64,000 nucleotides of DNA from Mizuhopecten yessoensis (lineage: Eukaryota), in the NCBI RefSeq assembly GCF_002113885.1, contig NW_018404352.1:763371-827370 (forward strand), written 5' to 3'. The notes beneath the pieces were generated by a model. That model had not been told where the DNA came from. It ran no database searches and saw only the letters and a program-made list of their open reading frames with translations. Shown here piece after piece: positions 1-64,000 of this stretch (positions are counted from its first letter, which is position 1; every line of letters starts with the position of its first letter). The position numbers and the translations under genes were made by a program.

Positions 1-32
1 GGACTAATATTGTATTGACTAATTATACTTAC

Positions 33-320
33 CGATCCTATACCTTCATAAGAAAACATGATATTCGAGATGGCGATCAACACTAAACCTCGATCATCAT
101 ACACTCCCGTAAACCATGGTCTGGTATCAACGTTCGGTAAGTCTTTACACATATATTGAAACACAATTACGATGTTGATGCAGGAAACGATGTTGCCTAG
201 CGTAGAGAATGGTGCTAGAACGGTCAAGGTCGTTGTCATGCAGATCGGTATTGCCATCACGCAGAACACAACAATATAGGGGCGCAGGAACAGTTGGTTA
301 TCAATGTATAAAGGCACAAG
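33..320 (-). CDS. SLC36-like paralog 1 exon (TM4-TM6)
   Basis: 288 nt, cag/gtaagt boundaries; LVPLYIDNQ...LAPFSTLGN...DLPNVDTRPWF...FSYEGIGS. Confidence 0.9.
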
Positions 321-3300
321 CTGTAAGGATAGTAAAATATATAATAAAACTGATTCACATCTCATCTCGAAGCAAATCTGATCTCAAAGTTATTGTAGCA
401 AAACAGCAACTGAGAAGAACCCAAGACGACAGGAAAGACAAAAACATACACGGAAGAGACAACAAAGAAAACGACAGGAGCAAAGGAAGTCGCAACAAAA
501 AAGGAAAGACAACGACAGAAGCGCCGGAAGTCGCAAAACAAAAGGAAAGACAAAAACAGAAGCGCAGTCGAGACCAAAACAACAGCAAAGACAAAAACAG
601 GAACGGAGGAGACAACAAAACAAAAGAAAGACAGCGACAGGTACGAAGGAGAAAACAATACAATATGAAAAACAACAACAGGTATGGAGGAGACACCAAA
701 CCAACAAGGAAAGACAACGACTGTAACAGAAAAGACACCAAAAATAAAGGAAAGACATCGGAGGAGACACCTACACAAAACAATATGCAACTCGTCAAAA
801 CTGGAGTCGAAAACAGGTATTACACAAAAAGAATCCCAAGCATGAAACACCAACATTGCATGTTCTGTTAATTATTTCATTTGATTCACAAACAATGCTA
901 GAGATTATTCGTTTTTATCTTTAATCTATTTACAATGGCATTCCATTCATTGTGTCAACATTCTAATATGAGTGATTTCAAACGTTTTAGTTAGACTCTT
1001 TTCAGTAAACAACAGTATTTTGATGTTATGCAGTATTTTCAATATATACGTATACTAGTTATAGTCACCTGTTGCATGTAAGCGGCCGCAGTTGATATGT
1101 AGACAATACAGTAACCCACATTGGCTACGGTCAGCACTACAGCTATAACTGTCCTGCAAAGCGACGAACATGTGCACCATCCTTTAATAAATTCAACATT
1201 ACAAAGAAACACACAAATCTCGCTTGGATTGTCACGTGTGCTGATAGCAAAGCTTCATTAAGCTATTACAGTTCAGATCAAAATACTTACAAATGTACAG
1301 TACTGTTCTTGGAAAACATATAAAAGAATTAAATCTGAATTGTAAAATAATCTACTAAAAGATCAAACAAATGATTCACTGAACTGTTAAGGCGGTGTCT
1401 TCATTAATGGTGTAGCATTCATTCGAGGAGCAGATGGTGTCGTTTAAAAAAGAACGCTTTCCTGGTCTCAAATTCAGGAACGTAAGCTTTTTGCCTGTGT
1501 ATGATATCAAACATCAGTCAGGGAACCGTCAACAACAGTGTCTTTATAGGGAATAAGTCAGGTATCAATTCTGTAACCTAAGTAACATAAACAAGTAACA
1601 TTATAAAACTAGTCCATCAGAAATCCCCACAGAGAGAGAATGGAATAAAATCGGAGAGGAGGCCACGTATTATTAAGTCACAAGTCATATTCACATATAA
1701 GGAGATACGACTAGCTATCGATAAATGTACATATATATCAATGTTTATAAAATGAAATATTTATATGCATATAAAATTCATGTCATTAACGTTTGAAATC
1801 CAAACCAATCAATACATACTTTGCCGTTTTAGCGAAGTTTCGTGAGCACTGAGGGCCGATAGACATCGCGTATTCAAACAGATCAACATAGTCAAGAGCT
1901 GGTAAATTATATCTGAAGAAAACAAAATCAAATATAAGAATGTTTCAAAATCTCAAATATGGGACACATGAAAAATAATCCATTGTTTCAAAATATTCTG
2001 TATTCACTGCATTTTGTATAATTCCTTTCACATATATTTAGTCCTACATTTATATTAATCATTGATCTCTCGGAGATGACAGCATGTTGAATTTTGAATT
2101 TTTATTTAATACCACACTTGCAGTAGTCAAGGAAACCCCTTAGGTCATGCGGAATGTTACTTTCAATATTAAATATTAGGAACAGATTATTTCCGAAAGA
2201 AAACAAGGATATAAAAAATAGAACAAATGTCACTCGAAGTCCCAATATATCGGCCTCCTGGCCTTCTTCAAGGGCGAAAGTCAACAGTTGTTTCAAGTAA
2301 CGTCCATCTTGCTTATTATAAGGTACCGGACGGCATGCTTTTATGACAAATATACATACTTTGCAGTTGTGTTAAATACAAATTATAAAGACATATTGTA
2401 TGATTTATGACTTTCCGAAATATTAACAAGAGTTGTTCTGATATTGTTTAAGTATATAAATCTTAACTCTGTGAATGTCTGTGTAGTTTTCAGGTCTCTA
2501 TAGTCAAAGTAGCTAAATTCTTCAAGAAGTATAACACTGCTGCACTGAACGAGCAATCTTAACGTCGTCTTTATGCGTTTATTCTGGTCTCGTCGGAATT
2601 AGCAGCTGAACATTTATACAGTAGAGGTACCATTTATATATTTTACGCTTTTAAAAATTTCCTATCGATTACCATGTAACGTACCAGAATGGCATATACA
2701 CACTTGTTAACAAATAGGTCAGAATGCTTGATCTGAATATATAAACATGATATACACACAGGTAAAATTGGCATAAAGCAAGCTCCGAGATGGAAAAAAT
2801 ATGTTTAAATAAACTGATATTTGCTTTAACAAATAACACGTTAATTGCTAATAATACTAAAAGATTCATTATGAACTTTATGTACCTTACACATTGTTTA
2901 ATTGTTCCCACACTGAAAACAACATACACAATCTAGAATTTAGTTGACGAATATGTTGTTGTTTTTATGAGAAAAGCTATCGACTTATTTTGTGACAATT
3001 ACATATCACTTTATACCATGTACCTTAATCATCCATAAATTCAGCTACGACGGTACTTCAATACATAACATGATTTACGTAACAAAGAAGCATACCACTC
3101 CTTTTTCATGTGAATACACTGCCACTTAATTCGTCCGTAGACAACGGGTTACGATGTTGTCAACGTCATATTTCTGTGACGTTGATATTTTATTCTAGCC
3201 GTGACACAAGAATTTCACAATAAAATATAACTATACATATATTATTGTGTTAACGTGTTAGATCTACATAAAAGCTCTGTATGTAAACAACCGGACCTAT

Positions 3301-6300
3301 GGTAGAAGATCTGGTTCGCACATGGCTTAGCGAAAGATATCATTCTGGGGTGTCTGTATTTACAGTACCGTTTACACATCGTCTGGGAGCAGTTTATCAA
3401 CGTGAGAATGTTGAAGCTTGCCATCCATCCCATTGCCATGATCCCAATGGCGCCCGACTATAAAAACATACAGGATTGGAAAACGAATTAGCTTTGTTAT
3501 GTCATATACACATATGATATAAATGAAAGTATCATGATTGGTGAAGCATGTAAATTACAACTACTGACGTCTTCGATGGTAATTAAAAAACTACTAATCA
3601 AACTGGCCTTACATCTACGATAATGTAGAACAGTATTTCCAAACACCAAGTGCTTCATATCAGGCTTCATGAAAGCCTGCAATCTGCATTTTGTACAGTT
3701 TAACCTTAATAACGGCATTACTATGACGTTGGAGAACAATTTCAGTTCAAATGTTCCTGCCTGTATCCGTCGCCTTTGACATTATTGATCAGGTAATCAT
3801 GACATTTTATGCTATTTTGTAAAGTAACTTTATAGAATAACAGTTACAAGTGATAGAAGATAATGTGTGCTACATATGGAACCATCATTTCAGATGATAA
3901 TATTGCAGGGGGCGGAGCTAGGACCATGCCAAATACCCAAAATGCCTATGTCCTAAGCCAATCTGTACGTACCACATTCATGCAGATATATTTACATTTG
4001 TGCTGCAACCCACTTTATGAACATAACCAGCAGAAAGGCATTTCATATGAGAATGAAAGCAAAAACTATCGTGACGTAACATGTGGTTTACTTAGGATGT
4101 CATCGATTAACCTTGTTCAATGAGAGTCCTGTCGCTTCGCTTCGGATAACAGTGAGAATGCCCCTTGCGTCAAACGCTCAAATGACTACTGTTAATTAAT
4201 GGCGTCAATTCTATTTACATCGGTCTGTTTTGCCAATTTCGTTTAAAGGACGACGCATATATACAAAACGCAGTAAATAAATGCATGATTATTGAAGAAC
4301 AAGTAAAAAGAATTAAACAATTATTCTATACTAAAACAAAAAAAGATGAATTGAACGGCGTTTATAAGATTTTCATGCCGGTATGAAAATAAACACATGC
4401 CTTTCAATCCCTATGTACACCAAAAATGTCTACCGGTACCTAGAGAAACTCCAGAGGCAACATTTGCATTGTGTAATGATCTCTCATTTTGAGTCAAGTT
4501 ATTTGAAGAAGCTTTGCATTTTACAATACGCTTTATGAAATTTACATTCAGCCTGTATGTGTTTTAATGTTCTTAATTATATAAACAGTGTTTCATTATG
4601 CTTATGTACTTCTTGGTAACGATCAGAACTGGTGCACCAGTTGACGTGATGAGCTAGTATGAAACACTCACTTGTTTAGGTTTCACTTCTCCATAGATTT
4701 TTTTAAACGTTTTTACCATAAACGGTATTCGTTAAATATTGTTTTAATGACGGAGTCATTCACGGCTACTAGTTCTGCTTTGTTATAAACTGGAACCAAG
4801 TGAGGATAGTTGCTTTACAGACAAATCCGTTGAAAAGGATATGCTGTTTGTTGCTAAAGGTGTGTAGTACATATGTAAGTATGTTATATTGGAAGAACTA
4901 TCAAATGCGTATTTGTAATATATTGTAGGTTAACAGTCTGTACCTGATAATTTGACAACATATGGGTATTTCGGTAAGTAACAAAGATATCAGGTATCAT
5001 CTATATATATACACACACGTAAAACTAATAAACTTCAACCTTTCATTGAATTGGTCATTTGGCAACAGATGTCAAATTTGTATTTCATATGTAAATACCA
5101 AGCCGAAAGCTATGTGGATTGAACGGATTATATCACGAGCTCTACCGCCTACTGGTGTTATATATGATTTTTTTCATATTTTTACATGAATTTTTGCTAT
5201 TGATAAATACTTTCCGTCTTTAAATACAAGAACCTGTTGTATACGATATCTGCATAAAATTCGAAGGTAACTGTAAAAAACATACCCATAGTCCAACAAG
5301 CTTTACTGCGTATGGCATGACAAGGAAACCAGAGCCTACAAATCCTCTTAGAAAATGCATAAACCCCACAAAGTCTCTGCAAAAAAAATGTTATGAAAAT
5401 AATCATTACAAATGCAAAGGAAGGTTTGTCGATTCGTTCAATTAAGACTCAACAATGGTACTTAAGGTCAAACGAACGAAAATCCATGTCTTAAGTGTTC
5501 CGAACGTATGTTGTGGTTCAGCGAATGAACTACTAGCATACTGTATAACATGAAATTTCCCCCTGTCAAACTGTCGGGGAATGATGCATATTTGCCTATT
5601 TTTATTTTCGCCCTCACATTTAATTACTTTGCATATTATGTTGTTAACTAATGTTCGCTGTAGTGATTAATTCACTTTATATTTCAGCGGGCGAAAAGTG
5701 CGAAAATTTAACCGTCGCGAAAATTCCCTGTGTACAGTACTTGTAAATCTTTGTGTTATTTTATTGTGTTGGTTCATAATCTTACGTATGCGTACATAAC
5801 GTATATATATTTCATATGACTCTTTATATCTACTCCATCAATGTGTAATGAAATCAAACAGCGCCTAACGATAGTGATGTTACGAGGACATAGAAATTAA
5901 ACTGGTACGTATAATTCGGAAACGTATCAATGCATTGTTGTGATGCGCAAAGACTTCAAAATTACTTTAAAATGATACTCTATTGAAGAAAACATTAGCT
6001 TCAATCCTGGTATTACAGGCGTTCTCATAATTTAGTTGCCTTAATGAATGAAAAATATATAATTCCAACAAAAACAAGAGGTCCAATGGGCCTGCATCGC
6101 TTACCTGGTATTAATCTCACAATTGTAACCTTAAAAGTGGAATAAAATAAAGCTACAGGCAAAATATCAGTAACTTAACTTAAAGTCATCCAGAAGAACC
6201 TGTTAAACAATTAAAACACATTTGACCCCTGTGACCTTGAAAGTCAAACATGGACAAACTTCATAGTCCTTCCTCCTAGAATGCCACTTGCCAAATATCA

Positions 6301-7771
6301 CCACCTTATACCTTTTGTTTATTGAGAAGACAATTTTTCAAGATGTATCCACTATGGACCAGATGTGACCATGAAAGTGTACCAAGGTCATTCACAGCAA
6401 AAAACAATCACCCTGTATGCTTTAGTTATTCTGAAGAAGTGGTTTAAAGATTTCAACATATTTGACCCTTGTGATCTTGAATATGGGCACTGTAATTCAT
6501 TTAAACAAACTTCGTAGCCCTTCATGCCAACATCCTTCTGGCCAAATATCATCACCCTGCATGGACCTTTTGGTTATACAGAAGAAGTCGTTTAAAGGTT
6601 TTTAAGACAATTGACCCCTTTGAATATGAGTGAAGGTCATTTGTTTGAACAACTTGGTAGTCCTTCATCCCTGTATGCTACTGACCAAATATCATCACCC
6701 TGGACCTTTAGGTTTTACAAAAGGAGTTGTTTTAAGGTTTTAAACATATTTCACCATTGTGACCTTGAATATTTATCAAGGTAATTCATTTGAACAAACT
6801 TGGTAACCCTTCATCCCTGCATGTTACTGGCAAAATATCATCACCCAATGCCTCTTGGTTATTCAGAAGAAATTGTTTACATGTTTTAAACATATTTGAC
6901 CCCTGTAACCTCGAATATAGGTCAAGGTCATTTATTTGAATAAACTTGGTAGCCCTTCATCCCAGCATGTTACTGGCCAAATGTAAGCACACTAGGCCTC
7001 TTGGTTGTTCAGAAGAAGTTGTGTGAAGGTTTTAAACATATTTGACCCCTGTGATCTAGAATATAAATCAAGGTCATTTGTTTGAACAAACTGTGTAGCC
7101 CTTCATCCAAGCATGTTACTGGCCAAATATCACCCTATGCCTCTTGGTTATTCAGAAGAAGTTGTTGAAAGGTTTTAAACATACTTGACCCCTGTGACCT
7201 AGAATATAAGTCAGGGTCATGTATTTGAACAAACTTCGGGCCAGGTGAGCTAATAAAACAAAGGAATACCTTTTACACTCACAGTATAATAACTATATAA
7301 GAAAGTATGGTTAGTTGATTCTATGATTGTCTGATGTATTTCTTGCCCAGAAATATACGAGGAGATGACTGTATTCTTTTTCTGGAAATCATGGTGACGT
7401 TTTGTAACGTGCAGGCGGTCACCCATCCAGCTACCGACCACGCTCGACGTTGCTGAACTAGTGAGCGGGTCCCCGGGTTATACCGCATAGCTGGAAAAGT
7501 TAGTTTGCCAGTAGGTCAGTACTTTCCTCAAAAATTCCTTAGCTGTTTCAGGGTTTTTTGTGTCTGATGAATTTTATACTCACGATATCTGGTCTTTGGT
7601 ATATGATTCAGAGAGTGCTAAACAACCATCCTTGCTTTCGGGTCCCGCGGGAGGTAGCGCGGGTTTACCATTACAGTGTGTAATAGGTGGTTTCCCGTCC
7701 AGATAAAGTTCTGTTGACTCTGATTTGGTGCCATAACCAGTCCTATTAGACACCAACGTTTGAAGTTCCAT
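33..7771 (-). CDS. SLC36/PAT-like amino acid transporter, paralog 1 (5' six coding exons; 3' exons beyond left edge)
   Basis: Exons 7771-7584, 5376-5286, 3457-3369, 1912-1820, 1153-1069 and 320-33 all have AG/GT boundaries and join in frame (278 codons). Motifs MHFLRGFVGSGFLVMPYAVK (TM1), VGYCIVYI (TM3), LAPFSTLGN and FSYEGIG (TM6) are typical of the Aa_trans/SLC36 family. Confidence 0.88.
385..790. repeat. A/G-rich low-complexity degenerate tandem repeat in intron
   Basis: Recurrent aaaacag...ggaggagacaacaaa-like units; explains the overlapping stop-free ORFs on both strands. Confidence 0.7.
1069..1153 (-). CDS. SLC36-like paralog 1 exon (TM3)
   Basis: 85 nt, same length as the paralog 2 exon; TVIAVVLTVANVGYCIVYISTAAAYMQQ. 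Confidence 0.85.
1820..1912 (-). CDS. SLC36-like paralog 1 exon (TM2-TM3 loop)
   Basis: 93 nt, same length as in paralog 2; YNLPALDYVDLFEYAMSIGPQCSRNFAKTA. Confidence 0.85.
3369..3457 (-). CDS. SLC36-like paralog 1 exon (TM2)
   Basis: 89 nt, same length as in paralog 2; SGAIGIMAMGWMASFNILTLINCSQTMCK. Confidence 0.85.
5286..5376 (-). CDS. SLC36-like paralog 1 exon (TM1)
   Basis: 91 nt; DFVGFMHFLRGFVGSGFLVMPYAVKLVGLW. Confidence 0.88.
5539..5739. mobile_element. ~200-bp MITE (Tc1/mariner-like termini)
   Basis: TA-CTGTA...TACAG-TA termini with internal inverted tttcgccc/gggcgaaa motifs. Confidence 0.55.
6073..7253. mobile_element. HINE-like (Helentron-associated) element with internal ~140-bp satellite array
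   Basis: Starts aacaagagg..gcttacctgg and ends ccaggtgagctaa (subterminal inverted repeats); ~7 units of tttgacccctgtgaccttgaa...ggtcaaggtca...gcccttcatccc. Confidence 0.75.
7412..7460 (-). other. 5S rRNA-derived fragment (internal control region), not a full gene
   Basis: Minus strand reads agttcagcaacgtcgagcgtggtcggtagctggatgggtgaccgcctg, matching the 5S box A to box C segment; 5' and 3' parts of 5S absent. Confidence 0.7.
7584..7771 (-). CDS. SLC36-like paralog 1 first coding exon (cytosolic N-terminal tail)
   Basis: Acceptor precedes 7826; ATG at 7771 (MELQTLVS...KDQI); phase-2 gtgagt donor joins the 5376 exon in frame. Confidence 0.75.
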
Positions 7772-8094
7772 AGTATTTTTAGAAATTGTGTCACAACCCA
7801 CTAGTTCCACAACTTACAGTTCAATCCTGCAGAAAAGAAGAAAAAAAACACCAACGTTACGTTGGTGTATCTATCTCTATATTTTTGTACAATTAATCGC
7901 GAATGATGGATTTCATTTTAAGTGAAAGGGGGTGGGGCATAACATTTATTTTATTTAATCGAATATAAAAACAAAGGACAGCTTGTGAATGCACTTTTTT
8001 CATATTGCGTTAATTCTATTGGTCCTTTCCAGTGAAATATCAAAACAATATTTTATCTTTTAATATCGTGATAGGATAATCAAATAATTTACAA

Positions 8095-8660
8095 AACAAG
8101 AGGCCCAATGGGCCTGCACCGCTCACCTGGTATAAAGCTCACACTTGTAACCTTAAAAGTGATCTGAAATAAAGCTACAGGCAAAATATCAGTATTTATG
8201 ATTAAAATTCATTCAAAAGAACCTGTTATTTTTTTTTTAATATTTCACCCCAAATATTGAAAGTCAAACAAAGTCATTATGTTGAACAAATTGTATAGCC
8301 TTTCATCTCAGGTTGCAACTTGCAAAGTATCAACATCCTGGGACCCATGGTTATTCAGAAATGGTCGTTTAAAGATTTAAACAAATTTGACCCCTGTGAC
8401 CTTGAATATAACTCAAAGTCATTCACTTTAACAAACATAGTTGGCCTTGATCCCAGCATGCTACTGACTAAATATCAACATCCTGAGCCTTTTGGTTATT
8501 CATAACAAGTTCTTTAAATAGTTTGAACATATTTGCTCCTTGTGACCTTGAATATATAGAAGAAGTTGTTTAAAGTAAAATGTTGACGCCGGACGACGGA
8601 CGCCGTACGCCGCACCACGGCATAAGCTCACTTGGCACTTCGTGCCAGGTGAGCTAAAAA
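8095..8660. mobile_element. Second HINE-like copy of the same family
   Basis: Same termini as 6073-7253, ~2-3 satellite units, ggacgacggacg microsatellite and terminal hairpin gctcacttggcac-ttc-gtgccaggtgagc. Confidence 0.8.
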
Positions 8661-8813
8661 CTCAGTATCATCTAGTTCAGTTGAAACATTGAATTATTCA
8701 ACGTACAATTATTCAGCATCAGCTATAAGCACCAATTAAGGTGACGATACCACCCTCATACTTATACTCGTACATATTATACTAACAACTTGTTGAGTGA
8801 CATTTGTGTTCTA

Positions 8814-8861
<48 letters not shown>

Positions 8862-10548
8862 TGCACAGATACAGATGCAACAGTATCAAGATTTCAAAAT
8901 AACCGTGATAAATATGAAATAGCGTTATCTGCATGTCACACATGTGCAAGTTTTATCTCTAGACACGAATTCATTACATATTATAACTGTGGAAATCATA
9001 ATCAACTTTCTAACAATCATTTACATTCACTGTATCTCTTCATGTGTGCCTGTTTGTAGATTTACGTGGTATTTATCTTACCCNCACGTAAAATGCGGAA
9101 TATAGTGAATTGTTATACATGTATCAAAAGTAGAATGAGTGAATATGTAAGGGGAGCAGAACGAGAACTCCGGGAGCGGGTTTACGAAAGTGTGGCGGCA
9201 AAATTATGGATATGGCTGATGAACCAGTGGTCTGCCAATGTCTACATCAACCACTGAACGGGAAATATCGCTGTTGAAAGGACAGCAAGACATTGCGTTT
9301 ACAATCCCGTGAAGGGGCAACTCACAACGTGTAGTTGCGTTTTATAAAAACATGCTTAATTAGATGTACAACTAGAATCAAACTCTGACAGCAAATGATT
9401 GTATATCAATCAGTGAAACCATGAAGTGATATACGTATACATACATACCTGTTACATCCTGGTAAAAGTTGTTTTCAGAAACACGTATATAAGCTTGATA
9501 AACGTCTTTAAATATACGTTATGTCTGACGCAAATATATTTGTGTTTTATATATCGTATACAAAACTTAAATTTGTCTTTTTGATGTTTTGTGCAATAGT
9601 TTAGGGTATAATCTACCTACAAATTACGTATGGGCCTGCAACGGCAACAGGGCTTTGATGTGGCAAATTATCATAATATTTGATATTCTGCCATGAATAT
9701 TAAAGACCATATCTTAAATATGAAATTGAAATGCATACACAATTAGGACGGTGCGAAATCGTTAATGCTAATGACGTGTTCCGTAGCAGCGCTTATAGCT
9801 GCGACTAGCGACATTATAACCTTTATAGCGAATACCTTACTAACTGTTTTATTGAGTATTAGCAATCTACTGTAAAAGCTAGGATATAAATAGCTGTTCA
9901 CAACACTTTTTTCAAAGTTGAAATGTCTAGAAGCTGTTATACAATGATGCTGATACTATCCTTGTATGATTCCCAATTATGTTGTCATTATTTTTTACAA
10001 AACCATCCAAAATCGCATAGTCGTTATTTCGGTTGTTTGATTTTTTTTTTATCAGAGCAATGGATACCAAAATAGAAAAAATTGTTTTTCTTTTAATGTT
10101 TAAGGAAGACATTTATTCTCAAACAAAATTCATACCATGATTTATAATAACTAGGCCTACACTTGCTTAGGAATAGGTATGCGGCACCTAGCATTAACAG
10201 TTGATGTGGCTGAACAATACACATACTGACATACTGGCATACACATTGGATACAACATACTAAAGTAGCTTTCATTAAAAAGTAGCCAAATCATTACAGG
10301 TGCTAGGAACATTTCCGCAACAGATATTAATCCTGCCTTCAATTTAATCATAATATTGCGTCGTTATTTTACGAAATGTATAACATAAAAACGCGTATGA
10401 TATACATTGGTGAACACAAAAAGCCCAAACGTGAACACGTGTCGCTGTTACGTTCAACTCGGTAAATATATGTTTTATCAAAACATAGTTCATGCTTTTC
10501 TTATAACATTTCAATAAAATGTTAAAAAGGGTAAGCTATAGGATTTAC

Positions 10549-10740
10549 CTTTGCCCACATCATCTACCCAGTCTGACGCTCATTATATGGTAATGATAAG
10601 AAGGTAACTACGTATATACATAGTCGCAGTTCGGGTACAGTAGTCGGTTTAAGCCAGTGAAAGAATATGTAAATCAGCAATGACAACTTTACTAGAGCGT
10701 TAAGATGCGGCGAGGACGATAAATCTCTACACACAATGCA
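10549..10740 (-). promoter_or_regulatory. Putative non-coding first exon/promoter module of SLC36 paralog 1 (proximal copy)
   Basis: Donor-like tttacctttgcccacatc followed ~140 bp later by actagagcg...gcgaggacgat; homologous to 11373-11565 and 39030-39156. Confidence 0.45.
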
Positions 10741-11372
10741 GCCTTTGTTACAATAAAAATACAAAACTCTGTTGCCTCATAAAACTTGATACGCCATATA
10801 CCTGTTTAATGCATGCATAGACCTTTATACAAATATTAATGTGAGTTTATTTCCCTTCGTAATACTGATAATGGAAAAGAATCCAAATTATATGCAATAA
10901 ATGGTCTACTCAACTGTTTGTTGTAAACAAATGTGTTTGTATTTAAGGCATATACGACTTTTCGTTTCATGATATCTTACATTACTTATTTTATCATTAC
11001 AGTCCCTATACAGCAAGGCTTTTTAGTCATCAACCAGGCTTCAAATCAGAATACCGTACTTTTGATTCCTATGGTCAATTTGTTTTTCTTGGACACCGTA
11101 TTCATTACACCAAAACTCGATAAAATCATGACAAAACCAAAATAATAATATTATTAAATTTTGAATTCACCAAGAAACTAGAAAATCATGCCGACAAATT
11201 TATGTTTAACGGGTTAAATCTATCATAAATCAAGTTTATCAGACGAAAAAAACTACACTTTGGATGGCAGGTACAGTAGTATTGTTTGTAACCCCGACTA
11301 GTGCTTCACTGTTATCTTAAGCATAAGATTATATGTACTGCTGGAGAATATTTTAGTAGAACTGACCCTTAC

Positions 11373-11565
11373 CTTCGTCCACATCCATCGCTTAGAGTCT
11401 CAACTCATATCCAGGAGGATTGTGAAATGAAAGTTGCTGAAAGCCTGACACACAACACCGTTTGAGCGAATGGCAGAGATATGTAAAATAGCGAGAAATG
11501 TATGTATCTTGTCCACTAGAGCGCAAAGATGAAGCGAGGACGATATAATCTCATATACAATGCTA
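11373..11565 (-). promoter_or_regulatory. Putative non-coding first exon/promoter module of SLC36 paralog 1 (distal copy)
   Basis: cccttaccttcgtccac (minus-strand AAG/gtaagg donor) is identical to 39023-39039 upstream of paralog 2. Confidence 0.55.
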
Positions 11566-12189
11566 GCAGTGTTAGATAGGTGATTTATTTTTAAATATTT
11601 GCTTTTATGGCTCTTAAATCATGTTAAACACCTATACATACGTCTTAATAACATTGCCCATATTTATTATAATTATGGATGATTATTATGACAGTTACTG
11701 AAATATAATTACATCCTCCTAATATACATTTTTTTTAAACTCACACTTATAAAGATCAAACACATGGAGAGACACATAAATATCTCTATTATACTAGGTC
11801 TTATACCCTACAGAAGCACACTTTTATTTTGCACCAATAAGCTTCATAGTTGTTGATATTAGCCATCACTGAAGTATACACGAGTTTTAACTTAAGGTTA
11901 CGTAAATATTTACATATTTTATTTATATAATATCTTTCATCTATTAATAAATAATCGCGTATTGATCTTTTTCCAATACGCGAGCATTTCCACACCACAA
12001 AATTTCCACCTTTTTTTATACTACGTAGTCACATTTTATACTATTCATTGTCTTTATGTGTGTCTTTGTGTCTTTGTTCATATTTTGCCCATAGTTTGAT
12101 CGTTTTTGTTTTCGGATAACGCTTCTGACACTTTGGCATTTCCTTTTTTTTCTTTTGTATACGGTATCATACTTCCCTACTATCTGACA

Positions 12190-12405
12190 GGGGCCAATTA
12201 AAGTGGTTCAGGCGTTTGACATTCTGCTACCACTAGCCCTCCACCGCCGGGTTGTGGGTTCGGGACCTACTTGGGGGACTCGCCAGGTACTGGCCTAAGT
12301 CGGTGGTTTTTCTCCGGTTACTCCGGCTTTCCTCCACCGTCAAAACCTGGCACGTACTTACATGACCATAGCTGTTAATAGGACGTAAACCACAAACAAA
12401 CAAAC
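12190..12405 (+). mobile_element. tRNA-derived SINE with V-like core
   Basis: B-box-like gggttcggga, core ggtttttctccggttactccggctttcctccacc, and (aaac)n tail. Confidence 0.7.
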
Positions 12406-12536
12406 CCTACTGTATGACCTAGATTTTTACTCTGTTCCAGTGGCATTGTTAAGTTTTTTTTATTACCGTTGAAACTATGTCTTCGAGGAACTTAGTGACA
12501 AGATATGGTTTATCTGGCACTGAACACCATCATTAT

Positions 12537-13206
12537 TATACAATTATGGACTTTTGTGCTGGTGAATATGACGTGATATGAACCTGAAAGAGTGATATTG
12601 ACTGAGGCGAAGCCGAGGGTAATATCACTCTTTCAGGTTCATATCACATCATATTTACCAGCACAAAAGCCCATAACTGTTTTATTATATGCTTCAACAA
12701 TAAAATAAAACAAAACTAAACTAAAGGTTGTGATTTTTGTACGCGAGCCTCCGTGTAAAATTTAGCCAGGTTTGAATACAACAGTTCATCATTGTAGCTT
12801 TCGAAGGCATCGTCTGGATTCTTTATCTTAAGATAAGCATGGAGGACATGCACTGCGTGTTCAATGGCCTTTTTTACGAATAGTTTTGGTAATTTTCCTA
12901 ACGGAAGAGAAACGTTCGCCAGCAGCCATTTTCTAATGTCGTCTGACAGATCGCGTTCCAGTCTAACTGCGCATGCGCTACGACAGGTTCCGGGGAATTT
13001 CCATACAGGCTATATTAAGAAATCGATATTCACCGGATAACCAGTCTACCTGCGTTTTTGAGGGCTGGTCACATGTATAGGATCCGACCAATGTGATTGC
13101 GAGAACTGGAAATGTTCATACATATAATAATATACAATTATGGACTTTTGTGCTGGTGAATATGACGTGATATGAACCTGAAAGAGTGATATTGACTGAG
13201 GCGAAT
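12537..13206. mobile_element. Non-autonomous Crypton-like element plus head-to-tail truncated second copy
   Basis: ~60-bp-arm palindrome at 12540-12680 centred on gaggcgaagccgag; the element start is repeated exactly at 13131-13205. Confidence 0.6.
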
Positions 13207-13402
13207 AAATACTTGACAGCCATATCTGCCGTTCATTTCCCAAATTAGTGATAAGTCTTACCCACTAAGATATATCCGCAATGTATGTAATTTATTTCCT
13301 TAAAAGATGATTCACTTAAGCATTGCAAAATTATACAAATTAAAGAAAATACTCCATTAATTATTGCGTTCTGTATCAATATACAAAATAAAATATAAAG
13401 TA

Positions 13403-16095
13403 GGAATGCTACGAACCTCGTGCAGTACATTGGGGAATGCTACGAACTACGTGTAGAACATTGGGGAATGCTATGAAACCCGTTTAGTACATTTGGGAAT
13501 GCTATGAACCCCGTGTATTACATTGGGGAATGCTATGCACCCCGTGTAGTACATTGGGTAATGCTACGAACCCCGTGTAGTACATTGGGGAATGCTATGA
13601 AACCCGTGTAGTACATTGGGGAATGCTATGAACCCCGTGTATTACATTGGGGAATGCTATGCACCCCGTGTAGTACATTGGGTAATGCTACGAACAACGT
13701 AGTACATTGGTGAATGCTATGCACCCCGTGTAGTACATTGGGGAATGCTATGAAACCCGTGTAGTACATTGGGGAATGCTATGAACCCCGTGTAGTACAT
13801 TGGGGAGTGCTATGAAACTCGTGTTGTACATTGGGGAATGCAATAAAAACCATGTAGTACATTTGGGAATGCTAGGAACCCCGTGTAGTACATTTGGGAA
13901 TGCTATGAAACCCATGTAGTGCATTGGGGAATGTTACGAACCCCGTGTAGTACATTGGGGAATGCTATGAACCCGTGTAGTACATTGGGGAATGCTATTA
14001 AACCCGTGTATTACATAGAGGAATGCTATGAACCCCGTGTAGTACATCTGGGAATGCTATGAACCCGCGTAGTACATTGGGGAATGCTATTAAACCCGTG
14101 TATTACATTGGGGAATGCTATGAAACCCCTGTTGTACATTGGGGAATGCTACGAACCCCGTGTAGTACATATGAGAATACTACGAACCCCGTGTATTACA
14201 TTGGGGAATGCTACGAACCCCTTGTAGTACATTGGGGAATGCTACGAACCCCGTGTAGTACATTGGGTAATGCTACGAACTACGTGTAGTACATTGGGGT
14301 ATGCTTCTTACCTTTGTGTAGTACACTGAATGTAACGAACCCCGTGTAGTACATTGGGGAATGTTACGAACCCCGTGTAGTACATTGGGGAATGCTAGGA
14401 AACCCGTTTAGTACATTGGGGAATGCTATGAACCCCGTGTATTACATTGGGGAATGATACAAACTACGTGTAGTACATTGGGTATTGGTACGAACCCCGT
14501 GTATTACATGGGGGAACACTATGAAACCCGTGTAGTACATCTGGGAATACTATGAACCCCGTGTAGTACATTGGGGAGTGCTATGAAACCCGTGTATTAC
14601 ATTGGGGAATGCTACGAAACCCGTGTATTACATTGGGGAATGATACAAACTACGTGTAGTACATTGGGTAATGGTACGAACCCCGTGTAGTACATTGGGG
14701 AATGCTACGAACTTCCTGTATTACATTTGGTAATGCTACGAACAACGTAGTACATTGGTGAATGCTATGCACCCCGTGTAGTACATTGGGGAATGCTAGG
14801 AAACCCGTTTAGTACATTGGGGAATGCTATGAACCCCGTGTAGTACATTGGGGAGTGCTATGAAACTCGTGTTGTACATTGGGGAATGCAATAAAAACCA
14901 TGTAGTACAATTGGGAATGCTACGAATCCCGTGTAGTACATTTGGGAATGCTATGAAACCCATGTAGTGCATTGGTGAATGCTACGAGCCCCGTGTAGTA
15001 CATTGGGGAATGCTACGAACCCCGTGTAGTACAATGGAGAATGCTACGAACCCTGTGTATTACATTGGGGGATGCTATGAAACCCCTGTAGTACATTTGG
15101 GGATGCTATGCAACCCATGTAGTGCCTTGGTGAATGCTACGAGCCCCGTATAGTACATTGGGGAATGCTAGGAAACCCGTTTAGTACATTGGGGAATGCT
15201 ATGAGCCCCGTGTAGTACATTGGGGAATGCTATTAAACCCGTGTATTACATTGGGGAATGCTATGAAACCCCTGTAGTACATTGGGGAATGCTATGAACC
15301 CCGTGTAGTACATATGAGAATACTACGAACCCCGTGTATTACATTGGGGAATGCTACGAACCCCGTGTAGTACATTGGAGAATGCTACGAACCCCGTATA
15401 GTACATTAGGGAATGCTACGAACCCCTTGTAGTACATTGGGGAATGCTACGAACCCCGTGTTGTACATTGGGTAATGCTACGAACTACGTGTAGTACATT
15501 GGGTAATGGTACGAACCCCGTGTAGTTCATTGCAGAATGCTACGAACCCCGTATAGTACATTGGGTAATAGTACGAACCCAGTGTAGTACATTGGGGAAT
15601 GTAACGAACCCCGTGTAGTACATTGGGCAATGGTACGAACTACGTGTAGTACATTGGGTATTGGTACGAACCCCGTGTATTACATGGGGGAATACTATGA
15701 AACCCGTGTAGTACATCTGGGAATACTATGAACCCCGTGTAGTACATTGGGGAGTGCTATGAAATCCGTGTATTACATTGGGGAATGCTACGAAACCCGT
15801 GTATTACATTGGGGAATGATACAAACTACGTGTAGTACATTGGGTAATGGTACGAACCCGTGTAGTACATTGGGGAATGCTATGAAACCCGTGTATTACA
15901 TTGGGGAATGCTATGAACCCAGTGTATAACATTGGGTAATGTACGAACCCCGTGTATTACATTGGGTAATGCTACGAACTCCGTGTAGTTCATTGGAGAA
16001 TGATACAAACTACGTGTAGTACATTGGGTAATGGTACGAACCCCGTGTAGTACATTGGGGAATGCTACGAACTTCCTGTATTACATTTGGTAATG
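13403..16095. repeat. 30-31-bp minisatellite (gtagtacattggggaatgctacgaaccccgt)n
   Basis: ~85-90 contiguous units running into the N gap; resumes at 16521-16690. Confidence 0.97.
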
Positions 16096-16301
16096 NNNNN
16101 NNNNNNNNNNNNNNNNNNNNNNNNNNNNNNNNNNNNNNNNNNNNNNNNNNNNNNNNNNNNNNNNNNNNNNNNNNNNNNNNNNNNNNNNNNNNNNNNNNNN
16201 NNNNNNNNNNNNNNNNNNNNNNNNNNNNNNNNNNNNNNNNNNNNNNNNNNNNNNNNNNNNNNNNNNNNNNNNNNNNNNNNNNNNNNNNNNNNNNNNNNNN
16301 N
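16096..16301. other. Assembly gap (206 N)
   Basis: Run of N. Confidence 1.
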
Positions 16302-16520
16302 CCCCCCTCTCACTCTCTCTCACTCTCTCTCTCTCTCTCTCTGTCAGTCTGTCAGTAACACTAAACTTAATTGAAAATATTAATTAATTTAAAAATTGCC
16401 ATCTTGTATATATATATATCATTATGTTATAGGGAAAGGGCTTTACATAAGTTGGACAACTTGTGCCCGATCCCTTTTGTATATTAGATGCAAATAAAAA
16501 TATGTTTAAATAAAAAAAAA
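16302..16520 (+). mobile_element. 3' tail of a CR1-like LINE inserted in the minisatellite
   Basis: (CT)n, then stem-loop aaaggg...aagttggacaactt...cccttt, aataaa and an A-tail, immediately followed by resumed minisatellite. Confidence 0.55.
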
Positions 16521-16690
16521 ACGTGTATTACATTGGGTAATGGTACGAACCCCGTGTAGTACATTGGGTAATGCTACGAACTACGTGTAGTACATTGGGT
16601 ATTGGTACGAACCCATTGTAGTACATTAGGTAATGCTACGAACTACGTGTAGTACATTGGGGAATGCTTCTTACCTTTGTGTAGTACACT
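16521..16690. repeat. Remainder of the 30-bp minisatellite
   Basis: ~5 further units. Confidence 0.9.
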
Positions 16691-17866
16691 GTAAATGATA
16701 CTCAATTGTTATAATTATACTCAACTGGATTTGTACTATATTCTGTGCTATTTTGCCTACTTCTTAATACTTTTGTCGTAAAAATTAAGTTCACACTCCG
16801 TGCTATCATATGTTAAAAAGTTATGTATCGAACATGCGAGAGCTATGCGTTCTTAACCCGCGATCCGTATACTTGTGTATTACACTACACATTGCGGGCT
16901 GTAGGGTTTGGGTATATATTCCCCTTTCCTAGTTTAGATTTTAAGATCCAAAATATCAAATAATTTGACCTTTTTTATATACTTGTGCTGCTGATAAGGG
17001 AAACAATGGTTACAACAAATCTAATATTGTATTGGCTTATTATAACTTTACATGTCTTGAACATACCTTCACTTTTTTCACCTTGGTAATCTCTTTACAA
17101 ACATCACTATGTATTTGTGCTATCACGAGCCCGGGCGCACGCTACCGTGACATACAAGTGTCTGTAGCTCCCACGGGCTATTCCATTTTAAGAGTGTCAC
17201 TTTCATCTACTATTGTGTGTGTGTGTTTTTTTACAGCATTGTGACCATTCTGGCTGCTAGTTGTAATGCGTTTCACTCATAGAATATCATTATAAAGTAT
17301 ATCTATTACAAACTGATGTCGCTGGTCTTACTGTACACGAATAAGCGCGATAGCCTGTCTCCCCTCGTTATTTCGCGATCCATAAGTTTAGTACTGCGCA
17401 TTCGCGCGGGCCACGGGTGGTAATCTGTTTAAAACACGTGCACTACGCTGTCATCGGCATATTGACCATATTCATCCCTACTGCTGCTAGATACAATGTG
17501 CTCCGCTTACAGGAGAATATTTTTATGTTGTATGAATAACTATGTGTTTTTGTATGTACATGGTACATGTATTTATGAGCGTAGCTTGCCTCCCCTCGTT
17601 GTCATATAGACTATTCCTCACACTGACCCGAGCACAAACGTTATAATATGAACTTTGACCTCATATATTACCTCGCTGTTATCCAACTTGTACATGTTTA
17701 TTTTTCTACTCTCTTTACTTCTTCTATTCTTTCTAAACCCTACCCCTCCCCGTCCCTGATCCTACAATTTACATGATACTAGCGTTGTCCAAATTATACC
17801 CTCCGTATTCTGTCCGAGCACACCACTGTTTTACACTTCTGTACACCAGTATACTGATGTGACATA

Positions 17867-19842
17867 ATGCCAATCGCATTACCGTTACACCGTGCTCGGA
17901 TAGGATGTTCTGCAATATCTTTTAAAGTTAATACCAGCTCATGTGGCTGTCTGGGATTTAGTGATAGAACTCACTGTTTTTTGCATTTTTTTCTTCCGTG
18001 TGTAATTCACTTGCTACGTATTATATCTGGTAATGTTGAGATAAATCCAGGTCCTTTGAAGATCTCCGACTCTGACTTCGATATTTCCTCCGAATTTTCC
18101 TACCTTTCTAGTAATGCAAGCGACTATTATGACAATACCAAGTATTCGTTTGTACATTTAAATGTCCAAAGTCTACGGAATAAGATGGACATATTATTTA
18201 CCCGACTACATAATGTTTGTGTACTAGATGTATTATTCATTGAAACTTAGCTCTCTGTTAATGACAACTTAGCAGATTTGACCGTTCCCGGTTATTGCGA
18301 CCCTTATTGTCATATTACATCAGATCGTGTACTGTGTACGTTAAAAAACGACATACCCGCTAAGCGTCGCCCAGACTTAGAGCTGCCGACTGTTGAATGC
18401 GTCTGGGTTGAATTGAATTAAGCAGGTACCTTTGTACTGTATGGCACTATTTACAGGCCTCCTAATTCTCCAGTCTCTCAATGGGACCACATTTCACAAT
18501 CATTAGAACTTGCTTTTAATACTGAGTGTGACAATAGTGTTCTTACCGGTGACTTGAACGCTAATTATTTAACTAATAACCAATCCGTTTTACATTTACA
18601 TGAACTGCTACAGGTATTTAATTTATCTCAAATGATATCGTCTCCTACATTTTATACTGAAATTACTCTACCGTTGATGATACTCATGCGGAACTCCCAC
18701 CTACTACATGTAACAACAACGAACATCTACGTACTCGTATATATATTGATAGGAACGACATTATATCAGTTTTATCTAATCTAGATTGCTCTAAGGCAGT
18801 TGGACCTGACCTTATAAATCCAAGACTCCTGAAGGAAGCAGCAGTAATTAGTTACCCTCTGCAAATAATCTTTAACAATTCTTTAACCTCTTCATTTTTT
18901 CCTAGTAACTGGAAATTTGCTAACGTTGCCCCAGTGTTCAAAAAAGAAAACTCTTCTCTTCTCAACAACTATCGACCTTTATCATCAATATCTATAGTGG
19001 ACAAGGTGATGGTAAAATGTGTATATAAATATCTGGACAAATTTATTATCACCTTCTCGATCTGGAATCAGGGCAGGTGGCTCTACAACTAATCAATTAC
19101 TCGCCATTACTTACGATATATACTCGGCGCTAGATAATGTTCTAAGACATTTTAAATTTTAAATGGTTTTTTTATTTGTCAGACCTATACTTGAGTATGG
19201 TGATATCGTCTCGAATAACTTAACTATCCAACAGTCTCAATCCTTTGAGAATATTCAGCTTGAAGCTGCAAGAATTACAACGGGTGGTACTAAACTAACA
19301 AGTCATGCTAAGCTTTATGAGGAAACTGGTAGGGACAGTCTACAATACCGCCGCATCGTTAAGAAAATAGTTCAAATACATAAAATGATATTTGGCCTTA
19401 CTCCCCCGTACCTTTCACATCTACTCCGCGCGATCCCTCAACGCAGAATCGACGCTTACCAATATAGCACACGTGTTGCTGATAACTTAAGCAATGCATT
19501 TTGCAAAACTAACGTCTACAAGAAATCGTTTCTTCCTTCTTCGATTGACCTGTGGAATTCACTACCCCCAGATATTAAAAAATAACCCCTCAATAAGTAA
19601 TCTGCAAAACTACCTACACAGACACCCCCTTGCAGTCCCCCACCCCCACNTCGATAGTCCTTATTGCTCATGTAGACAGGCACATGAAACTATTGACCAC
19701 TTTCTAGTGTCTTGTCCTAATTATACAAATATAGGAATGAATGCTTTATAAAATTACCTGAAAATTACACTCTTCTACATGCTTCTGTACGGAGATCCAA
19801 ATGTATCTATTGATGAGAACGAAAGCGTTTTCCGTTGTATCC

Positions 19843-19889
<47 letters not shown>

Positions 19890-20036
19890 TTGTCCTTTAT
19901 TACATATATTATTCTTACGATGCTGTTTAGCTTTGTAGTGCTGTCATCCGTTTGTCAGTGACTAAGGAGACAGATTTTAATTACTTTTTTCTGAATCCTG
20001 TACTTATGTATTGTATGTATGACATGAAAAAAAAAA
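17867..20036 (+). mobile_element. Degenerate, internally deleted CR1/L2-group LINE (APE + partial RT)
   Basis: GNVEINPGP; APE motifs HLNVQSL, FIET, GTIYRPPN, TGDLN; RT N-terminus KAVGPDLI..WKFANVAPVFKK..NYRP; C-terminus FVRPILEYGD..IQLEAARITTG; stops and frameshifts; RT core missing; (TC)n and A-tail. Confidence 0.9.
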
Positions 20037-20248
20037 TGAAACTGGATTTTTATACATTGGAATGATATTCACCTGAAGATGTCGCTACTGAATGCTACCT
20101 CATTTATCCTGAAATTAAACGTAATAAACACTGCTCACCTTTAGGTTTGCTCAGTAGAATGTAACTCCCCTTGATTTGAGCACTGTATAACGATACTCAC
20201 ATTATGTTGTAAACTACGAAAAACTACTCACGTAAAGTTGCTCACTGC

Positions 20249-21309
20249 TTATTAGTCCCCTACCGGTGTCTGCGTCCGTCCGTCCGTCGTCAAAATCTGC
20301 AGGTTAAAGTTTGGGCTTAAGTTTTGTAATGGCTTACCATTCGCCTAACAATGATGTTAGGATGCTGATTCTTGCATAGAGGTTCTTTAGGGGTCTAGCA
20401 TCCATGCTGTGGATTAAAAATGGAAAATATTTTACTTTGTTGGGGGGAATTTTCGACATGTTTTGGACTTAATAACTATCCTGGCCAAAATCTTCAGGTT
20501 AAAGTTTGGGTTAAAGTTTTGTAATGGCTTACCATTCGCCTAACAATGATGTTAGGATGCTGATTCTTAGCATAGAGGTTCTTTAGGGGTCTAGCATTAA
20601 TGCTGTGGATTAAAAATGGAAAATCAATTTAATTTGTGAGGGATTTTTTTACATCTTTTGGACTTAACTATCCTGGCCAAAATCTTCAGGTTAAAGTTTG
20701 GGTTAAAGTTTTGTAATGGCTTACCATTCACTTAATAATGATGCTAGGATGTTAATTCTTAGCATAGAGGTTCTTTAGGGGTCTATCTTTAATGCTGTTG
20801 ATTGAAAATGGAAAATAATTTTATTTTTGGGGGAATTTTTGACATGTTTTGGACTTAACTATCCTGGCCAAAATCTTGAGTTAAAGTTTGGGTTAAAGTT
20901 TTGTAATGGCTTACCATTCACTTAATAATGATGTTAGGATGTTAATTCTTAGCATAGAGGTTCTTTAGGGGTCTATCTTTAATGCTGTTGATTGAAAATG
21001 AAAATAATGTTATTTTTTGTGGGAATATTTGACATGTTTTGGACTTAACTATCTTGGCCAACACCTGCAGGTTAAAGTTTGGGTTAAAGTTTTGTAATGG
21101 CTCACCGTTCTCTTTATAATATTGTTAGGATGCTGATTTTATGGACAGAGGTTCTTTAGGGGTCTAGCATTAATGTTGTTTAGTGAAAGTGAATAAATAA
21201 TTCTTGTTTTTAATTTTTGACATGATTTGGACTTAACTATCTTGGCCAAAATCTGAAGGTTAAAGTTTGGGGGGCATGTATTGATTCATCAATACCCACA
21301 GAATGCTTG
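20249..21309. mobile_element. HINE-like element with ~191-bp tandem repeats
   Basis: ttattagtcccctaccgg start, (gtcc)n microsatellite, ~5 units beginning ggttaaagtttggg, terminal hairpin gtattgattcatcaatac. Confidence 0.7.
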
Positions 21310-21312
21310 CTA

Positions 21313-21536
21313 ATTGAGTCGTACACTGTGAAATAATGTGTATATTGAGTCGTACACTGTGAAATAATATTTATATTGAGTCGTACGCGATGGAATTATA
21401 TTTATATTTTACAACGTGGAATACTATTTATTTATATATATTTTGAGTCGCACACTGTGGCATGAAATTTATTTCGAGTCGTACAATGTGGAATGTTATT
21501 TATGTTCAGTCCGTTACTGTAGAATGCGATTTATAT
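21313..21536. repeat. Degenerate ~31-38-bp tandem repeat (ttgagtcgtacactgtg...)
   Basis: About 6 imperfect units. Confidence 0.7.
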
Positions 21537-21539
21537 TAA

Positions 21540-21945
21540 TAATAATAATGATATACAGCATTTGATATGGCGCCCTTTCTAGCTAAACTAAGTCACTCTT
21601 ACATATATATATACAAATTATACAATCAATACAATTAGCATAGATACATAATCAATACAATTTTGAGGAATATGCAGGAGCTGCCTTGTCAGGCGCTAAC
21701 TACTAGTCCTATGCCACCTGGCTAATATCTCCCTATGTGTGTATGCCTGCGTATGCTTCCAACTGTATCATTTATAGTGCCACCTCACTTGAATGCAACA
21801 GCACAGATACTGCAAAATCCACCCCAGACCATTTTATACTCCACCTGGGTTGTTTGAGTTGTGTGGGCAGGAGAAAAACACTTTCTCTGAAAATTCCATG
21901 CGTACAACGACTTTGTTAACCACTTGATCAATCCACCCATATTGA
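21540..21945 (-). mobile_element. Possible old SINE (Deu/Nin-like core)
   Basis: (aat)n tail with atttgatatggcgccc and a ccattttatactccacctggg core resembling a reverse-oriented SINE. Confidence 0.35.
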
Positions 21946-24271
21946 GCCGTACACTGAAGAATACAACTCGCACGATTGTGTACGCTATAAAAGGTTACTA
22001 TCACACATTGTATATTGATATCAAACTATGGCCAGACGCATTCTCGTATGGCGTGAGTTTTAATAGTTTTCTAAATCGATATTGTATTTATCAAAAGACA
22101 GTTCTAACAGTTGATAAATAATGTAGTGAGACATCCATCACGTGCAATCTGTAATTACATACATGTCAAAATTGATAGCTTTAAGAGGGAGTATATATAT
22201 ATATAAATGTACTCTTTGAAACTCAATGAGTCTCGGGAATGCACACTACAAAAACACCCGTTGTTTTAACACCATGATGTAAAACTTTCGTAAACTATTG
22301 ATTCTGATATGGTGCTTAACATAACCACCTTTTAGAAGTTTTAGGTTCCTTGCTATAGTCACATAATTATGTTCAATATGTGAATATGTAATTTCTTGCA
22401 GCAGGATAAATCTATACTTTTGTATGCCAATATTTGGCATACAGAAGTATGTCAAACGTTGTCATATATTTCCCAAAACAAAACAAAAAAACGAAATTGA
22501 AAAGTAGCAACAAAAGCGTTTATTGTTTTTAAAAGCATGCACATAAAAAGTTATTTGGTCACCAGGACCGACAGTCTTTACCTTTCTTAAATGTCGGCTT
22601 AAAGTTTAGATATATAAAAGGAATTTTATTCAGCTGTTCATATTTTTACAAATGTAGAATTTTCTATTTATAAAAAAAATATACTTTAATTTATCTTTCA
22701 GTAAACAAAATATTGTATAGTGCGTGACCAATTCGCACAAAGTAAACTAATAATGCATGTATTGTGTAACGTGTTATAGACACTAACATGCATATATCGA
22801 GATGCTACAGGGGACATAACTCGTATTGTTCGGTTACATTACACTTTTCATTATATGTTTTGTCAAAATAAAAGCCATGAACGTAAACCTTAAGTTATTC
22901 TGCCGCTATTCAAAAACTATGTGATTTAATTATTTGCATCGGATGTCATTTTACTCTCACACAAGCAAAATTTCCCTTTATACACAATGTACTATAAGAC
23001 GTGTCGTAACGTTTGTATACAAAGTAAAACTTTGATATTACATATTTTCAGTTCAAAACTGATGAATCTTATTGAAGATATATGATAATGTATATTGTAG
23101 ATATTTCGCTACTCTTGAGCGTGTTCCAAATATCCAAACTGTCGAGATAGATGTTCTACTACACGTTTAATGTTAAATAGAGCGGGCATAGTGTAGCTGT
23201 GAGTAATACCTAAAATACTAATATATAGGAAGCGTATATATATATTTTGATTTGTTTTATAAGGCGATGCAGGAAGCCAACAAAGTGATCATTAGCTTCA
23301 TCATATGGATATTTCGTAAGTAACGAACTCATCCGGGGTACTAAAGGATGAAAGATAAAACAAGTTAATGTCTAAACTGTTCCAAAATATGTATCAAACA
23401 GCAAAAGCGTAAACTTGCCAATAAACCATTTACAAAATTACAAACTCCACTTTTTGTTATGAATCAATGGCATTTACAGCGCTATAAAATTCACAATTGT
23501 TAAGGCAGATATTGCTAAAACGTAATGTAGATGTGTGTTCTTCTATTTACTGCATACAGTAAATCTTTTTGTGTTATCTACTTTACACACTTATATTTTA
23601 CCATAAATAGCTGTTTCATTTTAAGACACATATTGGAATTTGCGCAGTGTCCATTTCGCTTTTCGAGGCCCTATTAAATATCGCGTTTTTGGATTCTGTA
23701 AGAATGTATTGCAACTTTACAAGAAATGTGATACTGACATTTCTTTCTTCCTCATGAAAAAAAGTCACAAAAATAAAAGTATTATAACCTGTCTTTCATA
23801 CAGTATTGATAAGTTCAATATGATATTAAATGTAACAGTTATGAACGATATGTCGCAGATACGGAAAAACTGAATAGAGTTGAAGAGGAAAACAAAATGC
23901 CTGCGACAAATCTATTTTATACTGCATTTTCAAAACAAAAAAATCAGTAATATATACAACATTATACATGCATCACAAATAACTCTTTCTTATTTATCAC
24001 GCGAACAGATTTTTTTTAATTATTATTTTACCGATGTCAATTTTATTTCGTCCACCAAACGCCCCCTTTTAACAGTATTTTTTTTTCATGAATGATATTC
24101 TGCTTAAACTGACCATAATCTTCAAAATTCTGATAGATCGATTGTTATCAAATGACTGTACAGCGTTTTAACTCTTAATTTTTGTTCATTAGTTTAAGTA
24201 GACTTTGTGGATGATATCTTAAGAACTTAAATTTGAATACGTGACCTGAGTTACAGTTTTATCTTTTCTCT

Positions 24272-25519
24272 CATTAACACAGTCATACATTAATGCAGTC
24301 ATACACTAACACAGTCATACACTAGCACAGTCATACATTAACACAGTCATACATTAATACAGTCATACATTAATACAGTCATACACTAGCACAGTTATAC
24401 ATTAACACAGTCATACATTAATACAGTCCATACATTTATGCAGTCATACATTAATACAGTCATACATTAACACAGTCATACATTAACACAGTCATACATT
24501 TATGCAGTCATACATCAATACAGTCATACACTAGCACCGTTATACATTAACACAGTCATACATTTATGCAGTCATACATTAATACAGTCGTACATTAATA
24601 CAGTCATACACCAGCACAGTTATACATTAACACCGTCATACATTAATACAGTCATCCATTAACACAGTCATACATTAATACAGTCCTACATTAATACAGT
24701 CCATACATTAACACAGTCATACACTAGCACAGTCATCCATTAACACAGTCATACATTAATCCAGTCCATACATTTATGCAGTCATACATTAAGACAGTCA
24801 TACATTAACACAGTTATACATTAATACAGTCATACATTAACGCGGTCATACATTAACACAGTCATACACTAGGACAGTCATACATTAACACAGTCATACA
24901 ATAGCACAGTCATACATTAACACCGTCATACATTAATACAGTCCATACATTAACACAGTCATACATTAATGCAGTCATACATTAACACAGTCATACATTA
25001 ATGCAGTCATACATTAATACAGTCATACATTAACGCAGTCATACATTAACACAGTCATACACTAGCACAGTCATACATTAATACAGTCCTACATTAATAC
25101 AGTCCATACATTAATACAGTCATACACTAGCACAGTGACTGTGCTAGTGTATGACTGTATTAATGTATGACTGCATTAACACAGTCATACATTAATACAG
25201 TCATACATTAATACAGTCATACACCAGCACAGTTATACATTAACACAGTCATACATTAACACAGTCATACATTAATACAGTCATGCACTAGCACAGTCAT
25301 ACATTAACACAGTCATACATTAATGCAGTCATACATTAATAAGTCATACACTAGCACAGTCATACATTAACGCAGTCATACATTAACACAGTCATACACT
25401 AACACAGTCATACATTAACACAGTCATGCACTAATACAGTCATACACTAGCACAGTCATACACTAACACAGTCATACACTAACACAGTCATACACTAACA
25501 CAGTCATACATTAATGCAG
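24272..25519. repeat. 16-bp minisatellite (cattaacacagtcata)n
   Basis: ~75-80 units with a short inverted patch at 25138-25175. Confidence 0.97.
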
Positions 25520-25618
25520 GTTAAAAAAGTTGTCGGCAATATCAACATTTTGAAATCGTTATTTGTTCAAAAACGATAACTTCAATTATAATTGATGTAA
25601 TTTCATCAGCTACAATCA

Positions 25619-25809
25619 TATTCCGTCTTTTCGTATTGCAGAGTTATCTGCTCTTGATAACAGGTATTGGTTGTTACGTCATTTGTTTATGAGAGTAACG
25701 TCATCATTGTTTTGAGAAAACGACGTAATTTCCTCACACTAACTAATGACGTAACAATCAATCCCTACTCACAAGAGCAGATAACTCTGCAATACGAAAA
25801 GACGGAATA
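25619..25809. mobile_element. ~190-bp foldback MITE, copy 1
   Basis: Long TIRs tattccgtcttttcgtattgcagagttatctgctcttg / caagagcagataactctgcaatacgaaaagacggaata. Confidence 0.85.
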
Positions 25810-26062
25810 AATAAACAAAGGAGTAAACGGTAAAATTATCCAAATTCGTTAACTCAAAAAACATCTGTTTAAATGTGAACATCTGTGAGAGAACTATGTT
25901 TTCACACGAGGCATCCTAAAGAGGAGGTGTTTTTTCATTAGAAAATAACGAAGACAAATACTTATGTGTTGTATAATCAGTTATCGATTAAGAGATTTTC
26001 TTGTATCTAATCTGTTGCGATATCAAACACATCTCAATATTTTAAAGGGACGATATAAACGA

Positions 26063-26328
26063 TCAAACAACGATATTCATTAAGGTCATATATAATGTAA
26101 CACCAATGCCTGATACAGTCGAGTATATCCCAAATATCAATAGACAGTAACATATCGTGAGAGTAGCAAATCTCTGTACTGTTCCTAATAACGTAGTGGG
26201 TTTCATCTCGTCATATAAAAGCATGATTTTGACACTTGCGGGAACGATTATTGTCCCGATGTACGTCCAGAGACAGCCTGTGAATGACATCAACAACTCA
26301 AATTCCGGAACCAACAGGGTGAAGGTGC
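26063..26328 (-). CDS. SLC36-like paralog 2 last exon
   Basis: 266 nt after ttgtttgcag; TFTLLVPEFELLMSFTG...LMNIVV*. Confidence 0.9.
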
Positions 26329-29300
26329 CTGCAAACAACGGCAAAAGATTTATTTGTTACTAAAATATTGCTAATGTCTTTATGATATATTTTAAATTAA
26401 TTATCCCAATGCACATAGCATTGGTAAAATGCTAGATCATGAATTACACATCAATACAGACACGTTGATTTCCGTTATATAACAACTTATATCACAAAGT
26501 AACATAACACTCACAGACAGCAACCAGCAAGATGAAACGGAAAAGATATTCTCCGTAGTTTCGTATCCTCGCCGAGGTGATTTTACTTTGTATCCTCCGC
26601 CAACTGATATCAACAGGAACGAATACCACAACACCTGTAGTACAGTACAGGGTCAGGAAGAATAGAATCCTCAGCGATTTGTACAACCTGGGAAGTGGAT
26701 GATAGGTAGATGATTATTCCGTCTTTGCGTATTGCAGAGTTATCTTCTCTTGGGAGCAGGTATTGATTGTTACGTCATTGGGTTGTGTGAGAAAATTACG
26801 TCGTTTTCTCAAAAAATGATGACGTTACTCTCACAAACAAGTGACGTAACAATCAATACCTGCTCCCAAGAGAAGATAACTCTGCAATACGCAAAGACGG
26901 AATAATAACTTTTACATACTTGATCAAAAGATGAACAGTTTTTTGTTATGTTTCTGACACATTCTTATTATTGTCACACGTCTGGTCATATTTGGAATGC
27001 ATTCTTGAAAAGAATTATTCTTTTGGCTTATACACTGACGTGTGACTGTTTTCCGTCTATTTTTTCTGACCTCGTTCTACTGTAACCGTTTCTATTTATC
27101 ATTAGGTTCTTTGATCGTTACACATACATTCATACGTGTGAATCGGTTTCATGTCATAGCTCGTCCTAGAACCATTGGATGGTCGCAAGATATTTCCAAT
27201 AAAAATCCCTGAAATTGTCACATTACTTTGAAAGTCCAGCTAAATAGCAAAATAAATAATTTATGTATCAACTAATACCACTGTTTTGGTACTTGTTTGT
27301 CCAAAATAATGAATAATGTTCAATTATGGTCTTTTCTTGGAGTGAACATATGGTTTTTGACCCTACTAAAAACGTGACCGAGACTAGTTAGAGACCTGAA
27401 TTATTACACAAGATGTGTAATTAAGCTGCTTGTTCATTATTGAACAATACGGAACGCAGGGAAGTAATCAAGAGAAAATTGTTGTATTTGGCAAAGAATA
27501 TTGTAAAGTCTACTTCCATGTGACGTCATAAAGAGAGTTTTCACTTGCTGACTTTCAAAAAGGTAACATCAAATCCATGAAACAAACAAAAGATAAATTA
27601 GATCACATATTATGACGTCCTTAGCAATCAGAGTTTTTCAAAAGTTTCTAATAAACAAACCAGTTATTGGCTGGAAGGTCGAGTAGATACATCACGCGTG
27701 TCATTTCTCCAAATTTCAGATATCCGTAAAAACCACACGCGGCATGGAAACATGTGACAAACATCAAAGCTACACCCAGCACTCCGTTCCAGCCGTCAAA
27801 GTGTTTGGTTGTCCTCATCCTGTTACGTACTGGTAACACCTGGTATTAGAAAGGTTACATCGTATTCCTCCGTTTCTTGTTGACAAAAGGAAAAGTTTTA
27901 AGTAATGGAAATTTGACCTTTTGTTCTGTTATACTATTGACATTTTACATTTATGATCATTTGGAATTGATAAGACTCTTGGGGATTTATATATAGCCAA
28001 ATGTTCGTACAAAGTTGTACATTATCCCTCTTTAATGAGATATACATATGTTTATAGTCATTCTCATCAAGTGATAACAATCGATACGGGTCCTGTACCT
28101 TTCAAAACTATCCCATAATGCACAATATGTCCTTACTTAACGTAAACGAACATCAGCAAGCGATTACAGAGAATTTAATTATAACATGGACATAGCAAAA
28201 CGTACTTAGCAGCTAGCTATCTCAATATTCGGCGAAAAAAGATTATAATAGGATTAAGAGGTTAAAAGCTAACACTGTCATCCAGAGACTGGACTCTAGC
28301 AAATCAGTCGACTGTCTTTTTTATCACATAACTGACCCTTCGTACTATGTCAAACTGTTCTTGTCATACATATGGTAATACATAGGTGTAATACAATTTA
28401 AACATGCTACTATTGATCAAAACTGGGGGGATGTATTCCTACGCCACTGCAGTTACTACTTTTATTTACTATACCACATGATACATTTACTGGCATTCTA
28501 AATGAATTTGAAATGTTAATTTGTTATTTTCATCGCATTAAAACAAAAATATTTAAAGAGAAAAAACATCTGGAACTCCTTGACACTGCACGGGACGACA
28601 CTATTATGACCAGAGTACTTGGGTTTTAACTATATAGCGTCAGCTGAGAACACATCATTGTGTTTGAAGTTTGTTTTTTTCAAATTGTGACTGTTATGTG
28701 ATAATTATAATATTACATTCGTGTCCACGTCATATTGAATTCATTAAACTTGTTTTAATAATATGATATGCACTCGCCTCAAGCCTGGTAAATTCAATAT
28801 GACATGTCTGTACTAGCTCTGTATATAATAATATGAAGAGGTGCTGACATGCACAACTCTCAGATTCTACAGCTGGATGCAGGGAAGTCTGAACTTATCT
28901 GATGAGTAAAATATCAATACAGATCAATCAATATGTGCGCTTTCAGTTATGCGGAAACGCAAATAAATGTACGTATTTCACTAAGATATTAAATGTCAAG
29001 TCATTAATCTCTAAAAACGGTAGCTTTTGCGGCAGAAATATTTCCTAAACCTCTCTACTAAAACTGATATTTTTAACAAAATCATGAGAAACCAAAATTA
29101 TCAACTAAATATAACACGGTGTATTTTGCAGCTGCACAGTAAATTCATTTTAATAAAATTTCCTTTTGTTTTAGACAACTTACCACCCCAATTCCATCCA
29201 GTGTGAACATGACGTCGTTCGCGAATGTTGTGAATGTTAAATAATTCGGAGATTTAGCAGCTATTCTTGTGTTAACATCTGGTAGATCATGGCATATGTA

Positions 29301-32300
29301 TTGGAATGATATCGCCACTATTCCAAGCAGGACGAAGTTCGCTAGAGTAGCCAGGGTGGTTAGTAGCCTCATTCTCCTCACCAGATACACCGGTATTAAT
29401 AGCACCGATATTATAATCATAATCACGTGTACATCAATCTCCAATGCCTCCACCAACAACTGCAAAAGAATATGCAACATAAATATGTATATCTTAAATG
29501 ATAAGACATAATGAATTAACAGTATAAGAACATTGCAAAATTATTGTTATCATTGATGAGATCAATAAATAAAACATAACCATTTCATTAATTTATATCA
29601 CAGCGGAACGAAAACATTCGTCTTTGAAATAATCTTAATGTATACGTACGTCCCGCGCAAACAAGGTCATCAAGGAAAGCATACCCGCCAAAAACAGGAA
29701 ATGGTTTAGTAATAAGGCAAACTCGACCATGAATCTGTAATAAAGAATATATAGATAGTATTTTAGATTTTCAATACATATTCTACGTGATTAACACTAT
29801 GTACATTATTTTATTTAAAAAGTTATTAATTTTAGATTTTAAACAGTCCAAGAATATCATATTTCCCTTATCAGGAAATTAATGTTATACTGATTGCTTA
29901 ACGATATATGCGGGTGTTGGTAAAGAGATCATACCCGGTATGAATTGATAAAAGACAATAGTTTACTTGTATTTCCCAGCATGAGGGCGTAACCAGGGAG
30001 GTCCCAACTTCATACTCATCTCCGCTACACTCACAATATCTCCAAACCTCTCGCCAGTTCTGTAATAATTAGTGCTTAAAGCTACAAATATCCTTACTAT
30101 TCCTAAAAGGACAGCATTAACAATCGAACGCAATGACGCGATGTGCAAATAAGATTCGCTCGAATTAACGAAGGACACAATGCAATCGATAGTTTGTAAA
30201 TATTCGCAATGTAAGGCGCATTTCTTTCGATGTATTGTTAGTACAAGATCCAGTGATGACTAAGTCAGGACAACAGATGTTCATTAATTGGCATTGATAA
30301 TATAATTAATAATAAAATGAACGTAGAAACATGCAGTCATAAAATCAGATGTTTAATAATTCTATTTGTAAAAGTATAAAGCAATAACCTGTCCACGAGA
30401 CATTGTGTGCTGTTCACCAGTATAAATATACATGCTTCGTTGAGAAATCCATAAAACAGGAGTCCAACCAATCCAGTCTGTAAGTACAAGTATATATCAT
30501 TTTATAATACTGTTTTTATCACATAATGTATTGTGTTGTCCAGTGAATATACCCATGTCATATTTTTTTTGCGTAAAACTCATGTAATATGACCTATCAG
30601 CCCTGTGATTGGTTGTAAGTTTCAATAGTTTCAATTGTGACGTCACGCGTAAGACAAGTACATGACGCAACAGACTTATGCACTGGAGTCAAAATGGCGG
30701 CTATTTACAGTTCAAAGGTTGCATGAAAATTGTCGTTTTACACGATTAAATGCCACAGAACTTGATTGATGTTACTTTCGTTACATTTGATATGAAATTC
30801 GTCAAGAATTTTTCATTTTAGCTCGCCAGAGGTTTACTTAATTGAAAAAAAATCTTAGCCTCGTTTCATAAATCTCATATGAAATGAAAACTCATGTAAG
30901 ATCCTATATATATATATTTGTCTGTAAATACAATGTTAAACATGCATTTAATTGTGTACGATTTAATCCTGGACGCAGATAATCGATATGTGTATGTACA
31001 CACGTTTACCTTAAATCATGTACTGGTAAATAGGCTTTAGTCAACATTCCACGTGAGTCTACATTATAATTAAACTAATCATTTTTTTCAAATCCCAAAC
31101 ACAAATATTGCAACATATATATGCACATTAATAACAGAAATATCCAGAAAGTGAAACGTAGCTGATGAAGTTGGGAACTTGATTGTCTATATTTCACAAA
31201 GAATTTCCTCATAGCAAGTTGTGATCGGCAATATAATCAATAGAAACAAACATTTAAAAGACATAAGGTGTACATTTCATACTTGATACGTGTTTTTCCA
31301 ATGCAAATACCGGAAACGTATTAGCCACAACCAGCGTCAACGTTTTCTCCACAATACAATTCTATTTAACACAGGATATTAAAGAAAACTTATATATATT
31401 CACAACATTTAACACAGAATAATAAGCCTATTAAATTATACCTGCACGAATTTAACCCTAACGAAACTAACCCCCCAGCTTCCAATCCTAACAATACTTT
31501 AAGTTATTCCCAAGTCCCTCAAAATATACCTACTGCAGAGATGAACCCCAGGAAGTTAATCCAGCGCTCTGCCTCCACATAAGACGAACACCCCAACTTA
31601 TACACTCAAAGATAGCAATACGAAACGATGGACCAATCACAGCAGAGGATTTACAAGTAAACAGATTAGACACAGACGAGAAAGCAAGAAGCTCCCGACA
31701 GGATTACACTGCACGAGCAATAACATTGACCACAGACAGGACACGTGTACAGAACAGCACAACAAAGGTCCGGTAACACATTTAAATTGAGTACAGACAC
31801 AACATTCACCTAATCCACAGACCAAATCAAGCACACCAATGTTTATTTTGCATTGTCAGCCTGAGCTAGCTGTCATAAAACATACATCTATAAATGTCCA
31901 CCGCTACATTTACGAAAAACTGAGTCAGTAACTGTACATGCATATATTGACTATCTCGCGATAAAGTATATATTCCAAAGAATTAGCGTGATTTATTGAA
32001 TACATGTGTATCGTAATTTCTCTAATATATATATTTGTACAAAGGACAGAACGACATTTGAATGTCATTAAACTATTAATTGCATAGCATTACGTAATAT
32101 ATGCACGTCCTCTCCCAAAGAGGCAAGTCTTATAAATGTATAATGTCATGAATTCATTTAATGATATCCCCGGTATACTTCAGGGTGAATGATATTCTTC
32201 TGTGTCTCACTTTCATACATGGGACAACTTATATATGAAACCCTCTACTGTAATATTTGCCTTTAACCTTATTGATATCGATTTCTTGAGGGGCCAATTG

Positions 32301-32305
32301 TTTTA

Positions 32306-32338
<33 letters not shown>

Positions 32339-35300
32339 CNCACACTCTCTCCAGACCATTCCTTATTCTAGTCACAATAAACAATTCATTCTCATCCTAA
32401 CAGACACATACTTTTAACAATTACATCCTCAATGTTAATATGCTGATAGAAATAATGCGTTAATGTATCAATGATAACAGGAGAAAAATAACCCTTTATT
32501 CAATATTAATCATAAATTATCATGGTTAAACATTTATATATTAACAGAACAATATATTCTTGGCCAAGACTTTATGGATTGTTATCTTGCAAATAATCGC
32601 CTAAAGTATAATTTGTTTATGAGAGTATATCATGGATATCTCTCCTGATGTTATAAAATGTTTTAGATGTAATTCTTCATCCCTTTTTAATCGAAACAGT
32701 TCAGTAAAGTTACGTAACATGTATTGATATTCACACACAATTAACATCGTTTACCTGAAGTCCTTACAAAACTCCCTTCAAATCCAAATGGATTGGACTC
32801 GGAGTGTGCCCTATGTAACCTTTAATTCAAAACATTTGTATATAATCGTGGTATTCTTAACTTTGGACTTAATGACACCAAAAAATATCTAAAACAATTG
32901 ACAAATGGAAGATTTAATGGATGGAAGGACTGATAACAGAATATCAGAATATTTATTCCATGTGACATCAAACGTAAAAAGGAATAGAAACAAAGATAGC
33001 TTTCATTCTATTGCTACTGCTATTTGTACATCAATATCAATAACATTTTATTGCTACCACTAAACGATATGTGATAACGACAACCGTTTAAATAATGACC
33101 AAACAATCAAATAAAAATGCCATAAAATGTTAAAGTATGATTCGTGTGTAATTTATTCTTTAAGGTAATTCGTGGAATTAAATCCATTGCATAAAAAAAT
33201 CTATACGATCTATTATTTACCCATAATCCCATCAGCTTGACCATATAAGGTAGTCCTAGAAAGCCCAGACCGATGTAGTAAGGAAGCAGGAGCATCAATC
33301 CTTGAATGTCACTACGAAGAAGAAAAAAACAACATTATTTCGCTTTGTTTTTGATTTCCTAGCATGCATTTGCATCCATATAAAACACGCTTTGGCATAC
33401 GTAAAAACATGCGATTAAAATAATGTGTACACAACTCAATTATGAGCAAAGCAACGATACAATTATGCGCTTAGGATATACATACACACTATTCCTAAAT
33501 GGAGGATTGCCAATAAAAACACTAACTTACACAGAAAATATCGTTATGTATTAAATGGAAACCACTCATCAGGACGTAACTTACTTCAAAGTTTCTCCAT
33601 TCCTTGTCTCCTCTGTTTCCGGCAAATCATTTCCAGGTATAAACAGGTTGGTGGATCTATTTGGACAGTTGACATTTCAAATATAACGATTATTTGATTT
33701 TTTTTAACAAAAGCAGAAAAGTTGTGCAATGACTTTAGTGTTAATTAGTGTTTTTGAATATCAATTATCTGTACTTATACACCTAAATAAATAAAGATAC
33801 ATACATACAGGTCTCAAAATAATATTGGCGGTAAGTTCAAATATGGGCACTGGATCCGAACAAACACAGGTTTGTTAGATGCGTTCTACTAAAAAGGATA
33901 TTTGAACAAAGTAGTAAAAGAAGCAATACAACGAAATAGTTTAACTAATTCTTTAAGTGATATGTTGTTTTATTAGTTACATTATCTTTGAACAAAACTT
34001 ATATTTAAAAACTGTTTTTCACTTCGGAGTCGAAGGCGTTAGTTATACTGACGGCCACGACATCGTTGACATATCGTCTTTGAGATACAAAATCAATGCA
34101 ATCATGTTTCAGTTGAACAGTGTGCGATCGGCGACATTGGAATGTTATCAAACGCCGAACGATGGTAGCGTTAAGAAAGATGCTGTACCTGGAAGGTAGG
34201 CCTATAATGAAAATAATAACGATGCGCTCCAAATTTTAACAAATATGTGGTCGATTATATCGTTTTTACTTTCCTTATATATAAATATTATATATCCATA
34301 CATGTCACATATACAATTTACTGGAAATATTAAGAAGGAGGCATTTATTAAAATAAAATTGTCGCTGAAGAAAGATAGATAAAATAAAGATTTGTTTTCA
34401 AAACTATGTATCTGTCTAATTCATTGTGGACTAATTAGATCAGTGGAAGTTGGCTCAGAAGAATAAAAATCCACATTTGTAGTATTCTGAAACAATCGCA
34501 GAATTCAGTGAAAGGGGAAAGGTTCCTACAAAACGTAGTAAATGTATATCGTTATATGTTAACAATTTGACATACACGGATGGTTTATTCTTCTACTAGT
34601 ATATCTTGTCAGCCGTACATGAATACATTCCTGCTATGACGACGAAATATTGTGATGATGGTATATGCAATGCATTATCATAACACTAACATGCGTCTAA
34701 GTCTCCTAAAAAGATCACGTGGTTTGGACCACATGAACAAGTTAGTAAGCCTTTAAGACTAATACAATCTTTTACCTGTAACTGATCGAGATCGGGTTAC
34801 CTCAGTCGAGGGTTAAAATTCTGTTACAAAATCCCAACCGAGGCGTAAGCCGAGGTTGGGATGTTAAAGAATCTTAGCCCGAGACTGAGATAACCCGTAC
34901 TCGCTCAGTTACAGGTGATTGTTTTTTTTCTCTCGCACCTTTAAGTCCGAAAATAACTATTCAATTTTGCTAAAAACTACAAGTATCCCGCCTTGGGCCT
35001 CAAATGATAATGACCTCATCACTACTAAAGCTACAATTGAATGCTTCCGTGTAAAAATGTAGTCTGTCCTTTCATAGATAACAACGTATTTCAGAGTGTA
35101 GATTATATTCTATCTACAACATGAAATATCTAACAACATCAAAACTGTACATATGATCTAGCATGGGGTACGACGTGTGATATCTCTGTCTGAGGTGATA
35201 GAATAATACAGTCTGTTACCTGTAACTGAGCGACATCGGGTTATCTCAGTCGAGGGCTAATATTCTGTTACATAATCCCAATCAAGGCGTAAGCCGAGGT

Positions 35301-38300
35301 CAGGATGTTACAGAATATTGAGATAACCCGATCTCGCTCAGTTACAGGTAATTGATTTTTTTTCTCTCGCACCTTTTACTTAAAAATATTCAATTTCGCC
35401 ATTGTCTACACGTATCCCGTCGGGGCCTCAAACAAATACGGCCTCTTCACTTCTAAAGCCACGTCTGTATGCTTCCGCGTAAACAATGTAGTTCGTTCTT
35501 ACAAAGAAGAAAACGTAATTCACAGTGAAGATCAAATTTTATCTACAATTTTAGGAATCTAACAACATCAAAACAGTACATAAAAAGAAGAATATAATGC
35601 AGATAGTCAATTTCGAGCCGATACTTATGAGTATATATATACCCTAGGTGACGTCACACTTCGAATCAAAGAAACTTGTTGCCACGAAGTTTTTGAAGGA
35701 GCTTACATCTCATCGTCAGATTCTGTTATGATTGGATGTCTGAATCCCCGACTAGGTGGATTTACCACTGGATTAGTGTGATTGTTAACTGTGATATTGA
35801 ACACACAGCCATGGATAACACTTCCTGTAAACAAAGATCTTTCGGATGTCTGTTGAGCACACATGTTGGATTGTCGTTACACACATGGGACACGACTGTT
35901 TTGACCTCGATCTGTCAGATTGTTGTCAGTAGTGTTACAAAGCAGAGACGAAATGCTACTTTTTTGTGCACTTGTCATTGCCAGGTAATTGTTTAAAGAA
36001 TTCGGATTTTTGTGACCGGTGATTTGTACTGCCTGTGTGTCAGGGATGTCATTCTCCACGAGTTTCTGACCGAGATGTTTTCTAACAGAAGTATTAGTAA
36101 GTTTTTTCTCACATTTTAAGTTCGCATTTGCTGTCATTTTTCTCATTATACTTTTTAGCTTGTTCTGGCCCACAGGGCATCTTACGAACCAGTGATCGTA
36201 GTTTTTTTTTTTTTTTATCGTACTCGCGGCCAGATAGACGTCTGGTTATATTCAGAGAAATTCGCTGGTCTCCTCTTTTTATATGATTTGTATATACGGA
36301 CTGGACACCTCGGGATTTTCAAAATTTTCGTGTGCCCTTGTTTTTTTCTAAATAGCGAAATGTCTGCCCCTGTCCTAGTTCTAGTTTGCCGCTCATTATA
36401 CTCCAAGAATTCTCTATTTAGTTCTTGGTCGAATCCATGATGAACGTCGCCCCAGCAAAGAGCCCTGTGCTCGACTGCCCAACCCCTCATTCCGAACAAC
36501 AAAGTGTTGTTGAACCATAGCGTGTTTAGAATGGAATTTAGTGAATTGGAACCAAGTTCCCCGGCATCGTAAAGTACATTGATATCCGCATCGGAAATCG
36601 CATCTGCTGTTTTTGGTTGATTGCCAAGACTTTGCTTTTTTGATATTTTTTTGCTTGCTTTTTAAAGTGCTTCTTGATTTTGTGAAACATACAGATGTTA
36701 TTAAACTTTCACCGTACTTTTTTTGTTTAAGTTCCCTTACAAAACTTCCCACCATTCCTCTTAGAGTTGTTGGCTCGTATTCAGACCCATCTTTTTGTCT
36801 AACACTCATGAAAAAATTAGCAAGATGTAGATCAAGCTCTTCATGTGGTATATCCGATATTTCTCGATTTTCCTGCTTGGTTGTAAAAAAACTTTGTAGC
36901 AACTTGAAATGTCCAGATGTTTTTCTTTTAGTGATTTCATTTTCGTTTTCTGTTATAAAATCGTCTACGTCGTCTATTGTGAAAGCGATACATCTATCGT
37001 TTGCTTTTTTTTTCATAAGATTTATGTGGACGGGGCTGGGGTCTTCTTAATTTAGGCAGATCTATATGTAGCTCGTCATCTAGTGTCAAATTCGGTCCGG
37101 AAGGGGTGCGGGTGGCGTTGCACTGGGTGGTGGAGCTGTTTCACTGGGGCTCGGGGGTAGGGCGGTAGCACTGCAACCCGTGGGCAGGACAGCATCTTTC
37201 GTGGACAAGTTTTTAGGTGGTGAATTTTGTGGATCAAAAAGACGTAGCAGTTCATCATCAAATACAACATAGTCATCAAGACCTTTGATTAAATCGTGCC
37301 TTGCACATCTTTTAATTTCACCTTCAAACGAATGAATAACGTAAAAAGTATATGTGTCTAAGGGATTTTCAATTGACACAACTTTACCATGCCTTCCATT
37401 TTGCCCAACACGTACTGTATCACCAATTCTGAAGTCAATTATAATTCTGTCACAGTCGATCGAGCAGACGAGAAAACATAATATATTCAATAATTGACGT
37501 AATAACACGATTGCCAACAAATGATGAAAGGTATTTTGTTGTGCACAGTTAGCGCAAGTGTGTAGGATCGCATTTTCCATTAGAATATGATTAATCATGG
37601 AACATCATTGAAATATTTACAGCAATTTTGATAACGATTTCAAAATATTTAACAATAAATGTGCCATTTATATGTTTGGTAATCGTTCACTGACTACGAC
37701 ATTTTTCTGCATCCAATCATTGTGCAACGAAGCTATTTGCGCCTTTTGTAGTAGTTGATAACTGTAAGAACCTTGACAAGCGCAACACGAACATTCAGCT
37801 GGTGCATATGTGTCAATGTGTCATGAGTGTCATGTTTACAATTGTTAACAACTTTGTGGGCGGATGAATACATCGCTTTGTGCAAATTCCGCGAAAATTC
37901 ACGTAACGGTGCGAGACAGATCGGGCGAGATAGAAAAATCTAGTATTGGGTATCACGTGGGCTATCCCTGTCTGAGGTGCGAGACAAGTATATATATGAT
38001 AGAAATGTTTTATCGACATTAGATGAAGATTTGTGTGGTATGTCTTATCATAGCAATATAAATTATAGTAATATATATTATGTACAGTTGATTATATTCA
38101 TTTATCTTAAAATTATATGTAAAGGTATGGATGGAAATCGACAAACAATTTTAATGTATATCTGTTTGTTCATTAGACGATACAATCGACTGATATCAAA
38201 TTGTTTTTCGTTTTAGTTGCCGTTTTATATTATGTTCTATTTGATTGCTACAATGTATCTTTAAAATGCGATTATTATATCTATACTTACGACAGCTGAT

Positions 38301-38483
38301 CAATTTGAAACCTTCCAGAAAGCTCTGAATATGAATTCCTCTCTTCATTTCCTGAGGGAAGTAGCATAGTTTATCATCACTCTTTTTATAAGACCAACAG
38401 GTTTTGTTACAGTTCTTTGATGATCCAGCCTCTGACTTGGTGTCCTGCACACTCGCAACTGACTCTAAAATATGTAGTTCCAT
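26063..38483 (-). CDS. SLC36/PAT-like amino acid transporter, paralog 2 (9 coding exons, ~481 aa if a 1-nt frameshift in the first coding exon is corrected)
   Basis: Exons 38483-38291, 33311-33221, 30477-30389, 30059-29967, 29734-29650, 29459-29184, 27839-27661, 26687-26515, 26328-26063. Phases are compatible from exon 2 onward, exon sizes match paralogs 1 and 3, and GFYGYLKFG and DGIGVVLP are present. Confidence 0.85.
26515..26687 (-). CDS. SLC36-like paralog 2 exon (TM8-9)
   Basis: 173 nt; LYKSLRILFFLTLYCTTGVVVFVPVDISW...YGEYLFRF. Confidence 0.9.
26713..26906. mobile_element. ~190-bp foldback MITE, copy 2 (opposite orientation)
   Basis: Same family as 25619-25809; ~65-bp near-perfect TIRs. 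Confidence 0.85.
27661..27839 (-). CDS. SLC36-like paralog 2 exon (TM7)
   Basis: 179 nt; VLPVRNRM...GFYGYLKFG...LLDLP. Confidence 0.92.
29184..29459 (-). CDS. SLC36-like paralog 2 exon (TM4-6)
   Basis: 276 nt; ...LATLANF...DLPDVNTR...FTLDGIGV. Confidence 0.9.
29650..29734 (-). CDS. SLC36-like paralog 2 exon (TM3)
   Basis: 85 nt; FMVEFALLLNHFLFLAGMLSLMTLFARD. Confidence 0.8.
29967..30059 (-). CDS. SLC36-like paralog 2 exon (TM2-TM3 loop)
   Basis: 93 nt; TGERFGDIVSVAEMSMKLGPPWLRPHAGKY. Confidence 0.85.
30389..30477 (-). CDS. SLC36-like paralog 2 exon (TM2)
   Basis: 89 nt; TGLVGLLFYGFLNEACIFILVNSTQCLVD. Confidence 0.82.
30575..30910. mobile_element. Possible non-autonomous Crypton-like element
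   Basis: aaaactcatgtaa..cctat repeated at both ends; degenerate palindrome around gctcgccagagg. Confidence 0.35.
33221..33311 (-). CDS. SLC36-like paralog 2 exon (TM1)
   Basis: 91 nt; DIQGLMLLLPYYIGLGFLGLPYMVKLMGLW. Confidence 0.87.
34760..35203. mobile_element. Non-autonomous Crypton derivative (both ends of the adjacent element, no coding region)
   Basis: Same palindromic left end (acctgtaactga...tcagttacaggt, centre gaggcgtaagccgag) and right end (ctgtctgaggtg) as 35204-37990. Confidence 0.75.
35204..37990 (-). mobile_element. Crypton tyrosine-recombinase DNA transposon (degenerate), in an intron of SLC36 paralog 2
   Basis: Frameshifted ORFs give DGSEYEPTTL, FGMRG..EHRAL.WGDV, ERQTRTRTG, RCPV..YK.Y..RRP, KLTNTSVRK, ITGHKN..SLNNY (DUF3504-type YR); termini shared with the flanking short copy. 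Confidence 0.88.
35877..37598 (-). pseudogene. Crypton tyrosine recombinase coding region (multiple frameshifts)
   Basis: ORF pieces 37598-37086, 37016-36414, 36502-36215 and 36173-35877 are collinear parts of one YR protein. Confidence 0.8.
38291..38483 (-). CDS. SLC36-like paralog 2 first coding exon (frameshifted as assembled)
   Basis: Acceptor at ~38541; MELHILES resembles paralog 1 MELQTLVS; the end in the shifted frame, QIDQLS/gtaagt, resembles KDQIS. Confidence 0.65.
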
Positions 38484-39029
38484 GATGTCTTTGAAAGGTA
38501 TTCGTTAGCCCAGATATCTTAGCTTTTCGAATTCACGTTACTGTAACAAAAAATATTTTAATATTCAATTATCTGAATGTATGTGTCTTTCCTTGTGTAA
38601 ATTTACAACGTTTTGAGGTTATTATAAAAAGTATTGGTTTTGCTTTCTAATTTGGTAATACCTGATGGATATATAGTTACACTTAGATAATATATCCATC
38701 AGGTATAATTCGTCCAAGTTCTGTATCCATAGTTATCAATTAAATCAATAACGAACCTCCTTCAAGTCCAGGATGTTACTGTAGGAAATCGTTATCTGTA
38801 ATATTCATCTATGCTTCCATTTTTCTGCATCCAATCATTACGCAATGAAGCTATTTGAGCCTTTTGCAGTAGTTGATAACTGTAAGAACCTTGACAAGCG
38901 CAACACGAACATTCAGCCGGTGCATATGTGTCACTGTGTCATGAGTTCCAGTCAATGTTTGTTCTGTTTTGAACACTTACACGCTCCGCTTTTCTGGTTT
39001 ACATTTCAATGTATAAATTGTGCCCTTAC

Positions 39030-39156
39030 CTTCGTCCACCTCCGTCCCCTATTCTGAAATCTTACATCTGACAGGAGAAAAAAAGATAATCTGCATTCGT
39101 CAAATAACAACAGCGTTTAATTCTATGTAGTCAACTAGAGCGTCACGATGAGGATT
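39030..39156 (-). promoter_or_regulatory. Putative non-coding first exon/promoter module of SLC36 paralog 2
   Basis: Donor context and actagagcg...gatgagga motif shared with the paralog 1 upstream modules. Confidence 0.5.
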
Positions 39157-41145
39157 GTATTACTTTGTACGCAGCGCAAGGAGTTTAAATGAAACACTAA
39201 TCCTAGCTTGCCCCCAAAAAACACTTTATACACAAAATAGATCTATGATTTTGTACACGTCCAGATTATACACACTACATGTTTACGCGTCGGGGTTAAC
39301 ACTGTTATTGTATCTAAAATACATTACACAAATTGTTTCATTTATCCTCACTATTATTGGTGTCATTTATGATTGTTCAACCGTCAAAGTACTTTCATAT
39401 GACGTGCAAATGAGGCCTGCTCATGTTTAAGTTTTAAGGCAATTTTACCGCTTTCAAGCGTTATTTCTTAAACAGTTTTGCTGTCTGGTATTGCCGAAAA
39501 TAATATCACTGTAACACATTGCACTTAACAAATCGAAACGAATGTAGAAACACAAAACACCGTCGACATGTCAGCCATCGTATGTTGCCCTCTAGCGCTC
39601 CAAGCAGTGTAACGTCATTGGATTGTCAAAACATTGGACAGAGAATAAAGACCAATAAAATATATCCTCAGTGGCCTAATAAAGATTAAAGCAAAACCTT
39701 TTTAATATTTGCTGGAGCTTTACAGTAAATAAATGTGCCTATAATCAGATTGTGTACGAATCGTCGTTTTTTATTTCCTATTTTTTCCCCTAATTCAAAC
39801 GTTTTATACATGACGTTGTATTTTGAAACATTTTAGACTGGTTGTTATCTCCTACAAAGTCATCCGATAATCAGCCAAATATTTGAATAACAAGACTTAC
39901 TATAATTTTGCACCAGAAATGGGGCGCATTATGTGCTTTGCTAAATAGAAAGATGCGATATTACACAGAAAAGCAGATACTTAATGTCAAATTCACTGTG
40001 TGCAGATGTGGTGATATAACTGTTTTACTTTGCTGGCAGTTGGGTGGAATTCTATTCGTCTACATTTGTCAAAGACAAATTGCTGCTTATCATCTTACCA
40101 ATATAATATCAATCATTCATGGTGTATCAAGAAATTCTTGCGTAAGCATAAGGCTTGAGAAATTTGCCACAATCAATGTGCTTGATTAAAAAAAAAACAG
40201 TATTAAAAATTGATGATTAAAGAGAAATCGCATTTAATAATTACTGATATACAGTATATATATAATAGATTGATATACAACTAGTTAATCTGTTCAACAA
40301 TATACATTTTTTTAAATATAAGTTTAGGAAAAGATACAAATTATTTGTCATGCAACGTGCTATGGATAACCACATGCATATTTCGGGGTAATACAAGGGA
40401 CATAACTCGTATTTTTATGCTAGATTGCACTCTTCATTATATGTTTGTCGAAGTGTTATTCATAACATCTTCATATCAAAATGAAAGTTATTTGAATGAC
40501 CGAAAAGACGTGAGAGCAAACTCAAGTGAAATTTCTCTGCCACTATTCTAGATACATGTTACTTAATCAATCGTATTGAAGGCAGATACACTATCCTCCT
40601 TTAAAACATGCATTATAGATTAGTCAGTTCACTTGAACCTGTTCCAAACATAAAAAATTGTCTGTATAGTTACGTCATGACCCAAAACGTGACTGAGCTG
40701 AAGTTGTCTACATCAAAAGTGTGAGTAATCAATAAATATAAGAAGAAAGGGAGCAACTTTTTTTTTTCAAAATTAGCATTTCTACTGCACCATATGGTTA
40801 TTCTTAACCAATAAGTCGTACCTAATGTCAAAAGAACGAAAATGCATGTTCAAAGTGTTTTAAACTATATGTCGAAAATTGAAAAAAGTAAAATTTATAA
40901 TTTTAAATTATCAAAGATTAACAATTATTGTTTCAAACAAATTATTACTTCTGAAAGAATTAACTTCCTTCTTCAAGGTTTCGGCCATCAACAAGCATAT
41001 CCATGTGACTATAAATAAATTGTAGAAAATATTAAGTTTTTCCGAACAGGGTACTATAGTTCCCGCCCTCCATTTAAATGCACTTTTCTCGGTTTTGGGT
41101 GTCTTTGACCGACAGGTACCTAGAATTCACAAGTTACATCATGAT

Positions 41146-41520
41146 TGGTTGGTTGATTGTATCGGGTTTAACGTCCTATTAACAGCTAAGGTCATTTTAG
41201 TAAGTGCCTCGATGTGATTTTAAGCATGCATGTGTGTATTAGTGCCGGATACAGGGTATGTTGGTGTATTTGCCTCCTTGTGATAGCGCGGATCTGAAGC
41301 CGACTTAAATGTTCGATCTGACTGTAATACCATGCCGAAGGCACCCAACACAGCATTCCGCCCGGTCACATTATACTGACAACGGGAGAACCGGTTGATG
41401 CCATTACCCTAATGCTGAACGTAAAGCAGGAATAAAAACTAACTTTTGTTTAGTATTTTGTTATGTCACTGCTTGGGAATAGAACAACTTGCTTTCATCA
41501 ACTTGGCAAACGTTAAACAT
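41146..41520 (-). mobile_element. SINE with Meta-like core
   Basis: cccggtcacattatactgacaacggg core; 3' tail shared with the SINE at 12190. Confidence 0.65.
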
Positions 41521-43597
41521 TGAAGTCTAAAACGTTCTTTTTTTTCGGCTGGCCTGGCTTAAGCGTTTGAATCAATATCGATCGGATTCAGCGGTCGAAT
41601 AGTATCGATCGTTTTTCATATCTGTTTTTGACGGCCGTTTTATGGCTGCCGACTACTCATGCTTGTCCTGACCTATCGACCGCTGATCCCAAAATTTAAG
41701 CCAAATTACAGGTAGAGCTATAACCGTTTAACAACTATTTTCTACATGCAAATGGATCTGTAGTTCAGAATACAGCATCATTTGAATTTTTTTTCTAGTT
41801 TCATGTATGTGCACTCCGGTATATCAAAATGCGTTATATTAGATCAAATAACATATATGGTTCGTTACATAAAATATGCATAAATGTAAGAAATCAATTT
41901 CATTTCTCTCTCCGTCTCCTACTCTATCATCACCGTGCCCTTGATTTAAAATCTATCGTTTGACACCCAAGCTGCGTTTGATGTGCGCTCTGTAACCTTA
42001 TTTGTACATCAAAATTTCATCCTTATCCTTATTCAAATTCTAACAAACTTATCTGAATTGAATATTTTTATGTTTGGACTGGTGATTCTAGTTGTGCATA
42101 AGTACTATAACATTGCCAAGTATAATAAACATTATAATGCTTTCATTTTGTGAAAAAGTCAAATCAATAAATGATCAATACACATTAAAAACATACATGT
42201 AAATATGGATGCAATGATAAAAGTACATGTTCATCATTCATGCTGACTTTATAATTTCTTTCGCCACGATTTCATAAAACTAACATTTGAGATGATGATA
42301 TTTTGCCAACTGACAGATTGCCTTCTAAACGTTTTATATATTTTAGTTACTTTCAGTTTTTTTCCGACAATATTGTTCTTGCATGATAGATTAGCAAGGT
42401 TTCTAGATATAATTTCGTCATATATGTATATCCTTCCTAAGCTATGTCAAGTGTATATCCGTTCTATAGTCAGATACAATTAAAAACAGGAAGTTTAATT
42501 TCAATACGATATAAATTCGGCGAATATCATATGATGTGATGCGTGTGAGTTTTAAGTAACCAGCGGTGTCAGATACAGGAACCCCTTGTACTCCCATGCG
42601 GGACTTCCCTACTAGAACCCCATAACACACAAACAGAAACACAAGCCTTGATCCGCACCGTGAATACGTATATATTTCAGTGTAGAGAATCGAGATAATA
42701 AGACACACATTTTTTAGTATGGCAAAGATGAAGTTGTGAATTGTTACATGTTGGTTTTTTTGTAAAGAAAACGTGTGAATTGAAATGTACATGTATATAG
42801 GTTATATCCTGAAATGACAGACAACTCAATACAACACACACCGATATACTAGTTTATCATTATAATCATCATAATGTGCCATAAAACCATAAAACACGAT
42901 GGAAAATAAGCATGCGATTATACAGCGTTCGAACTGCATTGTCGAAGCGAATGTTTTGAAACTGTGTTGACGAAACTTACGTCACTTTAACATTACTACA
43001 GAACTGATTAAGACATTTCTATTTTACAATTTTATAAATAAGCGTTTGTGTCTTACAATTATTCACACCACCAATAACCGGACGCGTCACTAACTACAGG
43101 TTAGATAGGTGAACTACAGGTATACTCAATTGAAATGAAATAAACTCTTTTCAAATTTTCAAGCTTGCAATTTTGTGTGTTTCCTCAGACACATATTTAT
43201 GTTTAACGTGAGGCATGATAGTGCAAAAGTTCAGTTTAGTGACAAAATGAAAAGCAATAACACAAAACCATGGACTTGGTTAGTTAATCTAGTTCCGTGA
43301 CAAACCATTCTTCCTCCCGTTAAATTGGGTAACATGCATACCCGTGTTTGTTGAAGGGTTGGTCATAAAAGATAAAATATGCAGCGGTTTTAGGGTATTT
43401 CAAGTGAAAACAGAAATTTCTGAATATCCCACAAATGCATACACTGTATGTTTATTGACGACTTCAATTATCACTGTAAATATATCGACAAGTTCGAGTC
43501 ATTTCGTGGTTTCCGCAGCAAGGACTTTTACACAGACATTTGCATTTCCGCTGAAATGTAATGTTATATTTGTTCAATCATCTCTATATCGTCTTTT

Positions 43598-45242
43598 TCA
43601 TATTTGCATGACATGCACTGTACCATTTCTACACCCGATCCAAACATGACCACAGCTGTCTACACATATAGTCCATGGGTTTGTTACTCCATGTTTCTTG
43701 TCTAAAAGGCATTTGGCTTTACCCTCATACCGAGACAGCACGTATACCTGGTCATTGAAGCAGTCTGGTACAAATAGTCTGTCAAATCTATCACATGTTA
43801 TACTACATTGCGTCGCCTCTTCTATTTTCTTACCAATGTCAAGTTCTCCACTCCACCTGTGTATGATCTGATCAGATTTATTGATGACAATCATTTCTTT
43901 ACAACATACCACACTATGTCCAGTGGTTACAGCTACGAGTCCTGTTATCAAACATACGATACTAAGCCCATCACGACCACACGAGATTTCTCTGATCCTT
44001 TCCCCAGACATGGTAAGTACCAGAATTGTCGGAGTTAGAGTAGTAACGAACACATCGTCCCTGACACTGATACACAAGGCTTTTAACGGACTGATGTCAG
44101 CAAATGTCGTTAATCGTCGGTCTTTCGATAGTTTGGTTATCAGAGAATGTTCATAGCGCGTGATCAAAAGTTCTTTCGTGTTGGCCACTGTAAGACACCA
44201 CGGTTTAAAGTCAGTCTCGACGGCCTCTGTGACCTTACCATTCTTGTTGATTTTGATCAATTCATTAGATTCATGAACTGTCATCCAAGCGTGAGTGTCG
44301 TCTATAGGACATATTGAGTTGATTTGTGTCCGCTGAGGCATTTGGAATGTAGAAACCGCTTGAACCTGTTGACTGTCAACTTCCTTCTTTTCATACTGCA
44401 CGTCTTCATTCTTCAATACTTGTAGACACCCAAACATTGTCTTCAATTGATCTTGGTTAAGTTCACCAGGCACGAAGTGAGATTGGGAAGGTACCACGCT
44501 TTTTCTATTTACATCATACAACGGTAGAGTGGTTCTCATGTTCTCAGTCATCTCAAGCAAGGATGCACTAGATTTCGTTTCTGTGGATTGTTCTATTTCT
44601 CTCAACAGTTGTTTAATCTTTTTGATTTTCTCCTCATGATGTTGACAATCCCAGTCGTGGAATTGTTTATCTTTTTTATCCAGGGATGATAACTCGGCAA
44701 AAACGAACTTGGCTATGGAATCAACCTCTGCTTGCAGTATAACTCTCTGGCTTTCTACAGTTTGTCGGATAACATCCACGTTCTCTTCGAATGATTTGTT
44801 AACCTCATTACGTTTTGTTATATTATCATTAAAATAGTCTAAGTTGGAGTCCAACGTTATCAATTGATTTTTAAGGGACCGCTTTTGTATGTCGATCGAT
44901 TTCCTCCTCAATGTTTTTGAAAACGTGTTGGCTATATTTCTCGGTAAAACAAATTGCGCACAACACTATTTCACAATCACAACAATACAGGTCACATGAT
45001 TTACCGTGGTGTATCTTACATACCTCCGGGAGAAATGTCTGATTTTGTTTGATCGCCCTTGTAATTGGTACAACGGCATCATTTCGTGTCTTTCTCGCGC
45101 GTTGGTGACTCTCTTTACAGCCGTCACATAAAGCCTCTTGACAGTCATTACAGTACCAGTTAACGTCCTGTATGTTTTCACACCAAGCACACGGATCAGG
45201 CACGTGCACCAGAGCACTCCGGGTGGCTAGTTCACTTGACAT
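43598..45242 (-). pseudogene. RING-less TRIM-like gene copy A (B-box1, B-box2, coiled coil, NHL-like propeller), frameshifted at ~44900
   Basis: ORFs 45242-44871 and 44911-43598 together are collinear with the 549-aa copy B; 1645 nt is not a multiple of 3. Confidence 0.8.
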
Positions 45243-45899
45243 CTTTGTTAGATTATACTATATATTTATCGAACAAACAACTTTCTAACCCGTCAAAGTT
45301 TCCTTTGATTTTAAACTGAACGTCGATTACTTGTCCTTTGCTTTCACTGAACTCATGTGATAAATAAAAATAGCAGTCATGCCTATTGGCGTGTATAAGG
45401 CCTTTTCGTTGTAATATAAAGTCAAAGGTTCAACGAGGTGCCCGGATCTGGGCATATATAATACACAACAAATCGTGAATTGCGAACTGTAAGGTATGCT
45501 TTATATTTAGATATTGAACGATTTCGACAAGTTTGAAAAGTGGATATATTTTGTCATTGCGATCAAAACAGTGACTTTTTTAACAACTTTTCGATTTAAG
45601 GGATAGTTTTGGGGAATTCTGTAATGCCTCAGTTACAGTTATAAATTGCTTGATCGACTGATGTTTATTTTTAATAGCCGCATAGACTATCGATATCAAC
45701 CACCAACACCCTCTCCCCAAGTTCCCCCCTTTTTGTTTCATTCTATTTTTTTTATATTTAGAACTTGTGCAGAACTTGTATAAATGTTTTCATATAGAAT
45801 CTTACCCACTGAGTTTGTTCTTATCTAATGTCCCAGCGTAGGCTAAATTGATGTAACGGTTATATATGGTCATGCATGCGAGTTAAAATGGCGATTCCA

Positions 45900-46150
45900 A
45901 GTTAGAAATACCTTACAGTTATCGTGTTGGACGTGGTAAACGCATATGGTTCTGTACCAAACCAGGTATGGAAAACTATGGAGCATCACTATGTCCAAGA
46001 TCATATTATCAACTTTATTGTCAGCCTTTTATTGGGGATACATTTGAGATTCAGCTTTGATCAAGTTATAATAAATCTGGATAAACATAAAGATTGGAAT
46101 CATTACAGGGTACATACGATCGATGTGGTCGATACAATTCTTGTTATTTA
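45900..46150 (+). mobile_element. Old RLE-type non-LTR reverse transcriptase fragment (Hero/NeSL-like); duplicate at 52126-52376
   Basis: LDVVNAYGSVP...HY...IHLRF, then in a shifted frame WINIKIGIITG, resembling LDLANAYGSVPH...GI.TGC. Confidence 0.6.
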
Positions 46151-46786
46151 AAGATAGCACAACATTGTTATATAGAATGTGAAATTAAATTACTCGTCAA
46201 GGATTTTTTTACTTTGTCCTAATAGACTTTTCAACTGATTCAGCTTCATATGAAAAGCAAAAATAAATTGGCCAGAAGAGGGTATGAGTTTGTTCCTATA
46301 GAAATGCCTACAGCATAACCGGACACACAATGATATTGTCAGTGAAGAACTCAGTCATTCTCACAATTTCATACGCTCTTCTCAAAAACCGGTGGTGTAT
46401 TGAGGACAAGCTCAGCCTATTTATTTGGTAGATTCCGTTTATTTCCGGCGTTTTAATGATTCATGTTATCTTCATCAGTATGTCACAGGCGGCTGTTGTT
46501 GAGTTTCTATACGGAAGTAGATCGCGATGAAATTCTTGCTCTCTGTAATGTGTTTCCTGTTATCTCGGTATGCCGGATTATTGCAACAACTATGTATTTT
46601 GTATGAAATTTTGTTGTCAAAATATTAGAGATATATCGTTTTTTCATACATTTCGCTGCATCCCATCTTAAGAGACATCCAATATAGGACCTCATGCAGA
46701 ATCGGCGGTTTTTCCTAGGTTAAATATTGATCTGATCGCGGTAAGCTTCCCTTTCAAAGGTCGTCAGGTTTGAATGTGTCGGCAAT

Positions 46787-46997
46787 ATGGATAGACTTTC
46801 AATGACGGATAGAAATCGTGCGATTGCGATGCTACAATCTGGGGCAGCAGAACATCATGTGTCGCATGTGATAATTTTAACAAGGTTTACGATTAAATGT
46901 CTTTTGAAGTGTTATTGACGAGTATGACATGTCAACCAACTCCCTGGAGCCGGACGTCGACGTGAAATGGCGCCATGTCAGGACCGCTTCATCCTTA
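46787..46997 (+). mobile_element. Tc1-like transposase N-terminal remnant; duplicate at 53013-53223
   Basis: MDRLSMTDRNRAIAMLQSG... and LPGAGRRREMAPCQDRFI resemble the Tc1 HTH and GRPR region. Confidence 0.55.
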
Positions 46998-47684
46998 TTC
47001 CATGCATAGCGTCGAAACAGAGCGACGTTTACCGTTTTCCATGAGCAAACGCTGTGTTTAAGAAGTTAACAGAAATTGCGGACACCCACGATATTGACGT
47101 TACAAGTGTATCTTTCCTGTGTACAGTTGTGACGTCTAAATCACGTGAAAAAATTTTTTGAATTATCTATTCGTCGTACTGTTTGACATATTCCCTCTTT
47201 GTTAGTTGACGGTATTCTTGATTCTGTGTAAAATGTGTCTCCAATAATTCATTTACGATTTAAAATCAACTTTATTTACCTTGATCTGAATGGCCGGGAA
47301 ATGAGCTTAAACCTCGTATTGGCCCAATTGAAATCTTGTACATCAATTCTTTAATGTTTTCGCTGCGCTAGCGGTAGATGGTTATGTTTTTAAAAAAGTC
47401 TCACTGTAGAGTCACATCTTACATGAAGTAGTCATGTGATGTTTTGGTGTACTAAAGTCACGTGACCTGTGCATAATGTTTTTCCATGCTGACATTTTGA
47501 AAATCTCCTTAAAAATCAGTTACCCTCCTCCTCCCCTAATTTATATCCACCTTTATGTACTATTGTGTAAAAATGCAATTGGTGCACATCTTTTTTTTTT
47601 GTAATTGTTTTATTTTTCACTACATAAAGGTCTTCACACACATTCTCTTTCACACACAAAAAAATGTATATGGATGTGTACATG

Positions 47685-48090
47685 CATCATCATCATCATA
47701 ACTACAATACACCTCACCCATAAACAATCTTCATCCTCATCATCATTATGAAAATATAGTTACCAATGCATCAGTACCTATCTCGCATAATAAACATCAT
47801 CATCCTCATTATCATCATCATCATTATAATCTTCATTGCATTAATACCTCTCACACATAAACAATCATCTACCCTCATAATCATCTTCATGAAAATATAA
47901 TTACAAATGCATCAATGCATGTCTTACACTATAAACATCATCATCATCATCATTGCCTCAATATGCTTCACATAATACACAATTATCAGTATCATCATTA
48001 TCATCATTGCATTACTATCTCTCACACAATAACAATCATCAACCCTCATCATCATCATCGTCATCATTATGAAATTATAACTACCAATGT
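47685..48090. repeat. (CAT)n-rich low-complexity repeat; duplicate at 53911-54316
   Basis: catcatcat tracts in 2-3 longer degenerate units. Confidence 0.8.
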
Positions 48091-49818
48091 CTCAATATTG
48101 TTGCACATCTTCATTTTATATTTTGTTTCATTTGTTGTACATCTTTTAATTACAATAACTTCAGATGGGTGACGTTTACTTTGAAGCAAGCCCCATCATT
48201 TTTGGTTCTTTGAACACCTTATTATAAAAATAACACGAAGATGTATACATATGTTCGATTTCTGGGATTTAGAAATAAATGTTCTTTTTCGACAACTTAA
48301 GTTTTTGATAATTTATCGACAAAAAACATAGCAGAGTATACCCTGTGTGTGCTGTTGGGTTTAGTGCAGACTTAACACGATAATATAAGTAATGGTGCGG
48401 CCATTCTATTATCCACCAGACACGCATCAGGTGCATCATTAGGGTACTTAATCAATGTTCGGGGTGAGCAAAAATATTTATTCTGAAAAAATATGCAGAC
48501 AAAAAGAATGTACGTATAACGATATCGGATTTCCGATATCAAGCTCTTAGATCCATATAACCTCTTATTAAATCACCAACAGGTAACAATCAATAAAAAA
48601 GAAGATATTCCTTTCAAATATTCGTAGCACACACACATAACACCTGTACATTGCCATCTTTATTACTCGCAGGCAAACTCAATATTCACTTAAACTACGT
48701 TATGGAAGCACCACCTCACTGTTTACGTCACCACATTAAAGCTTATAACTAATTATACAATTCGTGATTCAAAATAAAATAATGGTACTACAAGATGTAA
48801 TAATTTGCTGTCTTCGTTTTCATATTTACTCTATTTTCAAGACATTGTTATTGTGTTACATGTATGCACAAAACAAAAAACACAGAAAATACCACTATTA
48901 AAGCCAATGATGCATTTTCATAGCGAAAACAAACCGGAAAAGATTATAAATGATGAAGACAAGATAACAAATAATATAATAGAAACAAGTTTAACTATTT
49001 TATGATCGTAATTTACCAACATTGCCAGCAACAAAAACCCATTTAAATATACAAGCATAGATTTACAAAGAGAGGCCGGCCACACCATAAAAACAAGCCT
49101 CAACAAATCTTAAAAATATGCAAGTATGAAAAGTTGTGAAATACCCACTTGACGAGGAAGAGCGGGACGTACAATATAATTTCACCCTTGAGTACACACT
49201 TGACTGATTTCAGTGAAACATTAAAAAGGGTGCGATCATCAATGAATAGGTTTGTTTATCAAGTAAGGTCATGAACAATGTAACTGCATATGAGTTTGAG
49301 TAGAAATAGCTTATATTGCATCCGCTTTATTCTGAATGGAGTGGCCCATTAAACTGACTGTATTTCCCGTATGTTTTTGCTGAAAGCTTGAAATACTTGA
49401 GTAAACTATCGTGCTTATACATATAATCAATTGTAAATAAGTTTTGAATAGAAAATCATACCATTTATTTGGTGTTGTTTATTGTATTATTGCAAAACTG
49501 ACCGATTAATCGGTAACTCGGTCGGGAGATTTTGACTAAACTTCGTTCGGTTTGACAATCTTTGTATTTACCTGTCATCTTTTAGTATGAATGGTGGTCG
49601 TTAATATATCCACGTTGTCAACTGCAGCTGTACAGTGATCTATTTTGACAAACGTATATAGTGTTTTCTTGATACTACAAAGAAACACAACACATGGCCT
49701 GTTAAAACTCGTTATAGGATTTCCCACTGACGATATATGTAAGGTGAAAACAGAGACAGATTGTCTCAGTAAACCATACAAAGTCGGTGTTCATTCATTC
49801 AAATATTGTCGCATTTGT

Positions 49819-51468
49819 TCATATTTGCATTACATGTACAGTACCACCACTACAGCCGATCCAAACATGTCCGCACATGTCGACACACACAGCCAACGGA
49901 TCTGTTACTGCATGTTTCTTGTCAAGGAGACACTTGGCCTTTCTTTCATTCCCCGATATGACGTATACCTGGTTAGTGTTATAGTCTGGTACAAATATTC
50001 TGTCATATTCATCACATGCTATATCGCTCTGCAACGTCTCTGTTATCTTCTGACCATTGTCCAGTTCCCCACTCCACTTGTGCATGATCTGGTCATATTT
50101 GTTGATGACAATCATTTCGTTACAATTCAAATAATCAGAGCCAGTGGTGACAGCTATATATCCTGTTGTCAAATTAACTATACTAAGCCCATCTCCTCCA
50201 CAGGATATTTGTCTGATCCTATCCCCAGACATGTTCAGTACCAGCATTGTTGGGGTGAGAGTAGTGACGAACACCTCGTCAGTGTCACTGATACTGATAC
50301 CTGAGGCGTTTAACGGACTGATGTCAGCAAAATCAGTCACTCGTCTGTCCTCAGATATAATGTGTATCAGCGAAGAATTCTTATACTCTGTGACCAGAAG
50401 TACTTTCTCATTGGACACGGTTAGACGCCACGGGTTAAAGTCAAGCTTGACAGACTCTGTGACGTTGCCTTCTTTGTTGACTTTGACCAATTCATTAGAT
50501 TCATATACCGACATCCATACTTGATTATCGTCAGTAGGACATATTGAGTTGATTTGTGTCCGCTGAGGCATTTGGAATGTAGAAATCATTTGAACCTGTT
50601 GACAGTCAACTTCCTTCTTTTCATACTGCACGTCTTCATTCTTCAATACTTGTAAACGCCCAAACACTGTCTTCAATTGATCTTTGTTACGTTCACCAGG
50701 GACGAAGTGATGTTGGCGAGGTACCACGCTCTTTTTATTTACATCATACAGCGGTTTGGTGGTTTTCATTCTTCTAGTCATTTCAAATAAGGATGCACTA
50801 GATTTCGTTTCTGTGGCTTGTTCCACATCTTCCATCAGTTGTTTGATCTCTTTGACGTTTTTTTCGTGAGATTGACAATCTCGAGTGTGGGATATTTCTT
50901 CTTCTTCAACCAAGGACGATAACTCGACCAAAACCGAGTCCGCTATGAAATTAATTTCTTCTTTCAGTTTAAATCTTTGCGTTTGTACTGATTGTCGGAT
51001 GACTTCCACGTTCTCTTCGAACGATTTGCTCACCTCATGACGCTTTGATATATTGTCATTAAAATGGTCTAAATTGGAGTCCAACGTTATCAATAGCTCT
51101 CGAAGGAACTGTTTTTGTACGTCAATTTCCAGTTCAATGTTTTTGAAAACGTGTTGGCTATGTTTCTCGGTAAAACAAGTTGCGCACATCATTATTTCAC
51201 AATCACAACAATACAGGTCACATGATTTACCGTGGTGTGTCTTACATACCTCCGGGAGAAATGTCTGATTTTGTTTGATCGCCCTTGTAATTGGTACAAC
51301 GGCATCATTTCGTGTCTTTCTCGCGCGTTGGTGACTCTCTTTACAGCCGTCACATAAAGCCTCTTGACAGTCATTACAGTACCAGTTAACGTCCTGTATG
51401 TTTTCACACCAAGCACACGGATCAGGCACGTGCACCAGAGCACTCCGGGTGGCTAGTTCACTTGACAT
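49819..51468 (-). CDS. RING-less TRIM-like protein copy B, intact single exon, 549 aa (B-box1, B-box2, coiled coil, NHL-like beta-propeller; TRIM2/3/71-like architecture)
   Basis: CAWC..WYCNDCQEALCDGCKESH; CKTHH..LYCCDC..CATC..HSQH; heptad-rich middle; propeller-like C-terminus (IACDEYDRIFVPDY, PLAVCVD..GHVWIG). Confidence 0.9.
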   Translation of the reverse strand: MSSELATRSALVHVPDPCAWCENIQDVNWYCNDCQEALCDGCKESHQRARKTRNDAVVPITRAIKQNQTFLPEVCKTHHGKSCDLYCCDCEIMMCATCFTEKHSQHVFKNIELEIDVQKQFLRELLITLDSNLDHFNDNISKRHEVSKSFEENVEVIRQSVQTQRFKLKEEINFIADSVLVELSSLVEEEEISHTRDCQSHEKNVKEIKQLMEDVEQATETKSSASLFEMTRRMKTTKPLYDVNKKSVVPRQHHFVPGERNKDQLKTVFGRLQVLKNEDVQYEKKEVDCQQVQMISTFQMPQRTQINSICPTDDNQVWMSVYESNELVKVNKEGNVTESVKLDFNPWRLTVSNEKVLLVTEYKNSSLIHIISEDRRVTDFADISPLNASGISISDTDEVFVTTLTPTMLVLNMSGDRIRQISCGGDGLSIVNLTTGYIAVTTGSDYLNCNEMIVINKYDQIMHKWSGELDNGQKITETLQSDIACDEYDRIFVPDYNTNQVYVISGNERKAKCLLDKKHAVTDPLAVCVDMCGHVWIGCSGGTVHVMQI

Positions 51469-54400
51469 CTTTGTTAGATTATACTATATATTTATCGAAC
51501 AAACAACTTTCTAACCCGTCAAAGTTTCCTTTGATTTTAAACTGAACGTCGATTACTTGTCCTTTGCTTTCACTGAACTCATGTGATAAATAAAAATAGC
51601 AGTCATGCCTATTGGCGTGTATAAGGCCTTTTCGTTGTAATATAAAGTCAAAGGTTCAACGAGGTGCCCGGATCTGGGCATATATAATACACAACAAATC
51701 GTGAATTGCGAACTGTAAGGTATGCTTTATATTTAGATATTGAACGATTTCGACAAGTTTGAAAAGTGGATATATTTTGTCATTGCGATCAAAACAGTGA
51801 CTTTTTTAACAACTTTTCGATTTAAGGGATAGTTTTGGGGAATTCTGTAATGCCTCAGTTACAGTTATAAATTGCTTGATCGACTGATGTTTATTTTTAA
51901 TAGCCGCATAGACTATCGATATCAACCACCAACACCCTCTCCCCAAGTTCCCCCCTTTTTGTTTCATTCTATTTTTTTTATATTTAGAACTTGTGCAGAA
52001 CTTGTATAAATGTTTTCATATAGAATCTTACCCACTGAGTTTGTTCTTATCTAATGTCCCAGCGTAGGCTAAATTGATGTAACGGTTATATATGGTCATG
52101 CATGCGAGTTAAAATGGCGATTCCAAGTTAGAAATACCTTACAGTTATCGTGTTGGACGTGGTAAACGCATATGGTTCTGTACCAAACCAGGTATGGAAA
52201 ACTATGGAGCATCACTATGTCCAAGATCATATTATCAACTTTATTGTCAGCCTTTTATTGGGGATACATTTGAGATTCAGCTTTGATCAAGTTATAATAA
52301 ATCTGGATAAACATAAAGATTGGAATCATTACAGGGTACATACGATCGATGTGGTCGATACAATTCTTGTTATTTAAAGATAGCACAACATTGTTATATA
52401 GAATGTGAAATTAAATTACTCGTCAAGGATTTTTTTACTTTGTCCTAATAGACTTTTCAACTGATTCAGCTTCATATGAAAAGCAAAAATAAATTGGCCA
52501 GAAGAGGGTATGAGTTTGTTCCTATAGAAATGCCTACAGCATAACCGGACACACAATGATATTGTCAGTGAAGAACTCAGTCATTCTCACAATTTCATAC
52601 GCTCTTCTCAAAAACCGGTGGTGTATTGAGGACAAGCTCAGCCTATTTATTTGGTAGATTCCGTTTATTTCCGGCGTTTTAATGATTCATGTTATCTTCA
52701 TCAGTATGTCACAGGCGGCTGTTGTTGAGTTTCTATACGGAAGTAGATCGCGATGAAATTCTTGCTCTCTGTAATGTGTTTCCTGTTATCTCGGTATGCC
52801 GGATTATTGCAACAACTATGTATTTTGTATGAAATTTTGTTGTCAAAATATTAGAGATATATCGTTTTTTCATACATTTCGCTGCATCCCATCTTAAGAG
52901 ACATCCAATATAGGACCTCATGCAGAATCGGCGGTTTTTCCTAGGTTAAATATTGATCTGATCGCGGTAAGCTTCCCTTTCAAAGGTCGTCAGGTTTGAA
53001 TGTGTCGGCAATATGGATAGACTTTCAATGACGGATAGAAATCGTGCGATTGCGATGCTACAATCTGGGGCAGCAGAACATCATGTGTCGCATGTGATAA
53101 TTTTAACAAGGTTTACGATTAAATGTCTTTTGAAGTGTTATTGACGAGTATGACATGTCAACCAACTCCCTGGAGCCGGACGTCGACGTGAAATGGCGCC
53201 ATGTCAGGACCGCTTCATTCTTATTCCATGCATAGCGTCGAAACAGAGCGACGTTTACCGTTTTCCATGAGCAAACGCTGTGTTTAAGAAGTTAACAGAA
53301 ATTGCGGACACCCACGATATTGACGTTACAAGTGTATCTTTCCTGTGTACAGTTGTGACGTCTAAATCACGTGAAAAAATTTTTTGAATTATCTATTCGT
53401 CGTACTGTTTGACATATTCCCTCTTTGTTAGTTGACGGTATTCTTGATTCTGTGTAAAATGTGTCTCCAATAATTCATTTACGATTTAAAATCAACTTTA
53501 TTTACCTTGATCTGAATGGCCGGGAAATGAGCTTAAACCTCGTATTGGCCCAATTGAAATCTTGTACATCAATTCTTTAATGTTTTCGCTGCGCTAGCGG
53601 TAGATGGTTATGTTTTTAAAAAAGTCTCACTGTAGAGTCACATCTTACATGAAGTAGTCATGTGATGTTTTGGTGTACTAAAGTCACGTGACCTGTGCAT
53701 AATGTTTTTCCATGCTGACATTTTGAAAATCTCCTTAAAAATCAGTTACCCTCCTCCTCCCCTAATTTATATCCACCTTTATGTACTATTGTGTAAAAAT
53801 GCAATTGGTGCACATCTTTTTTTTTTGTAATTGTTTTATTTTTCACTACATAAAGGTCTTCACACACATTCTCTTTCACACACAAAAAAATGTATATGGA
53901 TGTGTACATGCATCATCATCATCATAACTACAATACACCTCACCCATAAACAATCTTCATCCTCATCATCATTATGAAAATATAGTTACCAATGCATCAG
54001 TACCTATCTCGCATAATAAACATCATCATCCTCATTATCATCATCATCATTATAATCTTCATTGCATTAATACCTCTCACACATAAACAATCATCTACCC
54101 TCATAATCATCTTCATGAAAATATAATTACAAATGCATCAATGCATGTCTTACACTATAAACATCATCATCATCATCATTGCCTCAATATGCTTCACATA
54201 ATACACAATTATCAGTATCATCATTATCATCATTGCATTACTATCTCTCACACAATAACAATCATCAACCCTCATCATCATCATCGTCATCATTATGAAA
54301 TTATAACTACCAATGTCTCAATATTGTTGCACATCTTCATTTTATATTTTGTTTCATTTGTTGTACATCTTTTAATTACAATAACTTCAGATGGGTGACG

Positions 54401-56044
54401 TTTACTTTGAAGCAAGCCCCATCATTTTTGGTTCTTTGAACACCTTATTATAAAAATAACACGAAGATGTATACATATGTTCGATTTCTGGGATTTAGAA
54501 ATAAATGTTCTTTTTCGACAACTTAAGTTTTTGATAATTTATCGACAAAAAACATAGCAGAGTATACCCTGTGTGTGCTGTTGGGTTTAGTGCAGACTTA
54601 ACACGATAATATAAGTAATGGTGCGGCCATTCTATTATCCACCAGACACGCATCAGGTGCATCATTAGGGTACTTAATCAATGTTCGGGGTGAGCAAAAA
54701 TATTTATTCTGAAAAAATATGCAGACAAAAAGAATGTACGTATAACGATATCGGATTTCCGATATCAAGCTCTTAGATCCATATAACCTCTTATTAAATC
54801 ACCAACAGGTAACAATCAATAAAAAAGAAGATATTCCTTTCAAATATTCGTAGCACACACACATAACACCTGTACATTGCCATCTTTATTACTCGCAGGC
54901 AAACTCAATATTCACTTAAACTACGTTATGGAAGCACCACCTCACTGTTTACGTCACCACATTAAAGCTTATAACTAATTATACAATTCGTGATTCAAAA
55001 TAAAATAATGGTACTACAAGATGTAATAATTTGCTGTCTTCGTTTTCATATTTACTCTATTTTCAAGACATTGTTATTGTGTTACATGTATGCACAAAAC
55101 AAAAAACACAGAAAATACCACTATTAAAGCCAATGATGCATTTTCATAGCGAAAACAAACCGGAAAAGATTATAAATGATGAAGACAAGATAACAAATAA
55201 TATAATAGAAACAAGTTTAACTATTTTATGATCGTAATTTACCAACATTGCCAGCAACAAAAACCCATTTAAATATACAAGCATAGATTTACAAAGAGAG
55301 GCCGGCCACACCATAAAAACAAGCCTCAACAAATCTTAAAAATATGCAAGTATGAAAAGTTGTGAAATACCCACTTGACGAGGAAGAGCGGGACGTACAA
55401 TATAATTTCACCCTTGAGTACACACTTGACTGATTTCAGTGAAACATTAAAAAGGGTGCGATCATCAATGAATAGGTTTGTTTATCAAGTAAGGTCATGA
55501 ACAATGTAACTGCATATGAGTTTGAGTAGAAATAGCTTATATTGCATCCGCTTTATTCTGAATGGAGTGGCCCATTAAACTGACTGTATTTCCCGTATGT
55601 TTTTGCTGAAAGCTTGAAATACTTGAGTAAACTATCGTGCTTATACATATAATCAATTGTAAATAAGTTTTGAATAGAAAATCATACCATTTATTTGGTG
55701 TTGTTTATTGTATTATTGCAAAACTGACCGATTAATCGGTAACTCGGTCGGGAGATTTTGACTAAACTTCGTTCGGTTTGACAATCTTTGTATTTACCTG
55801 TCATCTTTTAGTATGAATGGTGGTCGTTAATATATCCACGTTGTCAACTGCAGCTGTACAGTGATCTATTTTGACAAACGTATATAGTGTTTTCTTGATA
55901 CTACAAAGAAACACAACACATGGCCTGTTAAAACTCGTTATAGGATTTCCCACTGACGATATATGTAAGGTGAAAACAGAGACAGATTGTCTCAGTAAAC
56001 CATACAAAGTCGGTGTTCATTCATTCAAATATTGTCGCATTTGT

Positions 56045-57695
56045 TCATATTTGCATTACATGTACAGTACCACCACTACAGCCGATCCAAACATGTCCGC
56101 ACATGTCGACACACACAGCCAACGGATCTGTTACTGCATGTTTCTTGTCAAGGAGACACTTGGCCTTTCTTTCATTCCCCGATATGACGTATACCTGGTT
56201 AGTGTTATAGTCTGGTACAAATATTCTGTCATATTCATCACATGCTATATCGCTCTGCAACGTCTCTGTTATCTTCTGACCATTGTCCAGTTCCCCACTC
56301 CACTTGTGCATGATCTGGTCATATTTGTTGATGACAATCATTTCGTTACAATTCAAATAATCAGAGCCAGTGGTGACAGCTATATATCCTGTTGTCAAAT
56401 TAACTATACTAAGCCCATCTCCTCCACAGGATATTTGTCTGATCCTATCCCCAGACATGTTCAGTACCAGCATTGTTGGGGTGAGAGTAGTGACGAACAC
56501 CTCGTCAGTGTCACTGATACTGATACCTGAGGCGTTTAACGGACTGATGTCAGCAAAATCAGTCACTCGTCTGTCCTCAGATATATTGTGTATCAGCGAA
56601 GAATTCTTATACTCTGTGACCAGAAGTACTTTCTCATTGGACACGGTTAGACGCCACGGGTTAAAGTCAAGCTTGACAGACTCTGTGACGTTGCCTTCTT
56701 TGTTGACTTTGACCAATTCATTAGATTCATATACCGACATCCATACTTGATTATCGTCAGTAGGACATATTGAGTTGATTTGTGTCCGCTGAGGCATTTG
56801 GAATGTAGAAATCATTTGAACCTGTTGACAGTCAACTTCCTTCTTTTCATACTGCACGTCTTCATTCTTCAATACTTGTAAACGCCCAAACACTGTCTTC
56901 AATTGATCTTTGTTACGTTCACCAGGGACGAAGTGATGCTGGCGAGGTACCACGCTCTTTTTATTTACATCATACAGCGGTTTGGTGGTTTTCATTCTTC
57001 TAGTCATTTCAAATAAGGATGCACTAGATTTCGTTTCTGTGGCTTGTTCCACATCTTCCATCAGTTGTTTGATCTCTTTGACGTTTTTTTCGTGAGATTG
57101 ACAATCTCGAGTGTGGGATATTTCTTCTTCTTCAACCAAGGACGATAATTCGACCAAAACCGAGTCCGCTATGAAAATGAATTTCTTCTTTCAGTTTAAA
57201 TCTTTGCGTTTGTACTGATTGTCGGATGACTTCCACGTTCTCTTCGAACGATTTGCTCACCTCATGACGCTTTGATATATTGTCATTAAAATGGTCTAAG
57301 TTGGAGTCCAACGTTATCAATAGCTCTCGAAGGAACTGTTTTTGTACGTCAATTTCCAGTTCAATGTTTTTGAAAACGTGTTGGCTATGTTTCTCGGTAA
57401 AACAAGTTGCGCACATCATTATTTCACAATCACAACAATACAGGTCACATGATTTACCGTGGTGTGTCTTACATACCTCCGAGAGAAATGCCTGATTTTG
57501 TTTGATCGCCCTTGTAATTGGTACAACGACATCATTTCGTGTCTTTCTCGCGCGTTGGTGACTCTCTTTACAGCCGTCACATAAAGCCTCTTGACAGTCA
57601 TTACAGTACCAGTTAACGTCCTGTATGTTTTCACACCACGCACACGGATCAGGCACGTGCACCTGAGCACTCCGGATGGCTAGTTCACTTGTCAT
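56045..57695 (-). pseudogene. RING-less TRIM-like gene copy C, 1-nt insertion frameshift at ~57174-57180
   Basis: 1651 nt versus 1650 in copy B; atgaaaatgaatttc versus atgaaattaatttc. Confidence 0.78.
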
Positions 57696-58082
57696 CTTTG
57701 TCTGATTATACTACATATGTATCGCACAAACAACTTACTATCCTGCCGAAGTTTTCTTTTAAATTTAACAGAACGTTCCCTTTACTTATCGTTTGCTTTC
57801 GAAAATGAACACAGCGGTCATATCGATAGCGGTATTCAAAGTTTGTCTATGTAACGCAAGGTTCAAGGTTCAACGAGGTGTACTAAGTGGCAAATATAAT
57901 ACACAACAAATCGTGAATCATGAATTGGACTAGTTATTCCATGTTTATATCTTTACAAATTTCGACGACATTTGGAACGTTGATGTATTTTTTCCTTTCG
58001 ATCAGTATATTGCCTTTTTTTGAATATTCAGCATAAACAGTATGTATATATATATATGGTCCTTCGCTGCTGTTTATTCTAA

Positions 58083-58444
58083 TGTGGCGGTACTGGACTG
58101 GGTCGAACACCGATGACCAAGTAGGGTATCCTGGGTTCGAACCCCAGTCTGGCTGTTACATTTTCTCTTTCTTCTATTATAAAATTGGTGAGCTGGTCAA
58201 CCCTTGTTTCAAACATTGGGAGTATGCTTAGTCAGCAAGGGGATACCCAAACTTTGGTTTTAAATAGTTGTCTTCGGGGGCGAAGACTTAGAAAAAGAAG
58301 GGAGGAAATGTAGCAGAACTGGACTGTGTCGATCAATGGTGACCTATGCAGGTAGCTCAATTGCTAAAGCGTTTGGCTAGAGTTCAGAGGGTCCCAGGTT
58401 CGAACCCCAGTCTGGCCGTTACATTTTCTCTTTCTCCTGTTATA
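58083..58444 (+). mobile_element. Miniature non-autonomous LTR retrotransposon with tRNA-derived LTRs
   Basis: LTRs at 58083-58181 and 58309-58444 (TG...TA), tgg PBS-like start after LTR1, polypurine tract 58290-58308, 4-bp TSD ctaa on both sides. Confidence 0.75.
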
Positions 58445-59330
58445 CTAATATTGTGCTTGTAAAACAAGGTATTGAAATGAATCTGTAAAAATTAATTGTG
58501 ATAGTCAAAAAGTTGATTAGATTTTATAATCGAGTCCCTGGTTGCATTTTCCATTTTTTCTGCCGATATAATTAATTTGGGTCAGTAGACAGCGCCATTC
58601 CCCAAATAGTTGACCTTGTGTTTTTTCAAGTCAAGTCTAAAAATCTCATAAAGTCACCGATTTCATGAAACCTAAAAAAGGAAATCTGGAAAAGTATGTT
58701 TGTTTAGCTTTTTATCATCTCTGCCGTAGTGCGGGGTCACTATTGCCCTTGAAAAACACATGATTACTGTCAGCATGTAATGCGTCTGTTACATGCTGTG
58801 TTAACCAGAGAGTATGGTCACTGCAATGTCTATCTAATCCATCTTTGCCAGTCGGAAATATTACGCAAAAATGAAAAGGAGAAAACACACTTTTTTCTAG
58901 TCTTTTCTAGACACTCTGAACAGATTTTTTTTAATTAATGACTTTTCCATGTTTCTGAATTGATGCCATTACCTTGTATGTACTAGCTATAGGTAGATGG
59001 TGGTTTTAAGACTATCATATATTTAATTATTTTTTTATAAAGGTTGTCATCCCGTTACCTGTCACTACGCCCAAGTGTAAGGCCTTGTTTGGCTTTGAGG
59101 TGAATGATTCAGAAAAAGATTGCTTAGCATTTAAAAAGATAAGCAAATATCTTCAATGAAAATCACTACATGTGCTTTAGAACTTAGTGTGGTTTTCAGA
59201 AAATTGGATTTTATGCAACCTCTTTAACAGTACAAAACTTTGCATACATGTATTTAGAATTGTATATGCTCTGTCTAAAGTGAAATTACAATTAAGTATG
59301 ATTTGAATGATTTTTCCTTTGTTTTAACAG

Positions 59331-59426
59331 GAAGAATACTTGACTGTGATAAAAAGAGTGGATGATAACTGGGTGGAAGGGAAGAAAGGGGAGAAAATTG
59401 GCATCTTCCCCATCTCCTTTGTGGAG
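59331..59426 (+). CDS. Isolated SH3-domain exon, SH3RF/POSH-like
   Basis: Pyrimidine tract + aacag / 96 nt / gtaagt; [32 protein letters not shown]. Confidence 0.75.
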
Positions 59427-60939
59427 GTAAGTGTCTGAACAAGAGTTATATTCCTTTGATTGTTTTAAAATAAAGTCAGGCAACAAGTATCCAATTTTGT
59501 CCTATGGGACTTGTTATTTCAACTATTAATTCTAAGTCATTCTCCTATTCCTATCTTATCAGTAAGAATGTACAAACTGGAATGTGGTTTTTTTTTGAAA
59601 TAATAATCATCCATGTCGTGTTATTTCAGATAGGAACAAGTTTTTTTTGTTTTATATAGTTCCTTTTTCCAAATTTGGTGTTTATTTCATATAATCAAAA
59701 CAACAAAAATGAAATTTTGAATATGTATATATATTTGCTCAAGAATATCTTTCAATTCATTTTCGACTGCAGGGGTAGTTTTAGGGACTGCGGTTTGATC
59801 GAAACAAATTTATGAAATCGGTATCGATTTCCCCCTCATATTCCACTACTCTGTTGTACAATGATTTGATAATGGTTATATATAGAAATTACTCAGCGGC
59901 TTTGTTCAAATATAAGGTGTCAGAGTAGGCTAAATTTACGTAACATAACGGTCTGTAGATGCTAATATTTCTTTTGATATTTACTTATTATGGCGATGCA
60001 TCCAAGTTTAAAGTGACGATTTTAATAGCTCGAAGACGACTATTGGGGGTATATATTGTATGGTAGACTTCGATTCTCGTGATCGTGTTCCAAGAATCAG
60101 AGGGATTCATGACCTATACAATACGTTTAAAGATTTAACTACATTTACAGCAAAGCCGTGAGGAGGCAATATTATATATTTTTTTAGTTTTGTAAGTCGA
60201 TGCTGAAAATCAACAATGTGATCATTTAATTGACGCGATGGCCATTTCGTTAATTCAGTACTCATAAGGGGAACTTAAAATGAAAAGATTGAAAAAATTA
60301 AATGTCCCAAATGTTCCAAAATATTTTCGGAAGGGAAAAGTGCCTATATACCATTTATCATAAATTAAAAGTTTTTATTTAAATACTTTTTTATTATAAT
60401 TTCTTGTAAACCGTGTAACATATATTCTTTTTAAACACTATGGCCAATTTCGGGGACAAATAGCCCACCTGCTTGGTCTACCACCTTATGACACACACTT
60501 ATCAATAGAAAAACGAAGTACGTAAGCGTCAATAAATGTAAGCTGGAGACAGTGTCACTGTGGAGCCGTGGATGGTTTCGTATCTGTATTGTATAGAGAT
60601 ATTCACAAACGATGACATCACATTTAAAGACGACTGTGTCAATTTGTCAACTGCAATAGTAATAATAATTAACAACACACAAACAAATATGTGAATCATT
60701 AGCGTATCATTATATCACACGATGTGAAAGATATTTTAATTTTTACATGCATGCAGTTTTTATAAGCACGTGTATTGATCAGATAATCTGTTCATAGAGA
60801 ATGACAACACATGAAAAAAATGAGCCGTGAACCCCTTCTACACAGTGGTAAAATCCTTTGTGAAGCAGAAAGCGTTGCAGTATCGTGGATGTTATAAGAT
60901 GCAACAGTTCTTTATTTTAAAAAAAAGTGGTGCATTTCA

Positions 60940-62475
60940 TTAAATAACAATATTCATAAAGGTCATATACAATGAGACTGTAACGCCTGACACAGTTGAG
61001 TATATTCCAAATATCAGCAGAATAAAACATACTACCAGGGTAGCATATCTTTGTACTTTTCCTGTTAACGTATCCGGCTTTATCTCGTCGTAGGAAAGCA
61101 AAAGTTTGGCACTTGTAGGCACGACTATTACTCCAAAGAACCCCCAGACACAGCCTGTTAATGACATCAACCATTCGAATTCTGGAACCAAAAGGGTGAA
61201 GATGCCTACAAAAGATAATATATACTTCGCTGATGCATTGTATCGACATGGCGTTAATTTGATATCACACTGCATATTTCATTGTTAAACTGTAGAACTG
61301 GAATGACCGATCCACAGACCTGCATTAATTGGATTTATGTTATACACGACAAAAATACAGTAAACATATAGTGATAGCGAAGTTTAACCAAGATGAATGA
61401 CATAGTAACACTTCACTCACAGACAGCAACCAGGAAGATGAAACGAAAAACATATTCTCCGTAGTTTCGAATTAACTTCGAGGTGAATCTACTTTCTATC
61501 CTTCTCCAACCAACGTCAACGGGAACGAATACCACGACACTCGTTGTACAGTACAATGTGAGGAGGAACATGATCTTTAACGATTTGTACAACCTGGAAA
61601 TAAAATAAAGAAAAGATGAGAAGTGGAGTCCTGTTTGTGCCGTTTGAAAATGAATATTTTTTTTTAACATCATTCTTCTGATTTGATGAGTGTTGTTAAA
61701 TGTTTAGGTAACATTTATCTAACCGCTTCCGCCATGCTAAGGATTTCAAATACATATTATTTACTATTATGAAATCTGTTTCTGTATTTTAGACAATAAG
61801 TCTATTTACCGAAACTGACATTGCATTAAAAGCATCGACTTGGCTGGCATAAACCTTATTCATAAGCCCATTCCATGAAACATTGTATTGGAAACTTGAA
61901 TTAATAAATACTTTATAAACTCGAGGATAGAACAAAATCACTGAACAATGCCAATTATTGAATTTTGTGGAAATGAAAGCTTTGTCAGTTATTTTCACCA
62001 GATTATAGGATATTGACTGAGACAAATTATATGTTAATATCACGTTAAAATTCCGTTGTATTCACTCCTCAATTCATCTCAACTGTATTTCTTAATTGAT
62101 ATATAAGAAGATTAATTATTTGCATTCATCATAAAAATACGAGATGGAACGTGATAACGTAATCAACAAGTGTTGCAATGGTCCAACAGCTGATATTTAG
62201 AATGGTAACATAAAGTCCATACACTGCAATATGCAATCACAAGTGACCAAGTCTTGGGCAAATGATAGCTTCGCTTCACTAGGCCAATACACATACCAAT
62301 TATCGTTCGGGAGGTCAAGCAGATACATAACGTGCGTTAGTTCTCCAAATTTCAGATATCCGTAAAAACCACAGGCGGCATGAAAACATGTGACAACCAT
62401 CATAACTACACCCAGCACTCCGTACCAGCCGTCAAAGTGTTTGGTTGTCCTCATCCTGCTACGTACTGGTAACAC
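60940..62475 (-). CDS. SLC36/PAT-like amino acid transporter, paralog 3 (last three exons; rest beyond right edge)
   Basis: Exons 62475-62297 (179 nt), 61593-61421 (173 nt) and 61205-60940 (266 nt) have the same sizes and phases as paralog 2 and are highly similar to it. Confidence 0.9.
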
Positions 62476-63051
62476 CTGGTATGAGAAAGTTTGCATCATA
62501 TTACATATTCAGGAAGTGATGTACGTGACGACTCGTGCAATAACAATCTCTGAACATAAGGAACTAGTAAGATCTCCAGTGATTTCTATACGCTTAAAAC
62601 GTTCTTCCAAACTGACGTATAGCTTCCGCTTTTTTACTGTCAATACACGTACGTTTTGTTCAATTCAACACCATTATCCTTACCTAAAATTTCTTTCTAT
62701 TTGTTGTTTGTTTTCCCTATTTTTTGTTTTTTTTTATATATCAGTTCCTTTTGTTTATATACAGTTTCTGTAATCTGAGAACAGCATCTAAGAATGGGAG
62801 CGAACTGGCTTAATAATAATATAACCACTAGATCTGCAGACATTTGTGATGAGGATTAAGGCGATTCTATGTAAAGACAACCTCGGCGCAGACTTTCTCA
62901 GCCGGGCTATGAACCAGTAATTATAGGTTAAAGCCATAAACCTGCCGTTTATGTTGGACATTTTCCACATAAGTGTTGTCAGGATATCAAAAGAATATCT
63001 TTCCAGTTATAATGAGATAATGGGAAATAACAGATTCCTCTTATTCACAGG

Positions 63052-64000
63052 TTGTTACGGACATACTCTTAGAAAGGGGGAAGTGTCCTGGTATGAAATG
63101 TGTTTCTTTATTTTTTATACCTTTAGAATTAAGTTATATGTTTATGGACTAGCAATATATCAAGCGCAACTTGGCGGGAATTGAATTTGGTCGCTTGTTG
63201 TTTTATCCTGCTTTTCAATGTAGATATCGGCAGCTAAGGGGTTCACCTGTATTATGCCTGGTGGGATTTTTTAGCCAAACAGAAATAAGATCGATCGATC
63301 TCCCGGAAAAGGAGAAACCATTCACCTGGGCGGCGGGATGGTGTCAAGTGGTAGGGAAAGTGTCTATATATTGCAGTTCAGGGCTAGTTGTGGCCACGGA
63401 ACAGTTCCGTGGTGAACGTATTATTGGGTGGAGCTGGGCATGGCTTGAGCCAGGGCAGTACCAGTTCAAGATACATTGCATTGACGAACGACCTGAACTT
63501 TATCCGGACATCTTTGTGTACGTCTATAGCTGACCACACGGACTATCCCTCTACGGCTCGATCAGTACATCAACGTGGACGGCGATATACCTGGGATTCA
63601 CGCGCCGGGTCCCTCTCGTTATTGTGAAGTGGTAAAAGATACAGTAGCATCCAATATGTGACATTCCGAACAGAACTAGGTATTTGAACTGTGCATTGGA
63701 ACTGTGGATTAGAACTGTTTATTTGAAAGAACAGTCATTATAATTTCTTAGATCATGTAATACTTAGTCTTACAGTGAGTTAGAAAGTTTTCAGTCACTA
63801 TTATGTTATTGTAGTATGGTTATTACTTTGGACAACTAATAAATGGGTTATTTTGAATCTTCATATTGAAATATAATTTGCTAGTCATATGCTAAATATT
63901 GAAATACCTCAGTAACCACAGCAGTCAGTATTGTAATTTTTTATCTGGCTTGTGGAGTGGATTTTTGATAATATAGCACTTTATTCTTTGTTGAATTTTC
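63052..64000. mobile_element. Possible LTR of an intronic retroelement (runs off window)
   Basis: tgttac start, GC-richer block with TATA-like ctatatat at ~63364; no partner LTR or coding region visible. Confidence 0.25.

What the first reader, a model, noticed from the sequence alone, without database searches (positions are those of the whole stretch)
58021..59757. Orphan intact SH3RF/POSH-like exon inside a 1.7-kb segment interrupting a TRIM-like gene's upstream region
Seen: a phase 0-0, 96-nt exon with textbook splice sites (59331-59426, + strand) encodes the second half of an SH3 domain, and I found no other exon of such a gene in the 64 kb. The upstream region of copy C aligns with that of copies A/B to ~58020 and resumes at ~59760 (ggggtagtttt, gtaggctaaatt, tggcgat..ccaagtt), so the exon sits in a segment the sister copies lack. 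That segment is bracketed by tatgtatatatat (58041, 59722) and looks CpG-poor by eye. Known: the peptide resembles the second SH3 of SH3RF/POSH E3 ligases. Inference: either a piece of a housekeeping gene body was captured and dropped here, or the SLC36 and TRIM-like arrays are nested antisense in very large SH3RF introns.
Basis: partly seen in the sequence, partly recalled or inferred. Interest (0 to 1): 0.75.

Follow-up and report, generated by a model that had tools for sequence, protein, structure and literature searches.

The report
Dead duplicated fragment of POSH gene
The "orphan" SH3 exon is part of a 1.7-kb inverted, decaying copy of a piece of the real SH3RF/POSH gene that lies about 105 kb away on the same scaffold; it was dropped in front of a TRIM-like gene, and it is an ordinary gene-fragment duplicate, not a nested gene.

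Summary
The exon exists as described: 59331-59426, AG/GT sites, second half of an SH3 domain. It sits in a ~1,735-bp insertion (about 58017-59752) that sister copies A and B lack. A much closer paralogous region, D (C1025:886-894 kb), also lacks it.

The insertion is an inverted copy of C1025:713,521-715,964 (minus strand). Identity is 88% overall: 90% in the 5' part and 97% in the 3' part. That source lies inside a compact gene with a RING exon and four SH3 domains, the SH3RF/POSH architecture. The gene spans 706.5-718.6 kb, wholly outside the window and on the opposite strand, so the nesting alternative is refuted and the "captured piece" alternative holds.

Its donor is broken (GT>AT) and the conserved Asp of the ALYDY-type motif is now Gly. 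A 713-bp stretch holding the parent's next exon is absent.

The only spliced RNA contig over these exons carries the parent's letters, and two raw RNA-seq runs show no reads on the insert. There are no TIRs, no poly(A), no long target-site duplication and only two copies in the genome. This points to DNA-level templated or microhomology repair rather than transposon capture.

The insert keeps the parent's CpG depletion (0.44, against about 1.0 in the flanks). This is an ordinary finding of low interest.

The parts
58017..59752 (+). Inserted segment (about 1,735 bp; ends uncertain by about 3 nt) in the upstream region of TRIM-like copy C
   Evidence: Paralogous region D is collinear to 58016 and from 59751 on, with a TT overlap. 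A and B also lack it. The junctions are seen in independent runs: X1 record 3 spans 57843-58162 and X16 record 15 spans 59093-59799.
58018..59720 (+). Part homologous to the SH3RF/POSH gene segment C1025:713,521-715,964 (minus strand), i.e. an inverted copy
   Evidence: blastn gives 1447/1653 identities plus a 68/78 tail.
58081..58175 (+). tRNA-derived SINE copy 1 (32-nt internal deletion relative to the parent), copied along with the intron
   Evidence: It is also present at the same place in the parent.
58307..58441 (+). tRNA-derived SINE copy 2 (B-box GGTTCGAACCC), copied along with the intron
   Evidence: 1,636 first-look candidates genome-wide. Depth is 1,299 against about 16 in DNA run X16. 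ARAGORN calls no tRNA.
59043..59138 (+). It has 3 changes against the parent: Gln>Lys at 59073, Asp>Gly at 59092 and a silent change at 59120.
   Evidence: The parent version is spliced to the next exon in an RNA contig.
59139..59140 (+). Destroyed splice donor (parent GT, copy AT)
59331..59426 (+). The reported exon: second half of the second SH3 domain, 96/96 identical to the parent exon, with AG and GT sites kept
59636..59640 (+). Point where 713 bp of the parent are missing. The missing stretch holds the parent's next 41-nt exon.
   Evidence: The RNA contig of X1 continues after 59426 with letters that lie in that 713-bp stretch.
59721..59752 (+). About 30 nt at the right junction without clear parental or target origin (filler). 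It repeats TTTTGAATAT and ATGTATATATAT from the insert's left end.
57132..57695 (-). 5' ORF of TRIM-like copy C (two B-boxes). The insert begins about 320 nt upstream of its ATG. The gene body continues in a second ORF at 56045-57157.

Best explanation
Window 58017-59752 is a non-functional, unprocessed partial duplicate of the scaffold's own SH3RF/POSH gene.

Shown:
- About 2.4 kb of that gene was copied at the DNA level. The piece runs from the end of the intron after the SH3-1 exon (with two resident SINEs), through the two exons that together encode SH3-2 and the intron between them, to part of the next intron.
- The copy was inserted in inverted orientation about 105 kb away, about 320 nt upstream of a TRIM-like gene copy. 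This happened after that region had duplicated into C and D.
- The copy has since decayed: one donor site is lost, a conserved SH3 residue is changed, and indels of 713, 32 and 27 bp are present.
- The reported exon is unchanged only because the surrounding 600 bp are still 97% identical to the parent.
- The insert still carries the CpG-poor composition of its parent gene body, inside a CpG-normal neighbourhood.

Inferred:
- The copying was done by double-strand-break repair or replication template switching that used the nearby gene as an ectopic template. The joints show 2-4 nt of T-rich microhomology on the left and a short, partly self-templated filler on the right.
- It was not done by a transposon or by reverse transcription.
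- The fragment does nothing today.
For: - Source locus: a search of the organism's own genome finds exactly one other locus, C1025:714310-715532 plus 713521-713597, on the opposite strand. The full alignment runs over 58018-59720.
- Source gene architecture: RING exon at 718424-718546. SH3 domains at 716073-716183, 714519-714930 (split over two exons), 710642-710794 and 706551-706697, all on the minus strand.
- Source gene identity: the best solved relative of SH3-4 is human SH3RF1 (7nzd, E=1e-24, 30 bits ahead of the next hit). For SH3-1, SH3RF1 7nzc is second best. POSH is described as a RING finger plus four SH3 domains (PMC12263621).
- The parent's exons have AG/GT sites. The copy's first exon has AT at its donor.
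- RNA: a 2,286-nt spliced contig in run X1 joins the two exons. It carries the parent's letters at 59073 and 59092 and runs on into the parent's neighbouring exons.
- Empty sites are seen in A, B and D.
- Mobile-element hallmarks are absent: no TIRs of 20 nt or more and no poly(A), and only two copies in the genome.
- CpG o/e is 0.44 in the insert and 0.36 in the parent segment, against 0.97 and 1.04 in the flanks.
- Raw RNA-seq runs X20 and X23 (1.7-1.9 billion letters read each) put no reads on 58452-59900.
Against: - Identity to the parent is uneven: 90.0% over 58110-59009 against 97.3% over 59010-59609 (Fisher p=2e-8). Simple neutral decay of one event does not predict this. Later gene conversion from the parent, constraint on the parent's exon-proximal intron, or fast-evolving SINE-rich sequence must be invoked, and none was tested.
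- Run X1 has low-depth contigs (about 5.7) that match the copy exactly at 58846-59059 and across the left junction. These are either genomic DNA in the library or weak unspliced transcription.
- The repair mechanism rests only on junction anatomy. The right boundary of parental homology is ambiguous (59717-59733).
The first half alone has no significant SH3 hit.
Confidence: 0.87

Rival explanations
1. Transposon-mediated capture (Helitron- or Pack-MULE-like transduplication): a mobile element picked up the gene fragment and carried it here.
For: Short direct repeats occur at both ends: TTTTGAATAT 10/10 at 58018 and 59715, and ATGTATATATAT 12/13 at 58042 and 59723. The fragment contains two SINEs.
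Against: - The SINEs sit at the same positions in the parent, so they were passengers.
- There are no terminal inverted repeats of 20 nt or more.
- The ends do not have the 5'-TC...CTRR-3' form that, from general knowledge, marks Helitrons.
- The empty site in D shows at most a 2-4 nt T-rich overlap, not a target-site duplication.
- Only the parent and this copy exist in 988 Mb.
- The left TTTTGAATAT is itself part of the parental sequence.
Confidence: 0.06
2. The copy is a living part of a transcript. It could be an exonised SH3 half-domain in a chimeric gene, or a regulatory or antisense RNA source tied to the TRIM-like gene or to SH3RF, kept similar to the parent by selection or gene conversion.
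For: Exon 2 has both splice sites and 0 changes in 96 nt (P about 0.04 at the local intronic rate). The 600 bp around the exons are far more like the parent than the rest. Low-depth copy-specific contigs appear in run X1, whose RNA status is a guess.
Against: - Exon 1 has changed at the neutral rate (3 in 96) and has lost its donor and a conserved Asp.
- Taking both exons together, 3 in 192 is not different from the intronic rate of 13 in 405.
- No joints at 59331 or 59426 other than the parent's mRNA appear.
- Runs X20 and X23 show no reads on the insert.
- Half an SH3 domain cannot fold on its own (general knowledge).
Confidence: 0.05
3. The exon is a genuine exon of a very large SH3RF gene in whose introns the SLC36 and TRIM-like arrays are nested.
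For: None beyond the intact splice sites.
Against: - A complete RING + 4xSH3 gene lies at 706.5-718.6 kb on the minus strand, with a stop codon right after SH3-4.
- No SH3_9 hit lies on the + strand of this scaffold.
- The segment is absent from paralog D.
- The spliced RNA carries the other locus's letters.
Confidence: 0.01
4. Assembly mis-join: the segment was pasted in by the assembler.
For: It is an inverted near-copy of sequence on the same scaffold.
Against: - Contigs from two other studies cross the junctions. X1 record 3 spans 57843-58162 with 146 nt inside the insert. X16 record 15 spans 59093-59799.
- Depth inside the insert equals that of the flanks (about 16) in X16.
- A 7% divergence from the parent is not what a mis-assembly of the parent's reads gives.
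Confidence: 0.01

Closest known systems
Unprocessed (duplicated) partial pseudogene / gene-fragment duplicate
   Same: The copy keeps introns and splice signals, covers only 2 of the parent's exons, lies on the same chromosome piece as the parent, carries disabling changes, and shows no sign of use.
   Different: It is very small (1.7 kb) and inverted. It lies inside another gene family's promoter region rather than at the edge of a large segmental duplication. Its divergence from the parent is strikingly uneven.
Templated insertions at repaired double-strand breaks / microhomology-mediated template switching (FoSTeS/MMBIR, polymerase-theta end joining)
   Same: It is a copy-and-paste of a nearby sequence in either orientation, with 2-4 nt junction microhomology, a short filler partly repeating adjacent sequence, and no transposon hallmarks.
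   Different: The process was not observed. It is inferred from one old, mutated junction pair, and the insert is long compared with typical end-joining fillers.
SH3RF1/POSH E3 ligase-scaffold gene (the parent)
   Same: The parent has an N-terminal RING and four SH3 domains in that order. SH3-4 is closest to human SH3RF1 among solved structures. The copied exons encode its SH3-2.
   Different: The window holds only a fragment, not a member of the gene family. The Rac-binding region of the parent was not examined.
Helitron / Pack-MULE gene-fragment capture
   Same: A genomic (intron-containing) gene fragment is found at a new site.
   Different: There are no element termini, no TIRs, no real target-site duplication and no further copies.

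Membership tests
SH3RF/POSH gene (applies to the parent locus C1025:706.5-718.6 kb) | N-terminal C3HC4 RING finger | tested here: met
   The regex finds one RING on the minus strand at 718424-718546. Pfam zf-RING_2, zf-C3HC4 and zf-C3HC4_2 score E about 3e-9, above their cut-offs.
SH3RF/POSH gene (applies to the parent locus C1025:706.5-718.6 kb) | Four SH3 domains downstream of the RING on the same strand | tested here: met
   SH3_9 hits at 716073-716183, 710642-710794 and 706551-706697, plus the split domain at 714519-714930. The architecture is as described in PMC12263621.
SH3RF/POSH gene (applies to the parent locus C1025:706.5-718.6 kb) | Individual domains closest to SH3RF proteins rather than to other SH3 proteins | tested here: inconclusive
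   SH3-4: SH3RF1 7nzd is best by 30 bits. SH3-1: SH3RF1 7nzc is second. SH3-3: GRB2 and sorbin rank ahead of SH3RF1. SH3-2 second half: sorbin and STAC3 are best, SH3RF only at E about 0.05. The RING gives only generic RING or TRIM hits.
SH3RF/POSH gene (applies to the parent locus C1025:706.5-718.6 kb) | Rac-binding region between SH3-2 and SH3-3; E3 ligase activity | not tested
   No model for the region is at hand. Activity is not testable with these tools.
SH3 domain (applies to the window's exons) | Match to an SH3 profile over the curated cut-off | tested here: inconclusive
   Second half: SH3_9 22.7 bits (cut-off 30) and SH3_1 21.0 bits (cut-off 22.9), E=9e-5 and 2.5e-4, covering profile positions 19-49. 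First half: no hit. The joined two-exon model was not searched.
Unprocessed partial pseudogene / gene-fragment duplicate | A parent locus with the same exons and the same flanking introns | tested here: met
Unprocessed partial pseudogene / gene-fragment duplicate | Incomplete and disabled relative to the parent | tested here: met
   It holds 2 exons only. The donor is GT>AT at 59139 and Asp>Gly at 59092. The 713 bp with the next exon are missing.
Unprocessed partial pseudogene / gene-fragment duplicate | Not expressed as a spliced message of its own | tested here: inconclusive
   The only spliced contig carries the parent's letters, and two raw RNA runs are blank. Only about 19% of two runs were read, and X1 has low-depth copy-specific contigs of unknown nature.
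Processed pseudogene / retrocopy | Intronless, poly(A) tail, 7-20 nt target-site duplication | tested here: not met
   Introns are retained. There is no A-run at either end. The overlap at the empty site is only 2-4 nt.
Transposon-captured gene fragment (Helitron, Pack-MULE and the like) | Element termini (TIRs or TC...CTRR), target-site duplication, multiple genomic copies | tested here: not met
Nested gene within a host intron | Other exons of the host gene on the same strand on both sides | tested here: not met
   All SH3 and RING hits on the scaffold are on the minus strand at 706-719 kb.

The most novel reading that the evidence does not exclude
The 600 bp around the two SH3 exons are kept 97-100% like the parent by ongoing gene conversion or selection. 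On this reading the copy is used, for instance as a cassette exon in a chimeric transcript started near the TRIM-like promoter, or as a source of RNA complementary or identical to SH3RF pre-mRNA that tunes the parent gene.
Probability: 0.04. Interest if true: 0.5.

Novelty: new member of a known kind. Interest (0 to 1): 0.18.

Why it matters
It matters little beyond annotation. It shows that a textbook-looking exon with perfect splice sites can be a relic, and gene predictors may wrongly call it.

It is a clean, datable example of a small inverted duplicative insertion, because the parent, the copy and an empty paralogous site all lie on one scaffold. That makes it usable as a case study of templated break repair in an invertebrate genome.

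The retained CpG depletion marks the fragment as a compositional fossil of a (presumably methylated) gene body placed in CpG-normal DNA. The methylation itself was not tested. Such a fossil could in principle be used to follow how fast CpG content re-equilibrates.

Tried and rejected
1. Presence/absence polymorphism. Run X16 has a contig that joins 58016 to 59760 with CAATCTT between them. I first read it as an empty allele. It is not: its eight differences and the seven junction letters are exactly those of paralogous region D in the reference itself (C1025:889.4-889.84 kb). No evidence for polymorphism remains.
2. tRNA gene. ARAGORN finds none in 57000-60500. The tRNA-like stretches are SINEs.
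3. Naming the exon from solved structures. The half-domain is closest to sorbin and STAC3, not SH3RF, so the peptide alone does not identify the gene. The genomic context of the parent does.
4. Naming the RING with the PDB and the ESM Atlas. Only generic RING or TRIM clusters came back.
5. Selection on exon 2. Zero changes in 96 nt has P about 0.04 at the local intronic rate, and exon 1 has changed at that rate, so no case can be made.
6. Other shared segments between the window and the 100 kb upstream. Only repeats turned up, so there is no larger rearrangement around the insert.
7. A circular or rolling-circle intermediate, suggested by the left-end motifs recurring at the right end. This was not pursued. 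The right-end motif can also be aligned at about 70% to the parent's own continuation, so the repeat may be partly accidental.
8. The large protein searches were not used, because family scans and context settled the identity.
9. The two exons were not joined for a search.
Full report
**Setting**

The window is G000:C1025:763371-827370 (+) of a 988-Mb animal genome in 82,659 contigs. The species is not given. The SINE content and gene families look molluscan, but that is my impression and not a test.

Positions 43.5-58.0 kb hold three tandem units of about 6.2 kb (A, B, C). Each carries a minus-strand gene with two B-boxes and an NHL-like propeller. Only B is one open frame; C is split into two ORFs. 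The finding lies just upstream of C, to its right.

**The observation**

- The 96-nt exon at 59331-59426 is as described. It has an acceptor ...ttttaacag and a donor gtaagt, an open frame of 32 codons, and a match to positions 19-49 of SH3_9. The scores are E=9e-5 at 22.7 bits for SH3_9 and E=2.5e-4 for SH3_1. Both are under the whole-domain cut-offs, as half a domain must be.
Positions 59043-59138, 192 nt upstream, encode the first half of the same domain, with an ALFxFE motif in the right register.
- The segment is missing from A and B, whose sequences run straight across the site. C is only about 70-75% like A/B here, so that comparison is soft.
- A much better comparator turned up outside the window. 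Region D (C1025:886013-893727) is collinear with window 54115-63957 at 93-96% identity and lacks 58017-59750/59752. It reads ...TATATTGACTT|CAATCTTTTTTCGAC...
- The bracketing motif is real: 12/13 at 58042 and 59723, plus 10/10 TTTTGAATAT at 58018 and 59715.
- The CpG poverty is real: o/e 0.44 in the insert against 0.97 and 1.04 in the flanks.

**Where the segment comes from**

A search of the whole genome with 58440-59720 finds one other locus, on the same scaffold and the opposite strand. Aligned in full, window 58018-59636 matches C1025:715964-714310, and 59640-59717 matches 713597-713521.

- The copy includes two tRNA-derived SINEs that sit at the same places in the parent, both SH3 exons, and the intron between them.
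- It lacks 713 bp of the parent's next intron, 32 nt inside SINE 1, and 27 nt of the intron between the exons.
- The parent's exons have AG and GT sites. In the copy the first exon's donor is AT (59139). That exon also carries Gln>Lys (59073), Asp>Gly in the conserved ALYDY-type motif (59092) and one silent change (59120).
- The second exon is 96/96 identical.

**What the parent is**

On the minus strand within 12 kb lie the following:

| Feature | Coordinates on C1025 |
|---|---|
| C3HC4 RING exon, preceded by an ATG | 718424-718546 |
| SH3-1 | 716073-716183 |
| SH3-2, split over two exons | 714835-714930 and 714519-714614 |
| SH3-3 | 710642-710794 |
| SH3-4, followed at once by a stop codon | 706551-706697 |

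RING plus four SH3 domains is the POSH/SH3RF1 architecture (PMC12263621). Among solved structures, SH3-4 is closest to human SH3RF1 (7nzd, E=1e-24, 30 bits ahead of the next), and for SH3-1 SH3RF1 is second best. The SH3-2 half-domain by itself is closer to sorbin and STAC3.

The copy starts about 100 nt downstream of the SH3-1 exon.

**RNA and DNA reads**

- Run X1 holds a 2,286-nt contig that joins 59136/59138 to 59329/59331. It has the parent's letters at 59073 and 59092.
- That contig is preceded by the end of the SH3-1 exon. It is followed by letters that lie inside the parent's 713-bp stretch, a 41-nt exon with a gtaaga donor.
It is the parent's message, not the copy's.
- Two raw RNA-seq runs (about 1.7-1.9 billion letters read each) put no reads on 58452-59900.
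- X1 also has low-depth contigs (about 5.7) identical to the copy at 58846-59059 and across the left junction (57843-58162). X1's RNA status is a guess, so these may be genomic DNA.
- They do show, together with X16's contig at 59093-59799 and even depth (about 16) through the insert, that both junctions exist in samples from other studies. The insert is not a mis-join.

**A false lead**

X16 also has a contig that skips 58016 to 59760 with CAATCTT between. I first took it for an empty allele. Its eight differences and those seven letters are exactly those of region D in the reference. It is the paralogue, and there is no evidence of polymorphism.

**How it got there (inference)**

- Introns are retained and there is no poly(A), so it is not a retrocopy.
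- There are no inverted termini of 20 nt or more and no Helitron-type ends. The empty site shows at most a 2-4 nt T-rich overlap. The genome has only parent and copy. It is therefore not a recognisable transposon capture.
- The left joint shares a T-run between the target (..GCCTT) and the parent (..ATTTTGAATAT..).
- The right joint has about 30 nt of filler (59721-59752) that repeats motifs from the insert's own left end.
- This anatomy fits repair of a break, or a replication template switch, that copied from the nearby gene. I give this about even odds as the specific mechanism. That the insert is a DNA-level duplicate fragment I hold at about 0.87.

**Timing**

The insert is absent from D, so it is younger than the C/D duplication. 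Copy-parent mismatch is 104/1480 (7%), against 4-6.5% for C-D. The two are roughly the same age within rate noise.

**Unexplained**

Identity to the parent steps from 90.0% (88/883 mismatches, 58110-59009) to 97.3% (16/597, 59010-59609), p=2e-8. Possible causes are gene conversion from the parent, constraint on the parent's exon-proximal intron, or faster change in the SINE-rich part. None could be tested without an outgroup.

Within the 97% part, exon 2's zero changes have P about 0.04 at the intronic rate (13/405). Exon 1 changed at that rate (3/96). There is no case for selection on the copy.

**Nesting**

The full coding region of the SH3RF gene lies 45-57 kb before the window on the other strand. 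No SH3 hit lies on the + strand of the scaffold.

Exons were searched one by one by reference.
- The large protein searches were not needed.

**Verdict**

It is an ordinary dead gene-fragment duplicate, of low interest.

Noticed in passing
G000:C1025:886013-893727 (L017), against window 54115-63957: A second copy (D) of the whole TRIM-like C region lies 68 kb downstream on the scaffold. It is 93-96% identical and collinear apart from the 1.7-kb insert. The TRIM-like family is therefore spread by segmental as well as tandem duplication.
   Followed up: partly
window 58110-59609: Identity of the copy to its parent steps from 90.0% to 97.3% at about 59010 (p=2e-8). Possible gene conversion between loci 105 kb apart and inverted. 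Unresolved.
   Followed up: partly
window 58081-58175 and 58307-58441: A tRNA-derived SINE family with B-box GGTTCGAACCC. It has at least 1,636 first-look candidates in the genome and about 80-fold excess depth in a DNA run.
   Followed up: partly
window 13279-15700: A long tandem array of a 31-nt unit (more than 69 copies), G+C 0.41-0.45 with positive GC skew, in an otherwise 34% G+C region.
   Followed up: no
window 24208-25200: A tandem array with an 8/16-nt period and strong negative GC skew.
   Followed up: no
window 6241-8584: A 146-nt tandem repeat. It has relatives at C1025:753.2-754.9 kb and inside an intron of the SH3RF gene (716967-717537).
   Followed up: no
window 25619-26904: Nested inverted repeats of about 100 nt (90-94% complementary), with a relative at C1025:671091-671278. 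MITE-like.
   Followed up: no
window 49819-51468 against 56045-57695 (minus strand): TRIM-like copy B is one 549-aa frame (two B-boxes plus an NHL-like propeller, no RING found). Copy C is split into 187-aa and 370-aa ORFs. No C3HC4 RING pattern was found anywhere in the window.
   Followed up: partly
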